Below, in pieces: positions 1 through 64,000 of a DNA stretch of 64,000 nucleotides. The number at the start of each line of letters is the position of its first letter. The stretch's first letter is position 1. The DNA is taken from NCBI RefSeq assembly GCF_054482525.1, contig NZ_CM137006.1; one strand, given 5' to 3'. The notes below the pieces were generated by a model. That model had not been told where the DNA came from. It saw only the letters and a program-made list of their open reading frames with translations, and did not search any database. The position numbers were made by a program, and so were the translations under genes.

Positions 1-225
1 AAAGGTATTCCGGGCGTACCAATGGAACAACTGTGTATCCTGCTGGTGCTGTCTATCGGTATCATGGGCTGTCTGACGCCGTATGCAACCGGTCCTGGGG
101 TGATTATTTACGGCTGTGGCTATGTGAAATCAAAAGATTACTGGCGTCTTGGCGCAATCTTCGGGGTGATTTACATCTCTATGCTGCTGTTGGTTGGCTG
201 GCCGATTCTCGCCATGTGGAACTAA
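1..225 (+). CDS. citT: C-terminal fragment of a membrane transporter, probably citrate/succinate antiporter CitT (5' end outside window)
   Basis: Open frame from position 1 to stop at 225, hydrophobic C-terminus; position next to rna matches the K-12 map as I recall it. Confidence 0.5.
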   Translation, partial: KGIPGVPMEQLCILLVLSIGIMGCLTPYATGPGVIIYGCGYVKSKDYWRLGAIFGVIYISMLLLVGWPILAMWN

Positions 226-255
226 TACGTTCGTCAAACGCTGAATAAATCATCA

Positions 256-292
256 CGCCCGCCAGGTAAGCCCACCTGGCGGGCTTTTTTAT
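256..292 (+). terminator. Rho-independent terminator downstream of citT fragment
   Basis: GC-rich inverted repeat cgcccgccaggt / acctggcgggc followed by TTTTTT. Confidence 0.5.
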
Positions 293-338
293 GATTTAAT
301 AGATAGTATTCAGTATATGTATGAGTTCCACACCCATT

Positions 339-1145
339 ATGAAAGCATTCTGGCGTAACGCCGCGTTGCTCGCGGTTTCTCTGCTTCCCTTCTCTTCTGC
401 CAACGCCGTGGCGTTGCAGGCAAAACAGTATGGCGATTTTGATCGCTATGTCCTGGCCCTCTCCTGGCAAACCGGATTTTGCCAGAGTCAACACGATCGA
501 AATCGTAACGAACGAGATGAATGTCGCCTGCAAACCGAAACGACCAACAAAGCTGATTTTCTGACCGTACATGGTCTGTGGCCAGGATTGCCTAAATCGG
601 TTGCTGCCCGTGGTGTTGATGAACGCCGCTGGATGCGCTTCGGTTGCGCTACCCGCCCAATCCCGAATCTACCAGAAGCGCGCGCCAGCCGAATGTGTTC
701 ATCGCCGGAAACTGGGTTATCGCTGGAAACGGCAGCTAAACTAAGTGAAGTCATGCCAGGAGCTGGCGGACGTTCCTGCCTGGAACGCTACGAATATGCC
801 AAACACGGTGCCTGCTTTGGTTTTGATCCAGACGCATACTTCGGCACGATGGTACGCCTGAATCAAGAAATTAAAGAGAGCGAAGCCGGAAAATTCCTTG
901 CGGATAACTACGGTAAAACAGTGAGCCGCCGTGACTTTGACGCCGCCTTTGCCAAAAGCTGGGGAAAAGAGAACGTGAAAGCAGTTAAGCTAACATGCCA
1001 GGGTAACCCTGCGTATTTGACTGAAATTCAGATCTCGATCAAAGCTGACGCCATCAACGCTCCGCTTTCTGCCAACTCATTCTTGCCACAACCACACCCA
1101 GGCAACTGTGGCAAAACCTTTGTGATTGATAAAGCAGGTTATTAA
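339..1145 (+). CDS. rna: Ribonuclease I (periplasmic RNase T2 family)
   Basis: ORF 321-1145; start set at MKAFWRNAALLAVSLL (signal peptide) to give 268 aa, matching RNase I as I recall it. Confidence 0.9.
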   Translation: MKAFWRNAALLAVSLLPFSSANAVALQAKQYGDFDRYVLALSWQTGFCQSQHDRNRNERDECRLQTETTNKADFLTVHGLWPGLPKSVAARGVDERRWMRFGCATRPIPNLPEARASRMCSSPETGLSLETAAKLSEVMPGAGGRSCLERYEYAKHGACFGFDPDAYFGTMVRLNQEIKESEAGKFLADNYGKTVSRRDFDAAFAKSWGKENVKAVKLTCQGNPAYLTEIQISIKADAINAPLSANSFLPQPHPGNCGKTFVIDKAGY

Positions 1146-1291
1146 TCCTCTGATTTACAAAAGACGCTAATTCGTCTTCCATAAACCATGACGATTAAGA
1201 TTTATACATAATGCGCTGCATTGAGGAATTCCCTGAATGTGACGCAAATCACTTCAAAGAGTGAGCAACAGTCAGTATCATCATGTGAGTT

Positions 1292-1328
1292 AAACCCTCG
1301 CCGCCTGACGGTGAGGGTTTTCTTTTGG
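1292..1328 (+). terminator. Candidate rho-independent terminator after rna
   Basis: Hairpin ccctcgccg...cggtgaggg followed by tttcttttggg. Confidence 0.4.
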
Positions 1329-1374
1329 GTATGTTTATCTGCGACACTCGCAGTACCGACGACATGGAGTAAAA

Positions 1375-1785
1375 ATGTCCAGACCAACTATCATCATTAA
1401 CGACCTGGATGCCGAACGCATCGATATTCTGCTGGAGCAACCCGCCTATGCTGGTTTGCCAATCGCCGACGCGTTAAACGCAGAGTTGGATCGCGCCCAA
1501 ATGTGTTCGCCAGAAGAGATGCCACACGACGTGGTGACAATGAACAGCCGGGTTAAATTCCGCAATCTTAGCGATGGCGAAGTGCGTGTGCGCACGCTGG
1601 TGTATCCGGCAAAAATGACCGATAGCAATACTCAGCTTTCCGTTATGGCTCCGGTAGGTGCCGCACTGCTGGGGCTGCGCGTTGGCGATTCCATTCACTG
1701 GGAACTTCCGGGCGGCGTTGCAACCCACCTTGAAGTGCTGGAACTCGAATACCAGCCAGAAGCTGCTGGCGACTACCTGCTTTAA
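1375..1785 (+). CDS. rnk: Regulator of nucleoside diphosphate kinase (GreA/GreB-like C-terminal domain)
   Basis: 136-aa [25 protein letters not shown]...; matches Rnk. Confidence 0.9.
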
Positions 1786-2140
1786 TCCCATCTGCACAAG
1801 CGATAACTCGCTTTGCCCAGAGGATGCACTCGCATCCTCTTTCCGCTCAAATATCAACCAGATTTATCATTTTGCTCTTAAGCGCAGCATTCTAATCTGA
1901 ACTGGTTATTCATCTGCGGAACCTCATATGAGCGAAGCTCTCGGTATCACTGCATTTTATATATTCATAGCCGCAATTATTGTTGCTGCAGTGCTATACC
2001 TTGAACAACGCTGGTAGCGCCTGGTTTTATTTATTTTCCAGCTCAATAGCAAATTCAGATCAAATCAGCCTCGCAAATCATAGATTCATAACCAATAATG
2101 TGCTGTTATGTATACATGCAAAAACAAGGAGAGAATGCTT

Positions 2141-2569
2141 ATGTACAAAACAATCATCATGCCAGTGGATGTTTTCGAAATGGAATTGAGCGACAAAGCG
2201 GTTCGCCACGCTGAATTCCTCGCCCAGGATGACGGAGTTATTAATCTACTTCACGTACTACCGGGGTCAGCCAGCCTGAGCCTGCACCGTTTTGCCGCTG
2301 ATGTGCGTCGTTTTGAAGAGCATCTGCAACATGAAGCAGAAGAACGTCTGCAAACGATGGTCAGCCACTTCACCATCGATCCTTCCCGCATTAAGCAACA
2401 TGTCCGTTTTGGTAGTGTGCGGGATGAAGTTAACGAGTTAGCGAAAGAACTTGATGCAGATGTAGTAGTGATTGGTTCGCGCAACCCATCGATTTCGACC
2501 CATCTGTTAGGTTCTAACGCCTCAAGCGTTATCCGCCACGCCAATCTGCCGGTGCTGGTTGTGCGTTAA
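2141..2569 (+). CDS. uspG: Universal stress protein G
   Basis: ORF 2108-2569; start at [11 protein letters not shown] gives 142 aa, preceded by aaggagaga RBS. Confidence 0.9.
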
Positions 2570-2585
2570 TTGCCAGAATAAATAT

Positions 2586-2661
2586 CCCGCCCTGCCCGGA
2601 GCCATCCCGGCGGGGCTTTTTATTGCCATAAAAAAGCCGCCAGGTTTGACCCCGGCGGCTA
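2586..2661. terminator. Bidirectional terminator region between convergent uspG and ahpF
   Basis: Two GC-rich hairpins (cccggagccatcccggcgggg + TTTTTATT; on minus strand agccgccgggg...cctggcggc + TTTTTT). Confidence 0.45.
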
Positions 2662-2689
2662 AGCAATTGCAGGTGAATCTTACTTCTTC

Positions 2690-4255
2690 TTATGCAGTTT
2701 TGGTGCGAATCAGGTAGTCAAAAGCACTCAGAGAGGCTTTGGCACCTTCGCCAGTGGCGATGATGATCTGCTTGTACGGAACCGTCGTACAGTCACCCGC
2801 TGCGAACACGCCTTTCACGTTGGTTTCGCATTTCGCATCAATGATAATCTCGCCCATGCGGTTACGTTCGACTGCGCCTTCGAGCCAGTTGGTGTTCGGC
2901 AGCAGACCAATCTGCACGAAAATACCGGCCAGTTCGATGTTGTGAATATCGCCGCTGACACGATCTCGATATTCCAGACCAATGACTTTGCTGCCGTCGC
3001 CTTTCACTTCCGTAGTTTGCGCATTCAGAATAATGTCGACGTTTTTCAGGCTGCGCAGTTTGTCCTGCAGAACCTGGTCGGCTTTCATTTCTGGCGCAAA
3101 TTCCAGCAGCGTTACGTGCTCAACGATACCCGCCAGGTCGATTGCCGCTTCCACGCCGGAGTTACCGCCGCCGATAACCGCTACGCGTTTGCCTTTAAAC
3201 AGCGGGCCGTCGCAGTGCGGGCAGTAGGTCACGCCTTTGGTGCGATACTGATCTTCGCCCGGAACGTTCATGTTGCGCCATTTTGCACCGGTCGCCACGA
3301 TAATGCTGCGTGCTTTCAGTACCGCGCCAGAAGCTGTTTCAATCTGATGCAGACCACCTTCAACCGCTGCCGGGATCAGTTTGCTGGCGCTCTGGCTGTC
3401 GATCACATCAACGTCGTATTCATCAACGTGAACTTTCAGCGCTCCTGCCAGCTTCTGCCCTTCAGTCTTCGGTACAGAAATGTAGTTTTCGATATCAACG
3501 GTATCGAGGATCTGACCACCAAAACGTTCGCCCATCAGACCAGTACGGATGCCTTTACGTGCGGAGTAAATTGCTGCCGCTGCACCCGCTGGGCCGGAAC
3601 CGACGATTAATACGTCATAAGCATCACGCTTGTTCAGCTCTTCTGCCGCACGTTTTTCCGCGCCAGTATCAATTTTGGCGACGATTTCAGTCAACGTCAT
3701 GCGACCCTGACCAAACTCTTTCCCGTTTACGAATACTGCCGGAACGCCCATCACGTTGCGATCGGTGATTTCGTTCTGGAAGGTACCTCCGTCAATTGCA
3801 GTGTGCTTGATGCGCGGGTTCAGTACGCTCATCAGGTTCAGCGCCTGCACCACATCCGGGCAGTTGTGGCAAGAGAGCGAGTAATAGGTTTCGAATTCAA
3901 AATCACCGTCAATATGGCGAATCTGCTCCAGCAGAGACTGCGCTTCTTTCGACGGATGACCACCGGTCCACAACAACGCCAGTACCAGCGAGGTAAACTC
4001 GTGGCCCAGCGGGGAACCTGCAAAACGTGGCCCCTGGTTAGAACCTGGGTTGGTGATCAGGAAAGACGGCTTACGCACCGGCAAGCTGTTATCTTCTTTA
4101 AAGGTGACTTTGTCTGACAGTTCTGCGATTTCAGCCAACAGTTCCTTGATTTCTGCCGATTTAGCGCTGTCATCCAGCGTGGCAATTAACTCAACAGGCT
4201 TGGTCAATTTCTCAAGGTAAGCCTTGAGTTGAGTTTTCATATTTGTGTCGAGCAT
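2690..4255 (-). CDS. ahpF: Alkyl hydroperoxide reductase subunit F (flavoprotein disulfide reductase)
   Basis: ORF 2690-4285; start at [17 protein letters not shown] gives 521 aa; paired-cysteine and FAD/NAD motifs (GSGPAG, CPHCDG). Confidence 0.95.
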
Positions 4256-4425
4256 GTTTATCTCCTGGGCTTTAAACATCATCATGCAAGCGGCCTCTGC
4301 GGCTACCTGGATGCAGCTTGCATCATGGTGCGGGGAAGAAAATCGGGTGCCGCAGCACCCGAAGAATTAGGTGAATTTCCGAAGTATTTCGCGCCGGAGT
4401 TGGTAGCGCGAAAGACGAAGGAAAT

Positions 4426-4989
4426 TTAGATTTTACCAACCAGGTCCAGAGACGGAGCCAGAGTTGCTTCACCTTCTTTCCATTTAGCCGGGCAAACTTC
4501 ACCTGGGTGAGAAGCTACGTACTGTGCTGCTTTGATTTTACGCAGCAGGTCAGACGCGTCACGGCCAATGCCTTCAGCAGTAACTTCGATTGCCTGGATG
4601 ATACCCTGCGGGTCAACAACGAAGGTCGCACGGTCAGCCAGACCTTCATCTTCACGCATGTTGTCGAAGTTACGGGTCAGGGCGCCAGTCGGGTCGCCGA
4701 TCATCGCATATTTGATTTTAGCGATGGTTTCAGAGCTGCTGTGCCATGCTTTGTGGGTGAAGTGAGTATCGGTAGATACTGCGTATACGTCTACGCCCAG
4801 TTTCTGCAGTTCTTCGTAGTGGTCAGCAACGTCACCCAGTTCGGTCGGGCATACGAAAGTAAAGTCAGCCGGGTAGAAGAAGAAGACGCTCCAGCGGCCT
4901 TCGGTATCTTTTTCGGTGATTTCGATGAATTCGCCGTTTTTGAATGCCTGGTTTTTAAAAGGTTTAATTTTGGTGTTAATCAAGGACAT
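4426..4989 (-). CDS. ahpC: Alkyl hydroperoxide reductase subunit C (2-Cys peroxiredoxin)
   Basis: 187-aa [24 protein letters not shown]...FTFVCPTE... classical AhpC. Confidence 0.95.
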
Positions 4990-5360
4990 CTATACTTCCT
5001 CCGTGTTTTCGATGAGATGTAAGGTAACCAATTTTTGCCGATTCGGCTAATGCGTTTCCATTATCAAATCGATAAGTTTTACCTTACAACCTTCGTAAGA
5101 CAACTTTGTGAACTTTGCACCGCCAGCGGCGATAAAAAGTAAAATGGCCCCCTTTCCAGGTGACCGTGTAATCTGAACTACCCTTTGGTATCTTCAGCGC
5201 CTGCCTGCAGGCTGAGGTGTTGCCCTTACAAATGCAACAACGACATGGATTACAACACCCTCATAAACAAAGGGCAATCACCTGATCTAAGCTCTTACCT
5301 ATGGCAGTGATAGGTTATGCCTTTTACCCGACTTTTGCACTGACTGAAAAGGACAAATTA

Positions 5361-6107
5361 ATGTTAAAAAAGATACTTTTACTGGCTCTGCTTCCTGCAA
5401 TCGCCTTCGCAGAGGAACTTCCTGATCCAGTAAAAGCGATTGAAAAACAGGGTATTACGATCATCAAAACATTCGATGCTCCCGGAGGAATGAAAGGTTA
5501 TCTCGGAAAGTATCAGGATATGGGCGTCACCATCTACCTGACTCCAGATGGTAAGCACGCTATCTCCGGTTACATGTACAACGAGAAAGGTGAAAACCTG
5601 AGTAACACACTTATCGAAAAAGAAATTTACGCACCAGCCGGACGCGAAATGTGGCAACGGATGGAACAATCCCACTGGCTCCTCGACGGTAAAAAAGACG
5701 CGCCGGTCATTGTCTACGTCTTCGCCGATCCGTTCTGCCCATATTGTAAACAGTTCTGGCAGCAGGCTCGCCCGTGGGTTGATTCTGGCAAAGTGCAATT
5801 AAGAACATTGTTGGTTGGCGTTATCAAGCCAGAAAGCCCGGCGACAGCAGCGGCAATTCTTGCCGCCAAAGATCCCGCAAAAACCTGGCAAGAATATGAA
5901 GCCTCTGGTGGCAAGCTTAAGCTAAACGTGCCTGCAAACGTAAGTACAGAGCAAATGAAAGTGTTAAGCGACAACGAAAAACTGATGGACGATCTGGGGG
6001 CAAATGTCACACCAGCTATCTACTACATGAGTAAGGAAAATACGCTGCAACAGGCCGTGGGGTTGCCCGATCAGAAAACGCTTAATATCATTATGGGGAA
6101 TAAATAA
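5361..6107 (+). CDS. dsbG: Periplasmic thiol:disulfide interchange protein DsbG
   Basis: ORF 5301-6107; start at [17 protein letters not shown] (signal peptide) gives 248 aa; CPYC active site present. Confidence 0.9.
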
Positions 6108-6314
6108 AAGATAATTCATGGATGGTTGAAATATATCCCTGTTTTTCAACCATCCTAAAAAAGCATGAATTGCTCGCTCTGCCCTAAGTGGCTGTGCTAT
6201 TTTAGAAAAACTTAACTCTGAGTTAAGCAAAAAAACATAATACAAATAAATACAACAGCAACATTATTGAACAAATGAATGATTTATAGAAGAGATAATA
6301 TAACGGAGTATGTT

Positions 6315-7217
6315 ATGGCGAATCTTTATGACCTAAAAAAATTTGATCTGAATTTACTGGTCATATTTGAGTGCATTTATCAACACCTCAGCATTAGCAA
6401 AGCAGCAGAATCATTATATATAACGCCATCTGCCGTTAGTCAGTCGTTACAACGTTTACGTGCGCAATTTAATGACCCGTTATTCATTCGCTCAGGGAAA
6501 GGTATCGCGCCGACTACGACAGGGTTAAATCTGCATCATCATCTTGAGAAAAATCTCAGAGGCATTGAACAAACGATCAATATTGTTAATAAGTCTGAGC
6601 TGAAGAAAAATTTTATTATCTACGGCCCTCAGCTTATTTCTTGTACTAATAACAACATGCTAATCCGCTGTCTTAGACAAGATACTTCAATCGATATAGA
6701 ATGCCATGACATACTGCTTTCAGCTGAAAATGCCGAAGAACTGTTGGTTCAACGCAAAACTGACCTGGCAATTACACTACAACCAGTAATTAGCCGCTCT
6801 GTCATCTGCATGCCGTTACATACTATTCGCAATTCTCTTATATGTAGCAATAAACATCCTCGTATTACCGATACCAGTAACTATGAACAAATTATCGCCG
6901 AAGAATTCACCTTGTTGATATCTAAATCAGCAGGGATTGACGAAATTCAAATGGACATAGATGAACGTTTTATGAACCGTAAAGTTTCATTTCGCAGTTC
7001 TTCTTTGTTGACGATAATTAATAGTATTTCTGTTACTGACTTATTGGGCATTGTGCCCACCGAACTGTACGATTTACATCGTGATTTTTTGAAGTTACAA
7101 GAGATAAAACTGGAACGACCACTTCCTGCGGTTAAACTTTATATTTCCTATAACAAGGCTTCGTTGAACAACCTTGTCTTCTCACGATTCATAGATCGTT
7201 TAAATGATAGCTTCTGA
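6315..7217 (+). CDS. ybdO: LysR-family transcriptional regulator YbdO (very AT-rich gene)
   Basis: ORF 6279-7217; N-terminal HTH (LNLLVIFECIYQHLSISKAAESLYITPSAVSQSLQRLR); start at MANLYDL gives 300 aa. Confidence 0.8.
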   Translation: MANLYDLKKFDLNLLVIFECIYQHLSISKAAESLYITPSAVSQSLQRLRAQFNDPLFIRSGKGIAPTTTGLNLHHHLEKNLRGIEQTINIVNKSELKKNFIIYGPQLISCTNNNMLIRCLRQDTSIDIECHDILLSAENAEELLVQRKTDLAITLQPVISRSVICMPLHTIRNSLICSNKHPRITDTSNYEQIIAEEFTLLISKSAGIDEIQMDIDERFMNRKVSFRSSSLLTIINSISVTDLLGIVPTELYDLHRDFLKLQEIKLERPLPAVKLYISYNKASLNNLVFSRFIDRLNDSF

Positions 7218-7363
7218 TTTATTACCACTGATAAATGTTATATTACGCATCAATTGATTCATTGTGTGAATATAAAATAATGTGCTCTATCTTGCTTCGT
7301 TTACCCTATAATTAGCGGATTCATCTCACGAGTCACCCCGTAACGTTCAGAGAGCGTTTTCAG

Positions 7364-8584
7364 ATGTCTATTTATAAAATTCCTCTTCCGCTCAATATTC
7401 TGGAAGCTGCACGAGAGCGTATTACCTGGACACTCAACACCCTACCCCGCGTTTGTGTCTCATTTTCTGGCGGCAAAGACTCTGGTTTAATGCTGCATCT
7501 GACAGCCGAACTTGCCCGACAAATGGGCAAAAAAATCTGCGTTTTGTTTATCGACTGGGAGGCGCAATTCTCTTGCACCATTAACTATGTTCAGTCCCTG
7601 CGCGAGTTGTACACCGATGTCATCGAAGAGTTTTACTGGGTTGCGCTCCCGCTTACAACGCAAAATTCCCTATCACAATACCAACCCGAATGGCAGTGCT
7701 GGGAACCTGATGTCGAATGGGTACGTCAGCCTCCGCAAGATGCGATAACCGATCCTGACTTTTTCTCCTTTTACCAGCCAGGCATGACCTTCGAACAATT
7801 TGTGCGTGAGTTTGCCGAATGGTTTTCGCAAAAACGTCCGGCGGCGATGATGATCGGCATCCGTGCGGATGAGTCCTACAACCGTTTTGTCGCCATCGCC
7901 AGTTTAAATAAACAACGTTTTGCCGATGATAAGCCCTGGACTACTGCCGCACCAGGCGGTCATAGCTGGTACATTTACCCCATCTACGACTGGAAAGTCG
8001 CTGATATCTGGACCTGGTATGCTAGCCATCAACGCCTCTGTAACCCACTGTATAATATAATGTATCAGGCAGGCGTTCCTCTACGTCATATGCGAATTTG
8101 CGAACCTTTTGGTCCGGAACAACGGCAAGGATTATGGCTCTATCACGTTATCGAACCGGATCGCTGGGCTGCTATGTGCGCACGAGTCAGCGGGGTAAAA
8201 AGTGGCGGCATTTACGCCGGACATGACAACCATTTTTATGGTCATCGGAAAATCCTCAAGCCCGAACATTTAGACTGGCAGGAGTATGCATTATTGCTAC
8301 TCAACAGCATGCCGGAGAAAACATCTGAGCATTATCGCAATAAAATCGCCATTTATTTGCACTGGTATCAGAAAAAAGGCATCGAGGTTCCACAAACCCA
8401 GCAAGGGGACATTGGCGCGAAAGATATCCCCTCCTGGCGGCGAATATGCAAAGTTTTACTCAATAACGATTACTGGTGTCGGGCATTATCATTTAGCCCG
8501 ACCAAAGCGAAGAACTATCAGCGTTATAACGAACGAATAAAAGGAAAACGTCAGGAATGGGGGATACTATGCAACAACGATTAA
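7364..8584 (+). CDS. ybdN: PAPS-reductase-like PP-loop ATP pyrophosphatase family protein YbdN (IbrA-like)
   Basis: 406-aa ORF with PP-loop motif SFSGGKDSGLML near N-terminus. Confidence 0.85.
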   Translation: MSIYKIPLPLNILEAARERITWTLNTLPRVCVSFSGGKDSGLMLHLTAELARQMGKKICVLFIDWEAQFSCTINYVQSLRELYTDVIEEFYWVALPLTTQNSLSQYQPEWQCWEPDVEWVRQPPQDAITDPDFFSFYQPGMTFEQFVREFAEWFSQKRPAAMMIGIRADESYNRFVAIASLNKQRFADDKPWTTAAPGGHSWYIYPIYDWKVADIWTWYASHQRLCNPLYNIMYQAGVPLRHMRICEPFGPEQRQGLWLYHVIEPDRWAAMCARVSGVKSGGIYAGHDNHFYGHRKILKPEHLDWQEYALLLLNSMPEKTSEHYRNKIAIYLHWYQKKGIEVPQTQQGDIGAKDIPSWRRICKVLLNNDYWCRALSFSPTKAKNYQRYNERIKGKRQEWGILCNND

Positions 8585-9186
8585 CGCAGGATTTAACCCA
8601 ATTTCTCGCCAGCTTGCCGGAAGACGATCGCATCAAAGCGATTAATGAAATCCGCATGGCGATCCATCAGGTTAGCCCCTTTCGAGAAGAGCCAGTGGAT
8701 TGCGTTCTGTGGGTTAAAAACAGCCAACTTATGCCTAATGATTACAACCCAAACAACGTGGCACCACCCGAAAAAAAACTGCTGAAAAAATCCATTGAAA
8801 TAGATGGTTTTACCCAACCCATTGTGGTCACGCATACGGATAAAAATGCCCTGGAAATCGTGGATGGTTTTCACCGCCATGAAATTGGTAAAGGCTCATC
8901 ATCGTTAAAATTACGCTTAAAAGGTTATTTGCCGGTGACCTGTCTGGAAGGTACGCGTAATCAACGCATCGCCGCGACTATTCGTCATAACCGCGCTCGT
9001 GGTCGCCACCAAATCACTGCCATGTCCGAAATTGTTCGTGAACTCAGCCAGTTGGGATGGGACGATCATAAAATCGGCAAAGAGCTGGGAATGGACAGCG
9101 ACGAAGTGCTGCGCCTGAAGCAAATTAACGGCCTGCAAGAACTGTTTGCCGACCGTCAATTTTCCCGCGCCTGGACGGTTAAATAA
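8557..9186 (+). CDS. ybdM: ParB-like nuclease domain protein YbdM (IbrB-like)
   Basis: 209-aa ORF overlapping the ybdN 3' end by 28 bp; ParB/Spo0J-like N-terminal region by family recollection. Confidence 0.8.
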   Translation: MGDTMQQRLTQDLTQFLASLPEDDRIKAINEIRMAIHQVSPFREEPVDCVLWVKNSQLMPNDYNPNNVAPPEKKLLKKSIEIDGFTQPIVVTHTDKNALEIVDGFHRHEIGKGSSSLKLRLKGYLPVTCLEGTRNQRIAATIRHNRARGRHQITAMSEIVRELSQLGWDDHKIGKELGMDSDEVLRLKQINGLQELFADRQFSRAWTVK

Positions 9187-10347
9187 CTACAGCTGGCGCA
9201 GGCGTTCAGCTGCTGCCAGCAACGTCGATTCCTTCTTGGCAAAACAGAGACGAATCAGTTTATGGGGGAAGGGATCGGCGCAAAACACCGACAGCGGAAT
9301 CGCCGCTACACCGTGCTCCCGCGTCAGCCACTGGCAAAACTCAACGTCATCCAGCGAAGAAACCGCGCTGTAATCCACCAGCAAAAAGTAAGTGCCTTCG
9401 CACGGTAAAATCTCCAGCCGACTCTCACTTAAGGCATTCACCAGAATATCGCGTTTCTGGCGATAAAAGTCCGGTAACGCAAGATAATGCTCAGGTTCTG
9501 CACGTAGCATATCCGCAAGTGCCAGCTGTGCCGGGGTATTCACCGAAAAGGTCAGATACTGGTGTACCTTGCGAATTTCAGCGCTGATGGGCGCTGGCGC
9601 AACGCAATAACCCACTTTCCAGCCGGTCATATGATAGGTCTTGCCAAATGAAGAAACTGCCACCGCCCGCTCACGCAGCTGCGGATGCGCCTGCACGCTG
9701 GCATGGCCCTGTTGTGAAAAGTTGATGTGCTCGTAAACTTCATCGCTAATGACAAAAATCTCGTGCCCGGCAATTGCCTGCCACAAAGCGGCGAAATCAG
9801 CCTGCTGCCAGACAGTTGCACTGGGGTTATGCGGGGTGTTGAGGATCACCAGTCGGGTGCGCTCGCTTAACAATGCGGCAAATTCCTGCCAGTCCACGCG
9901 AAAATGCGGTGGTTGCAGTGCAATACGTTTCACTATTCCCCCCGAAAGCGCGATGGCGGGCGCGTAACTGTCATAGCTGGGATCAAAGCAGATCACTTCA
10001 TCACCATTGCGCACCAATGCGGTAATCGCTGCATATAACGCTTCCGTCGCCCCTGCCGTTACGGTGATATCACTATCGGCATCCGGTTGATAGCCATACA
10101 GACGTTCCGTTTTCTGAGCAATCGCCTCGCGCAAGGCCTGCACGCCAGTCATAGGCGCGTATTGGTTTGCCCCCTGGTCAACATGGTACGCCAGCCGCTC
10201 CTGCAAATAGCGCGGACCATCAAAATCAGGAAAGCCTTGCGACAGGTTAATCGCCTGGTGTTGCTGCGCCAGCGCGCTCATCTGGGTGAAAATAGTGGTG
10301 CCAAGTTGTGGAAGTTTGCTTTGTGGAATCAGAGGGTTATTTGTCAT
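9187..10347 (-). CDS. ybdL: PLP-dependent methionine aminotransferase YbdL
   Basis: 386-aa ORF, aminotransferase class I features (SFGKTYHMTGWKVGY lysine motif). Confidence 0.9.
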   Translation of the reverse strand: MTNNPLIPQSKLPQLGTTIFTQMSALAQQHQAINLSQGFPDFDGPRYLQERLAYHVDQGANQYAPMTGVQALREAIAQKTERLYGYQPDADSDITVTAGATEALYAAITALVRNGDEVICFDPSYDSYAPAIALSGGIVKRIALQPPHFRVDWQEFAALLSERTRLVILNTPHNPSATVWQQADFAALWQAIAGHEIFVISDEVYEHINFSQQGHASVQAHPQLRERAVAVSSFGKTYHMTGWKVGYCVAPAPISAEIRKVHQYLTFSVNTPAQLALADMLRAEPEHYLALPDFYRQKRDILVNALSESRLEILPCEGTYFLLVDYSAVSSLDDVEFCQWLTREHGVAAIPLSVFCADPFPHKLIRLCFAKKESTLLAAAERLRQL

Positions 10348-10456
10348 TTTTTATTGTGCCTGACGAAGTTGCGTGTTGAAGGCACTATAACACGATGCTA
10401 GTATTTGGCAATCAAGACGTTTAGATGTCTAAATAAAACAATAGGGACAACACAAC

Positions 10457-11545
10457 ATGCCTCACAATCCTATCCGCGTGGTCGTCGGCCCGGCTAACTA
10501 CTTTTCACATCCAGGAAGTTTCAATCACCTGCACGATTTTTTCACTGATGAACAACTTTCTCGCGCGGTGTGGATCTACGGCGAACGCGCCATTGCTGCG
10601 GCGCAAACAAAACTTCCGCCAGCGTTTGAACTGCCAGGGGCAAAGCATATTTTGTTTCGCGGCCATTGCAGCGAAAGCGATGTACAACAACTGGCGGCTG
10701 AGTCCGGTGACGATCGCAGCGTGGTGATTGGCGTCGGCGGCGGCGCACTGCTCGACACCGCGAAAGCCCTCGCCCGCCGTCTCGGTCTGCCGTTTGTTGC
10801 CGTTCCGACGATCGCCGCCACCTGCGCCGCCTGGACACCGCTCTCCGTCTGGTATAACGATGCCGGACAGGCGCTGCATTATGAGATTTTCGACGACGCC
10901 AATTTTATGGTGCTGGTGGAACCGGAGATTATCCTCAATGCGCCGCAAGAATATCTGCTGGCGGGGATCGGTGACACGCTGGCGAAATGGTATGAAGCGG
11001 TGGTGCTGGCTCCGCAACCAGAAACGTTGCCGCTAACCGTGCGGCTAGGGATCAATAATGCGCAGGCTATTCGCGACGTCTTGTTAAACAGTAGCGAACA
11101 GGCGCTGAGCGATCAGCAAAATCACCAGTTAACGCAATCATTTTGCGATGTGGTGGATGCGATTATCGCCGGAGGTGGAATGGTCGGTGGTCTGGGCGAT
11201 CGTTTTACGCGTGTGGCGGCGGCCCATGCCGTGCATAACGGTCTAACCGTGCTGCCGCAAACCGAGAAGTTTCTTCACGGCACCAAAGTCGCCTACGGAA
11301 TTCTGGTGCAAAGCGCCTTGCTGGGTCAGGATGATGTGCTGGCGCAATTAACTGGAGCGTATCAGCGTTTTCATCTGCCGACTACGCTGGCGGAGCTGGA
11401 AGTGGATATCAATAATCAGGCGGAGATCGACAAAGTGATTGCCCACACCTTGCGTCCGGTGGAATCCATTCATTACCTGCCGGTCACGCTGACACCGGAT
11501 ACGTTGCGTGCAGCGTTCGAAAAAGTGGAATCGTTTAAAGCCTGA
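10457..11545 (+). CDS. ybdH: Iron-containing alcohol dehydrogenase family protein (hydroxycarboxylate dehydrogenase YbdH/HcxA)
   Basis: 362-aa ORF with GVGGGALLDTAKA glycerol-dehydrogenase-like motif. Confidence 0.9.
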   Translation: MPHNPIRVVVGPANYFSHPGSFNHLHDFFTDEQLSRAVWIYGERAIAAAQTKLPPAFELPGAKHILFRGHCSESDVQQLAAESGDDRSVVIGVGGGALLDTAKALARRLGLPFVAVPTIAATCAAWTPLSVWYNDAGQALHYEIFDDANFMVLVEPEIILNAPQEYLLAGIGDTLAKWYEAVVLAPQPETLPLTVRLGINNAQAIRDVLLNSSEQALSDQQNHQLTQSFCDVVDAIIAGGGMVGGLGDRFTRVAAAHAVHNGLTVLPQTEKFLHGTKVAYGILVQSALLGQDDVLAQLTGAYQRFHLPTTLAELEVDINNQAEIDKVIAHTLRPVESIHYLPVTLTPDTLRAAFEKVESFKA

Positions 11546-11554
11546 CGTACATAT

Positions 11555-11752
11555 TTAGCAGCAGCGCGCGCCGCCTTTTCCACCGTAGCGCGCGTCCTGC
11601 CGCTCACGGAAAAACTCCTCGTAGGTCATCGGCGTTTGATCGGGATGGTTAACCCGCATATGTTCGACATAGTTGTCGTAATCAGGCATACCAATCATCA
11701 GTTTCGCCGCCTGACCTAAATATTTTCCGGCTTTTGCCAGTGAATCAAACAT
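11555..11752 (-). CDS. ybdD: Small DUF466-family protein YbdD (partner of CstA)
   Basis: 65-aa ORF immediately downstream of cstA on the same strand. Confidence 0.85.
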
Positions 11753-11864
11753 CTAAACCTCCGGTAATACAAATGCCCTCCTGAATTAAGAGGGCTTAAT
11801 TGCTATCAACACGCTCGGGCTGAGAGTAAGGGGAACGCTCAGCACATCCCCCCTCACTCTGACT

Positions 11865-13970
11865 TTAGTGCGCGCCTTTCGCCTGCGCCACGATCTCTTC
11901 GACATTTTCCGGCATCGGCTCATATGGCGTTTCTTTCGCCGTTGGCTTCGGCTCTTTCAATGCCGCCAGTGCCGTCTTAATCGAGAACAGCGCCAGAACC
12001 ACCACGACCACCATAAAGAAGATGGTTAACCCGGCATCAAGACGGTTGTTGAATACCAGTTGCGCCAGCTGTGACTCAGTATACTGCGACGGAATATTGC
12101 CGCTGTCGATCATTGCCTGGAACTTATTAGCAATCGCCAGGAAGCCGACTTTCGCATCCGGGCTAAACGCTTTCTGCCAGCCTGCGGTCAGGGTACAAAT
12201 CAGCAGCCAGGCCGTTGGTACCAGCGCCACCCAGGCGTAACGTTGACGTTTCATTTTGAACAGCACCACAGCACAGAGCATCAGCGCCATCCCTGCCAGC
12301 ATCTGGTTGGCAATACCAAACAGCGGCCACAAGGTGTTAATACCGCCCAGCGGATCGACCACACCCTGATGGAGGAAGTAGCCCCACGCCAGTACGCACA
12401 GCGCCGTTGCCAGCAGGTTAGCAGGCAGTGAATCGGTCCGTTTCAGGCCCGGAGACACCACGCCCAGCAGATCCTGCAACATAAAGCGCGCGGCACGCGT
12501 ACCTGCATCCACCGCCGTCAGAATAAACAGTGCTTCAAACAGAATGGCGAAGTGATACCAGAACGCCACATCCATCATGCCGCCCAGCGCACCGTGCAGA
12601 ATGTAGGCCATCCCCACCGCCAGGGTCGGCGCACCGCCCGCACGGGAAATGATCGACTGTTCACCCACTTCGCTGGCAATCTGGTTTAGCGTATCTGGTG
12701 TAATGCTAAATCCCCAGCTACTCACCACCTGCGCGGCAGAAGCGACTACATCCGCCGTCCCTGCAGGAGCCAGCACCGCCATCGGGCTGTTCATGGCGAA
12801 GTACACACCTGGATCGATGATACAGGCGGAAACCAGCGCCATAATCGCCACGAAGGATTCCATCAACATCCCACCGTAGCCGATAAAGCACGCCTGCCCT
12901 TCGTTCGCCAGCATCTTCGGCGTGGTGCCGGAAGAGATCAGCGCATGGAAGCCAGACACCGCGCCACAGGCGATGGTGATAAACAGGAACGGGAACAGGT
13001 TACCGGTCCATACCGGGCCAGTGCCATCGACAAATTTAGTTAGCGCAGGCATGGTCAGCGTCGGGCGCATAATCAAAATGCCCACCGCCAGACCGACGAT
13101 AGTCCCGATTTTCAGGAAGGTAGAGAGGTAGTCACGCGGAGCCAGCAGCAACCACACCGGCAGCACCGCCGCCACAAAACCGTAACCCACCAGCATCCAG
13201 GTCAGCTGCACGCCGGTAAAGTCAAAGTACGGTGCCCAGGTCGGACTTTCTGCCACCCAGCCGCCAGAGATAATGGCGAAAATCAGGAACACCAGGCCGA
13301 TGACCGACACTTCGCCAATACGCCCCGGACGCAGATAGCGCAGATAGATCCCCATAAACAGCGCCAGCGGAATGGTGAACGCAACGGTATACGTTCCCCA
13401 CGGGCTATGAGTCAGGGCTTTCACCACGATCATCGCCAGTACTGCAAGGATAATGACCATGATCATAAAGCAGGCCACCAGCGCTATCACCCCGGCGGTT
13501 GGCCCCATCTCTTCTTTGACCAGCTCACCCAGCGAGCGACCGTCACGGCGCGTAGAAACAAACAGCACCATGAAATCCTGCACCGCACCGGCGAGAACCA
13601 CCCCGGCGAGCAGCCAGATCATCCCCGGCAGGTAGCCCATTTGCGCTGCCAGCACCGGCCCAACCAGCGGACCTGCTCCGGCAATGGCCGCAAAATGGTG
13701 ACCGAACAGCACTTTCTTGTCCGTCGGCACATAGTCCAGCCCGTCGTTATGGCGCACCGCTGGCGTCATACGCGTCGGGTCAACCGCCAGCACATTTTTG
13801 GCGATATACAGGCCATAAAAACGGTAGGCGATCAGATAGATACAGACCGACGCCACCACAATCCACAGCGCGTTGATCTGTTCCCCACGATTTAAAGCAA
13901 TGTATCCCAGAGCAAATGCTCCCATTACAGAGAGCACTGTCCAGACGAGGTATTTCCCTGATTTGTTCAT
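11865..13970 (-). CDS. cstA: Carbon starvation protein A (peptide/pyruvate transporter)
   Basis: 701-aa polytopic membrane ORF MNKSGKYLVWTVLSVMGAFALGYIALNRGEQINALWIV... Confidence 0.95.
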   Translation of the reverse strand: MNKSGKYLVWTVLSVMGAFALGYIALNRGEQINALWIVVASVCIYLIAYRFYGLYIAKNVLAVDPTRMTPAVRHNDGLDYVPTDKKVLFGHHFAAIAGAGPLVGPVLAAQMGYLPGMIWLLAGVVLAGAVQDFMVLFVSTRRDGRSLGELVKEEMGPTAGVIALVACFMIMVIILAVLAMIVVKALTHSPWGTYTVAFTIPLALFMGIYLRYLRPGRIGEVSVIGLVFLIFAIISGGWVAESPTWAPYFDFTGVQLTWMLVGYGFVAAVLPVWLLLAPRDYLSTFLKIGTIVGLAVGILIMRPTLTMPALTKFVDGTGPVWTGNLFPFLFITIACGAVSGFHALISSGTTPKMLANEGQACFIGYGGMLMESFVAIMALVSACIIDPGVYFAMNSPMAVLAPAGTADVVASAAQVVSSWGFSITPDTLNQIASEVGEQSIISRAGGAPTLAVGMAYILHGALGGMMDVAFWYHFAILFEALFILTAVDAGTRAARFMLQDLLGVVSPGLKRTDSLPANLLATALCVLAWGYFLHQGVVDPLGGINTLWPLFGIANQMLAGMALMLCAVVLFKMKRQRYAWVALVPTAWLLICTLTAGWQKAFSPDAKVGFLAIANKFQAMIDSGNIPSQYTESQLAQLVFNNRLDAGLTIFFMVVVVVLALFSIKTALAALKEPKPTAKETPYEPMPENVEEIVAQAKGAH

Positions 13971-14150
13971 AGTTGTTATCCGTGTGCGTGTCCATAGAGA
14001 TGTTACATTTTGTTTCTATAACATCTTTGTACAATTTAACAACACAGCAACCATGTAAATCGGAGTTGAAACCAATATTTAACTTAACAATGTTAACTCG
14101 ATCACTCCGTTAACCGAGTTTTCCTGCAATCTCATTTAATTCTGTCGGGC

Positions 14151-15312
<1,162 letters not shown>

Positions 15313-15313
<1 letters not shown>

Positions 15314-16170
15314 TATTTCACCTCGCGGGAAAGTAGCTTCCACCAGGCGTCGATGGTCGGGTTTTTCGCCAGCATGACAAAGTCGATATCGCCATGCACT
15401 TTGCGCCAGCGCGCCGCCAGCGCCATCATCCGCACCGAATCCAGACCGTAGTCGATCAGGTTGTCGTCATCGAACGGTTCATCGGACTCGTCCAGCAACG
15501 GCAGGATCACCTCACGCAGCGCCGCTTTGCTGGCGGGGATAGGTGCTGGCAGTAATTCTTCGGTCATCACCACCCGGCCAGAACGTCCGGCCACATATTT
15601 CAGCGACATCAAATGCTCGTCACGGCTGAAATCGGCCAGCGCATCCGCCACCATAAACGGTTTAATATCGCGCATAAATGCGTCGGTTGCGGTGGTCATA
15701 CAGCCAATGTGGGCATATACCCCGGTAATAATCAGCTGGTTACGTCCACTCTCTTTGAGCATTTGCTCCAGCGGAGAACGATGAAACGCGCTGTAGCGCC
15801 ACTTCACCAGCACCGTGTCGTCGGCATCTGGCGTCAGGCGATCCACCACCTTTTGCTGTTCCGGCGAGCGGGTCAGGCCCGGCCCCCACATATCATTCAA
15901 CAGCGCCCGATCTTCATCGCTCTGCTCTTTCGGCTGGGCGGTGTAATAAACCGGGATATTGTGCTGTTTGCAGTAGTCGCGCAGCGCAGCAATATTCGCG
16001 ATCACCTGCTCCATCATCGGGCAGTTCTCGCCCCAGAAGCTGACAAAATAGTCCTGCATATCATGGATTAACAACGCGGCACGTTGCGGTTCAAAGGCCC
16101 AGTCGACTTTATTCTTAGGAATATCGTGAGACTCCGGCAGTGCGTAAGCCTGTAATTTTGGAATAGCCAT
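15313..16170 (-). CDS. entB: Isochorismatase / aryl carrier protein EntB
   Basis: 285-aa ORF MAIPKLQAYALPESHDIPKNKVDWAFEP..., C-terminal carrier domain with LGLDSVRMM. Confidence 0.95.
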
Positions 16171-16183
16171 CGTGTTCTCTCCT

Positions 16184-17794
16184 TCAGGCTGATGTGCGTG
16201 ACGCCAGCCACTGACGTAATTGTTTTTTATCGACTTTCCCGACCGCCGTCAGCGGAAGTGAATCCACACACTCCACGCGATCCGGTAATTTAAATTCGGC
16301 AATACCCTGTTCACGCAGGAAACGACGCACCTGCACCGCGCGCAGCGGCTCTTTTACCACCAGATAAGCACAGCTTTTTTCGCCCATCAGCTCATCTTCC
16401 ATGCTCACCAGTGCGGCATAGATCACCGCCGGATGGCGCAGCAGCAGGTTTTCGATCTCTTCGGCAGCGATCTTCTCGCCGCCACGGTTGATCTGATCTT
16501 TCTCGCGCCCCTGCACGGTGATGTAACCCTCTGGATCAATAGAGATCAGATCGCCGGAACAGTAAAAACCGTTGTCATCAAAGGCACTGGCATTGTGCTG
16601 CGGACTTTTGTAATAGCCACGGAAGGTGTACGGCCCGCGCGTCATCAGGCGTCCGACTTCCCCTTGCGGCAGTGGATTTCCTTCGGCATCGGCAACCCAC
16701 ACTTCATCGTCCGGGCACATTGGGTAACCCTGGGTATGGATAATTTTCTCCGCGCTATCATCAAGACGGGTGTAGTTCACCAGCCCTTCCGCCATGCCAA
16801 ACACCTGCTGCAACTGGCAGCCAATCTCAGCGGGAATACGCGCCGCAAGCGTGGCAGAAAGACGTGCGCCGCCGACCTGTAACAGTTTCAGCGAGGCAAG
16901 CTGCGCCCGGCTTTCGCCTTCGGTCAGCGCCTGCAACCACAGGCTGACTGCCGGCGGCACCAGCGCGGTAACGTTAATCTGATGTTTTTCAATCAATGGG
17001 AAGCAAAGCGTGGCGCTGGGGTCGGCCGCCAGAACAACCGTTCCTCCGGCAAGAAAGACGCCCAGCGATCCTGGCGAACTCATGGCGTAGTTATGAGCCG
17101 CCGGGATCGCGCACAGGTAGCGTGTCTGTTGTGTGAACTGACAAATCTCGACGCTACGACGCACGCTGTAGTAGTAGTCGTTATGAGTGCGCGGGATCAG
17201 TTTCGGTGTGCCGGTGGTGCCGCCGGAAAGCTGGAAATAGGCCACTTCATCAGCAGGTGACGGCGTGGCAGTAAAATCCTCAGCCGGATGGTTAATCGCA
17301 TCCTGCAAATTATGCTCACCGCTGTCGTTGTGCAGTTGCACCACGCGAATGGAGGAATGCTCTGCAACAAATGTATTGAGGAAATCATCCCCGCTAAACA
17401 GCGCATGCTGGCGATCGGCAATCAGTAACGCCGGTTCAATCTGGCTGGCATAGGCGTTCAGTTCACTACGCTGATGGCTGAACAGCGCCAGCACCGGCGC
17501 AACGCCCAGCTTCAGCAGCGCGAAAAAGGTAATATACAATTCAGCGACGTTACCCAGCTGTACCAGCGCGGTTTCACCAGGTTTAATGCCCTGGCGGCGC
17601 AAACTACAGGCGAGGTTATCCGCCGCCCGATTCAGCTCCCGGTAACTCAACTGCCGCTCGCCGTCGATGACCGCGATGCTGTCGCTTGCGGCATGACGGG
17701 TCAGAATGTCGGTCAGCGGCAAATCCTGCCAGTAGCCTTTTTCCCGATAGCGACGGGCAAACTCTTCCGGCCAGCGGGTGAATGGAATGCTCAT
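16184..17794 (-). CDS. entE: 2,3-dihydroxybenzoate-AMP ligase EntE
   Basis: ORF 16184-17800; start at [22 protein letters not shown] gives 536 aa; adenylation motifs. Confidence 0.95.
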
Positions 17795-17803
17795 CCTCAC
17801 TCC

Positions 17804-18979
<1,176 letters not shown>

Positions 18980-19006
18980 ATCATCCTCCACAAAATGATA
19001 AAGGCT

Positions 19007-19030
19007 TTAATAATGATTATCATTTATATT
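19007..19030. promoter_or_regulatory. Candidate Fur box in entC/fepB divergent promoter region
   Basis: ataatgattatcatttat resembles the Fur consensus GATAATGATAATCATTATC. Confidence 0.5.
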
Positions 19031-19167
19031 TTCGGTCGCTAACCTAAAAGCAAACGCGCACTATGTCAACTCTTGAGGTAACGCAATCTGCAACTCGGGG
19101 TTGCATCTGGTTGTGGTTACAATGAAAATGAGAAGCATTAACTTCATTAATAACAGGAAGCTGACTT

Positions 19168-20124
19168 GTGAGACTCGCCCCGCTCTACCGCAACGCCCTT
19201 CTATTAACAGGACTTTTGCTTTCAGGAATAGTCGCAGTTCAGGCCGCCGACTGGCCGCGTCAGATTACTGACAGCCGGGGCACTCATACCCTGGAAAGCC
19301 AGCCGCAGCGTATTGTTTCCACCAGCGTCACCCTGACCGGCTCACTGCTGGCGATTGATGCTCCGGTGATTGCCAGCGGCGCGACCACGCCGAATAACCG
19401 CGTCGCGGATGACCAGGGCTTTTTACGCCAGTGGAGCAAGGTGGCGAAAGAACGCAAACTGCAACGGCTCTATATCGGCGAACCGAGCGCCGAAGCCGTT
19501 GCCGCGCAAATGCCGGATCTGATTTTAATTAGCGCAACTGGCGGGGATTCGGCGCTGGCGCTGTACGATCAGCTTTCTACCATCGCCCCAACATTAATCA
19601 TCAATTACGACGACAAAAGCTGGCAGGCGCTGTTAACGCAACTTGGCGAAATTACCGGGCATGAGAAACAAGCGGCAGAGCGGATTGCACAGTTTGATAA
19701 GCAACTGGCGGCGGCGAAAGAGCAAATCAAATTACCGCCGCAGCCGGTCACTGCCATTGTCTATACCGCCGCTGCACACAGTGCCAATCTCTGGACGCCG
19801 GAATCAGCACAAGGGCAGATGCTGGAACAACTCGGCTTTACGTTGGCGAAATTGCCCGCAGGGTTAAACGCCAGCCAAAGCCAGGGCAAACGTCATGATA
19901 TCGTTCAGCTTGGTGGGGAAAATCTGGCTGCAGGGTTAAATGGCGAGTCACTATTCCTGTTCGCCGGTGATCAGAAAGATGCCGATGCTATTTATGCTAA
20001 TCCGCTGCTCGCGCACCTGCCTGCAGTACAAAACAAGCAGGTTTATGCGCTGGGAACCGAGACGTTCCGACTGGATTACTACAGCGCCATGCAAGTGCTG
20101 GAACGACTTAAGGCGCTGTTTTAA
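19168..20124 (+). CDS. fepB: Periplasmic ferric-enterobactin binding protein FepB
   Basis: 318-aa ORF (GTG start) with signal peptide; gene context. Confidence 0.95.
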
Positions 20125-20127
20125 GCA

Positions 20128-21378
20128 TTAACTGTCGGACGCTGTCACCTGCGGCGGCGTCTGGCGAAAACGTCGCAACTCCACCAGCACCAGCAATAAC
20201 AACACACCGATAATCAACAAACCAAAACCGCTCGCGCTTGCGGAAGCAACCGGTGTCATCATCGCTCCCAGACCGCCTAACAGCGCCGCACCTATGGCAT
20301 CGCCCGTCACGTTTTGCGCCGTCCACAAACCGTTAATCCGCCCTAACATCGCTTCCGGGGTTTGCGTTTGCAGCATTGTGTATTGCAGCAACGAGCTGAC
20401 CGCGCTCAGCCAGCCGAATAGCGCCAGACAAATCACGCCTAAAATCCACATCGGCATCAGGCCAAACAGCCCAATGGCGAGGAACGATCCCAGCGTGGAG
20501 AGCAGCATCAATAACCCTGGTCGCGCGCTATGTGCCAGCTTCCCGCTGGTTAACGCGCCAATAGCCGCGCCGAGCGGGATCGCCGCATAGAGAAAACCAA
20601 TCTGTGCCGCCGACATCTGCCAGTTGTCAGCCAGCGCCGGATACAGTACCCGCACCGCGCTCGCCATCGTCAATAAACCACCCAGCAGCGCAATCCCTCC
20701 CACCAGCGGGCTGGCGAGCAGAAAACGAAATCCTGCCAGTAATGATTTCAACGGATGCTCACGCGGCTGAGGTGGCGGTGGCAACGCCGGAAGGCTTAAT
20801 AACGGCAGCAAGGTAATAAACGTGCCCGCCGCCGCCAGCCCGTAGTTCCAGGCTACGCCGCCGGTCGCCAGCAATAAACCGCCAATCATGGGCGAAATCA
20901 CCGACCCCAGGCGCACGGTCAACATGGTGATCGCCCCGGCCTGCATTAAGTTTTCACGCCCTACCAGTGCAGGTGTCGCCGCCAGTAGCGCCGTAACGCC
21001 AAGTGATGCGAAAAAACCATCCCATAAACCAAGTAAATAGATTGCCAACAATGACGGCTCCGGCAGCAGTGCATTAAGGCACAGTCCAATGAAGCCAATG
21101 CCACAGGTGCCGCGCGCCAGCAAAATCACTTTTTTGCGTTCATAGCGATCCGCCAGCACACCGCCGACCATCAGGCCAACAAACATCGCGCCGCCGGTCA
21201 GCGTCACCGAAAGCCCCACCTGCCAGGTAGAATGCGTCATCATCTGGATCTGCACCGGCACCGCGACGCCGAGCAAACCCAGAGACACAATTGAGATAAA
21301 ACGAGCGAGGAATACTGCGCGAAACGCCGGGTGCGTTTTCAACAGGCTGAGGTTAAGCAGCCAGGATTGTTTATTCAT
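20128..21378 (-). CDS. entS: Enterobactin exporter EntS (MFS)
   Basis: 416-aa polytopic membrane [33 protein letters not shown]... Confidence 0.95.
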
Positions 21379-21451
21379 TACAATGCCTTGCCATCAAATA
21401 TTTTAAATACCTATTCTTAGGCTGCACATGCTAACATATCCAAATAAGATC

Positions 21452-21476
21452 GATAACGATAATTAATTTCATTATC
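21452..21476. promoter_or_regulatory. Candidate Fur box in entS/fepD divergent promoter region
   Basis: gataacgataattaatttcattatc is Fur-box-like, immediately upstream of fepD. Confidence 0.5.
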
Positions 21477-21488
21477 ATGGAAGTTCGT

Positions 21489-22493
21489 ATGTCTGGTTCT
21501 GTTGCCGGGACACGCGCCATTGCCGTGCCCGGATTGCTGTTCTTACTGATTATCGCGACGGCATTAAGCCTGCTCATTGGGGCAAAATCACTCCCCGCTT
21601 CCGTAGTGCTGGAGGCCATCTCCGGCACCTGCCAGAGCGCCGACTGCACCATCGTGCTCGACGCGCGACTGCCGCGCACCCTTGCCGGTTTACTGGCCGG
21701 CGGTGCGCTTGGGCTTGCAGGGGCGCTGATGCAAACCCTCACCCGAAACCCACTTGCCGACCCCGGCTTGCTTGGTGTGAACGCCGGAGCCAGCTTTGCC
21801 ATTGTGCTGGGCGCGGCGCTGTTTGGTTACTCATCCGCGCAGGAACAACTGGCGATGGCCTTCGCCGGGGCGCTGGTGGCCTCGTTGATTGTTGCCTTTA
21901 CCGGCAGCCAGGGCGGCGGGCAGTTAAGTCCGGTGCGTTTAACCCTGGCGGGCGTGGCGCTGGCGGCGGTGCTGGAAGGGCTGACCAGTGGTATCGCCCT
22001 GCTTAATCCCGACGTCTACGATCAACTGCGTTTCTGGCAAGCCGGTTCGCTGGATATTCGCAATTTACACACCTTAAAAGTGGTGCTGATCCCGGTGCTT
22101 ACCGCCGGAGCAACTGCGCTATTACTGAGCCGCTCGCTGAACAGTTTAAGCCTTGGCAGTGACACCGCGACGGCGCTGGGCAGTCGCGTAGCACGCACAC
22201 AGTTGATTGGCCTACTGGCGATTACCGTGCTTTGTGGTAGTGCGACGGCGGTAGTTGGCCCGATTGCTTTTATTGGCCTGATGATGCCGCACATGGCGCG
22301 CTGGCTGGTAGGTGCCGATCATCGCTGGTCGCTGCCCGTCACGCTACTCGCTACCCCTGCCCTGCTGCTGTTTGCCGATATCATCGGGCGGGTAATTGTG
22401 CCCGGCGAACTGCGCGTTTCTGTAGTCAGTGCCTTTATTGGCGCACCGGTGCTGATCTTCCTCGTGCGACGTAAAACGCGAGGTGGCGCATGA
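21489..22493 (+). CDS. fepD: Ferric-enterobactin ABC transporter permease FepD
   Basis: ORF 21477-22493; start at MSGSVAGTRAIAVPGLL gives 334 aa; FecCD family. Confidence 0.9.
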   Translation: MSGSVAGTRAIAVPGLLFLLIIATALSLLIGAKSLPASVVLEAISGTCQSADCTIVLDARLPRTLAGLLAGGALGLAGALMQTLTRNPLADPGLLGVNAGASFAIVLGAALFGYSSAQEQLAMAFAGALVASLIVAFTGSQGGGQLSPVRLTLAGVALAAVLEGLTSGIALLNPDVYDQLRFWQAGSLDIRNLHTLKVVLIPVLTAGATALLLSRSLNSLSLGSDTATALGSRVARTQLIGLLAITVLCGSATAVVGPIAFIGLMMPHMARWLVGADHRWSLPVTLLATPALLLFADIIGRVIVPGELRVSVVSAFIGAPVLIFLVRRKTRGGA

Positions 22494-23482
22494 TTTACGT
22501 CTCTCGCCGATTAATCATCACCTGTTTGCTGCTAATTACCGCCTGTGTGGTTGCAGGTATCTGGGGATTACGCAGCGGTACCGTCACGCTGGAAACTTCG
22601 CAGGTATTCGCCGCGTTGATGGGCGACACGCCGCGCAGTATGACGATGGTGGTCACCGAATGGCGTTTACCACGCGTGCTGATGGCGCTGTTGATTGGCG
22701 CGGCGCTGGGCGTCAGCGGCGCGATTTTTCAGTCGCTGATGCGTAACCCGCTCGGCAGCCCTGACGTAATGGGCTTTAACACCGGGGCGTGGAGCGGCGT
22801 GCTGGTGGCGATGGTGCTGTTTGGTCAGGACCTGACGGCTATTGCCCTGGCAGCAATGGCGGGGGGCATTATCACTTCGCTGTTGGTCTGGCTGCTTGCC
22901 TGGCGTAACGGCATCGACACCTTTCGGTTGATTATTATCGGCATCGGCGTTCGCGCCATGCTGGTGGCCTTTAATACCTGGCTGTTGCTGAAAGCGTCTT
23001 TAGAAACGGCGCTAACAGCGGGTTTGTGGAATGCCGGATCGCTCAACGGCCTGACGTGGGCAAAAACCTCGCCTTCCGCACCCATCATTATATTGATGCT
23101 CATTGCCGCCGCCTTACTGGTACGCCGGATGCGCTTGCTGGAAATGGGCGATGATACCGCGTGTGCGCTGGGCGTCAGCGTCGAACGTTCGCGTCTGTTA
23201 ATGATGCTGGTTGCAGTGGTGCTTACCGCTGCGGCAACAGCGCTTGCCGGGCCGATTTCCTTTATTGCTTTAGTCGCGCCGCACATTGCCCGACGCATTA
23301 GCGGCACCGCTCGCTGGGGGCTGACCCAGGCGGCGCTGTGCGGGGCGTTGTTACTGCTGGCGGCCGATCTCTGCGCCCAACAACTGTTTATGCCGTATCA
23401 ACTTCCGGTTGGCGTCGTTACCGTCAGCCTCGGCGGTATTTACCTTATCGTCTTGTTAATTCAGGAGTCTCGCAAAAAATGA
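22490..23482 (+). CDS. fepG: Ferric-enterobactin ABC transporter permease FepG
   Basis: 330-aa ORF overlapping fepD stop; FecCD family. Confidence 0.95.
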   Translation: MIYVSRRLIITCLLLITACVVAGIWGLRSGTVTLETSQVFAALMGDTPRSMTMVVTEWRLPRVLMALLIGAALGVSGAIFQSLMRNPLGSPDVMGFNTGAWSGVLVAMVLFGQDLTAIALAAMAGGIITSLLVWLLAWRNGIDTFRLIIIGIGVRAMLVAFNTWLLLKASLETALTAGLWNAGSLNGLTWAKTSPSAPIIILMLIAAALLVRRMRLLEMGDDTACALGVSVERSRLLMMLVAVVLTAAATALAGPISFIALVAPHIARRISGTARWGLTQAALCGALLLLAADLCAQQLFMPYQLPVGVVTVSLGGIYLIVLLIQESRKK

Positions 23483-24294
23483 CCGAATCAGTAGCCCGTT
23501 TGCGTGGCGAACAGTTAACCCTCGGATATGGCAAATATACCGTTGCGGAAAATCTGACTGTAGAAATACCTGATGGTCACTTCACGGCAATTATCGGGCC
23601 AAATGGCTGCGGTAAATCCACGTTACTGCGTACCTTAAGCCGCCTGATGACGCCTGCTCACGGGCATGTCTGGCTGGATGGTGAGCACATTCAACATTAC
23701 GCCAGTAAAGAGGTTGCACGCCGGATTGGCCTGTTGGCGCAAAACGCCACCACGCCGGGAGATATCACCGTGCAGGAGCTGGTGGCGCGTGGGCGTTACC
23801 CGCATCAACCGCTGTTTACCCGCTGGCGCAAAGAAGATGAAGAGGCCGTCACAAAAGCGATGCAGGCCACGGGAATCACCCATCTGGCGGATCAAAGCGT
23901 GGATACCCTTTCTGGCGGACAACGCCAGCGAGCGTGGATAGCAATGGTGCTGGCCCAGGAAACGGCAATTATGCTGCTCGATGAACCAACGACCTGGCTG
24001 GATATCAGTCATCAGATTGATTTGCTGGAACTGTTAAGCGAACTGAACCGCGAGAAAGGCTATACCCTGGCGGCGGTGCTGCACGATCTTAATCAGGCCT
24101 GTCGTTACGCCAGCCATTTGATTGCATTGCGGGAAGGGAAAATTGTTGCTCAGGGAGCGCCGAAGGAGATTGTCACTGCTGAATTGATCGAGCGCATTTA
24201 TGGTCTGCGCTGCATGATTATTGACGATCCGGTAGCCGGAACTCCGCTCGTGGTGCCGCTCGGACGAACGGCACCTTCAACTGCCAAGATTTAA
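23479..24294 (+). CDS. fepC: Ferric-enterobactin ABC transporter ATPase FepC
   Basis: Start at MTESVARLRGEQLTLGYG (overlaps fepG stop, ATGA); Walker A GPNGCGKST and signature LSGGQRQR. Confidence 0.95.
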   Translation: MTESVARLRGEQLTLGYGKYTVAENLTVEIPDGHFTAIIGPNGCGKSTLLRTLSRLMTPAHGHVWLDGEHIQHYASKEVARRIGLLAQNATTPGDITVQELVARGRYPHQPLFTRWRKEDEEAVTKAMQATGITHLADQSVDTLSGGQRQRAWIAMVLAQETAIMLLDEPTTWLDISHQIDLLELLSELNREKGYTLAAVLHDLNQACRYASHLIALREGKIVAQGAPKEIVTAELIERIYGLRCMIIDDPVAGTPLVVPLGRTAPSTAKI

Positions 24295-25424
24295 ACTAAG
24301 TGCTCTTCCATCACGGCATCCTGTTTTCTGGATGCCATCGCATAGCGCAACAGCACGCCACCACAAGCCACCATCCCGCCGATCATCGCAGAAAGGATCA
24401 CAATAATCGCCTTACCCGGACCGTCTTTTTTCACTGGCAATGACGGGCTTAACTGATATTTAAACGGCGTAAAATTCACATCGTTGATATTTGCTTTTGT
24501 TAACTGCTCAACAAGATACTGACGATTACGTAATTCACCGTTCAGTTCCGCAACGTCAGTGACCGCTTTTTCAATTTCCAGTTTGCGTTCAATACCGTCT
24601 GCGCCGAGAGAAATAGAGAAATCGGGGTCATCTTTAACGGCCTGACCATTACTGTAAACGGGCTTTTTAATTCCTGCCGCGTTGGCAATGTCGAGTGAAT
24701 AATTGAGGCGCTGAATGTTTGCATCAAGTTGATTTTTCGTTTTAATGCGATCCTGAGCCAGTTTTTCTTTTTCAAACTGGGTTTTGATCTCCAGTTTATT
24801 ACGGACGTTTTCTATCGACTCTTTCACCACCAACGCAGAGATATAATCGATATACCCGCTCAAAACGGTCTGCGCCTCTTCGCTGGTTGGCGCGGTAAAA
24901 CTTAGCGTCCAGGAGGTATACAGTGACGGTTCATCTTTTTTCTTACTGGCATTGTCATCAACCGCTTTCATTTTTTCGCTCAATGCGACAATTGCGCGAT
25001 GCAAATCCAGTTCGTCGATTTTCGCCTCTTTTAATTGGTCCATCACATAAGGTGTTGAGCGCAGGTACTCTTCCAGCAAGCTAACCGACTGAAACTTCTT
25101 GATAAACAGGTTAAATGCTTCTGTACGATCAATTTTGATATCCAGATCCAGCACACGAAGCTTAGTGAATGTTTTCTCAAGCGCCTGCCACTGAACAGGT
25201 TCTGGAGGTGTGACAACCGCCGCGCTGGTCCATTTTTGCGGCAGGATGAAAGAGATCAGTAAACCTGCGCAGGCAAACGCAAAAACGACCGCCATGACCG
25301 TTTTTTTGGCTCGCCATAAAACTTCAATTAGATTAAGTAAATCAATTTCATTATTACTGGGCGACGCCAGAGGATACTCGGGAAAATGAGCGTCGCTTCC
25401 CTGTTTAATATTCAGTGATGACAT
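24291..25424 (-). CDS. fepE: Polysaccharide co-polymerase (Wzz-like) FepE
   Basis: 377-aa ORF with N- and C-terminal TM segments; comparatively AT-rich. Confidence 0.9.
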   Translation of the reverse strand: MSSLNIKQGSDAHFPEYPLASPSNNEIDLLNLIEVLWRAKKTVMAVVFAFACAGLLISFILPQKWTSAAVVTPPEPVQWQALEKTFTKLRVLDLDIKIDRTEAFNLFIKKFQSVSLLEEYLRSTPYVMDQLKEAKIDELDLHRAIVALSEKMKAVDDNASKKKDEPSLYTSWTLSFTAPTSEEAQTVLSGYIDYISALVVKESIENVRNKLEIKTQFEKEKLAQDRIKTKNQLDANIQRLNYSLDIANAAGIKKPVYSNGQAVKDDPDFSISLGADGIERKLEIEKAVTDVAELNGELRNRQYLVEQLTKANINDVNFTPFKYQLSPSLPVKKDGPGKAIIVILSAMIGGMVACGGVLLRYAMASRKQDAVMEEHLV

Positions 25425-25639
25425 GGGGTATAACCTGAAAATGAGTCCAATAGGGGAAAATCTCCACGGCGCTCACTTTACCAGTTGGTGAGAATTATCC
25501 GAAGCTGAAGTTTGTAAATTCCTTCCACTGAATGCAACATTCACTCTATTTAAGAGAAATATCCACCAAACTTATAAATTAAATAAATGATAAACCCATA
25601 ATCATTTCCTGTAATTATAGGTTTATGGATAATATTAAT

Positions 25640-28600
25640 TTACCTGTTTAGCGTAGCGCGAATAATCGGCCCAATTTTTTCAAACGCCCCTGGAGAGATA
25701 ATATCCACATGCGCACAATCCTGACGATAGATATCCAGCTCCGCAATCCACGGCGACCAGGCGCGTTCGGGATTCATACCTTCCTGAAGTGTGCGTTCAG
25801 CAACAAACAGCGTCGCTTTACCTTCAAACGGTACGCTATGAGCAGTCGTCAGCAGGCGCACAGCATCAGCGTAGTTGCCTTCAATGGTGGTAAACAACTC
25901 CGTTGAAGTACTTCCCTGTTGTGCCGCCAGGAAGGCCTCGCGCTCGCGGTTAATCTCCGCCAGCACTTCCGGGTCCAGGCCATTAGCCTCTTTTTCCTGC
26001 CAGTTTTGCGTTTCTGGCGGCCAGGTATCCAGCAAGCCAAGAAATGCCACCTGTTCACCACGGGCACGCAGCCGCGCCGCAATACCCTGCGCCAGCGTAC
26101 CGCCCAGCGAATACCCCAGCAGGTAATAAGGGCCGTGCGGTTGTTGTTCAAGTAACGTTGCCAGATGCGCTTCGCAGACTTCATCCAGATTTGCCGCGGT
26201 CTGCATGGGGCCATTGGGGCGCGGCGACTGAATGCCGATAATAGACCATTGTGGATCGAGATAACGCGAGAGCACGCTGAACTGCCAGGCAAAACCGGAC
26301 GCAGGATGGAAACAAAACAGCGTCGGGCCATTACCTTCACGCAACGGCAGAATGGTTTCGAATCCCATGCGCCGGGAGCTGTCCTCGTCACCATCAATAA
26401 TCGTTGCCAGTTTGGCGACGGTTGATGCGACCATCACCTGCCCCGGCGTCACCTGACGGGCAAACTGCCGACTTAACTGCGCTGCCAATTTCATTGCCAG
26501 TAGCGAATGACCACCAAGCGCGAAGAAGTCAGCATCGGCATCCTGCACGTCACAACCCAGCAACGACGCGAATGCCGCAGCGATAATCGTTTCACTGCCC
26601 GCTTTCGGCGCACGCCCCGGCGCTTGTGCTTTCAGTTCAGGCAACGGTAAGGCTTTGCGATCCAGCTTGCCGTTGGCGCTAAGCGGCAACTGCGGAAGTT
26701 GCAGCAGAACCACGGGCACCATATGCGGTGGCAATGTTTCGCGCAACTGCGCCTGCAATGCAGTGGTATCCAACGGCAGGCCCGATTGCGACACCAGATA
26801 GCCCACCAACTGACGCGCATCACCACCAGTGGCTGCCGCCTGGTTAATCACACAGGCGTGGGTAACGGCCTGTTCGACATCCGGCAGCGCCTGCATCACG
26901 CGATCAATTTCGCCTAGTTCGATACGCTGCCCGCGAATTTTTAGCTGATCGTCACTGCGCCCGAGGTACTCCACTGCGCCGTTATCCAGCCAGCGGGCAA
27001 CGTCTCCGGTACGGTACATCCGTTCACCTGGGGCAAAAGGATCGGCAATAAAGCGACTGGCGGTCAGATCGGGTCGTCCCAGATACCCCTGCGCCAGTTG
27101 AATACCGGTGAGATAGAGATCACCCGCCACACCTGGCGGCACCGGATGCATCATCGCATCAAGAATACGCAGGCCCGTATTCCACACCGGATAACCAATC
27201 GGCACACTGCTACCGCGCACCTGTGCCAGTTCCTCGCCAAAAGCCGGATACCAGCTGACATCTACCGCCGCTTCCGTCGGGCCATATAGATTATGCAACG
27301 GCACGCTGGTTAACTGTTGCCATTCGCGGCATAAATCAGCGGGTAAGGCCTCACCACTACAGAAAACCTGTTTCAACGTCGCGCAATTCTGACGAGCGGT
27401 TTGCGGAGTCAGCGATGCAACAAATGCCGCCAGCATCGACGGCACAAAGTGCGTGGTCGTTACGCCATATTCGGCAAAGAATTGCTGCATAGCGAGCGGG
27501 TCGCGGTGCGCTTCCGGTTCAGCCATCACCAGTTTAGCCCCGGCAATAAACGGCCAGAAAAACTCCCACACCGAGACATCAAAACTGCACGGCGTTTTTT
27601 GGGCAACGATATCTTCGCCTGTAAGCGGGTAGTGGTTTTGCATCCAAAGCAGGCGGTTAACGATAGCCGTCTGCCCGACCATTACCCCTTTCGGCCTGCC
27701 GGTGGAGCCAGAGGTAAAGATGATATAAGCCGTGTGGTGCGGTTGTGAAAGTTGCAGCGGCGCACTGCCCTGCGGTGTAAGCGGGGCGTTATAGCAAAGG
27801 CTGGTTAAATCTGGAACATCGGCAAAGCGCGGCAGTTGATCGTCGGTGGTGATTAACAGCGACGGACGCGCATCTTCCAGCATCATTTTCAGGCGATCGT
27901 CCGGATAGCCGGTATCCAGCGGTAACCAGGCCGCACCTGTTTCAACAATCGCATGTAGTGCCAGAGTCAAAAAGACCGAGCGCGGTAGCGCCACCGCCAC
28001 GCTGTCGCCTGGTTTAACGCCGCGCTCACGCAGCAGATTCGCCAGCGCCACCACCTGCTCGCGCATTTCCCGATAGCTGAACAGGTAACGCGCATCTGCC
28101 AGCGCCGGAGCATCCGGTGTTTTTGCCGCTTGTTCTGCCACCAGCGCGCTCAGCGTGGTTTCTGGAATCTCAACCTGAGTGGCGTTGATCTGCGCCAGCT
28201 GCACATATTCACCTGGCAGCATAATATCGACATCGCCGCACAACAGCGCCGGATCCGCGGCGAACTGGGCAATCAGCATTTTCAGGCGTTCAGCATGTTG
28301 AATTAACGTTGGCTCATCGTAACGCTGTTTATTGGCGAGGATCTCAATACTCAAATCACCGTGTTCATCCGGGAACAGGGCCAGTTCAAGGTCATTAACC
28401 GGACCGGTTGCCAGGGTATGGGTTTGCGCCTGAACACCAGGAATATCCAGTTGGTAATCAAATACCTTGATATTGAGTACCGGACCAAACAGCGGTTCAT
28501 CACCTGCCGCTCGCCCGCTGTCACGGACAATTTGTTCGGCATCGTAACGTTGATGACGACGCATTTTTTTCAGTTGTGCTGCCAGTCGGGTTGCCAGTTG

Positions 28601-29521
28601 CGGCAGCGTTTCTTGCGCCGCAATGTGAATACCCAACGGCAAAACGTTGAGCACGGGTCCGGTAGCCGTCAGCGCCGCCGAGCCCAGTCGACGCATAAAG
28701 ATAAATCCGGCAGCGTAGTCCATGCGGTTGCACAATCGCCCCAGCCACAAGGCTGCCAACGCAAGTGCTAAATCGGTACGCTGCACACCTGAAAGTTGCG
28801 TAGCCAGCTGGCGGAATTCCCCGTCGGTAAATTCCAGTTTCAGGCGTAGAATATCTGCCGAGGCGCTGCGCCCCGGTAAAGGTGCCGGAGAAAGTGACGC
28901 GGGCGGCGGCAATTGACGACGCTGTTCCGCCCAGAATGCCGCATCACGCTGCCAGGCTTCGCTTTCGCGGTATTGCTGGTACTCTTCCACTACATCAGCG
29001 AAAGGCGTAAACGGCGAAGCAGGCGTTGGTTCGCCACGCAGCCATGCGCAGTAAATATTGGCGATCTGGCGGGTAATGGCTGGGAAACTGAAGCCATCGA
29101 CCAGCAAATGGTGATAACGCTGATACCAGTACCAGCGGTTATCCGCCACCTGTATCAACTGATGAAAGACCAGTGGTTTACCGCTATCGACGCGCAGATC
29201 TTGTTGCAAATCTGCCTGCATTAATGCCCGCGCAGTACCGTGCGGATCAATGTTGGTTCGCAGGTCGATAATTTCTGGCAGTTCGAACGTCAGCGCATCA
29301 TCGACCCACTGCCAGACTTCGCCGTTATCTTCCGTAAAACACATCCGCAGCGTATCTGCTTGCGCTAATCCGGCAACCACCGCGCGGGCCAGTAATGGCG
29401 CATCAACCTCTCCGGTTAACTCAACGTAATGCGCCACGCTCCAGGCGGAGGGTAAATCCGACAGTTTTTCTGCCATCCAGATGCCGGGCTGTGCGGCGAC
29501 CAAAGGTAAATGCTGGCTCAT
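25640..29521 (-). CDS. entF: Enterobactin non-ribosomal peptide synthetase EntF (C-A-PCP-TE)
   Basis: ORF 25640-29659; start at MSQHLPLVAAQPGIWMAEKL gives 1293 aa; carrier motif GGHSLLAM, thioesterase GYSLGG. Confidence 0.95.
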   Translation of the reverse strand: MSQHLPLVAAQPGIWMAEKLSDLPSAWSVAHYVELTGEVDAPLLARAVVAGLAQADTLRMCFTEDNGEVWQWVDDALTFELPEIIDLRTNIDPHGTARALMQADLQQDLRVDSGKPLVFHQLIQVADNRWYWYQRYHHLLVDGFSFPAITRQIANIYCAWLRGEPTPASPFTPFADVVEEYQQYRESEAWQRDAAFWAEQRRQLPPPASLSPAPLPGRSASADILRLKLEFTDGEFRQLATQLSGVQRTDLALALAALWLGRLCNRMDYAAGFIFMRRLGSAALTATGPVLNVLPLGIHIAAQETLPQLATRLAAQLKKMRRHQRYDAEQIVRDSGRAAGDEPLFGPVLNIKVFDYQLDIPGVQAQTHTLATGPVNDLELALFPDEHGDLSIEILANKQRYDEPTLIQHAERLKMLIAQFAADPALLCGDVDIMLPGEYVQLAQINATQVEIPETTLSALVAEQAAKTPDAPALADARYLFSYREMREQVVALANLLRERGVKPGDSVAVALPRSVFLTLALHAIVETGAAWLPLDTGYPDDRLKMMLEDARPSLLITTDDQLPRFADVPDLTSLCYNAPLTPQGSAPLQLSQPHHTAYIIFTSGSTGRPKGVMVGQTAIVNRLLWMQNHYPLTGEDIVAQKTPCSFDVSVWEFFWPFIAGAKLVMAEPEAHRDPLAMQQFFAEYGVTTTHFVPSMLAAFVASLTPQTARQNCATLKQVFCSGEALPADLCREWQQLTSVPLHNLYGPTEAAVDVSWYPAFGEELAQVRGSSVPIGYPVWNTGLRILDAMMHPVPPGVAGDLYLTGIQLAQGYLGRPDLTASRFIADPFAPGERMYRTGDVARWLDNGAVEYLGRSDDQLKIRGQRIELGEIDRVMQALPDVEQAVTHACVINQAAATGGDARQLVGYLVSQSGLPLDTTALQAQLRETLPPHMVPVVLLQLPQLPLSANGKLDRKALPLPELKAQAPGRAPKAGSETIIAAAFASLLGCDVQDADADFFALGGHSLLAMKLAAQLSRQFARQVTPGQVMVASTVAKLATIIDGDEDSSRRMGFETILPLREGNGPTLFCFHPASGFAWQFSVLSRYLDPQWSIIGIQSPRPNGPMQTAANLDEVCEAHLATLLEQQPHGPYYLLGYSLGGTLAQGIAARLRARGEQVAFLGLLDTWPPETQNWQEKEANGLDPEVLAEINREREAFLAAQQGSTSTELFTTIEGNYADAVRLLTTAHSVPFEGKATLFVAERTLQEGMNPERAWSPWIAELDIYRQDCAHVDIISPGAFEKIGPIIRATLNR

Positions 29522-29736
29522 TGCGCCTCCTGCAACTGGGTGAAATTCGACGGTGTCAGAGTACGCCAGTGGGCTTCCAGCCACTGCTGGCAGGACGCCT
29601 GTGACTGCGGCTGACACACAACGTCCCAGCCTGCCGGTAAGGCGCATTGTTGCGGCCACAGACTGAATTGCCCCTGCGCATTGCGCAAAATGTAAAACGC
29701 TCCCTGCGGATCATCGAAGGGATTACTGAATGCCAT
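29518..29736 (-). CDS. ybdZ: MbtH-like protein YbdZ
   Basis: Start at MAFSNPFDDPQGAFYILRNAQGQFSLWP (72 aa); stop overlaps entF start. Confidence 0.9.
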   Translation of the reverse strand: MAFSNPFDDPQGAFYILRNAQGQFSLWPQQCALPAGWDVVCQPQSQASCQQWLEAHWRTLTPSNFTQLQEAQ

Positions 29737-29738
29737 AT

Positions 29739-30941
29739 TCAACTCCTGTCATGGAAAAGTGGTTGCCAGAGGTCGATTAGCCCCTGCATCAAGCCACCGC
29801 GCCAACAAAGCGCATCATGTCCGCCGTCAACCTGACGCCAGAAAATGGATTCTTTTATGGGGTGTAATTGCGCATACAGCGCCTGATTGGCCCGCATAAT
29901 CATCGGCTCGCGAATACCCGCTTCCAGCACAATGCGCAGACCTTCGGCGCTAACTTCACCAGCTTTAAGTTGCTCAAGTAAAACACCTTCTTGCTGCCCG
30001 CCCCGATGCGGCCACCAGTACGATCCTGACTGGCTTAATACACAGCCAAAGCGTTCAGGCCAGTGCAGTCCGGCATACAGCGCGGAAAGCCCACCAAAAC
30101 TCTGCCCGGCGACCACGGTGCGATCGGCGCGATCGTTAAAAGGGGCAATAGCTTTCACCAGGGGTAATAACTCTTGCTGTACTGCCAGCCAGAAATCCGC
30201 ATTACACGGCAGTTCGTGGGCGCGGTGCGTGGTGTCGATAGCGTCGATCAACACATACACGGCGGGAGGAAGTTGCCGACGATGGGTCAGCGAAGTTAGC
30301 GCAGGCCAGACGGGCATACTTTGCGCCCAAAATTCGCCATCGAGCAAAACTGCCAGCGGGCGTTCTTCTGCTGTTGCATCGCCGGTGGTAAAAATCCATA
30401 CACGGCGTGAATTTTTCAACCGTTCACTTTTCCAGATAATTTCTTTGGCAGGCGTTTCTGGCGCTTGCGGACAATTCCAACCCGGTTGTAGGGGCGCTTG
30501 CGGCATTTCGAGTGCAGAAACAGCGTGCCCTCGCCCGCCTTTCCAGCTTTGTGGATTCAGCGGATCGGCTATCGCCTGGGGTAATAGTTTTCGCCAGCCT
30601 TCGCGTAATTCGAGGCGATCGGGGGATGGTGCAGAAAAAATGTCATCGCGTTCAGTAGGAATAAAGCAGTAGCTGCCGCGCCAGTTGGCATTGAGTTGTG
30701 TCGTCCACTGCCAAACATCGGTTCCTGCAATTCGCTGCATCGACTGGGGCTGGCTGTTCTGATGGTGATCGGTCACACCAGTGATGTAGACCCATACGCG
30801 CTTTATCGTCGAGTATTCTTCAGAACCTTGGGGATCACGCCACCAGAAAGTGACCTCAAACATTTCGTCATTCAGACGCTGCCATTCCGGGCCATGTTTC
30901 GACTGCCACCAGCTCTCACTTCCTACTTTTAACGCCGTCAC
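29739..30941 (-). CDS. fes: Ferric enterobactin esterase Fes
   Basis: 400-aa ORF with alpha/beta hydrolase C-terminal domain (GQSFGG). Confidence 0.9.
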   Translation of the reverse strand: MTALKVGSESWWQSKHGPEWQRLNDEMFEVTFWWRDPQGSEEYSTIKRVWVYITGVTDHHQNSQPQSMQRIAGTDVWQWTTQLNANWRGSYCFIPTERDDIFSAPSPDRLELREGWRKLLPQAIADPLNPQSWKGGRGHAVSALEMPQAPLQPGWNCPQAPETPAKEIIWKSERLKNSRRVWIFTTGDATAEERPLAVLLDGEFWAQSMPVWPALTSLTHRRQLPPAVYVLIDAIDTTHRAHELPCNADFWLAVQQELLPLVKAIAPFNDRADRTVVAGQSFGGLSALYAGLHWPERFGCVLSQSGSYWWPHRGGQQEGVLLEQLKAGEVSAEGLRIVLEAGIREPMIMRANQALYAQLHPIKESIFWRQVDGGHDALCWRGGLMQGLIDLWQPLFHDRS

Positions 30942-30993
30942 ACCATAACCCCATGTTTACTGTGCAATTTTTCATTGATTGCAGAAATATATT

Positions 30994-31012
30994 GATAATA
31001 TTATTGATAACT
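30994..31012. promoter_or_regulatory. Fur box in fes/fepA bidirectional promoter region
   Basis: gataatattattgataact in the AT-rich divergent intergenic region. Confidence 0.55.
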
Positions 31013-31183
31013 ATTTGCATTTGCAATAGCGTAATGGCGCGCCGTGGGAAGCGCGGACATTAATTAACCAACTGCACTGCGTGTCTTTCAGGATCAAAGG
31101 TTTTCGCGGTAGCGGGATGCGTCGTGTTGATGACGACCATGCCCGACAGTTGCAATTCGTGGCAAAAATGCAGGAATAAAACA

Positions 31184-33424
31184 ATGAACAAGAAGATTCA
31201 TTCCCTGGCCTTGTTGGTCAATCTGGGGATTTATGGGGTAGCACAGGCACAAGAGCCAACCGATACTCCTGTTTCACATGACGATACCATTGTCGTTACC
31301 GCCGCCGAGCAGAACTTGCAGGCGCCTGGCGTTTCGACCATCACCGCAGATGAAATCCGCAAAAACCCGGTTGCCCGCGATGTGTCGGAGATCATCCGTA
31401 CCATGCCAGGCGTTAACCTGACCGGTAACTCCACCAGTGGTCAGCGTGGGAATAACCGACAGATTGATATTCGCGGCATGGGTCCGGAAAACACGCTGAT
31501 TTTGATTGACGGTAAACCGGTAAGCAGCCGTAACTCGGTGCGTCAGGGCTGGCGTGGCGAGCGCGATACCCGTGGTGATACCTCCTGGGTGCCACCTGAA
31601 ATGATTGAACGTATTGAAGTTCTGCGTGGTCCGGCAGCTGCGCGTTATGGCAACGGCGCGGCGGGCGGCGTGGTTAACATCATTACCAAAAAAGGCAGCG
31701 GTGAGTGGCACGGCTCCTGGGACGCTTATTTCAATGCGCCAGAACATAAAGAGGAAGGTGCCACCAAACGCACTAACTTTAGCCTCACCGGTCCGCTGGG
31801 CGACGAATTCAGCTTCCGCTTGTATGGCAACCTCGACAAAACTCAGGCTGACGCGTGGGATATCAACCAGGGCCATCAGTCCGCGCGTGCCGGAACGTAT
31901 GCCACGACGTTACCAGCCGGGCGCGAAGGGGTAATTAACAAAGATATTAATGGCGTGGTGCGCTGGGACTTCGCGCCTCTGCAATCACTCGAACTGGAAG
32001 CGGGCTACAGCCGCCAGGGTAACCTGTATGCGGGCGACACCCAGAACACCAACTCTGACTCCTATACCCGCTCGAAATATGGCGATGAAACCAACCGTCT
32101 GTATCGCCAGAACTACTCGCTGACATGGAACGGCGGCTGGGATAACGGCGTGACCACCAGCAACTGGGTGCAGTACGAACACACCCGTAACTCGCGTATT
32201 CCGGAAGGTCTGGCGGGCGGTACCGAAGGGAAATTTAACGAAAAAGCGACACAGGATTTCGTCGATATCGATCTCGATGACGTGATGCTGCACAGCGAAG
32301 TTAACCTGCCGATTGATTTCCTCGTTAACCAGACGCTGACGCTGGGTACGGAGTGGAATCAGCAGCGGATGAAGGATTTAAGTTCCAACACCCAGGCGCT
32401 CACTGGGACGAATACCGGCGGTGCTATTGATGGCGTGAGTGCCACCGACCGTAGCCCGTATTCAAAAGCAGAAATTTTCTCGCTATTTGCCGAAAACAAT
32501 ATGGAGCTGACTGACAGCACCATCGTAACGCCGGGGCTGCGTTTCGATCATCACAGCATTGTTGGCAATAACTGGAGTCCGGCGCTGAACATCTCGCAAG
32601 GTTTAGGCGATGACTTCACGCTGAAAATGGGCATTGCCCGTGCTTATAAAGCGCCGAGTCTGTACCAGACTAACCCGAACTACATTCTCTACAGTAAAGG
32701 TCAGGGCTGCTATGCCAGCGCGGGCGGCTGCTATCTGCAAGGTAATGATGACCTGAAAGCAGAAACCAGCATCAACAAAGAGATTGGTCTGGAGTTCAAA
32801 CGCGACGGCTGGCTGGCGGGCGTCACCTGGTTCCGTAACGATTATCGCAATAAGATTGAAGCGGGCTATGTGGCTGTAGGGCAAAACGCAGTCGGCACCG
32901 ATCTCTATCAGTGGGATAACGTACCGAAAGCGGTGGTTGAAGGTCTGGAAGGATCGTTAAACGTACCGGTTAGCGAAACGGTGATGTGGACCAATAACAT
33001 CACTTATATGCTGAAGAGTGAAAACAAAACCACGGGCGACCGTTTGTCGATCATCCCGGAGTATACGTTGAACTCAACGCTGAGCTGGCAGGCACGGGAA
33101 GATTTGTCGATGCAAACAACCTTCACCTGGTACGGCAAGCAGCAGCCGAAGAAGTACAACTATAAAGGTCAGCCAGCGGTTGGACCGGAAACCAAAGAAA
33201 TCAGCCCGTACAGCATTGTTGGCCTGAGCGCGACCTGGGATGTAACGAAGAATGTCAGTCTGACCGGCGGCGTGGACAACCTGTTCGACAAACGTTTGTG
33301 GCGTGCGGGTAATGCCCAGACCACAGGCGATCTGGCAGGAGCCAACTATATCGCCGGTGCCGGGGCATATACCTATAACGAGCCGGGACGTACGTGGTAT
33401 ATGAGCATTAATACTCACTTCTGA
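31184..33424 (+). CDS. fepA: TonB-dependent ferric-enterobactin outer-membrane receptor FepA
   Basis: ORF 31124-33424; start at MNKKIHSLALLVNLGIYGVAQA gives 746 aa; TonB box DTIVVTA, C-terminal F. Confidence 0.95.
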   Translation: MNKKIHSLALLVNLGIYGVAQAQEPTDTPVSHDDTIVVTAAEQNLQAPGVSTITADEIRKNPVARDVSEIIRTMPGVNLTGNSTSGQRGNNRQIDIRGMGPENTLILIDGKPVSSRNSVRQGWRGERDTRGDTSWVPPEMIERIEVLRGPAAARYGNGAAGGVVNIITKKGSGEWHGSWDAYFNAPEHKEEGATKRTNFSLTGPLGDEFSFRLYGNLDKTQADAWDINQGHQSARAGTYATTLPAGREGVINKDINGVVRWDFAPLQSLELEAGYSRQGNLYAGDTQNTNSDSYTRSKYGDETNRLYRQNYSLTWNGGWDNGVTTSNWVQYEHTRNSRIPEGLAGGTEGKFNEKATQDFVDIDLDDVMLHSEVNLPIDFLVNQTLTLGTEWNQQRMKDLSSNTQALTGTNTGGAIDGVSATDRSPYSKAEIFSLFAENNMELTDSTIVTPGLRFDHHSIVGNNWSPALNISQGLGDDFTLKMGIARAYKAPSLYQTNPNYILYSKGQGCYASAGGCYLQGNDDLKAETSINKEIGLEFKRDGWLAGVTWFRNDYRNKIEAGYVAVGQNAVGTDLYQWDNVPKAVVEGLEGSLNVPVSETVMWTNNITYMLKSENKTTGDRLSIIPEYTLNSTLSWQAREDLSMQTTFTWYGKQQPKKYNYKGQPAVGPETKEISPYSIVGLSATWDVTKNVSLTGGVDNLFDKRLWRAGNAQTTGDLAGANYIAGAGAYTYNEPGRTWYMSINTHF

Positions 33425-33463
33425 TGCTAACGTCAGATTGTTGACAAAGTGCGCGTCGTTCAT

Positions 33464-33562
33464 GCCGGATGCGGCGTGAACGCCTTATCCGGCCTACAAA
33501 AATCTTGCCAATTCAATATATTGCAGGACCACGTAGGCCTGATAAGCGTAGCGCATCAGGCA
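33464..33562. repeat. REP/BIME palindromic units
   Basis: gccggatgcggcgtgaacgccttatccggcctac and inverted partner gtaggcctgataagcgtagcgcatcaggc. Confidence 0.7.
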
Positions 33563-33598
33563 GTTTTGTGTTTGTCATCATTCTCTAATATGGTCGAC

Positions 33599-34219
33599 AT
33601 GAAAACTACGCATACCGCCCTCCCCTTTGCAGGACATACGCTGCATTTTGTTGAGTTTGATCCGGCGAGTTTTCGCGAGCAGGATTTACTCTGGCTGCCG
33701 CACTACGCGCAACTGCAACACGCTGGACGTAAACGTAAAACAGAGCATTTAGCCGGACGGATCGCTGCAGTTTATGCGCTGCGGGAATATGGCTATAAAT
33801 GTGTGCCCGCAATCGGCGAGCTACGCCAACCTGTGTGGCCTGCGGAGGTATACGGCAGTATTAGCCACTGTGGGGCTACGGCATTAGCCGTGGTATCTCG
33901 TCAACCGATTGGCATTGATATCGAAGAGATTTTCTCTGTACAAACCGCAAGAGAATTGACAAACAACATTATTACACCAGCAGAACACGAGCGACTCGCA
34001 GAATGCGGTTTAACCTTTTCTCTGGCGCTGACACTGGCATTTTCCGCCAAAGAGAGCGCATTTAAGGCAAGCAAGATACAGGCCACTCAAGGTTTTCTGG
34101 ATTATCAGATAATTAGCTGGAATAAACAGCAGATCATCATTCGACTAGAGGATGAGCAGTTTGCTGTGCACTGGCAGATAAAAGAAAAAATAGTCATAAC
34201 GCTGTGCCAACACGATTAA
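33599..34219 (+). CDS. entD: Phosphopantetheinyl transferase EntD
   Basis: ORF 33449-34219; start at MKTTHTALPFAGHTLHF (alternative MVDM 9 bp upstream) gives ~206 aa. Confidence 0.9.
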   Translation: MKTTHTALPFAGHTLHFVEFDPASFREQDLLWLPHYAQLQHAGRKRKTEHLAGRIAAVYALREYGYKCVPAIGELRQPVWPAEVYGSISHCGATALAVVSRQPIGIDIEEIFSVQTARELTNNIITPAEHERLAECGLTFSLALTLAFSAKESAFKASKIQATQGFLDYQIISWNKQQIIIRLEDEQFAVHWQIKEKIVITLCQHD

Positions 34220-34329
34220 TTGACAACATCTGGTACGATTCGCCCGCAGCCATCACTGACCACGGGCGAAAGTGTAAAGCAGGTGCCTTACCATCCTGAC
34301 CTGACAACCGGATATGCGGGGATTACTCC

Positions 34330-35668
34330 CATAAGCGCTAACTTAAGGGTTGAACCATCTGAAGAATGCGACGCCTCGGTGCCTCGTTAAGACGATGCCT
34401 CGCGTTCTTCAATTGCGTTTTGTAGGCTGTCAGGGATACTGTCCCACGAATGGCCACCTGTAAGCTCCAGATGACCATTTTTGTTATTCTCCACAACGAG
34501 TTAGTTCTTCTTTTCGGATCCGGCACTTCTGGGGGGGAAATCCAGCGATGGCTGGATTATGTCGTCAATTAAAAATGCGGCGAGTAGATTAGCAAATATC
34601 CACGCTTTCGCGAGTTCAGGTTCCTTTGCACGCAAAGCATCCAGGTGCAGCAAACTTTTGAGCCGCTTAAAAGCCAGTTCAATTTGCCATCGCAGACGGT
34701 AACAATCAGCCACTTGCTCTGCTGAATATTCATCTTCCGGTAATGATGTTAGCAATAGCACATGGCCCGCTGCTTCCAGCGTTTCCGCCTGAACTACTCG
34801 TCCTTTTCGACGATTCTCGCTGAGCAGTCGGGTTTTACTGATTAATGCTTTTTCGGGAGGAAGTGATACGGCAATGAGACGTGCCGGAAAGGGAGCTCCG
34901 GCTTTTTTATTACCTGAATTGCCTATCATTACAGTGGTTTCACCGTTCTTACCGCAATCCAGCCCGCGCAGAAAACCCATCATGTCAAAGCGCATTCCTT
35001 CTGCAGTTAACCAGCGCAATCCTCGCCAGTGAACCCGGACGATATAATCAGCTTCTCCAAAAGCAAGTGAGCGGATACATTCGGGACGCGAACCGAATCC
35101 CCGGTCAGCAATGCGTATCTCGTCTGCCGTTTGCGCAAATCGGTCCAGCCGTTCAGCGTCTCTGCTGTCGGTTAGCTCAAAATCAGTGAACTGACAGGTA
35201 TGAGGATCATATCCCATATGTAGTCGCCATTCAGCGCTGCCGCCCCCGGGCGCACTGATTGCTGTTCCATCGACAAGACGCAATCTCTTTCCGCTTGTAC
35301 AACCCGTAACTGCGGCGCGTACAGCAAGTGTTTGTGCGGCAAGTATGCCAAACCAGTCGGCGGCATTCCGCAGCCGCTTCAGGAGAGCCACGTCAGATAA
35401 TGTTGCAACGTCATGGAGCTGAGCCCATGCAGTGACTTCACGTAATGACATCCCCCCGGGGCCGTAAGCCAGCCCCAGACGTAGCAGAGTTGCAGCATCA
35501 CGAATTTCGCGGCGGCGGGTTAGAGCCCCGGCATTACGTGCCGAAGTATCCAGTTCTTCGGGCTTACCAATATGGGCCAGAATTGCTGACCAGTTATCGT
35601 GAGAGTAATTCATCGGCACGTTAAATCATATCAGGCGTAATACCACAACCCTTAAGTTAGCGCTTATG
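34330..35668 (-). mobile_element. IS186 (IS4 family), copy 1, transposase on minus strand
   Basis: ~1.34 kb bounded by 23-bp inverted repeats CATAAGCGCTAACTTAAGGGTTG; flanked by ~10-11 bp direct repeat GGATTACTCC (34319-34329 / 35669-35679). Confidence 0.9.
34501..35619 (-). CDS. insL: IS186 transposase
   Basis: 372-aa ORF MPMNYSHDNWSAILAHIGKPEELD..., identical in protein sequence to the ORF at 36231-37349. Confidence 0.95.
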   Translation of the reverse strand: MPMNYSHDNWSAILAHIGKPEELDTSARNAGALTRRREIRDAATLLRLGLAYGPGGMSLREVTAWAQLHDVATLSDVALLKRLRNAADWFGILAAQTLAVRAAVTGCTSGKRLRLVDGTAISAPGGGSAEWRLHMGYDPHTCQFTDFELTDSRDAERLDRFAQTADEIRIADRGFGSRPECIRSLAFGEADYIVRVHWRGLRWLTAEGMRFDMMGFLRGLDCGKNGETTVMIGNSGNKKAGAPFPARLIAVSLPPEKALISKTRLLSENRRKGRVVQAETLEAAGHVLLLTSLPEDEYSAEQVADCYRLRWQIELAFKRLKSLLHLDALRAKEPELAKAWIFANLLAAFLIDDIIQPSLDFPPRSAGSEKKN

Positions 35669-35689
35669 GGATTACTCCCCGCACAACGG

Positions 35690-35842
35690 CTACTTCTTCG
35701 GTTCGTAAGCGAGAACAGCCTTAAACTCAATATTACGTTCCTTCACCGTAAACTCACACAGCGAGTCGCGGACCAGAAGCGTAAATCCCAGCACCGTTAA
35801 ACACAGCACTATGACTGCCACAAGGGCATATTTCGTCAGCAT
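35690..35842 (-). CDS. Hok-family type I toxin, paralog 1
   Basis: 50 aa [50 protein letters not shown]; single TM helix plus conserved C-terminal Hok signature. Confidence 0.85.
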
Positions 35843-35987
35843 GTTTATATTGCCTCCATGCGAAGAAGGGACTACCATCCGAGTTGTTGAGGTTCGGAGT
35901 GGCAGCCCCAGGATTGATAGAAATATCTCCTGGGGCTTCATCTTTCCAGACCTCAGAGTAAACCTGAAACCGGAAAGCTTCAGGCAC
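35754..35987 (-). CDS. Candidate mok-like overlapping frame (modulator of hok translation), copy 1
   Basis: ORF in another frame that starts upstream of hok and ends inside it, as in hok/mok/sok modules; true start uncertain. Confidence 0.35.
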
Positions 35988-36180
35988 CCGCTGTTATCTT
36001 ACCCTTCCTTAGCAAAATAACTGTTTATTTATACAGCTAGTCCTGTTTCGGACTTCTGTTGGCAACACTCGTTATTGCTCGTAAAACGACATCGCCCGCA
36101 GCCATTGCTGACCGCGGGCGAAAGTGTAAAGCAGGTGCCTTACCACCCTGACCTGACAACCGGATATGCGGGGATTACTC

Positions 36181-37520
36181 CCATAAGCGCTAACTTAAGG
36201 GTTGTGGTATTACGCCTGATATGATTTAACGTGCCGATGAATTACTCTCACGATAACTGGTCAGCAATTCTGGCCCATATTGGTAAGCCCGAAGAACTGG
36301 ATACTTCGGCACGTAATGCCGGGGCTCTAACCCGCCGCCGCGAAATTCGTGATGCTGCAACTCTGCTACGTCTGGGGCTGGCTTACGGCCCCGGGGGGAT
36401 GTCATTACGTGAAGTCACTGCATGGGCTCAGCTCCATGACGTTGCAACATTATCTGACGTGGCTCTCCTGAAGCGGCTGCGGAATGCCGCCGACTGGTTT
36501 GGCATACTTGCCGCACAAACACTTGCTGTACGCGCCGCAGTTACGGGTTGTACAAGCGGAAAGAGATTGCGTCTTGTCGATGGAACAGCAATCAGTGCGC
36601 CCGGGGGCGGCAGCGCTGAATGGCGACTACATATGGGATATGATCCTCATACCTGTCAGTTCACTGATTTTGAGCTAACCGACAGCAGAGACGCTGAACG
36701 GCTGGACCGATTTGCGCAAACGGCAGACGAGATACGCATTGCTGACCGGGGATTCGGTTCGCGTCCCGAATGTATCCGCTCACTTGCTTTTGGAGAAGCT
36801 GATTATATCGTCCGGGTTCACTGGCGAGGATTGCGCTGGTTAACTGCAGAAGGAATGCGCTTTGACATGATGGGTTTTCTGCGCGGGCTGGATTGCGGTA
36901 AGAACGGTGAAACCACTGTAATGATAGGCAATTCAGGTAATAAAAAAGCCGGAGCTCCCTTTCCGGCACGTCTCATTGCCGTATCACTTCCTCCCGAAAA
37001 AGCATTAATCAGTAAAACCCGACTGCTCAGCGAGAATCGTCGAAAAGGACGAGTAGTTCAGGCGGAAACGCTGGAAGCAGCGGGCCATGTGCTATTGCTA
37101 ACATCATTACCGGAAGATGAATATTCAGCAGAGCAAGTGGCTGATTGTTACCGTCTGCGATGGCAAATTGAACTGGCTTTTAAGCGGCTCAAAAGTTTGC
37201 TGCACCTGGATGCTTTGCGTGCAAAGGAACCTGAACTCGCGAAAGCGTGGATATTTGCTAATCTACTCGCCGCATTTTTAATTGACGACATAATCCAGCC
37301 ATCGCTGGATTTCCCCCCCAGAAGTGCCGGATCCGAAAAGAAGAACTAACTCGTTGTGGAGAATAACAAAAATGGTCATCTGGAGCTTACAGGTGGCCAT
37401 TCGTGGGACAGTATCCCTGACAGCCTACAAAACGCAATTGAAGAACGCGAGGCATCGTCTTAACGAGGCACCGAGGCGTCGCATTCTTCAGATGGTTCAA
37501 CCCTTAAGTTAGCGCTTATG
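36181..37520 (+). mobile_element. IS186, copy 2, transposase on plus strand (inverted relative to copy 1)
   Basis: Same 23-bp terminal inverted repeats; interior is the reverse complement of copy 1; flanked by GGATTACTCC direct repeat (36170-36180 / 37521-37531). Confidence 0.9.
36231..37349 (+). CDS. insL: IS186 transposase
   Basis: 372-aa ORF identical to the copy at 34501-35619. Confidence 0.95.
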   Translation: MPMNYSHDNWSAILAHIGKPEELDTSARNAGALTRRREIRDAATLLRLGLAYGPGGMSLREVTAWAQLHDVATLSDVALLKRLRNAADWFGILAAQTLAVRAAVTGCTSGKRLRLVDGTAISAPGGGSAEWRLHMGYDPHTCQFTDFELTDSRDAERLDRFAQTADEIRIADRGFGSRPECIRSLAFGEADYIVRVHWRGLRWLTAEGMRFDMMGFLRGLDCGKNGETTVMIGNSGNKKAGAPFPARLIAVSLPPEKALISKTRLLSENRRKGRVVQAETLEAAGHVLLLTSLPEDEYSAEQVADCYRLRWQIELAFKRLKSLLHLDALRAKEPELAKAWIFANLLAAFLIDDIIQPSLDFPPRSAGSEKKN

Positions 37521-37541
37521 GGATTACTCCCCGCACAACGG

Positions 37542-37694
37542 CTACTTCTTCGGTTCGTAAGCGAGAACAGCCTTAAACTCAATATTACGTTCCTTCACCG
37601 TAAACTCACACAGCGAGTCTCCGACCAGAAGCGTAAATCCCAGCACCGTCAAACACAGCACTATGACTGCCGCAAGGGCATATTTCGTCAGCAT
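37542..37694 (-). CDS. hokE: Hok-family type I toxin, paralog 2 (probably the hokE equivalent next to ybdK)
   Basis: 50 aa [50 protein letters not shown]; differs from paralog 1 at two residues (V8A, R25G). Confidence 0.8.
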
Positions 37695-37794
37695 GTTTAT
37701 ATTGCCTCCATGCGAAGAAGGGACTACCATCCAAATTGTTTGGGTTTGGAGTGGCAGCCCCAGGGTTGATAGAAATATCGTCCTGGGGCTTCAT
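37606..37794 (-). CDS. Candidate mok-like overlapping frame, copy 2
   Basis: Out-of-frame ORF overlapping the 5' part of hok paralog 2. Confidence 0.35.
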
Positions 37795-38125
37795 CTTTCC
37801 AGACCTCAGAGTAAACCTGAAACCGGAAAGCTTCAGGCACCCGCCGTTATCTTACCCTTCCTTAGCAAAATGGCTGTTTATTTATACAGTAAGTCCTGTT
37901 TCGGACTTCTCAATCCTCATTTGATCAACTGAAGCTGAACCCGTTTTTTTCTGCATGCCTCAATCGTCAAAATTCTTCGCCACCAGTCCGCACTGCCATA
38001 ACTTGTCATATTGCAAAATGTAGCCAATTTGCTTCAGTCACCATCATCAAAAAAAAACATTCCAGAACTTCCGCATCTCGCCCAGTCGCTCCCACTTCTA
38101 TACTGAATAGAAAACGCCAACATAA

Positions 38126-39253
<1,128 letters not shown>

Positions 39254-39318
39254 GCCGGGAATTGCCTTACAGAAGAATATCCCTGACAATGGTGTTTTAA
39301 CTTACATTTAACAATGTT

Positions 39319-39567
39319 ATGAAACACCCTTTAGAAACCTTGACCACCGCAGCAGGCATTTTGCTGATGGCTTTCCTTTCTTGCCTGCTGCTGCCCGCCC
39401 CCGCACTGGGGCTGACGCTGGCACAAAAACTGGTGACCATGTTCCATCTGATGGATCTTAGCCAGCTTTACACTTTATTGTTTTGTCTGTGGTTTTTAGT
39501 GCTGGGCGCTATTGAGTATTTTGTTCTGCGCTTTATCTGGCGACGCTGGTTCTCGCTGGCGGATTAA
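39319..39567 (+). CDS. ybdJ: Small inner-membrane protein YbdJ (DUF1158)
   Basis: 82-aa two-TM ORF; context. Confidence 0.8.
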
Positions 39568-39631
39568 ACGTCGATTATCGCCGTACTTCGCGGCATACTT
39601 TGCTTATTCTCCTTCGCCTAAAGGAACGTTT

Positions 39632-40000
39632 ATGGATAAGCAATCACTGCGCGAAACGGCGAAACGCCTGGCCCTTGAGTTACCCTTTGTCGAGCTTTGC
39701 TGGCCTTTTGGCCCGGAGTTCGATGTTTTTAAAATTGGCGGCAAGATTTTTATGCTGTCGTCGGAGCTGCGCGGCGTCCCCTTTATCAATCTGAAGTCCG
39801 ATCCACAAAAATCCCTGTTAAATCAGCAAATATACCCGAGCATCAAGCCAGGGTATCACATGAATAAAAAGCACTGGATTTCAGTGTATCCCGGCGAGGA
39901 AATCTCCGAAGCGTTACTTCGCGATCTGATCAACGATTCGTGGAATCTGGTGGTTGATGGTCTGGCTAAACGCGATCAAAAAAGAGTGCGTCCAGGCTAA
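39632..40000 (+). CDS. ybdF: YbdF (DUF419 family)
   Basis: ORF 39512-40000; start at [19 protein letters not shown] gives 122 aa. Confidence 0.85.
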
Positions 40001-40093
40001 AGCGGAAATCTATAGCGCATTTTTCTCGCTTACCATTTCTCGTTGAACCTTGTAATCTGCTGGCACGCAAAATTACTTTCACATGGAGTCTTT

Positions 40094-40747
40094 ATGGATA
40101 TCATTTCTGTCGCCTTAAAGCGTCATTCCACTAAGGCATTTGATGCCAGCAAAAAACTTACCCCGGAACAGGCCGAGCAGATCAAAACTCTCCTGCAATA
40201 CAGCCCATCCAGCACCAACTCCCAGCCATGGCATTTTATTGTTGCCAGCACGGAAGAAGGTAAAGCGCGTGTTGCCAAATCCGCTGCCGATAATTACGTG
40301 TTCAACGAGCGTAAAATACTTGATGCCTCGCACGTCGTGGTGTTCTGTGCAAAAACCGCGATGGACGATGCCTGGCTGAAGCTGGTTGTTGACCAGGAAG
40401 ATGCCGATGGCCGCTTTGCCACGCCGGAAGCGAAAGCCGCGAACGATAAAGGTCGCAAGTTCTTCGCCGATATGCACCGTAAAGATCTGCATGATGATGC
40501 GCAGTGGATGGCAAAACAGGTTTATCTCAACGTCGGTAACTTCCTGCTCGGCGTGGCGGCTCTGGGTCTGGACGCGGTGCCCATCGAAGGTTTTGACGCC
40601 GCCATCCTCGATGAAGAATTTGGTCTGAAAGAGAAAGGCTACACCAGTCTGGTGGTTGTTCCGGTAGGTCATCACAGCGTTGAAGATTTTAACGCTACGC
40701 TGCCGAAATCTCGTCTGCCGCAAAACATCACCTTAACCGAAGTGTAA
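40094..40747 (+). CDS. nfsB: Oxygen-insensitive NAD(P)H nitroreductase NfsB
   Basis: ORF 40043-40747; start at [17 protein letters not shown] gives 217 aa. Confidence 0.95.
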
Positions 40748-40756
40748 TTCTCTCTT

Positions 40757-40781
40757 GCCGGGCATCTGCCCGGCTATTTCC
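40757..40781 (+). terminator. Candidate terminator after nfsB
   Basis: Hairpin gccgggcatctgcccggc followed by T-rich tatttcc. Confidence 0.4.
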
Positions 40782-40806
40782 CCTCAGATTCTCCTGATTT
40801 GCATAA

Positions 40807-42102
<1,296 letters not shown>

Positions 42103-42103
42103 T

Positions 42104-42143
42104 TAAAAAAACCGCTCTCATCGAATGGATGAGAGCGGTTTCG
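42104..42143. terminator. Bidirectional rho-independent terminator between convergent mscM and pheP
   Basis: AAAAAAA-ccgctctcatc-gaatg-gatgagagcgg-TTTCGG perfect hairpin. Confidence 0.6.
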
Positions 42144-42182
42144 GATGGTTGACATCATTTTGTCGGATACGGCGCGAATGCC

Positions 42183-43559
42183 TTATTTCCGACGCAGCGT
42201 TTTAAACGCTACAAACAGGAATACAATCCACACTGGCAGCAGAATCGCTGACAAGCGCATATCATCCATCGTGCACATCAGCAGCAAAATCATGCCGAGG
42301 AAGGCGATGCAAAGATAGTTGCCGAACGGATAGAGCAGCGCCTTAAACTGTGTTTCACGTCCCTGACGTCGCATCGCCGCGCGAAAACGCAGATGCGCCA
42401 GGCAGATCATAATCCAGTTCAATAGCAGCGTTGCTACCACCAGCGCCATCAGCAGACCAAACGCTTTTTGCGGCAGCAGATAGTTGATTAACACCACCAG
42501 CGAAGTGATGGCTCCGGAAAGCATCAGCGAGTTAATCGGCACGCCGCGACGGCTGACGCGAGTCAAAAACTTCGGCGCATTACCCTGCACAGAAAGGCCA
42601 AACAGCATGCGGCTGTTAGAGTAAACCCCGCTGTTATACACCGATAATGATGCTACCAGAATGACGAAGTTCAGCGCAGAAGCCACCACGTTGCTGTCGA
42701 GATTATGGAAAATCATCACAAACGGGCTACTGTTGGATTTCACTTCCACCCACGGATAGAGTGCCAGTAAAACCACCAGTGAACCGATGTAAAACAGCAG
42801 GATGCGATACACCACCTGATTCACTGCTTTAGGGATGCTTTTTTCCGGAGCGCGCGCTTCAGCGGCAGTAATCCCAATCAGCTCCAGCCCGCCGAAGGAG
42901 AACATAATCACCGCCAGCGACAAAATCAGCCCATTCCAGCCGGTGGCAAAAAAACCACCGTAGCGCCAGAGGTTATCGATACTGGCTTTCTCGCCGCCGT
43001 GACCAGAAAACAGCAGCCACAGACCAAAGCCGATCATGCCGATGATCGCCAGCACTTTAATCAGCGCAAACCAGAACTCGGTTTCGCCATATAAGCGCAC
43101 GTTCACCAGGTTAACGGCGTTGATGATAATAAAGAAGGCGGCAGCCCAAATCCACGTTGGAACATCCGGGAACCAGTACTGCATATAGATGCCCGCAGCG
43201 GTCAGCTCTGCCATTCCCACCAGCACGAACATTACCCAGTAGTTCCAGCCAGAGAGGAAGCCCGCAAACGGTCCCCAGTATTTATAGGCAAAGTGGGCAA
43301 ATGAACCGGATACCGGCTCCTCAACCACCATTTCGCCAAGCTGGCGCATAATCAGGAAAGCGATGATCCCGGCGACGCCGTAGCCCAGCAATACAGCCGG
43401 ACCCGCCATCTGAATCGCCGGGCCAATGCCAAGAAACAGACCAGTACCAATTGCGCCACCCAGCGCAATCAGTTGAATATGACGGTTATGTAATCCGCGA
43501 TGAAGCGTCGGCTCTTGATTCGACGCAGTATCTTCCGATACGGTTGACGCGTTTTTCAC
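42183..43559 (-). CDS. pheP: Phenylalanine-specific permease PheP (APC family)
   Basis: ORF 42183-43595; GTG start at (V)KNASTVSEDTASNQEPTLHRGL gives 458 aa. Confidence 0.95.
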   Translation of the reverse strand: MKNASTVSEDTASNQEPTLHRGLHNRHIQLIALGGAIGTGLFLGIGPAIQMAGPAVLLGYGVAGIIAFLIMRQLGEMVVEEPVSGSFAHFAYKYWGPFAGFLSGWNYWVMFVLVGMAELTAAGIYMQYWFPDVPTWIWAAAFFIIINAVNLVNVRLYGETEFWFALIKVLAIIGMIGFGLWLLFSGHGGEKASIDNLWRYGGFFATGWNGLILSLAVIMFSFGGLELIGITAAEARAPEKSIPKAVNQVVYRILLFYIGSLVVLLALYPWVEVKSNSSPFVMIFHNLDSNVVASALNFVILVASLSVYNSGVYSNSRMLFGLSVQGNAPKFLTRVSRRGVPINSLMLSGAITSLVVLINYLLPQKAFGLLMALVVATLLLNWIMICLAHLRFRAAMRRQGRETQFKALLYPFGNYLCIAFLGMILLLMCTMDDMRLSAILLPVWIVFLFVAFKTLRRK

Positions 43560-43660
43560 GCCTTTCCCCTGTGTGTCTTTTTTGTTGAGGGGCACCTTTT
43601 AACATTTAGTGCCCATCGTCGCAAGACACAATCCACACGGTTAAACCGGGTATCCTGCTT

Positions 43661-46600
43661 TTATTTCCGTACCCGATGTCGGTGCAGCCACATCAGCTTA
43701 TACGCCGCCGGGATAATAAACAGCGACAGCAAAGGCGCGGTGATCATGCCGCCAATCATCGGCGCGGCAATCCGGCTCATCACCTCTGATCCTGCCCCCG
43801 TTCCCCACAGAATCGGCAGCAGACCAGCGATAATCACCGCCACCGTCATCGCTTTCGGGCGCACGCGCAGGACCGCGCCGTGATACAACGCCTCATCCAG
43901 CTTCTGCTCGCTGAATGTTTGCGGATTATTCAACGACGGCTCGGCCTCTATGGCGTGACGTAAATACATCAGCATCACCACGCCAAATTCGGCGGCGACC
44001 CCGGCAAGGGCAATAAAACCGGTGCCCGTCGCCACGGAAAGATGAAAGCCCATCCACCACAGCAACCAGATGCCGCCCACCAGCGCAAACGGTACGCTGC
44101 TGATAATCAGCAACGCTTCGCCCACCCGACGGAACGCCAAATACAACAGCACGAAGATGATCATCAACGTCATCGGCACCATGAGTTTCAGCTTATGGTT
44201 GGCGCGTTCCAGTAGCTCGAACTGCCCGGAGAATGCCACGCTGGTGCCCGGTTTTAACTGCACTTTTTCAGCTATCGCTTTTTGCAGATCGTGAACCACC
44301 GACACCATGTCACGATCGCGGGCATCGATATAAATCCAGCTCGTCGGGCGCGCATTCTCGGTTTTCAGCATCGACGGTCCGGTAGAGACTTTAACGTCGG
44401 CCACGTCTGCCAGGGTGATTTGCTGCTTCATCGGCGTCAGGATCGGCAACTGGCGCAGTGCCTGCGGACTATCGCGCCAGCTTTGCGGATAACGCAGATT
44501 AATTGGATAACGGGCAATCCCTTCCACCGTTTCGCCAACCATCGCCCCGCCCACCGCAGAAGTCACAAACAACTGCACATCCGCCACCGTCATACCGTAA
44601 CGCGCGGCTTTTTCACGGTTAATCTCAACGTTGATATAGCGCCCACCTTCCAGACGCTCGGCAAGCGCAGAAGCTACGCCTGGCACCGTTCGCGCCACTT
44701 CTTCAATTTGCTCCGCCATCGCGTCGATATCCGCCAGCACAGTGCCGGAAACTTTAATGCCGATGGGGCTTTTAATGCCAGTCGAGAGCATATCGATACG
44801 GTTACGAATTGGCGGCACCCACAGATTCGCCAGCCCCGGCAGCCGCACGGTGTTATCCAGTTCCTCGATGATTTTGTCCATCGTCATGCCTGGCCGCCAC
44901 TGATCTTGTGGCTTAAGCTGGATGGTCGTTTCTACCATCTCCAGCGGAGCAGAATCGGTGGCGGTTTCCGCTTTCCCGGTTTTGCCAAATACCCGCGCCA
45001 CTTCAGGTACGCTCATAATCAGCTTGTCGGTTTTTTGCAGCATACTCGCCGCCTCTGCTGCGGAAATCCCCGGCAGCGTCGATGGCATATACAACAAGTC
45101 GCCTTCATTGATCTGCGGTAAAAATTCCCCGCCAACTTTATTGAGCGGCCAGAGAACCGTCAGCACCGAAAGCGCCGCCACCAGCAGCGTGGTTTTCGGC
45201 CAGTGCAGTACTTTCAGCAACAGCGGATGATAAACACGAATCAAAAAGCGATTGAGCGGGTTACTGCTTTCCGGCGGAATTTTGCCACGGATCCAGTAGC
45301 CCATCAGGATAGGGATCACTACGATCGCCAGCAGCGCCGCACCCGCCATCGCATACGTTTTGGTGAACGCCAGCGGGCCAAACAGATGCCCTTCCTGCCC
45401 TTCCAGGGTGAAGATCGGGATAAACGACAACGTGATAATCAGCAGACTGATAAACAGCGCCGGCCCCACTTCAACAGATGCATCGGTGATCACCTGCCAG
45501 CGCGTTTTATTATCCAGCGTGGCGTCAGGATGCTGGTGCTGCCACTCTTCCAGCCGTTTATGTGCATTCTCGATCATGACGATAGCGGCATCGACCATCG
45601 CCCCGACGGCAATCGCAATACCGCCCAGCGACATAATATTGGCGTTCAGTCCCTGAAAGTGCATGACAATAAAAGCAATACACAACCCCAGCGGCAACGA
45701 AATAATCGCCACCAGCGCCGAGCGCACATGCCAGAGAAACAGCGCACAGACTACCGCCACCACAATAAACTCTTCCAGCAACTTGCCGCTGAGGTTGTCG
45801 ATGGCGCGGTCAATGAGCTGGCTGCGATCGTATGTTGTAACTATCTCCACGCCTTCCGGCAGACTGCTTTTCAGCGTTTCCAGTTTGTCTTTCACGGCGG
45901 CGATCACTTCTCGGGCGTTTTTGCCGGAGCGCAGGATCACCACCCCGCCCGCCACTTCGCCTTCGCCGTTCAGTTCGGCAATGCCCCGGCGCATCTCCGG
46001 GCCAATCTGGACCTTCGCAACATCGCGCAGATAAACGGGCACGCCATTTTCACTGGCTTTTAAAACGATGTGATTAAAGTCGTCGAGCGTTTGCAGATAG
46101 CCGCTGGCGCGCACCATATATTCCGCTTCCGCCAGTTCGATCGACGAACCGCCCGCTTCCTGGTTTGAAGCATCCAGCGCGCTTTTTACTTCGGCGAGAC
46201 TGATGCCATATTGCGCCAGGCGCTGAGGATCGATAACCACCTGATACTCTTTCACCACACCGCCTACCGACGCCACTTCCGCAACGTCAGGAATGGTTTT
46301 CAGCTCATATTTGAGAAACCAGTCCTGCAATGAGCGTAAATCGGCAAGATCGTGCTTACCGCTGCGATCCACCAGTGCATATTCATAGATCCAGCCAACA
46401 CCCGTGGCATCTGGCCCCAGCTCGGCGCTGACTCCCGCAGGCAGCTTACCCTGTACCTGGTTGAGGTACTCCAGCACCCGCGAGCGCGCCCAGTATGGAT
46501 CGGTGCCATCTTCGAAAATGACATACACATAAGAGTCGCCAAACTGCGAGAAACCGCGCACAGTCTTCGCGCCAGGCACCGACAACATAGTGGTGGTTAG

Positions 46601-46804
46601 CGGATAAGTCACCTGATTTTCAACGATTTGCGGTGCCTGACCGGGATAGCTGGTTTTAATAATCACCTGCACATCGGAGAGATCCGGCAGCGCATCCACT
46701 GGCGTGTTAATGATGGTCCAGGTGCCCCAGATACTCAGAAACAACGCGCCCATCAGCACCAGAAAACGGTTCGCCACCGAGCGACGAATAATCCATTCAA
46801 TCAT
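43661..46804 (-). CDS. cusA: Cu(I)/Ag(I) efflux RND transporter CusA
   Basis: 1047-aa [30 protein letters not shown]...; RND family. Confidence 0.95.
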
Positions 46805-46815
46805 TGGTTATTCCC

Positions 46816-48039
46816 TCAATGCGCATGGGTAGCACTTTCAGAGCGCATCCGCTCCAGTGCGCCAGAAATATTGGCTTCGGAATCAATCAGGAACAGGCCG
46901 CTGGAAACCACCTTTTCACCTTCCGCCAGACCAGAGCGTAATGCGGTGACGCCTTGCGATGCCTGGAAAACGGCAACGCGTTTCGGTACAAAGCGCCCGT
47001 CGGCATCAACGGTAATCACCCGCTGTTCGCTGCCGGTATCAATCAGCGCTTGTGACGGAATGAGCAGCATCGGTTCGCTGGCGGTGTTGAGTTGCAACCA
47101 GGCGTTCATTCCCGGCTTTAGCGCCTCGTCGGTGTTGTCGACTTCCAGGCGCAGCTGCAGCGTGCGGGTTGCGGCATCCACGCCGGGTAGCAGCGTCCAT
47201 TTGCGGATGGTGAGTGTTTTATCAGGTCGCGCCGGAACGGTGAGCGTAAACTGCGAGGCATCTTTCACCAGCCAGGCGATGGACTCCGGGATCGCGGCAG
47301 TGATCCACACCGGGTCCATACCCTGAATTTTCGCGACCACGTTATCTTTGGCGATATTCATTCCCGCGCGCAGATCAAACGCGGTGATCACGCCATCAAT
47401 GGGCGCTTTGAGCGTAAAGCGAGTCTGTATTTTTTGCGTGGCGATCAGGCGGCGAATATCCGCCTCCGGCATTCCCGCCAGTCGCAGTCGCTCAAGAATG
47501 CCTTCAGTCTGGGTCGCCGTACCGCCGGTTTCGCGCAGCAGTAAATACTCACTCTGCGCTTCCACCCAGTCGGGAATGGTCAGGTCGAGAAGCGGTGTGC
47601 CCTTTTGCACTTTATCGCCCACGGTAAGCGGATACACCTTGTCGATAAACCCGGCAGCGCGAGCCTGCACAATGGCATACTGATACTCGTTGTAACTGAC
47701 ATTCGCCGGGAAACTCTGGGCAAAAGTCAGCGGTCCGCGCGTGACGGTAGCCGTTTTCACCCCCAGATTCTGCGTCTGGGTCGGGTCAATGCGTACACCA
47801 GACGCAGAACTCTCTTCATCGGCATATTTCGGCACCAGATCCATATCCATAAACGGCGATTTACCTGGTTTATCGAACCGCGTATTGGGATACATCGGGT
47901 CGTACCAGAATAAGATTTTACGTTCTGCGGTCGGCGTTTTTTCTGCGGGCGGTTCAGCCTTTGCAAACCAGGTAAAACCTGCCGCAGAAATAATACCGCC
48001 CGCGATCATGCTGCCGATAATAAGCGCGATTTTTTTCAT
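46816..48039 (-). CDS. cusB: Cu/Ag efflux membrane fusion protein CusB
   Basis: 407-aa ORF with N-terminal anchor; follows cusF. Confidence 0.95.
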   Translation of the reverse strand: MKKIALIIGSMIAGGIISAAGFTWFAKAEPPAEKTPTAERKILFWYDPMYPNTRFDKPGKSPFMDMDLVPKYADEESSASGVRIDPTQTQNLGVKTATVTRGPLTFAQSFPANVSYNEYQYAIVQARAAGFIDKVYPLTVGDKVQKGTPLLDLTIPDWVEAQSEYLLLRETGGTATQTEGILERLRLAGMPEADIRRLIATQKIQTRFTLKAPIDGVITAFDLRAGMNIAKDNVVAKIQGMDPVWITAAIPESIAWLVKDASQFTLTVPARPDKTLTIRKWTLLPGVDAATRTLQLRLEVDNTDEALKPGMNAWLQLNTASEPMLLIPSQALIDTGSEQRVITVDADGRFVPKRVAVFQASQGVTALRSGLAEGEKVVSSGLFLIDSEANISGALERMRSESATHAH

Positions 48040-48054
48040 CTCATTAAACCTGGG

Positions 48055-48387
48055 TTACTGGCTGACTTTAATATCCTGTAATAAAGAAAGGTTGCCCTGC
48101 TGGACAAAATTAAACGCCACTTTGTCGCCGGTTTTAATTTCACTCATTTTCGTCTGCGGGGTGATGGTAAAGCGCATGGTCATCTCCGGCCAGTTCACGG
48201 CAGCAATCGGATCGTGATGGATGGTGATTTTTTTGCTTTCCAGATCAATACCTTTTACCACGCCAGTGGCGCTAATAACCTGTGGTTGTGCTTCGCTCAT
48301 GGTTTCATGATGATGTTCGTTAGCCTGGGCATTAAAGCCAATAACAGTAAACAGACTGAACATTACGACTTGCAGTGCTTTTTTCAT
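48055..48387 (-). CDS. cusF: Periplasmic copper chaperone CusF
   Basis: 110-aa ORF with signal peptide and metal-binding H/M/W residues. Confidence 0.95.
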   Translation of the reverse strand: MKKALQVVMFSLFTVIGFNAQANEHHHETMSEAQPQVISATGVVKGIDLESKKITIHHDPIAAVNWPEMTMRFTITPQTKMSEIKTGDKVAFNFVQQGNLSLLQDIKVSQ

Positions 48388-48408
48388 TTATTCTCTCCTG
48401 GAGTTAAA

Positions 48409-48535
48409 AGTCATACTCTAAATAATTCGAGTTGCAGGAAGGCGACAAGCGAGTGAGTCCCCAGGAGCTTACATAAGTAAGTGACTGGGGTGAGCGAACG
48501 CAGACGCAGCACATGCAACTTGAAGTATGACGAGT
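48409..48535. repeat. ERIC/IRU element (enterobacterial repetitive intergenic consensus, ~127 bp)
   Basis: Core gagtccccaggagcttacataagtaagtgactggggtgagcgaacgcag with inverted termini aagtcatactc / gtatgacgag, between cusC and cusF. Confidence 0.7.
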
Positions 48536-48544
48536 ATATTGCTG

Positions 48545-49918
48545 TCAACCGCCACCAAGTGCGGCATATAAAGAAATTTCGTTAACCTGACGGGCATAAT
48601 TCAGGTCAAGTAAAGTTTGTCGGGTTGCAAATAAAGAACGTTCGGCATCCAGCACTTCCAGATAGCTTACTGCGCCGTGCTGATATAATGCCCGCGCCCG
48701 TTGCAAAGTAATTTGCAGCGACGCCAGATAACGCTGCTGGGCGCTGATTTGATCGTTCAGGCTTTGACGTAATGCCAGCGCATCTGCCACTTCTTTAAAG
48801 GCGTTCTGGATTTTCTGTTCATAATTCACCACCGATTGCTGCTGGCGAATTTCGGCGATATCCAGATTGGCCTGGTTGCGTCCGGCATTAAAAATGGGGA
48901 TCTCAATTTTAGGAATAAAATTCCACATCCCGCTGCTGGCGTTAAATAATGACGACAGATCGCTGCTGGCGGTTGATATTCCGCTGGTCAGGCTTATAGA
49001 TGGGAAAAATGCCGCGCGTGCGGCCCCAATATTGGCATTAGCCGCCATTAACGCGTGTTCAGCTTCCATAATATCCGGGCGCTGCAATAAGATTTGCGAC
49101 GACAAGCCCGCCGGTAATTTAACGCTTTGCAGGCTGTCGCTGTTTACTGTCTGCGCTTGCGGCAGCTTGCCGTAGCTTCCCAATAACAGTTGCAATGCAT
49201 TATTCGCCTGCGCCAGTTCCCCCTGACGTTTAGCGATGTCGCTGCGGGTACTTTCAATCACCCCGCGAGCCTGTTCCAGCGCCAGAACATTGCTGCTACC
49301 TGTCAACAGTTGTTTTTCGACAAACGCATATGACTGCTGATAATTACGCAGCGTTTCTTCGGCGATTTGCAATTGCGCATACGCCAGCTGCTGATTGAAA
49401 TAGCTTTGCGCGACATTAGAAACCAGCAGAATATGCACCGCGCGCTGGGCTTCCTCAGTGGCTAAATAATTTTGGCGCTCGGCTTCGCTCATGTTCTTTA
49501 AGCGACCGAAAAAATCGAGATCAAAGCTGGCGTTAAGGCCAGTCGAGAACTCCCGCGTCGTGGCTGAATCGCCTTTAAGATTGCCGCTCCAGCTGCCGCT
49601 GCCCTCGCCATTGAGCTGTGGGTAGCGGTCGGCATCGGTCAGACGATATTGCGCCCGCGCTTCCTGCACTTTCAGCGTCGCCATGCGCAAATCCCGGTTA
49701 TTCACCAGCGCCTCGCTAATCAGCGTCTTCACCTGATTATCAACAAAAAAGGTGCGCCAGCCCGCGTTCTGGTAGTTATCTGCTGCGTTAACCAGGCCGT
49801 TCTGGTTGAGTGAGAACTGCTGCGGCACGGGCATTGCCGGGCGCTGATAATCCGGTGCCAGTGAACAACCGGTTAGCGCAAGGGCCACACAAAATGGCAG
49901 AAGTTTACAAGGAGACAT
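48545..49918 (-). CDS. cusC: Outer-membrane efflux lipoprotein CusC (TolC family)
   Basis: 457-aa ORF with lipobox LALTGCSLAP. Confidence 0.95.
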   Translation of the reverse strand: MSPCKLLPFCVALALTGCSLAPDYQRPAMPVPQQFSLNQNGLVNAADNYQNAGWRTFFVDNQVKTLISEALVNNRDLRMATLKVQEARAQYRLTDADRYPQLNGEGSGSWSGNLKGDSATTREFSTGLNASFDLDFFGRLKNMSEAERQNYLATEEAQRAVHILLVSNVAQSYFNQQLAYAQLQIAEETLRNYQQSYAFVEKQLLTGSSNVLALEQARGVIESTRSDIAKRQGELAQANNALQLLLGSYGKLPQAQTVNSDSLQSVKLPAGLSSQILLQRPDIMEAEHALMAANANIGAARAAFFPSISLTSGISTASSDLSSLFNASSGMWNFIPKIEIPIFNAGRNQANLDIAEIRQQQSVVNYEQKIQNAFKEVADALALRQSLNDQISAQQRYLASLQITLQRARALYQHGAVSYLEVLDAERSLFATRQTLLDLNYARQVNEISLYAALGGG

Positions 49919-49987
49919 AGGCTCATAATTTCTGGTGATTTTATGCCGCCAACTTTACTCGCCAGGCTCTGATTTTCCGGTGACAGG

Positions 49988-50009
49988 AAAATGACAAAAT
50001 TGTCATTTT
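49988..50009. promoter_or_regulatory. CusR box (perfect palindrome) in cusC/cusR divergent promoter region
   Basis: AAAATGACAAAATTGTCATTTT, an exact inverted repeat; matches the CusR recognition sequence as I recall it. Confidence 0.65.
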
Positions 50010-50074
50010 GCCAATAAGCGATTGCCATCTGATCCCGCTACTCTAGAATTGCCCGGGCAACATGCGGAGGAAAT

Positions 50075-50758
50075 ATGAAACTGTTGATTGTCGAAGATGA
50101 AAAGAAAACCGGAGAATACTTGACCAAAGGGTTAACCGAAGCCGGTTTTGTGGTCGATTTGGCCGACAACGGGCTGAATGGCTACCATCTGGCGATGACC
50201 GGTGATTATGACCTGATAATCCTCGATATTATGCTGCCGGACGTGAACGGCTGGGATATCGTGCGCATGTTGCGCTCCGCCAATAAAGGGATGCCGATTC
50301 TGTTGCTTACCGCGCTTGGCACCATTGAACATCGCGTCAAGGGGCTGGAGTTGGGGGCAGATGACTACCTGGTGAAGCCGTTCGCTTTTGCTGAACTGCT
50401 GGCGCGGGTGCGCACTCTACTGCGGCGCGGGGCGGCGGTGATTATCGAAAGTCAGTTTCAGGTTGCCGATCTGATGGTCGATCTCGTCAGCCGCAAAGTC
50501 ACCCGCAGCGGTACGCGCATCACTCTGACCAGTAAAGAGTTTACTCTGCTGGAGTTTTTCCTTCGCCATCAGGGCGAAGTGCTGCCCCGCTCGCTTATCG
50601 CCTCGCAGGTATGGGACATGAATTTTGACAGCGATACCAACGCTATTGATGTGGCGGTGAAGCGGCTACGCGGCAAAATCGACAACGACTTTGAGCCGAA
50701 GCTAATTCAGACCGTGCGCGGCGTGGGTTACATGCTTGAGGTGCCGGATGGTCAGTAA
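50075..50758 (+). CDS. cusR: Copper-responsive response regulator CusR (OmpR family)
   Basis: 227-aa [23 protein letters not shown]... with receiver and winged-helix domains. Confidence 0.95.
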
Positions 50759-52190
50759 GCCATTTCAGCGCCCGTTTTCGCTGGCAACCCGCCTGACCTT
50801 TTTTATCAGCCTGGCCACCATCGCGGCTTTTTTCGCCTTTGCATGGATCATGATCCACTCAGTAAAAGTGCATTTTGCCGAGCAGGATATTAATGATTTA
50901 AAAGAAATTAGCGCCACCCTTGAACGGGTACTTAATCATCCTGACGAGACGCAAGCCCGACGCTTAATGACGCTGGAAGATATCGTCAGTGGTTATTCCA
51001 ATGTGTTGATTTCCCTGGCAGATAGCCACGGTAAAACGGTGTATCACTCCCCCGGTGCGCCGGATATCCGTGAGTTTACGCGTGACGCCATACCCGATAA
51101 AGACACGCGGGGCGGCGAGGTGTATCTCCTTTCCGGCCCGACGATTATGATGCCAGGGCACGGTCACGGGCATATGGAACACAGCAACTGGCGGATGATT
51201 AACTTGCCAGTTGGCCCGTTGGTGGACGGCAAACCGATTTATACGCTTTACATCGCGCTTTCGATCGATTTTCATCTTCATTACATAAATGATTTGATGA
51301 ATAAACTTATTATGACCGCATCGATCATCAGCATCCTGATCGTCTTTATCGTGCTATTGGCGGTACATAAAGGTCACTCGCCGATCCGCAGCGTCAGCCG
51401 TCAAATCCAGAACATTACCTCGAAAGATCTAGACGTTCGCCTTGACCCGCAGACCGTGCCGATTGAGCTGGAACAGTTGGTACTGTCGTTCAACCATATG
51501 ATCGAGCGTATTGAGGATGTCTTTACCCGCCAGTCCAATTTCTCAGCGGATATCGCCCACGAAATTCGTACACCAATTACGAATCTCATAACGCAAACCG
51601 AAATCGCCCTCAGCCAGTCGCGCAGCCAGAAGGAACTGGAAGATGTGCTCTACTCTAATCTCGAAGAGCTGACGCGAATGGCGAAAATGGTCAGCGATAT
51701 GCTGTTTCTCGCTCAGGCCGATAACAACCAGTTAATCCCCGAAAAGAAAATGCTCAACCTGGCGGATGAAATCGGCAAAGTGTTCGATTTTTTCGAGGCG
51801 CTAGCGGAAGATCGCGGCGTGGAACTGCGGTTTGTTGGCGACAAGTGTCAGGTCGCGGGCGATCCGCTGATGCTGCGTCGGGCGTTAAGCAACCTGCTTT
51901 CTAATGCCCTGCGTTATACGCCCCCCGGAGAGGCAATTGTAGTGCGCTGCCAGACGGTCGATCACCAGGTGCAAATTACCGTCGAAAACCCCGGTACGCC
52001 CATTGAGCCCGAACACTTACCGCGATTGTTTGACCGTTTCTATCGCGTTGACCCCTCCCGCCAGCGAAAAGGTGAAGGTAGCGGTATTGGCCTGGCGATA
52101 GTGAAATCGATTGTTGTCGCACATAAAGGCACGGTTGCCGTAACGTCAGATGCGCGGGGAACAAGGTTTATTATCACATTACCCGCTTAA
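50748..52190 (+). CDS. cusS: Copper sensor histidine kinase CusS
   Basis: ORF 50736-52190; start at [16 protein letters not shown] gives 480 aa; H-box [10 protein letters not shown]. Confidence 0.9.
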
Positions 52191-52339
52191 TTATTCAGCA
52201 AACGGCAACTTTTATAACCAGTGTAAAAATAACGTGCCGCAATAGTCATACCTATTAATGATAAAAAGCTGTCACAATTCATAAAAAACCTTAATATACG
52301 CCACCCTAAACATAACCAGCGTTAATGTAAGGTTTTTGT

Positions 52340-54576
52340 GTGGACTGGCTTCTTGATGTTTTTGCTACCTGGCTCTACGGCTTAAAAGTAATCGCGATAA
52401 CGTTAGCGGTCATCATGTTCATCAGCGGGCTGGACGATTTTTTTATTGATGTCGTCTACTGGGTACGCCGCATTAAACGCAAGTTGAGTGTTTATCGCCG
52501 CTACCCGCGAATGAGTTACCGCGAACTGTATAAACCAGATGAAAAACCGTTAGCGATTATGGTTCCGGCGTGGAATGAAACGGGCGTCATCGGCAATATG
52601 GCCGAGCTGGCGGCGACCACGCTCGACTATGAAAACTATCATATCTTTGTTGGCACCTACCCCAACGACCCCGATACTCAGCGTGATGTTGACGAAGTGT
52701 GCGCTCGCTTCCCAAACGTGCATAAGGTAGTCTGCGCGCGTCCTGGCCCCACCAGCAAAGCCGACTGCCTGAACAACGTGCTGGACGCCATCACCCAGTT
52801 TGAGCGTAGCGCCAATTTCGCATTTGCTGGTTTTATTCTGCATGACGCCGAAGATGTGATTTCACCGATGGAATTGCGTCTGTTCAACTATCTGGTCGAG
52901 CGTAAAGATCTGATTCAGATCCCGGTGTACCCATTCGAACGCGAATGGACGCACTTCACCAGCATGACTTACATTGATGAGTTTTCAGAACTGCATGGCA
53001 AAGATGTTCCGGTGCGTGAAGCCCTTGCCGGACAGGTGCCCAGCGCAGGCGTCGGCACCTGTTTCAGCCGCCGCGCCGTGACCGCACTGTTAGCTGACGG
53101 TGACGGTATTGCTTTCGACGTGCAGAGTCTTACTGAAGATTACGACATTGGTTTCCGCCTGAAAGAAAAAGGTATGACGGAAATTTTTGTCCGTTTTCCG
53201 GTGGTGGACGAAGCCAAAGAACGCGAGCAGCGTAAATTTTTACAGCACGCGCGGACGTCAAACATGATCTGCGTGCGCGAATATTTCCCCGATACCTTTT
53301 CGACTGCGGTTCGACAAAAATCTCGCTGGATCATCGGCATTGTTTTCCAGGGCTTTAAAACCCACAAATGGACCTCCAGTCTGACGCTGAACTACTTTCT
53401 CTGGCGCGACCGCAAAGGGGCAATCAGTAACTTTGTCAGCTTCCTCGCGATGCTGGTGATGATCCAGCTTTTGCTGTTGCTGGTGTATGAAAGTTTGTGG
53501 CCCGATGCCTGGCATTTCCTTTCTATTTTCAGCGGCAGCGCATGGTTAATGACTCTGCTGTGGCTAAACTTTGGCTTGATGATTAACCGCATCGTGCAGC
53601 GGGTGATTTTCGTTACTGGCTACTACGGCCTGACGCAGGGGCTGCTATCTGTCCTGCGTCTTTTCTGGGGCAACCTGATTAACTTCATGGCCAACTGGCG
53701 CGCGTTAAAACAGGTACTTCAACACGGCGATCCACGTCGCGTCGCGTGGGATAAAACAACGCATGACTTCCCCAGCGTGACTGGCGATACCCGCTCGTTG
53801 CGTCCGTTAGGTCAAATCCTGCTGGAAAATCAGGTCATCACTGAAGAACAACTCGATACAGCACTGCGTAATCGCGTCGAAGGTCTACGCCTGGGCGGTT
53901 CAATGCTGATGCAGGGGCTGATTAGCGCCGAACAGCTGGCACAGGCGCTGGCAGAGCAAAACGGCGTGGCGTGGGAATCCATCGACGCCTGGCAGATCCC
54001 GTCCTCGCTGATTGCCGAAATGCCGGCCTCCGTGGCGCTGCATTATGCAGTGCTGCCGCTGCGTCTGGAAAATGATGTGTTAATTGTCGGCAGTGAAGAT
54101 GGTATTGACCCGGTTTCGCTGGCAGCCCTGACGCGTAAAGTCGGACGCAAAGTGCGTTACGTCATTGTTCTGCGGGACAAATTGTCACGGGGTTACGTCA
54201 CTGGTATGCACGCCGACGCGGTCACGATCCGCGGGCAATGTTGTACAATGCGGTTCAGCATCAGTGGCTCACGGAACAGCAGGCCGGTGAAATCTGGCGG
54301 CAATATGTGCCGCATCAGTTCCTGTTCGCCGAAATACTGACCACGCTCGGTCATATTAATCGTTCAGCAATTAACGTGTTGTTATTGCGCCATGAACGCA
54401 GTTCTCTGCCGCTCGGCAAGTTTTTGGTCACCGAAGGCGTTATCAGCCAGGAAACGTTGGATCGCGTCCTGACAATTCAACGCGAATTACAAGTTTCGAT
54501 GCAATCACTATTACTCAAAGCAGGTTTAAACACAGAACAGGTTGCGCAACTGGAGTCCGAAAATGAAGGAGAATAA
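52340..54576 (+). pseudogene. nfrB: nfrB (glycosyltransferase with C-terminal MshEN-like c-di-GMP-binding region, phage N4 susceptibility), interrupted by a frameshift
   Basis: 666-aa frame ends at 54340 in Cys/Ser-rich read-through; a second frame (protein-like from about 54238 to 54576) carries a further MshEN-like motif LPLGKFLVTEGVISQETLDRVL. Total span is 2237 nt, one base short of 745 codons plus stop. Confidence 0.65.
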
Positions 54577-57535
54577 CCTTAATCGCGTCATCGGATGGTC
54601 TGGTTTACTGCTGACGTCTTTATTGAGTACCAGCGCACTCGCAGACAATATCGGCACCAGCGCAGAAGAGCTGGGGCTGAGCGATTATCGCCATTTTGTT
54701 ATTTATCCCCGTCTCGACAAGGCGCTGAAGGCACAGAAAAATAACGACGAAGCAACCGCCATCCGCGAATTTGAATATATACACCAGCAGGTGCCGGATA
54801 ATATTCCGCTAACTTTATACCTTGCGGAAGCCTATCGCCATTTTGGTCATGATGCCCGGGCGCGGCTGTTGCTTGAGGATCAACTGAAACGTCACCCAGG
54901 AGATGCCCGACTTGAGCGCAGTCTGGCGGCTATTCCAGTTGAAGTGAAAAGCGTTACGACTGTTGAAGAACTGCTTGCCCAGCAAAAAGCGTGCGACGCT
55001 GCGCCGACCCTGCGTTGTCGCAGTGAAGTTGGGCAGAATGCCCTGCGGCTGGCACAATTACCTGTCGCCAGAGCGCAACTGAACGATGCGACGTTTGCTG
55101 CATCGCCGGAAGGAAAAACGCTGCGAACCGATCTGCTGCAACGCGCAATCTACCTGAAACAATGGTCCCAGGCAGATACGCTATACAATGAAGCACGCCA
55201 GCAGAACACATTAAGCGCGGCAGAACGCCGCCAGTGGTTTGATGTGCTTCTTGCCGGGCAGCTGGACGATCGGATCCTGGCGCTGCAATCACAGGGGATC
55301 TTCACCGATCCTCAGTCATATATTACTTACGCGACCGCGCTGGCTTATCGTGGCGAAAAAGCACGCCTCCAGCGTTATCTCATTGAAAATACTCCGCTAT
55401 TTACCACGGACGCACAAGAGAAAAGTTGGCTCTATCTGTTATCTAAATACAGCGGCAACCCCGTTCAGGAGTTGGCGAATTATACGGTACAGTTTGCCGA
55501 CAACCGCCAGTATGTTGTTGGCGCGACGCTACCGGTGCTGTTAAAAGAAGGTCAGTACGACGCAGCGCAAAAACTGCTCGCCACCCTCCCCGCCAATGAA
55601 ATGCTTGAGGAGCGTTATACCGTTAGCGTAGCGACCCATAACAAGGCTGAAGCTCTGCGTCTGGCACGATTGCTGTATCAGCAAGAACCGGCAAATCTTA
55701 CCCGCCTGGATCAACTGACCTGGCAACTGATGCAGAACGAGCAGTCACGCGAAGCTGCCGATTTATTGCTGCAACGCTATCCTTTCCAGGGCGATGCGCG
55801 TGTCAGCCAGACTTTAATGGCGCGACTGGCGTCTCTGCTGGAAAGTCATCCTTACCTGGCAACGCCGGCGAAGGTGGCGATTTTATCGAAACCCTTACCG
55901 CTGGCGGAGCAACGTCAGTGGCAAAGTCAGTTGCCGGGTATTGCAGATAATTGCCCGGCAATAGTTCGCTTGCTGGGCGATATGTCGCCTTCCTACGATG
56001 CCGCCGCCTGGAACCGTCTGGCAAAGTGTTATCGGGACACGCTACCCGGTGTGGCGTTGTATGCATGGCTTCAGGCCGAACAACGACAACCGAACGCCTG
56101 GCAACATCGTGCGGTAGCCTATCAGGCGTATCAGGTTGAGGACTACGCCACCGCACTGGCGGCCTGGCAGAAAATCAGTCTTCACGACATGAGCAATGAG
56201 GATCTGCTTGCTGCTGCCAATACCGCCCAGGCGGCAGGAAATGGTGCGGCTCGCGATCGCTGGCTTCAGCAGGCAGAACAACGTGGGCTGGGAAACAATG
56301 CCCTCTACTGGTGGCTGCATGCGCAACGTTACATTCCTGGTCAGCCGGAACTCGCACTGAACGATCTCACGCGCTCAATCAATATTGCGCCTTCTGCCAA
56401 CGCTTACGTTGCGCGGGCGACAATTTATCGCCAACGTCATAATGTCCCGGCGGCGGTGAGTGATTTGCGCGCCGCTCTGGAACTGGAACCGAATAATAGC
56501 AACACCCAGGCAGCGCTCGGTTACGCCTTGTGGGATAGCGGTGATATCGCACAGTCGCGGGAAATGCTCGAACAGGCGCATAAAGGGCTACCGGACGATC
56601 CGGCACTTATCCGACAACTGGCCTACGTGAACCAGCGTCTGGATGACATGCCTGCGACGCAGCACTACGCCCGGCTGGTGATTGATGACATTGATAATCA
56701 GGCGCTGATAACCCCACTGACCCCAGAGCAAAATCAGCAACGCTTCAATTTCCGCCGTCTGCATGAGGAGGTCGGTCGCCGCTGGACGTTCAGTTTCGAT
56801 TCTTCTATCGGCTTGCGTTCCGGCGCAATGAGTACCGCTAACAATAATGTCGGCGGCGCAGCGCCAGGGAAAAGCTATCGTAGCTACGGGCAACTGGAAG
56901 CCGAGTACCGTATCGGACGCAATATGCTGCTGGAAGGCGACCTGCTCTCAGTTTATAGCCGCGTCTTTGCCGATACCGGTGAAAACGGGGTGATGATGCC
57001 GGTGAAAAATCCGATGTCCGGCACCGGTCTGCGCTGGAAGCCGCTGCGCGATCAGATCGTTTTCCTCGCCGTCGAACAGCAGTTGCCGCTGAACGGGCAA
57101 AATGGCGCATCCGATACCATGCTGCGCGCCAGCGCCTCATTCTTTAATGGCGGCAAATACAGCGACGAATGGCACCCGAACGGTTCAGGCTGGTTTGCCC
57201 AAAACCTGTACCTCGATGCGGCGCAATATGTCCGCCAGGATATTCAGGCGTGGACGGCAGATTATCGCGTAAGCTGGCATCAGAAGGTGGCGAACGGACA
57301 GACTATTGAGCCTTACGCTCACGTTCAGGACAACGGTTATCGTGATAAAGGCACTCAGGGCGCGCAGCTTGGCGGTGTCGGGGTCCGCTGGAATATCTGG
57401 ACCGGCGAGACGCACTACGACGCCTGGCCGCACAAACTCAGTCTCGGCATCGAATATCAACATACCTTTAAGGCGATTAATCAACGTAACGGAGAGCGCA
57501 ACAACGCGTTTCTCACCATTGGAGTGCACTGGTAA
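54563..57535 (+). CDS. nfrA: Outer-membrane protein NfrA (phage N4 receptor, TPR-containing)
   Basis: ORF 54542-57535; start at MKENNLNRVIGWSGLLL gives 990 aa; start overlaps the nfrB frame-B stop. Confidence 0.9.
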   Translation: MKENNLNRVIGWSGLLLTSLLSTSALADNIGTSAEELGLSDYRHFVIYPRLDKALKAQKNNDEATAIREFEYIHQQVPDNIPLTLYLAEAYRHFGHDARARLLLEDQLKRHPGDARLERSLAAIPVEVKSVTTVEELLAQQKACDAAPTLRCRSEVGQNALRLAQLPVARAQLNDATFAASPEGKTLRTDLLQRAIYLKQWSQADTLYNEARQQNTLSAAERRQWFDVLLAGQLDDRILALQSQGIFTDPQSYITYATALAYRGEKARLQRYLIENTPLFTTDAQEKSWLYLLSKYSGNPVQELANYTVQFADNRQYVVGATLPVLLKEGQYDAAQKLLATLPANEMLEERYTVSVATHNKAEALRLARLLYQQEPANLTRLDQLTWQLMQNEQSREAADLLLQRYPFQGDARVSQTLMARLASLLESHPYLATPAKVAILSKPLPLAEQRQWQSQLPGIADNCPAIVRLLGDMSPSYDAAAWNRLAKCYRDTLPGVALYAWLQAEQRQPNAWQHRAVAYQAYQVEDYATALAAWQKISLHDMSNEDLLAAANTAQAAGNGAARDRWLQQAEQRGLGNNALYWWLHAQRYIPGQPELALNDLTRSINIAPSANAYVARATIYRQRHNVPAAVSDLRAALELEPNNSNTQAALGYALWDSGDIAQSREMLEQAHKGLPDDPALIRQLAYVNQRLDDMPATQHYARLVIDDIDNQALITPLTPEQNQQRFNFRRLHEEVGRRWTFSFDSSIGLRSGAMSTANNNVGGAAPGKSYRSYGQLEAEYRIGRNMLLEGDLLSVYSRVFADTGENGVMMPVKNPMSGTGLRWKPLRDQIVFLAVEQQLPLNGQNGASDTMLRASASFFNGGKYSDEWHPNGSGWFAQNLYLDAAQYVRQDIQAWTADYRVSWHQKVANGQTIEPYAHVQDNGYRDKGTQGAQLGGVGVRWNIWTGETHYDAWPHKLSLGIEYQHTFKAINQRNGERNNAFLTIGVHW

Positions 57536-58426
57536 ATGCGTAAGTTCATTTTCGTATTGCTGACACTGCTTTTGGTCAGCCCTTTTTCCTTTGCGATGAA
57601 AGGTATTATCTGGCAGCCACAAAACCGTGATAGTCAGGTTACCGATACCCAGTGGCAGGGGCTGATGAGTCAGTTACGTTTGCAAGGCTTCGATACCCTG
57701 GTTTTGCAATGGACCCGTTACGGCGATGCATTCACCCAGCCAGAACAGCGCGCGTTATTGTTTAAGCGTGCCGCAGCTGCGCAACAGGCTGGCCTGAAGC
57801 TGATTGTCGGGCTGAATGCCGATCCGGAATTTTTTATGCACCAGAAACAGTCATCCGCGGCGCTGGAAAGCTATCTTAACCGCCTGCTGGCTGCCGATCT
57901 CCAGCAAGCCAGATTATGGAGCGCCGTACCTGGCGTAACGCCGGATGGCTGGTACATCAGCGCGGAAATTGACGACCTGAACTGGCGCAGCGAAGCCGCC
58001 CGTCAGCCTTTGCTGACATGGTTAAACAACGCGCAGCGGTTGATTAGCGATGTTTCAGCAAAACCGGTTTATATCAGTAGTTTTTTCGCCGGAAACATGT
58101 CGCCCGATGGCTATCGCCAACTGCTGGAACACGTTAAAACAACCGGCGTTAATGTCTGGGTACAGGATGGCAGCGGCGTGAATAAACTTACCGCTGAACA
58201 GCGTGAACGTTATCTACAGGCCAGCGCCGATTGCCAAAGTTCCGCCCCTGCCAGCGGCATTGTTTATGAACTGTTTGTCGCCGGCAAAGGCAAAACCTTT
58301 ACAGCGAAACCGAAACCGGATGCAGAGATCGCCTCGCTGTTAGCGAAACGTTCCTCTTGCGGTAAAGACACGCTCTATTTCTCTCTGCGCTATTTGCCCG
58401 TTGCGCACGGCATTCTCGAGTATTAA
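57536..58426 (+). CDS. ybcH: Uncharacterised periplasmic/lipoprotein-like protein YbcH
   Basis: 296-aa ORF with signal peptide directly after nfrA. Confidence 0.85.
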   Translation: MRKFIFVLLTLLLVSPFSFAMKGIIWQPQNRDSQVTDTQWQGLMSQLRLQGFDTLVLQWTRYGDAFTQPEQRALLFKRAAAAQQAGLKLIVGLNADPEFFMHQKQSSAALESYLNRLLAADLQQARLWSAVPGVTPDGWYISAEIDDLNWRSEAARQPLLTWLNNAQRLISDVSAKPVYISSFFAGNMSPDGYRQLLEHVKTTGVNVWVQDGSGVNKLTAEQRERYLQASADCQSSAPASGIVYELFVAGKGKTFTAKPKPDAEIASLLAKRSSCGKDTLYFSLRYLPVAHGILEY

Positions 58427-58608
58427 ATCTCCTCCAGGTAAGTCGGGTACGACCTGGCTTACCTCTTTCGCTCTCGTCAGAATTCCATCAAGATTAATTG
58501 CTAAAAAGCGTGCTAAAGAAAGAAGATCGTTATCGGCGAACGGGCCGATCACTCATGCAGGAAGCATAGATCCTTTGAGCGGAGTTTCTGATATCTGAGG
58601 AGTGCGAA

Positions 58609-59370
58609 ATGCAATTGAGCAGTAGTGAACCTTGCGTGGTGATCCTGACCGAAAAAGAGGTAGAGGTAAGCGTTAATAACCATGCTACGTTTACCCTTCC
58701 GAAAAACTACCTGGCCGCCTTCGCGTGCAACAATAACGTCATTGAACTCTCAACGTTAAATCACGTATTAATCACCCACATCAACCGTAACATCATCAAC
58801 GATTATCTGTTGTTTTTAAATAAGAACTTAACCTGCGTAAAGCCCTGGTCGCGGCTGGCAACCCCGGTTATCGCTTGTCATAGCCGTACACCGGAAGTGT
58901 TCCGGCTAGCCGCCAACCACAGCAAGCAGCAACCCAGCAAACCCTGCGAAGCGGAGTTGACGCGCGCATTGCTTTTTACCGTATTGTCTAACTTTCTTGA
59001 GCAATCGCGGTTTATTGCCCTACTGATGTATATCTTACGCAGTAGCGTCCGCGACAGCGTCTGCCGCATTATTCAAAGCGATATTCAGCATTACTGGAAT
59101 CTGCGAATTGTCGCCAGTTCGCTATGTTTAAGCCCCAGCCTGCTCAAAAAGAAATTAAAAAACGAAAATACCAGCTATAGCCAGATTGTCACAGAGTGTC
59201 GTATGCGTTACGCCGTACAGATGTTATTGATGGATAACAAAAATATCACTCAGGTAGCGCAATTATGTGGCTATAGCAGCACGTCGTACTTTATCTCTGT
59301 TTTTAAGGCGTTTTACGGCCTGACACCGTTGAATTATCTCGCCAAACAGCGACAAAAAGTGATGTGGTGA
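58609..59370 (+). CDS. envY: AraC-family transcriptional regulator EnvY
   Basis: 253-aa ORF with C-terminal AraC HTH (ITQVAQLCGYSSTSYFISVFKAFYGLTP). Confidence 0.85.
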   Translation: MQLSSSEPCVVILTEKEVEVSVNNHATFTLPKNYLAAFACNNNVIELSTLNHVLITHINRNIINDYLLFLNKNLTCVKPWSRLATPVIACHSRTPEVFRLAANHSKQQPSKPCEAELTRALLFTVLSNFLEQSRFIALLMYILRSSVRDSVCRIIQSDIQHYWNLRIVASSLCLSPSLLKKKLKNENTSYSQIVTECRMRYAVQMLLMDNKNITQVAQLCGYSSTSYFISVFKAFYGLTPLNYLAKQRQKVMW

Positions 59371-59415
59371 AGGGCAAAGCGGAAACAGATAAGACGGGCA
59401 TAAATGAAGAAGAAA

Positions 59416-59492
59416 TGGCGCGCCCTGCAGGATTCGAACCTGCGGCCCACGACTTAGAAGGTCGTTGCTCTATCCAACTGAGCTAAGGGCGC
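59416..59492 (-). tRNA. argU: tRNA-Arg (anticodon UCU), argU-type
   Basis: Minus-strand 77 nt GCGCCCTTAGCTCAGTTGGATAGAGCAACGACCTTCTAAGTCGTGGGCCGCAGGTTCGAATCCTGCAGGGCGCGCCA: cloverleaf, TPsiC loop GGTTCGAATCC, anticodon loop CUUCUAA, encoded CCA. Confidence 0.9.
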
Positions 59493-59734
59493 GTTGATAC
59501 CGCAATGCGGTGTAATCGCGTGAATTATACGGTCAACCCTTGCTGAGTCAATGGCTTTTGATCTGTTTGCTGAACAAGTGAACGACCGCGTCTGATTTTC
59601 TGATTTATTTCGCTATAGCGGCAAACAAACGTACACCGCTGCGCGTCTGAATCAAGAAAACCCGTATTTTCATGTATCAAAGTACAATTTCCCGCCCTAA
59701 CGGAAAATTGTCCGATCCTATGAGACTGGTAACT

Positions 59735-60367
59735 ATGAAACCAACGTCGGTGATCATTATGGATACTCATCCTATCATCAGAATGTCTATTGAAGTTCTG
59801 TTGCAAAAAAACAGTGAATTGCAAATTGTCCTGAAAACGGATGATTATCGCATAACCATCGATTATCTCCGAACCCGTCCTGTTGATTTAATCATTATGG
59901 ATATAGACTTGCCCGGAACAGACGGTTTTACCTTCCTGAAAAGGATCAAACAAATCCAGAGCACAGTGAAAGTATTATTTTTATCATCGAAATCAGAATG
60001 CTTTTATGCTGGCAGAGCGATACAAGCTGGTGCTAACGGTTTTGTCAGTAAATGCAATGATCAGAATGATATTTTTCACGCCGTTCAGATGATCCTCTCC
60101 GGATACACTTTTTTCCCCAGCGAAACGCTCAACTATATAAAAAGCAATAAATGCAGTACGAATAGTTCAACGGTCACGGTGCTATCTAATCGTGAAGTGA
60201 CCATATTACGTTATCTGGTTAGCGGATTATCCAATAAAGAAATTGCCGATAAGTTATTACTTAGCAATAAAACAGTTAGTGCGCATAAATCTAATATTTA
60301 TCGCAAGCTAGGTTTGCATTCAATTGTAGAGCTTATCGACTACGCCAAATTATATGAATTAATATAA
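59735..60367 (+). CDS. fimZ: LuxR/FixJ-family response regulator FimZ
   Basis: ORF 59672-60367; start at MKPTSVIIMDTHPIIRMSIEVLL gives 210 aa; receiver domain plus LuxR HTH. Confidence 0.9.
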   Translation: MKPTSVIIMDTHPIIRMSIEVLLQKNSELQIVLKTDDYRITIDYLRTRPVDLIIMDIDLPGTDGFTFLKRIKQIQSTVKVLFLSSKSECFYAGRAIQAGANGFVSKCNDQNDIFHAVQMILSGYTFFPSETLNYIKSNKCSTNSSTVTVLSNREVTILRYLVSGLSNKEIADKLLLSNKTVSAHKSNIYRKLGLHSIVELIDYAKLYELI

Positions 60368-60369
60368 TA

Positions 60370-60885
60370 TTAATTATAATTGATCATAAATATCGCATCC
60401 GCTTTCGCCACACCTGGCTGAACACCGCTGGCTAACGCTCGATAATTGGCAAAAAAGTTTAGTGTGACATTGCCATTTGCATCTACTTCCTCAGTCGGGC
60501 TCGCCTCCCCCAGTGCGAGCCGGGAGCGATCGCTATTACGTAATTCGATGGCGACGGTTTGTGCCATTGCGGGATCATCCAAAGCCAGCAGGTTGGCATC
60601 AGCTGCCGGCGTTCCCGTAAATAAAATCGCAACTGAACCCGGAGGACATCCCTCCAGCCGCAGGCTAAAAGGGACGAGTGCCGTGGTATCGCCAGCGCTC
60701 AGTAATTGTGTCGTAGGCCATCTGCCTAAATCTACCGTCTTATCCTTATCCGCTGTGTTTACGGTACAGGAGAAATCAACAACGTTACCGTGCAAATTGA
60801 TATTAATCGTTCCTAAAGGGTCAACTGCCCATCCACTGGAACTCCACAGTAGCCCGCAGAAACAGCTAAAGAGTACTCTTCTCAT
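60370..60885 (-). CDS. sfmF: Fimbrial-like minor subunit SfmF
   Basis: ORF 60370-61080; start at MRRVLFSCFCGLLWSSSGWA (signal peptide) gives 171 aa. Confidence 0.85.
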   Translation of the reverse strand: MRRVLFSCFCGLLWSSSGWAVDPLGTININLHGNVVDFSCTVNTADKDKTVDLGRWPTTQLLSAGDTTALVPFSLRLEGCPPGSVAILFTGTPAADANLLALDDPAMAQTVAIELRNSDRSRLALGEASPTEEVDANGNVTLNFFANYRALASGVQPGVAKADAIFMINYN

Positions 60886-60895
60886 TCTCCGTACC

Positions 60896-61903
60896 TCATT
60901 GATAATCGACGCGTAAATACCCCAGCGCGCTAAACGGCCCTTCGGTCGGTTTTTGACCGGTAATACTGATAGGCCAGGCGCGAAGTGTGACATTGGCTGC
61001 CGCAGCTGCATCCAGACGGAAAGGAATAACGCTATTGAGATCGTTAGGCGTGATCGGCGTATCGTTCTGATCGGCCACAATAAAACCTAAATCCTGATTG
61101 TCCGACACCATCGCCTGACCAGAAACGGCACTGGCTTCCAGACGCATTGTTAAATAAGCCTGCGCAGCAACATTCGTACATTTGATCGCAATGCTCTTGG
61201 TTTGCGGCATGACACCAGCTGGTCGATTCCCCGGCCCTGCCGCACTAAATAACGATGCGCCGATATCACCAAAATCAAATTCAACAATTTGCCCGGCATT
61301 TAATTCGCAGTTTTGCGGTACTTCAACCCGGCCCCCAAAACTAATGGTATAAACAGGTGTAACCAACGGATCGTTAGGCGTTGATGTCACATACACGGTA
61401 AACATCACCTGTCTGGGGATCTCCACCATGTTAATAAAGGGACGAATAACCTTTAAACGAAATATCAAACGAGAATCCATCACCCCGAACGGAAGGTTTT
61501 GCGAAACGTTAGGATCTGTTCCCATACGAATATAATTTTGCGGGGGGAATTGAATATCCATCACGCTATCAACCAGACTCATCGCACCTAATAGATAATC
61601 ATTTAATTGCATATATTTATAATTATCGATAGTTTCCTGAACAATAAAGTTGGTGACATAACTACGGTATGTATAATTCACCAGCGTGCCGGGTGGACAA
61701 ATTGCTGACACACCTACCCAGCCGGATTTTTCCGGTAAAACAACAATCTGGCCTGGCTGGTTATTGGTGCTATTAAAGACATTTGAGAGATCATAGTGTT
61801 CATCTTCTGCTACGCCAGTACTATTTGCACAAACAGTAGCCCAGGATATGTTTGCCAGACACAAACATGCCATTGCCAATAATAATCTGCAGATTATCTT
61901 CAT
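60896..61903 (-). CDS. sfmH: Fimbrial adhesin-like protein SfmH (FimH-like)
   Basis: 335-aa ORF with signal peptide; sits between usher and sfmF. Confidence 0.85.
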   Translation of the reverse strand: MKIICRLLLAMACLCLANISWATVCANSTGVAEDEHYDLSNVFNSTNNQPGQIVVLPEKSGWVGVSAICPPGTLVNYTYRSYVTNFIVQETIDNYKYMQLNDYLLGAMSLVDSVMDIQFPPQNYIRMGTDPNVSQNLPFGVMDSRLIFRLKVIRPFINMVEIPRQVMFTVYVTSTPNDPLVTPVYTISFGGRVEVPQNCELNAGQIVEFDFGDIGASLFSAAGPGNRPAGVMPQTKSIAIKCTNVAAQAYLTMRLEASAVSGQAMVSDNQDLGFIVADQNDTPITPNDLNSVIPFRLDAAAAANVTLRAWPISITGQKPTEGPFSALGYLRVDYQ

Positions 61904-61915
61904 TGATAATTTCCT

Positions 61916-64000
61916 TTATGAGCCAGGATGTGTGCAAACTGCCGAAATAACAGTGACGGCTTGCTGTAAGCTTTGCTTCGGCAATACATAGTGCGCAATG
62001 CAGCGTGAGTTCGCGCCGTCTCCCCACTGAACCAGTAATTCACCAGACAATGGCGCACCGCTTAAATAAACTTGCCCGTCATCACCCACCATACTGGTTA
62101 TTCCGGTACTGTTTTCCCGTACCAGTGATCCAAACGGCACCGGTTTTCCGCCCTGGGTAACGGTAATGAGCGCCCGCACGCCTATGCGGGTATCAAAATT
62201 GGCACGAACCAACGCGCCTTGCGTCGGCACAACGCTGCTAATATTTTTTTCAACATCGATGGAATTCCCCATCGTATTGGTATCAAGCGCGATACGGTTA
62301 TACCGATAAACCGTGGCATACGGCATCACCGCATAGCCGCGCCAGTCGGTTAAAATGCCAGTTTGATTTTCAATGCGTACACCGCCTGCGCCAGGCGCTT
62401 TAATCAAAACATTGGTATCCCCTAAAGGCTGGCTCAGCGTTATGCCATTTTCATGTCCGACCACACCGCCAGACAGCTGCCAGTTAACGTCATGTTGATC
62501 GCGGTCGTAGTTATACCCGACCCCCAGCGTACCGTAAGCGGCCTGCCAGTTTGCCGTGGCGCTGCCCGTATACCCATTATTCGAGGTATCGCCCTGGCTT
62601 ACGTGATAACTCAGGTTGTGGCCTTCCAGTAAGGTCCCACCAACGCCTGCCAGCCAGCTATTTTGCCCGTTGCTGTTACGGTTGGCGTTAAAGGAGGCAT
62701 AAGCGCGGTCGAGCGCATTTTCCCGGGTGTAGCGACGTTTGGTCAGAACATTGAAAGGCACTGAAACATTAAGTCCGACAATACGTTCGTTATCGGGGAT
62801 CCCTACAGATTCATTCCACGAAAATGAGAGTGAATAACTGATGCCAACCCAGCTGCTGGTATACCCCACCTGATACCAGGTATCTGAATCCGAAGTATTC
62901 CAGTATTTTTGATGGGTACCAGAAATATAAAGCGAGCCAAAGTCATTAAGTGATTGTGAAATATTTAACTGTAAACGGTCTTTACGACTAAAGCGTAAAT
63001 TGTGGTAATTCACGATTATCGGTTCATCGCGATGCTCACCGTCATAATCGTAATCATATTCGTACCCCTCCATTCGACGATACGCAACATCATCAAGGGT
63101 ATAAAAACCTTGTGTCGAATAGCGGTAACCCATTAACTGAAAATTGGTGCCGAAAGTGTTCATTGATTTCGCATAGAGGAAGCGAATGGAATCCCCCTCA
63201 TGACGACTGTCGTCGGCTAACTGACTGCGCGCATGCGTTACATCCAGCGACACTGCGCCCCAGTTCCCGAGATTGCGCCCCAGCCCTAATAAAAAGGCGG
63301 TGTAATTGGCAGATAATTGCGTCCCGCCGTAGGCAGTAAATTCCTGTGGTAAACCGCCGAGTGCCGTGCCCTGAAAAAAGAAAGGCGACGATTGCTGACT
63401 ATTACCGCTACGAAAATCGCCCGCCGTCAGGTCAAATTTGAAACGCCCTTCGCGTTGTAAAATCGGCACTGTTGAATACGGAATTGTATAATTCTGCTGA
63501 TTGCCATCGCGCTCGTCGATGGTGACATCCAGATCGCCATTTGAAGATGTCGGGTGCAAATCTGTAATTTCAAAAGCGCCGGGGGAAACATAGCTTTGAT
63601 AGATAATAAAACCATTTTGCCGAATCGTTAGCTGGGCCGCCGTACGGGCAATCCCACGTACCGTTGGGGCAAACCCTTGCTGGCTATCAGGATACATATT
63701 ATCGGAAGAATAAAGCCGTACACCACGAAATCCAACGCCATCGAAAATATCACTTCCTGTATTGCCGTCTCCCATTACCAGTTCACTTTTCAGCGGAATA
63801 ATGGCGCGCTGTACCCAGGTGCCAATATTATTCCACTGTTCTGAATGATATCCATTTCCGCGAAAATAGTTCCAGGAACCATTGTTGCGTAAACGCCACG
63901 GGCCAATATTAATCCCGCTGAGCTCACTAAAAAAATAGCTATCGTTACCATTACCTCTGTTACCGGTGAAATTATAATTCAGGAGTAAAGCAGGAATACC
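61916..64000 (-). CDS. sfmD: Fimbrial outer-membrane usher SfmD (3' part; 5' end beyond window)
   Basis: Open frame running to the window edge; usher family by recollection (FimD-like); C-terminal paired cysteines. Confidence 0.85.

Follow-up and report, generated by a model that had tools for sequence, protein, structure and literature searches.

NfrB, the synthase of a sugar polymer that is required for infection by phage N4, is activated by the binding of c-di-GMP (PMC8669469), and the residues on which c-di-GMP binding and N4 infection depend have been defined as L490, G491 and L537 (PMC8669469) and as G491 and G519 (PMC8669472). Indeed, the G491L exchange abolishes infection (PMC8669469, PMC8669472), and it belongs to a set of engineered point mutants that also comprises D169A, D267A and W330A (PMC8669469). 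N4-resistant nfr mutants in nfrB date back to Kiino and Rothman-Denes (1989), as cited in PMC8669472 and PMC10211494. In the laboratory nfr and point mutants, regulatory or catalytic lesions of NfrB abolish N4 adsorption and infection, and these defects therefore provide a mechanistic basis for predicting phage resistance in the case described here. The laboratory mutants were, however, selected or engineered and phenotyped, whereas the present allele is natural and known from its sequence alone.

In the literature, the C-terminal part of NfrB appears either as a single MshEN domain or as an MshEN-like domain followed by a domain of unknown function (PMC8669469, PMC8669472, PMC10211494). The published binding assays were performed with NfrB 414–745, which includes both of the C-terminal modules described below (PMC8669469). 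The related MshEN/GSPII domains of MshE, PilB and PilF (5HTL, 8PDK, 6F8L) are placed N-terminal to a secretion ATPase, whereas the NfrB modules lie C-terminal to a GT2 synthase. In this respect NfrB resembles the BcsA-PilZ cellulose synthase, which is likewise a membrane GT2 enzyme with a c-di-GMP receptor at its C-terminus, and which relies on a local diguanylate cyclase of its own (PMC10211494). The receptor folds differ (PilZ in BcsA, MshEN in NfrB), and the enzyme serves only as an analogy for the possible effect of a truncated regulatory domain. Natural lesions of nfrB and dgcJ caused by IS elements, deletions or premature stops have been documented by Sellner et al. (2021, PMC8669472), and these include the lesions of all E. 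coli B strains.

The locus described here was identified in a stretch of 64,000 nucleotides of contig NZ_CM137006.1, which we refer to as the window. The best megablast matches were annotated as nfrB or nrfB (cyclic di-3',5'-guanylate-activated glycosyltransferase) with nfrA next to it, and every top match was 2238 bases long. The order nfrB-nfrA-ybcH of the operon is preserved, and for the native nfrB frame so is the 14-nt overlap between the nfrB stop and the nfrA ATG that was reported previously (PMC8669469). In full agreement with the name given in the first-pass annotation, the product of the upstream reading frame scored 1179.8 bits against the NCBIfam NfrB equivalog model NF008411, for which the curated cutoff is 1170 bits. 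This match was confined to positions 1–610 of the 723 model positions, whereas an intact reference reached 1333.6 bits over positions 1–722. Positions 629–722 were matched by a separate open reading frame (ORF) of 112 codons, and no single ORF covered the full model. The locus is thus nfrB, as a pseudogene of the NfrB family.

The two reading frames were present as the first-pass annotation had described them. The upstream frame runs from a GTG at 52340 to a TGA at 54338–54340 and comprises 666 codons with a Cys/Ser-rich end (...RGQCCTMRFSISGSRNSRPVKSGG...). The native C-terminal frame runs to 54576, where it overlaps the start of nfrA, and contains a 112-aa ORF from an ATG at 54238 (MLYNAVQHQW...). 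As had also been noted, the entire span of 52340–54576 is one base short, with 2237 nt compared to the 2238 nt (745 codons and a stop) in intact references. Accordingly, there is no continuous ORF of 745 codons; the frame shifts at codon 613 and stops after codon 666. Pairwise alignment with nfrB of NZ_AP022261.1 (WP_000383939.1, 745 aa) revealed one gap and no substitutions, which bears out that a single frameshift splits the gene. The alignment with strain 042 displayed 19 substitutions and the identical gap. In comparison with ten complete genomes that have an intact 745-aa nfrB, a 1-bp deletion is the sole difference. Specifically, the reference sequence CTGCGGGGACAAA reads CTGCGGGACAAA in the window, such that one G is missing from a GGGG run at codons 612/613. 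The predicted product consists of 612 native residues, the last of which is R612, and an aberrant stretch of 54 residues, while the 133 native residues beyond R612 are missing. This exceeds the ~110 residues that were initially thought to be detached; the 112-aa ORF begins at an ATG within the lost region and does not cover all of it. The features of the locus are listed in Table 1.

Table 1. Features of the nfrB locus and the genes downstream of it, in window coordinates
Feature	Coordinates	Strand	Basis
nfrB codons 1–612 (GT2 70–382, TM/linker, first c-di-GMP motif domain, most of the MshEN fold)	52340..54175	+	no difference from WP_000383939.1 up to R612
First MshE-type c-di-GMP motif domain, NfrB 489–540, kept, including L490, G491, G519 and L537	53804..53959	+	NF053729, 48.7 bits
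Lesion, GGG where all intact references have GGGG	54174..54176	+	pairwise alignment; 40-mer search
Tail read out of frame (54 aberrant residues, DKLSRGYVTGMHADAVTIRGQCCTMRFSISGSRNSRPVKSGGNMCRISSCSPKY), with TGA at 54338–54340	54176..54340	+	frame analysis
Native-frame remainder, nfrB codons 614–745 and stop, unjoined from the N-terminal part	54178..54576	+	alignment, NF008411
ATG-initiated 112-aa ORF, NfrB 634–745, no upstream Shine-Dalgarno-like motif	54238..54576	+	frame analysis
Second MshE-type c-di-GMP motif domain, NfrB 665–714, detached	54331..54480	+	NF053729
nfrA, intact, identical to reference	54563..57535	+	alignment
ybcH, third gene of the nfrBA-ybcH operon, intact, identical to reference	57536..58426	+	alignment

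The lesion had originally been placed near 54236 and ascribed to the loss of an A from CAAATG. We ruled this out, as the reference likewise reads ...CGCGGGCAATGTTG... with CAATG at that position, and the sole difference lies in the G-run at 54174–54176, about 60 nt further upstream. In-silico insertion of an A restores an ORF of 745 codons, as had been anticipated, but so does the insertion of any base within 54139–54340. This is because the two frames overlap over about 200 nt, between 54139, from where the downstream frame is open, and 54340, to which the upstream frame extends. The insertion test is therefore unable to place the lesion, the position of which is fixed only by sequence comparison with the references.

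A missing base in a homopolymer could reflect a sequencing or assembly error, in which case the true genome would have GGGG and an intact nfrB. Homopolymers are the classic sites of such indel errors, and a 40-mer with the mutant GGG, designed such that the GGG site lies within each of its 28-nt seeds, matched none of the 5426 complete E. coli genomes in RefSeq. The present run is, however, only four bases long, and in the nearest complete genome, 19KM1776 (NZ_CP151009.1), about 61 kb could be aligned to the window with nine substitutions and one gap, which is the nfrB G. A single indel in ~61 kb indicates that the assembly is not indel-prone. Furthermore, the exact 666-aa product was found on at least nine contigs recorded in NCBI, ENA and Logan. 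De novo assembled Logan contigs of the runs ERR12355647, ERR12328294 and SRR30479802 carried GGG and were 100% identical to the window over 5.9–8.0 kb, so that GGG emerged from separate assemblies of at least three runs, which come from two archives. The presence of the allele in independently assembled contigs of three runs argues for a genuine clonal allele. We therefore rejected a general homopolymer error as the main reading, and the error that the first-pass annotation had offered as its alternative is now very improbable. The three runs could represent repeated sequencing of one isolate or outbreak clone, and they are evidence for the absence of the base from the DNA rather than for a wide distribution of the allele. 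The G thus appears to be missing from the DNA of one repeatedly sequenced clone through a real mutation. Taken as a whole, we explain the locus by a recent genuine 1-bp deletion in one E. coli clone that resulted in a frameshifted and probably inactive nfrB, to which we assign a probability of roughly 70%.

Conceivably, the G-run could also serve as a contingency tract, in which slipped-strand mispairing would turn nfrB on and off. In favor of this, a homopolymer has changed its length in a phage-receptor gene, and genes of this type undergo phase variation in some bacteria. Phase-variable loci have long tracts with length polymorphism among strains, whereas the present tract of 4 nt is far shorter than typical contingency tracts. 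The GGGG control 40-mer matched 4511 of the 5426 complete genomes, while neither the GGG nor the GGGGG 40-mer had a match in any of them. The allele is thus private, and its site is no mutational hot spot. The deletion allele was also without a match among the GTDB species-representative genomes. In addition, the other nfrB lesions that we sampled were located elsewhere in the gene. Phase variation is therefore scarcely credible as an explanation of the missing G.

A megablast search detected the nfrB region in 5092 of the 5426 complete E. coli genomes, while 334 genomes were without a match. In sixty genomes drawn at regular intervals from the megablast ranking, we found another deletion of 1 bp, an insertion of IS1A, an nfrB truncated at its 5' end and one that was almost entirely deleted, as well as a +5-bp allele with a span of 2243 that was shared by three genomes. 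An in-frame +15-bp variant of nfrB also occurs among the complete genomes. The strain with a 1-bp nfrB deletion other than the present one is STEC409, and in AHS8C65RI an IS1A-split nfrB is annotated as two proteins. The natural inactivation reported by Sellner et al. concerns the same gene and the same kind of event, with the same expected result, namely the absence of the NGR glycan and resistance to N4. In contrast to those lesions, the present allele is private (0 of 5426 genomes), late and C-terminal, and neither the catalytic domain nor the known c-di-GMP site is affected by it. A literature search for frameshifts or pseudogenes of nfrB retrieved nothing specific beyond the study by Sellner et al. 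We conclude that the allele is new but its kind is known, and that it is an ordinary case of a recurrent and already documented loss of nfrB. With respect to annotation, the locus should be treated as one frameshifted pseudogene and not as two genes; on 450 contigs with a broken nfrB, gene callers listed the 112-aa product as a protein in its own right.

Within the truncated product, Pfam models matched the glycosyltransferase region at residues 165–382 (PF13632, E 1.6e-40) and 70–332 (PF13641, E 4.6e-35), which identifies it as a GT2 enzyme. The MshEN domain was assessed against Pfam PF05157 and the fold of MshE (5HTL). In intact NfrB, PF05157 matched residues 542–628 with model positions 2–89 of 90, whereas in the truncated product the match ended at residue 617, model position 78 of 90. 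A search of PDB sequences retrieved no solved structure of NfrB and only the N-domains of MshE, PilB and PilF, which aligned to NfrB 487–626. As the MshEN fold thus spans residues 487–626 and the break is at residue 612, the last MshEN helix is replaced by out-of-frame sequence. A complete MshEN domain, consisting of a four-helix bundle with two 24-residue motifs and a C-terminal subdomain, is therefore lacking in the truncated product. The experimentally defined residues L490, G491, G519 and L537 are nevertheless all located upstream of the break and are retained, which contradicts the earlier view that the frameshift detaches the c-di-GMP site. What is detached is the last MshEN helix (613–626) together with a separate second MshEN-type module.

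The remainder after R612 comprises this last helix, a linker and a C-terminal helical module (~640–745). On intact NfrB, the NCBIfam model NF053729 for the MshE-related c-di-GMP motif domain, with a cutoff of 38 bits, matched two stretches with a total of 66.4 bits, and on the detached 112-aa fragment alone it scored 46.6 bits over NfrB 665–714. When a profile of the lost region was compared with the PDB, it matched residues 9–61 of MshE 5HTL, the c-di-GMP motif pair, with an E-value of 3.5e-11, and PilF with an E-value of 8e-31. The AlphaFold model of NfrB 627–745 displayed eight helices with a pLDDT of 94.7. The curated HMM, the profile-to-PDB search and the fold together identify two MshEN-type modules in NfrB, which are split by the frameshift.

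In a search of 1.84 billion representative proteins, full-length homologs with identities down to 22–30% aligned through residues ~725–743. Residues 651–720 were present in 97% of 28 aligned full-length homologs, down to an identity of ~30%. In the same alignment, the mean identity to the E. coli protein was 25% for residues 651–720 compared to 27% for the MshEN C-subdomain. With a conservation on a par with that of the MshEN C-subdomain, the detached region is no disposable tail. A shorter C-terminal region was found in 3 of the 28 homologs, and a full-length tail is thus not universal in the family. The family consensus of the lost region contains the tandem motifs LGxxLVxxGxxxxxxLxxAL ... 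LGxxLVxxGxISxxxLxxALxxQ, of which the first is degenerate in the second module of E. coli NfrB (G to A, Q to H), while the Arg of the second motif is a Pro.

Based on homology and fold, the second module may bind c-di-GMP. It is possible, though we put this forward only tentatively, that residues ~640–745 constitute a functional second c-di-GMP-binding or DgcJ-docking module that is required for activation. If this were the case, NfrB would be controlled via two receptor sites, and this clone would offer a ready-made means of testing it. The allele removes precisely the little-studied second module and spares the known c-di-GMP site, and it could thus be used to probe the role of this module. 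A literature search for a mutant that removes only NfrB 613–745 retrieved no published example.

Beyond its effect on NfrB itself, the frameshift changes the layout of the operon. Ribosomes translating nfrB now terminate 223 nt upstream of the nfrA ATG, and the translational coupling between nfrB and nfrA would therefore be lost. The lost coupling would lower the levels of NfrA, and also of YbcH, as a second and additive effect. Judging from the gene layout, such polarity on nfrA is likely. As the zone of frame overlap leaves room for recoding, one could envisage that a −1 frameshift restores NfrB. Alternatively, a fragment of 112 aa, or one of 89 aa, could complement the truncated protein in trans; the ATG at 54238 and a GTG at 54307 are available in the native frame, and the 89-aa ORF from 54307 was called by the gene caller. 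However, we found no slippery heptamer of the type X XXY YYZ in 54137–54338 and, on scanning the overlap zone, no Shine-Dalgarno-like motif upstream of the candidate restart codons. The relatives have one continuous ORF, so that a recoding signal would not have been under selection, and the locus does not qualify as a programmed frameshift. Moreover, a fragment acting in trans would still be without residues 613–633. Rescue at the level of translation is accordingly exceedingly improbable. An Rfam scan of the whole window detected no family overlapping nfrB.

The truncated product would retain the GT domain together with the membrane helices, and also the first four-helix bundle, which binds c-di-GMP. 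The allosteric activation of NfrB by c-di-GMP passes through the damaged C-terminal region, and the broken MshEN fold, the 54 Cys-rich aberrant residues and the missing module would yield an inactive or unstable synthase. Since activation needs the C-terminal region, this outcome is the most likely one. Without the Nfr/NGR exopolysaccharide, N4 would not adsorb, and the cells would be resistant to phages that use this glycan. Most likely, the deletion thus abolishes the synthesis of the Nfr glycan and renders the cells resistant to N4-like phages.

On the other hand, the allele may confer residual or altered activity, as it leaves the catalytic domain and every experimentally validated c-di-GMP contact residue in place. 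NfrB(1–612) could have partial activity, or it could be constitutive because it has escaped regulation, in which case the glycan would be made and the cells would be N4-sensitive. This would be in agreement with the intact GT2 domain, TM helices and first c-di-GMP motif domain with L490, G491, G519 and L537, and with the shorter C-termini of some homologs. In addition, the regulatory domain is described as autoinhibitory in other synthases, such as BcsA-PilZ, in work cited in PMC8669472. However, with the terminal MshEN helix gone and 54 aberrant residues including several Cys in its place, the regulatory domain is likely to misfold. Because c-di-GMP activates NfrB and G491L abolishes infection, damage to this region should lock the enzyme in the off state rather than release it, which makes an unregulated NfrB less likely (PMC8669469). 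The conservation of the lost module across the family and the lost coupling to nfrA also argue against retained function, which we consider unlikely. A recent deletion that inactivates nfrB remains the reading that we prefer, and it predicts resistance to N4-like phages (Schitoviridae) and other NGR-dependent phages together with the loss of a c-di-GMP-controlled surface glycan. This would be relevant for the prediction of host range in phage therapy.

Apart from the lesion in nfrB, we observed several differences in mobile elements between the window and its close relatives. The window contains two 1337-bp IS186-like elements in inverted orientation, at 34331–35667 and 36183–37519, each with a 372-aa ORF. 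The hokE/sok locus is duplicated here, and each copy carries one of the two elements, inserted at the target GGGGATTACTCCCC in both cases; Rfam sok matches were located at 35834–35989 and 37686–37842. Both elements are missing from 19KM1776, which in turn carries an IS200C insertion of ~707 bp between ybdG and pheP that the window does not have (~42106–42111). As there are otherwise only nine SNPs in ~61 kb, IS traffic is the main difference between the window and 19KM1776. In WP8-S18-ESBL-07 and other genomes, including NZ_AP022261.1, nfrB is identical apart from the G, and about 10.6 kb of extra DNA with an ISEc1 (ISAs1-family) transposase and hypothetical genes is located close upstream of it, while in the window cusS directly adjoins nfrB.

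Follow-up and report, generated by a model that had tools for sequence, protein, structure and literature searches.

The interval between envY and fimZ in the 64-kb stretch of DNA analysed here (the window) is almost certainly an intact, unoccupied attachment site (attB) for lambdoid phages of the DLP12 type, which is situated within the 3' portion of argU, a tRNA gene, on a non-K-12 E. coli chromosome. The junction is scar-free and is a textbook attB, and no observation speaks against an empty site. The window as a whole is ordinary E. coli core chromosome, running from citX to rna and then through ahpCF, ent/fep, hokE, cus, nfrBA, ybcH, envY, argU and fimZ to sfm. The features around the junction are as follows.

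54563 to 57535, plus strand: nfrA, the chromosomal flank on the envY side; open reading frame, and PGAP annotation of the collinear PCN033 and 19KM1776 regions.
57536 to 58426, plus strand: ybcH (DUF4434 family); open reading frame matching NCBIfam NF007404 with 520 bits.
58609 to 59370 (stop codon included), plus strand: envY, AraC-family regulator; open reading frame, match to K-12 EnvY, annotated as envY in relatives.
59371 to 59415, no strand: envY-argU spacer of 45 bp, which by alignment is the K-12 bacterial flank right of attR with 2 SNPs.
59414 to 59460, minus strand: att core CTTCTAAGTCGTGGGCCGCAGGTTCGAATCCTGCAGGGCGCGCCATT, 47 bp; BLAST overlap, three-way alignment, single occurrence.
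59416 to 59492, minus strand: argU, tRNA-Arg(UCU), intact; ARAGORN, Rfam, identity to K-12.
59524 to 59551, minus strand: sigma-70 promoter-like site, TTGACT and TATAAT separated by a 16-nt spacer, with 11 of 12 consensus matches.
59735 to 60367, plus strand: fimZ, the chromosomal flank on the attL side; NCBIfam FimZ equivalog, 445 bits, and annotation in relatives.
60370 to 60885, minus strand: sfmF; open reading frame, and annotation of the collinear PCN033 region.
60896 to 61903, minus strand: sfmH; open reading frame, and annotation of the collinear PCN033 region.
61916 to the window end (64000), where it is cut, minus strand: sfmD; open reading frame, and annotation of the collinear PCN033 region.

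The envY gene encodes a 253-aa AraC-family product that is 99.6% identical to K-12 EnvY, and in K-12 it is the first gene beyond the attR side of DLP12. In the window, its stop codon (59370) is followed after exactly 45 bp (59371-59415) by the 3' end of argU, the sole tRNA gene that ARAGORN detected in the 64 kb (tRNA-Arg, anticodon tct, 59416-59492, minus strand). This gene scored 72.1 bits against the Rfam tRNA model RF00005, for which the gathering score is 29, and is identical to K-12 argU at 77 of 77 positions; the target tRNA gene is intact. Past argU lie fimZ and then sfmF, sfmH and sfmD. The initial annotation had placed envY about 45 bp from tRNA-Arg(UCU) with fimZ and the sfm genes next to it, and the open reading frames, ARAGORN and Rfam showed this to be correct to the base. 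A consensus scan also identified a strong sigma-70-like site 32 bp upstream of argU, a kind of site of which shuffled sequence yields about one; its position is suggestive of a putative argU promoter. The envY and argU genes converge on the 45-bp spacer, in which a consensus scan found no terminator-like hairpin or intrinsic terminator. As for nomenclature, in the relatives the sfmH orthologue carries the PGAP label 'type 1 fimbria D-mannose specific adhesin FimH', and sfmA and sfmC are called 'fimA' and 'fimC'; in a cluster of sfm (Salmonella-like fimbriae) genes, these labels are only a naming quirk.

The corresponding locus of K-12 is occupied. In MG1655 (NC_000913.3), argU (564723-564799) and envY (586147-586908) are separated by 21.3 kb, and the cryptic prophage DLP12 is annotated between them at 564755-586056, with the genes intD, xisD, emrE, rusA, quuD, nmpC::IS5, essD/rrrD/rzpD, borD, nohD, appY and ompT. 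The initial annotation gave the K-12 map as having about 20 kb, including intD through appY and ompT, between argU and envY, in agreement with this distance. BLAST comparison with MG1655 yielded two alignments, one on the attL side (window 61000-59414 to K-12 563215-564801, 98.5% identity) and one on the attR side (window 59463-57000 to K-12 586054-588517, 97.9% identity). They share only window positions 59414-59463 in the 3' part of argU; that is, two flanks meet on the 3' part of argU in the window, and envY is not adjacent to argU in K-12.

A three-way alignment of attB, attL and attR delimited a 47-bp core, CTTCTAAGTCGTGGGCCGCAGGTTCGAATCCTGCAGGGCGCGCCATT, which comprises the terminal 45 nt of argU (nucleotides 33-77) and 2 nt more. 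The core is identical (47/47) in the window, in K-12 attL (from 564755, coinciding with the RefSeq start of the DLP12 feature) and in K-12 attR (586057-586103). The window tracks the bacterial flank of attL on the left of the core and that of attR on the right, the latter with 2 SNPs in the 45-bp spacer. There is one core copy in the 64-kb window as against two in K-12, and the 27-nt 3' portion of the core is also single when up to 3 mismatches are allowed. Because the core is single in the window, envY lies only 45 bp from the tRNA 3' end. The DLP12 att core expected at the junction was thus present, once, at 59414-59460, and the earlier view of the argU site as unoccupied or cleanly emptied is borne out by a single core copy whose flanks are the bacterial sides of attL and attR. 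The core length and its overlap with argU agree with the published description, a passage of which gives attR as 47 bp of the argU 3' end (PMC6379469, citing Lindsey, Mullin and Walker 1989).

The window and the K-12 locus are therefore alike in the core (47/47), in argU (77/77), in having fimZ/sfm on one flank and in having envY-ybcH-nfrAB on the other, whereas K-12 carries the 21.3-kb prophage (intD to appY and ompT) between its core copies and the window site is empty. Searches of the window with the DLP12 interior, IntD, OmpT and EmrE gave no match (blastn and tblastn), and an AppY query matched only the paralogue EnvY, with 44% identity. We also considered envY-ybcH-nfrAB as an older island, of which a second, degenerate core copy toward the envY/nfr side would be a sign; no such copy was found in the window, the base composition is unremarkable, and this candidate was rejected.

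Preservation of the tRNA by means of a duplicated 3' part is the usual pattern of phage and island integration sites in tRNA genes. The site described here shows no difference in kind from other such sites and is a standard example: within the tRNA, its core takes in everything between the anticodon loop and the 3' end, and an intact tRNA gene is therefore restored upon integration. The K-12 state arose when a phage integrase recombined at this 47-bp core: about 21.3 kb (intD through appY and ompT) came to lie between argU and envY, and the core was duplicated at both ends. Given the identity to the K-12 core, the site in the window should likewise be able to accept an argU-targeting phage.

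To determine how common the two states are, junctions were counted in 5426 complete E. coli genomes, with at least 80% of the query being required in one place. The empty-site junction (window 58400-59800) was present in 2497 of these genomes (46%), while the K-12 ompT-envY and argU-intD junctions were present in 1583 (29%) and 1588 (29%), respectively. The 80% criterion would also pass insertions shorter than about 1.2 kb, yet all sampled rows of the empty junction had the length of the query, with annotated envY, tRNA-Arg and fimZ in this order. Most of the genomes beyond the empty and K-12-type junctions have variant elements at the site. Evenly spaced samples of the ranked matches revealed further classes, namely genomes with ompT and the core but without envY, O157:H7 genomes with ompT only, and genomes in which a diverged integrase adjoins argU. 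About 40% of the sampled rows showed an envY-tRNA or flank-tRNA arrangement with no phage-like feature; most of them had a single matching place and hence a chromosome devoid of ompT. An earlier survey reported DLP12 at the argU locus in 74% of 638 genomes (PMC6379469). At this polymorphic prophage locus, the empty site is a long-known allele and a very common one, and the initial annotation's treatment of the arrangement as notable does not hold when 2497 of 5426 complete genomes (46%) share the contiguous junction.

The empty argU loci of PCN033, 19KM1776, WP8-S18-ESBL-07, O104:H4 and B7A have the same order and spacing of envY, tRNA-Arg and fimZ, and nothing is annotated between these genes in 19KM1776, PCN033 and WP8-S18-ESBL-07. 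Over 58400-59800, PCN033 is 100% identical to the window and others are 98.7-99.1% identical. What distinguishes the window from other empty-site strains is of strain level and is found away from the junction: the IS186 pair inserted at hokE, the IS200C and, in some relatives, a cusS/nfrB island.

Several side observations concern DLP12 in other genomes. In K-12 strains such as DH1, DH5alpha, S17-1 and ER1821R, the locus spans about 10 kb less than it would with a full DLP12. In DH1, the one examined among them, there is an IS5-associated deletion inside DLP12, from nmpC::IS5 into intD, and a truncated integrase adjoins argU (29499-31639 of the extracted region); this deletion is also known from XL1-Blue (PMC11148124). 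When species-representative genomes were searched for the envY-spacer-core pattern, which also fits attR of occupied sites, the sole match was a 3.6-kb contig of a 'Collinsella sp.' MAG (JAIJJM010000316.1). Positions 1-1579 of this contig are E. coli envY-attR-ompT DNA with 97% identity to K-12, and the contig is evidently mis-binned or a contaminant.

With respect to the strain background, window positions 39001-64000 are 100.0% identical to 19KM1776, a dog isolate, apart from the IS200C of that strain, 99.8% identical to PCN033, 98.9% to the third-best genome and 98.0% to K-12 strains; this ranking is biased, in that occupied genomes are split in two places and rank lower, and so it is unusable as an argument that all relatives are empty. 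Overall, identity to PCN033 ranges from 99.8 to 99.99%, with 3 SNPs over window positions 1-34330. PCN033 is a porcine ExPEC strain of serogroup O11 and phylogroup D (PMC4578781). Judged by these identities, the segment has its close relatives in PCN033 and 19KM1776, strains of phylogroup D. A K-12 background is excluded, with no DLP12 and an identity of only 98.0%, and the earlier statement that the segment does not come from a standard K-12 background is correct.

The window belongs to neither of these two strains. Identity with PCN033 was rejected on about 2.7 kb of extra DNA in the window (two IS186 elements) and a SNP cluster, and identity with 19KM1776 was rejected on the IS200C of that strain and its lack of the IS186 pair. 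Because of these insertion sequence differences from both relatives, the source strain is a third member of the lineage. The IS200C of 19KM1776 lies between ybdG and pheP (15215-15673 of the extracted region) and is absent from the ybdG/pheP intergenic region of the window. The two IS186-type (IS4-family) elements of the window form a perfect 1369-nt inverted pair (34315-35683 and 36167-37535) with transposase open reading frames of 372 aa at 34501-35619 (minus strand) and 36231-37349 (plus strand). The pair flanks 483 bp, which is one unit of a tandem hokE repeat, with each copy at the equal position in successive repeat units; it is absent from PCN033 and 19KM1776. In several relatives with 98.8% identity, a 10.6-kb island is also present between cusS and nfrB (e.g., 13527-23498 of the extracted region of WP8-S18-ESBL-07). 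Its contents are genes for a PAAR-like protein, an HNH/EndoVII toxin, WD40 repeat proteins and a SUKH-3 protein, together with ISAs1 elements. This island is absent from the window, where the equivalent spot is at about 52000-52150.

The initial annotation had also proposed that the genome lacks OmpT protease and AppY. Composite queries, in which a 2-kb single-copy core segment was joined to K-12 ompT or to appY and intD, were run against the nearest relatives. Each had one matching place per chromosome, the core segment; sensitive blastn (E<=1e-30) detected no ompT-like DNA, and no appY- or intD-like DNA, on the whole chromosome of PCN033 or 19KM1776. These results suggest that the lineage is without chromosomal OmpT and AppY, as found in its two nearest complete chromosomes. 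However, an omptin (ompTp) with 73% identity to K-12 OmpT across the full 317 residues is encoded on the 161-kb ColV-type plasmid p3 of PCN033, as also stated in the PCN033 genome paper (PMC4578781). This omptin is of the same family and length (317 aa) as K-12 OmpT but is plasmid-borne rather than located at argU, being found in the 20860-24326 region beside an SDR oxidoreductase (hlyF-type) and mig-14. It offers a lineage whose chromosome has no ompT access to omptin activity by way of a plasmid. Since so close a relative has a plasmid omptin, the claim must be limited to the chromosomal gene: the chromosomal ompT and appY genes are absent from the window and from the two nearest chromosomes, while lack of 'OmpT protease' is too strong a wording. 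The absence of OmpT applies to the chromosomal DLP12-borne gene; the cell itself may still possess omptin activity.

A question raised by the empty site is how it came to be empty. A site that was never occupied and one restored by precise excision leave the same attB, and sequence alone therefore cannot separate the two. We consider it unlikely, although worth weighing, that a DLP12-like prophage once resided at argU and was lost by precise Int/Xis-mediated excision that regenerated a perfect attB. A scar-free junction with one perfect core is the expected product of such an event, and DLP12 excision in K-12 has been reported to be inducible by Hha (PMC4632033), which makes precise loss possible in principle. 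In addition, DLP12-type elements are found at the site in roughly half of the genomes and across lineages, so that both gains and losses have happened in the species. On the contrary, a naive site looks identical, the closest complete chromosomes (PCN033 and 19KM1776) have no intD-, appY- or ompT-like DNA anywhere, and the close relatives examined (PCN033, 19KM1776 and WP8-S18-ESBL-07) are all empty, which does not point to a recent lysogen in this clade. The narrower proposal of a recent loss, in this phylogroup-D lineage, of a DLP12-like element with its ompT/appY cargo by precise excision, for which relatives such as PCN033 compensated with a plasmid omptin, appears improbable; if true, it would be a lineage-specific anecdote on a well-known polymorphic prophage site.

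A further explanation, which we regard as very improbable, is that the empty allele was imported by homologous recombination from an empty-site donor and replaced an occupied one. Of the 61 SNPs that distinguish the window from PCN033, 55 fall within 53554-58282 (the 3' end of nfrB, nfrA and ybcH), as against only 3 in the 34 kb on the left, and 19KM1776 is identical to the window across 53554-58282. This cluster looks like a recombination tract, and such tracts would thus occur beside the site. However, about 1.1 kb still separates the end of the tract from attB, and the site is empty in the window as it is in PCN033; hence, the tract did not change occupancy, and there is no direct evidence for a replacement. 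Finally, a misassembly in which two copies of the 47-bp core were collapsed and the prophage dropped, an error that direct repeats around an insert could in principle cause, can be dismissed in practice, given that the same junction occurs in 2497 independently assembled complete genomes, including the two nearest relatives at 100% across the junction, that a 47-bp repeat is shorter than the usual assembly k-mers or reads, and that the whole chromosomes of the relatives are without the ompT, appY and intD expected from a dropped prophage.

Overall, these results describe an unoccupied DLP12-type attB in argU. The att core and the presence/absence polymorphism of DLP12 across E. coli are already known from published work (PMC6379469), and with the empty state occurring in about 46% of complete genomes, the finding touches no open question. 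It does help to place the window in a PCN033-like, phylogroup-D, non-K-12 background in which the DLP12 cargo (ompT, appY, emrE, rusA, nmpC and the lysis genes) is absent at the site, and where argU may offer a free landing spot for the phages that target it.
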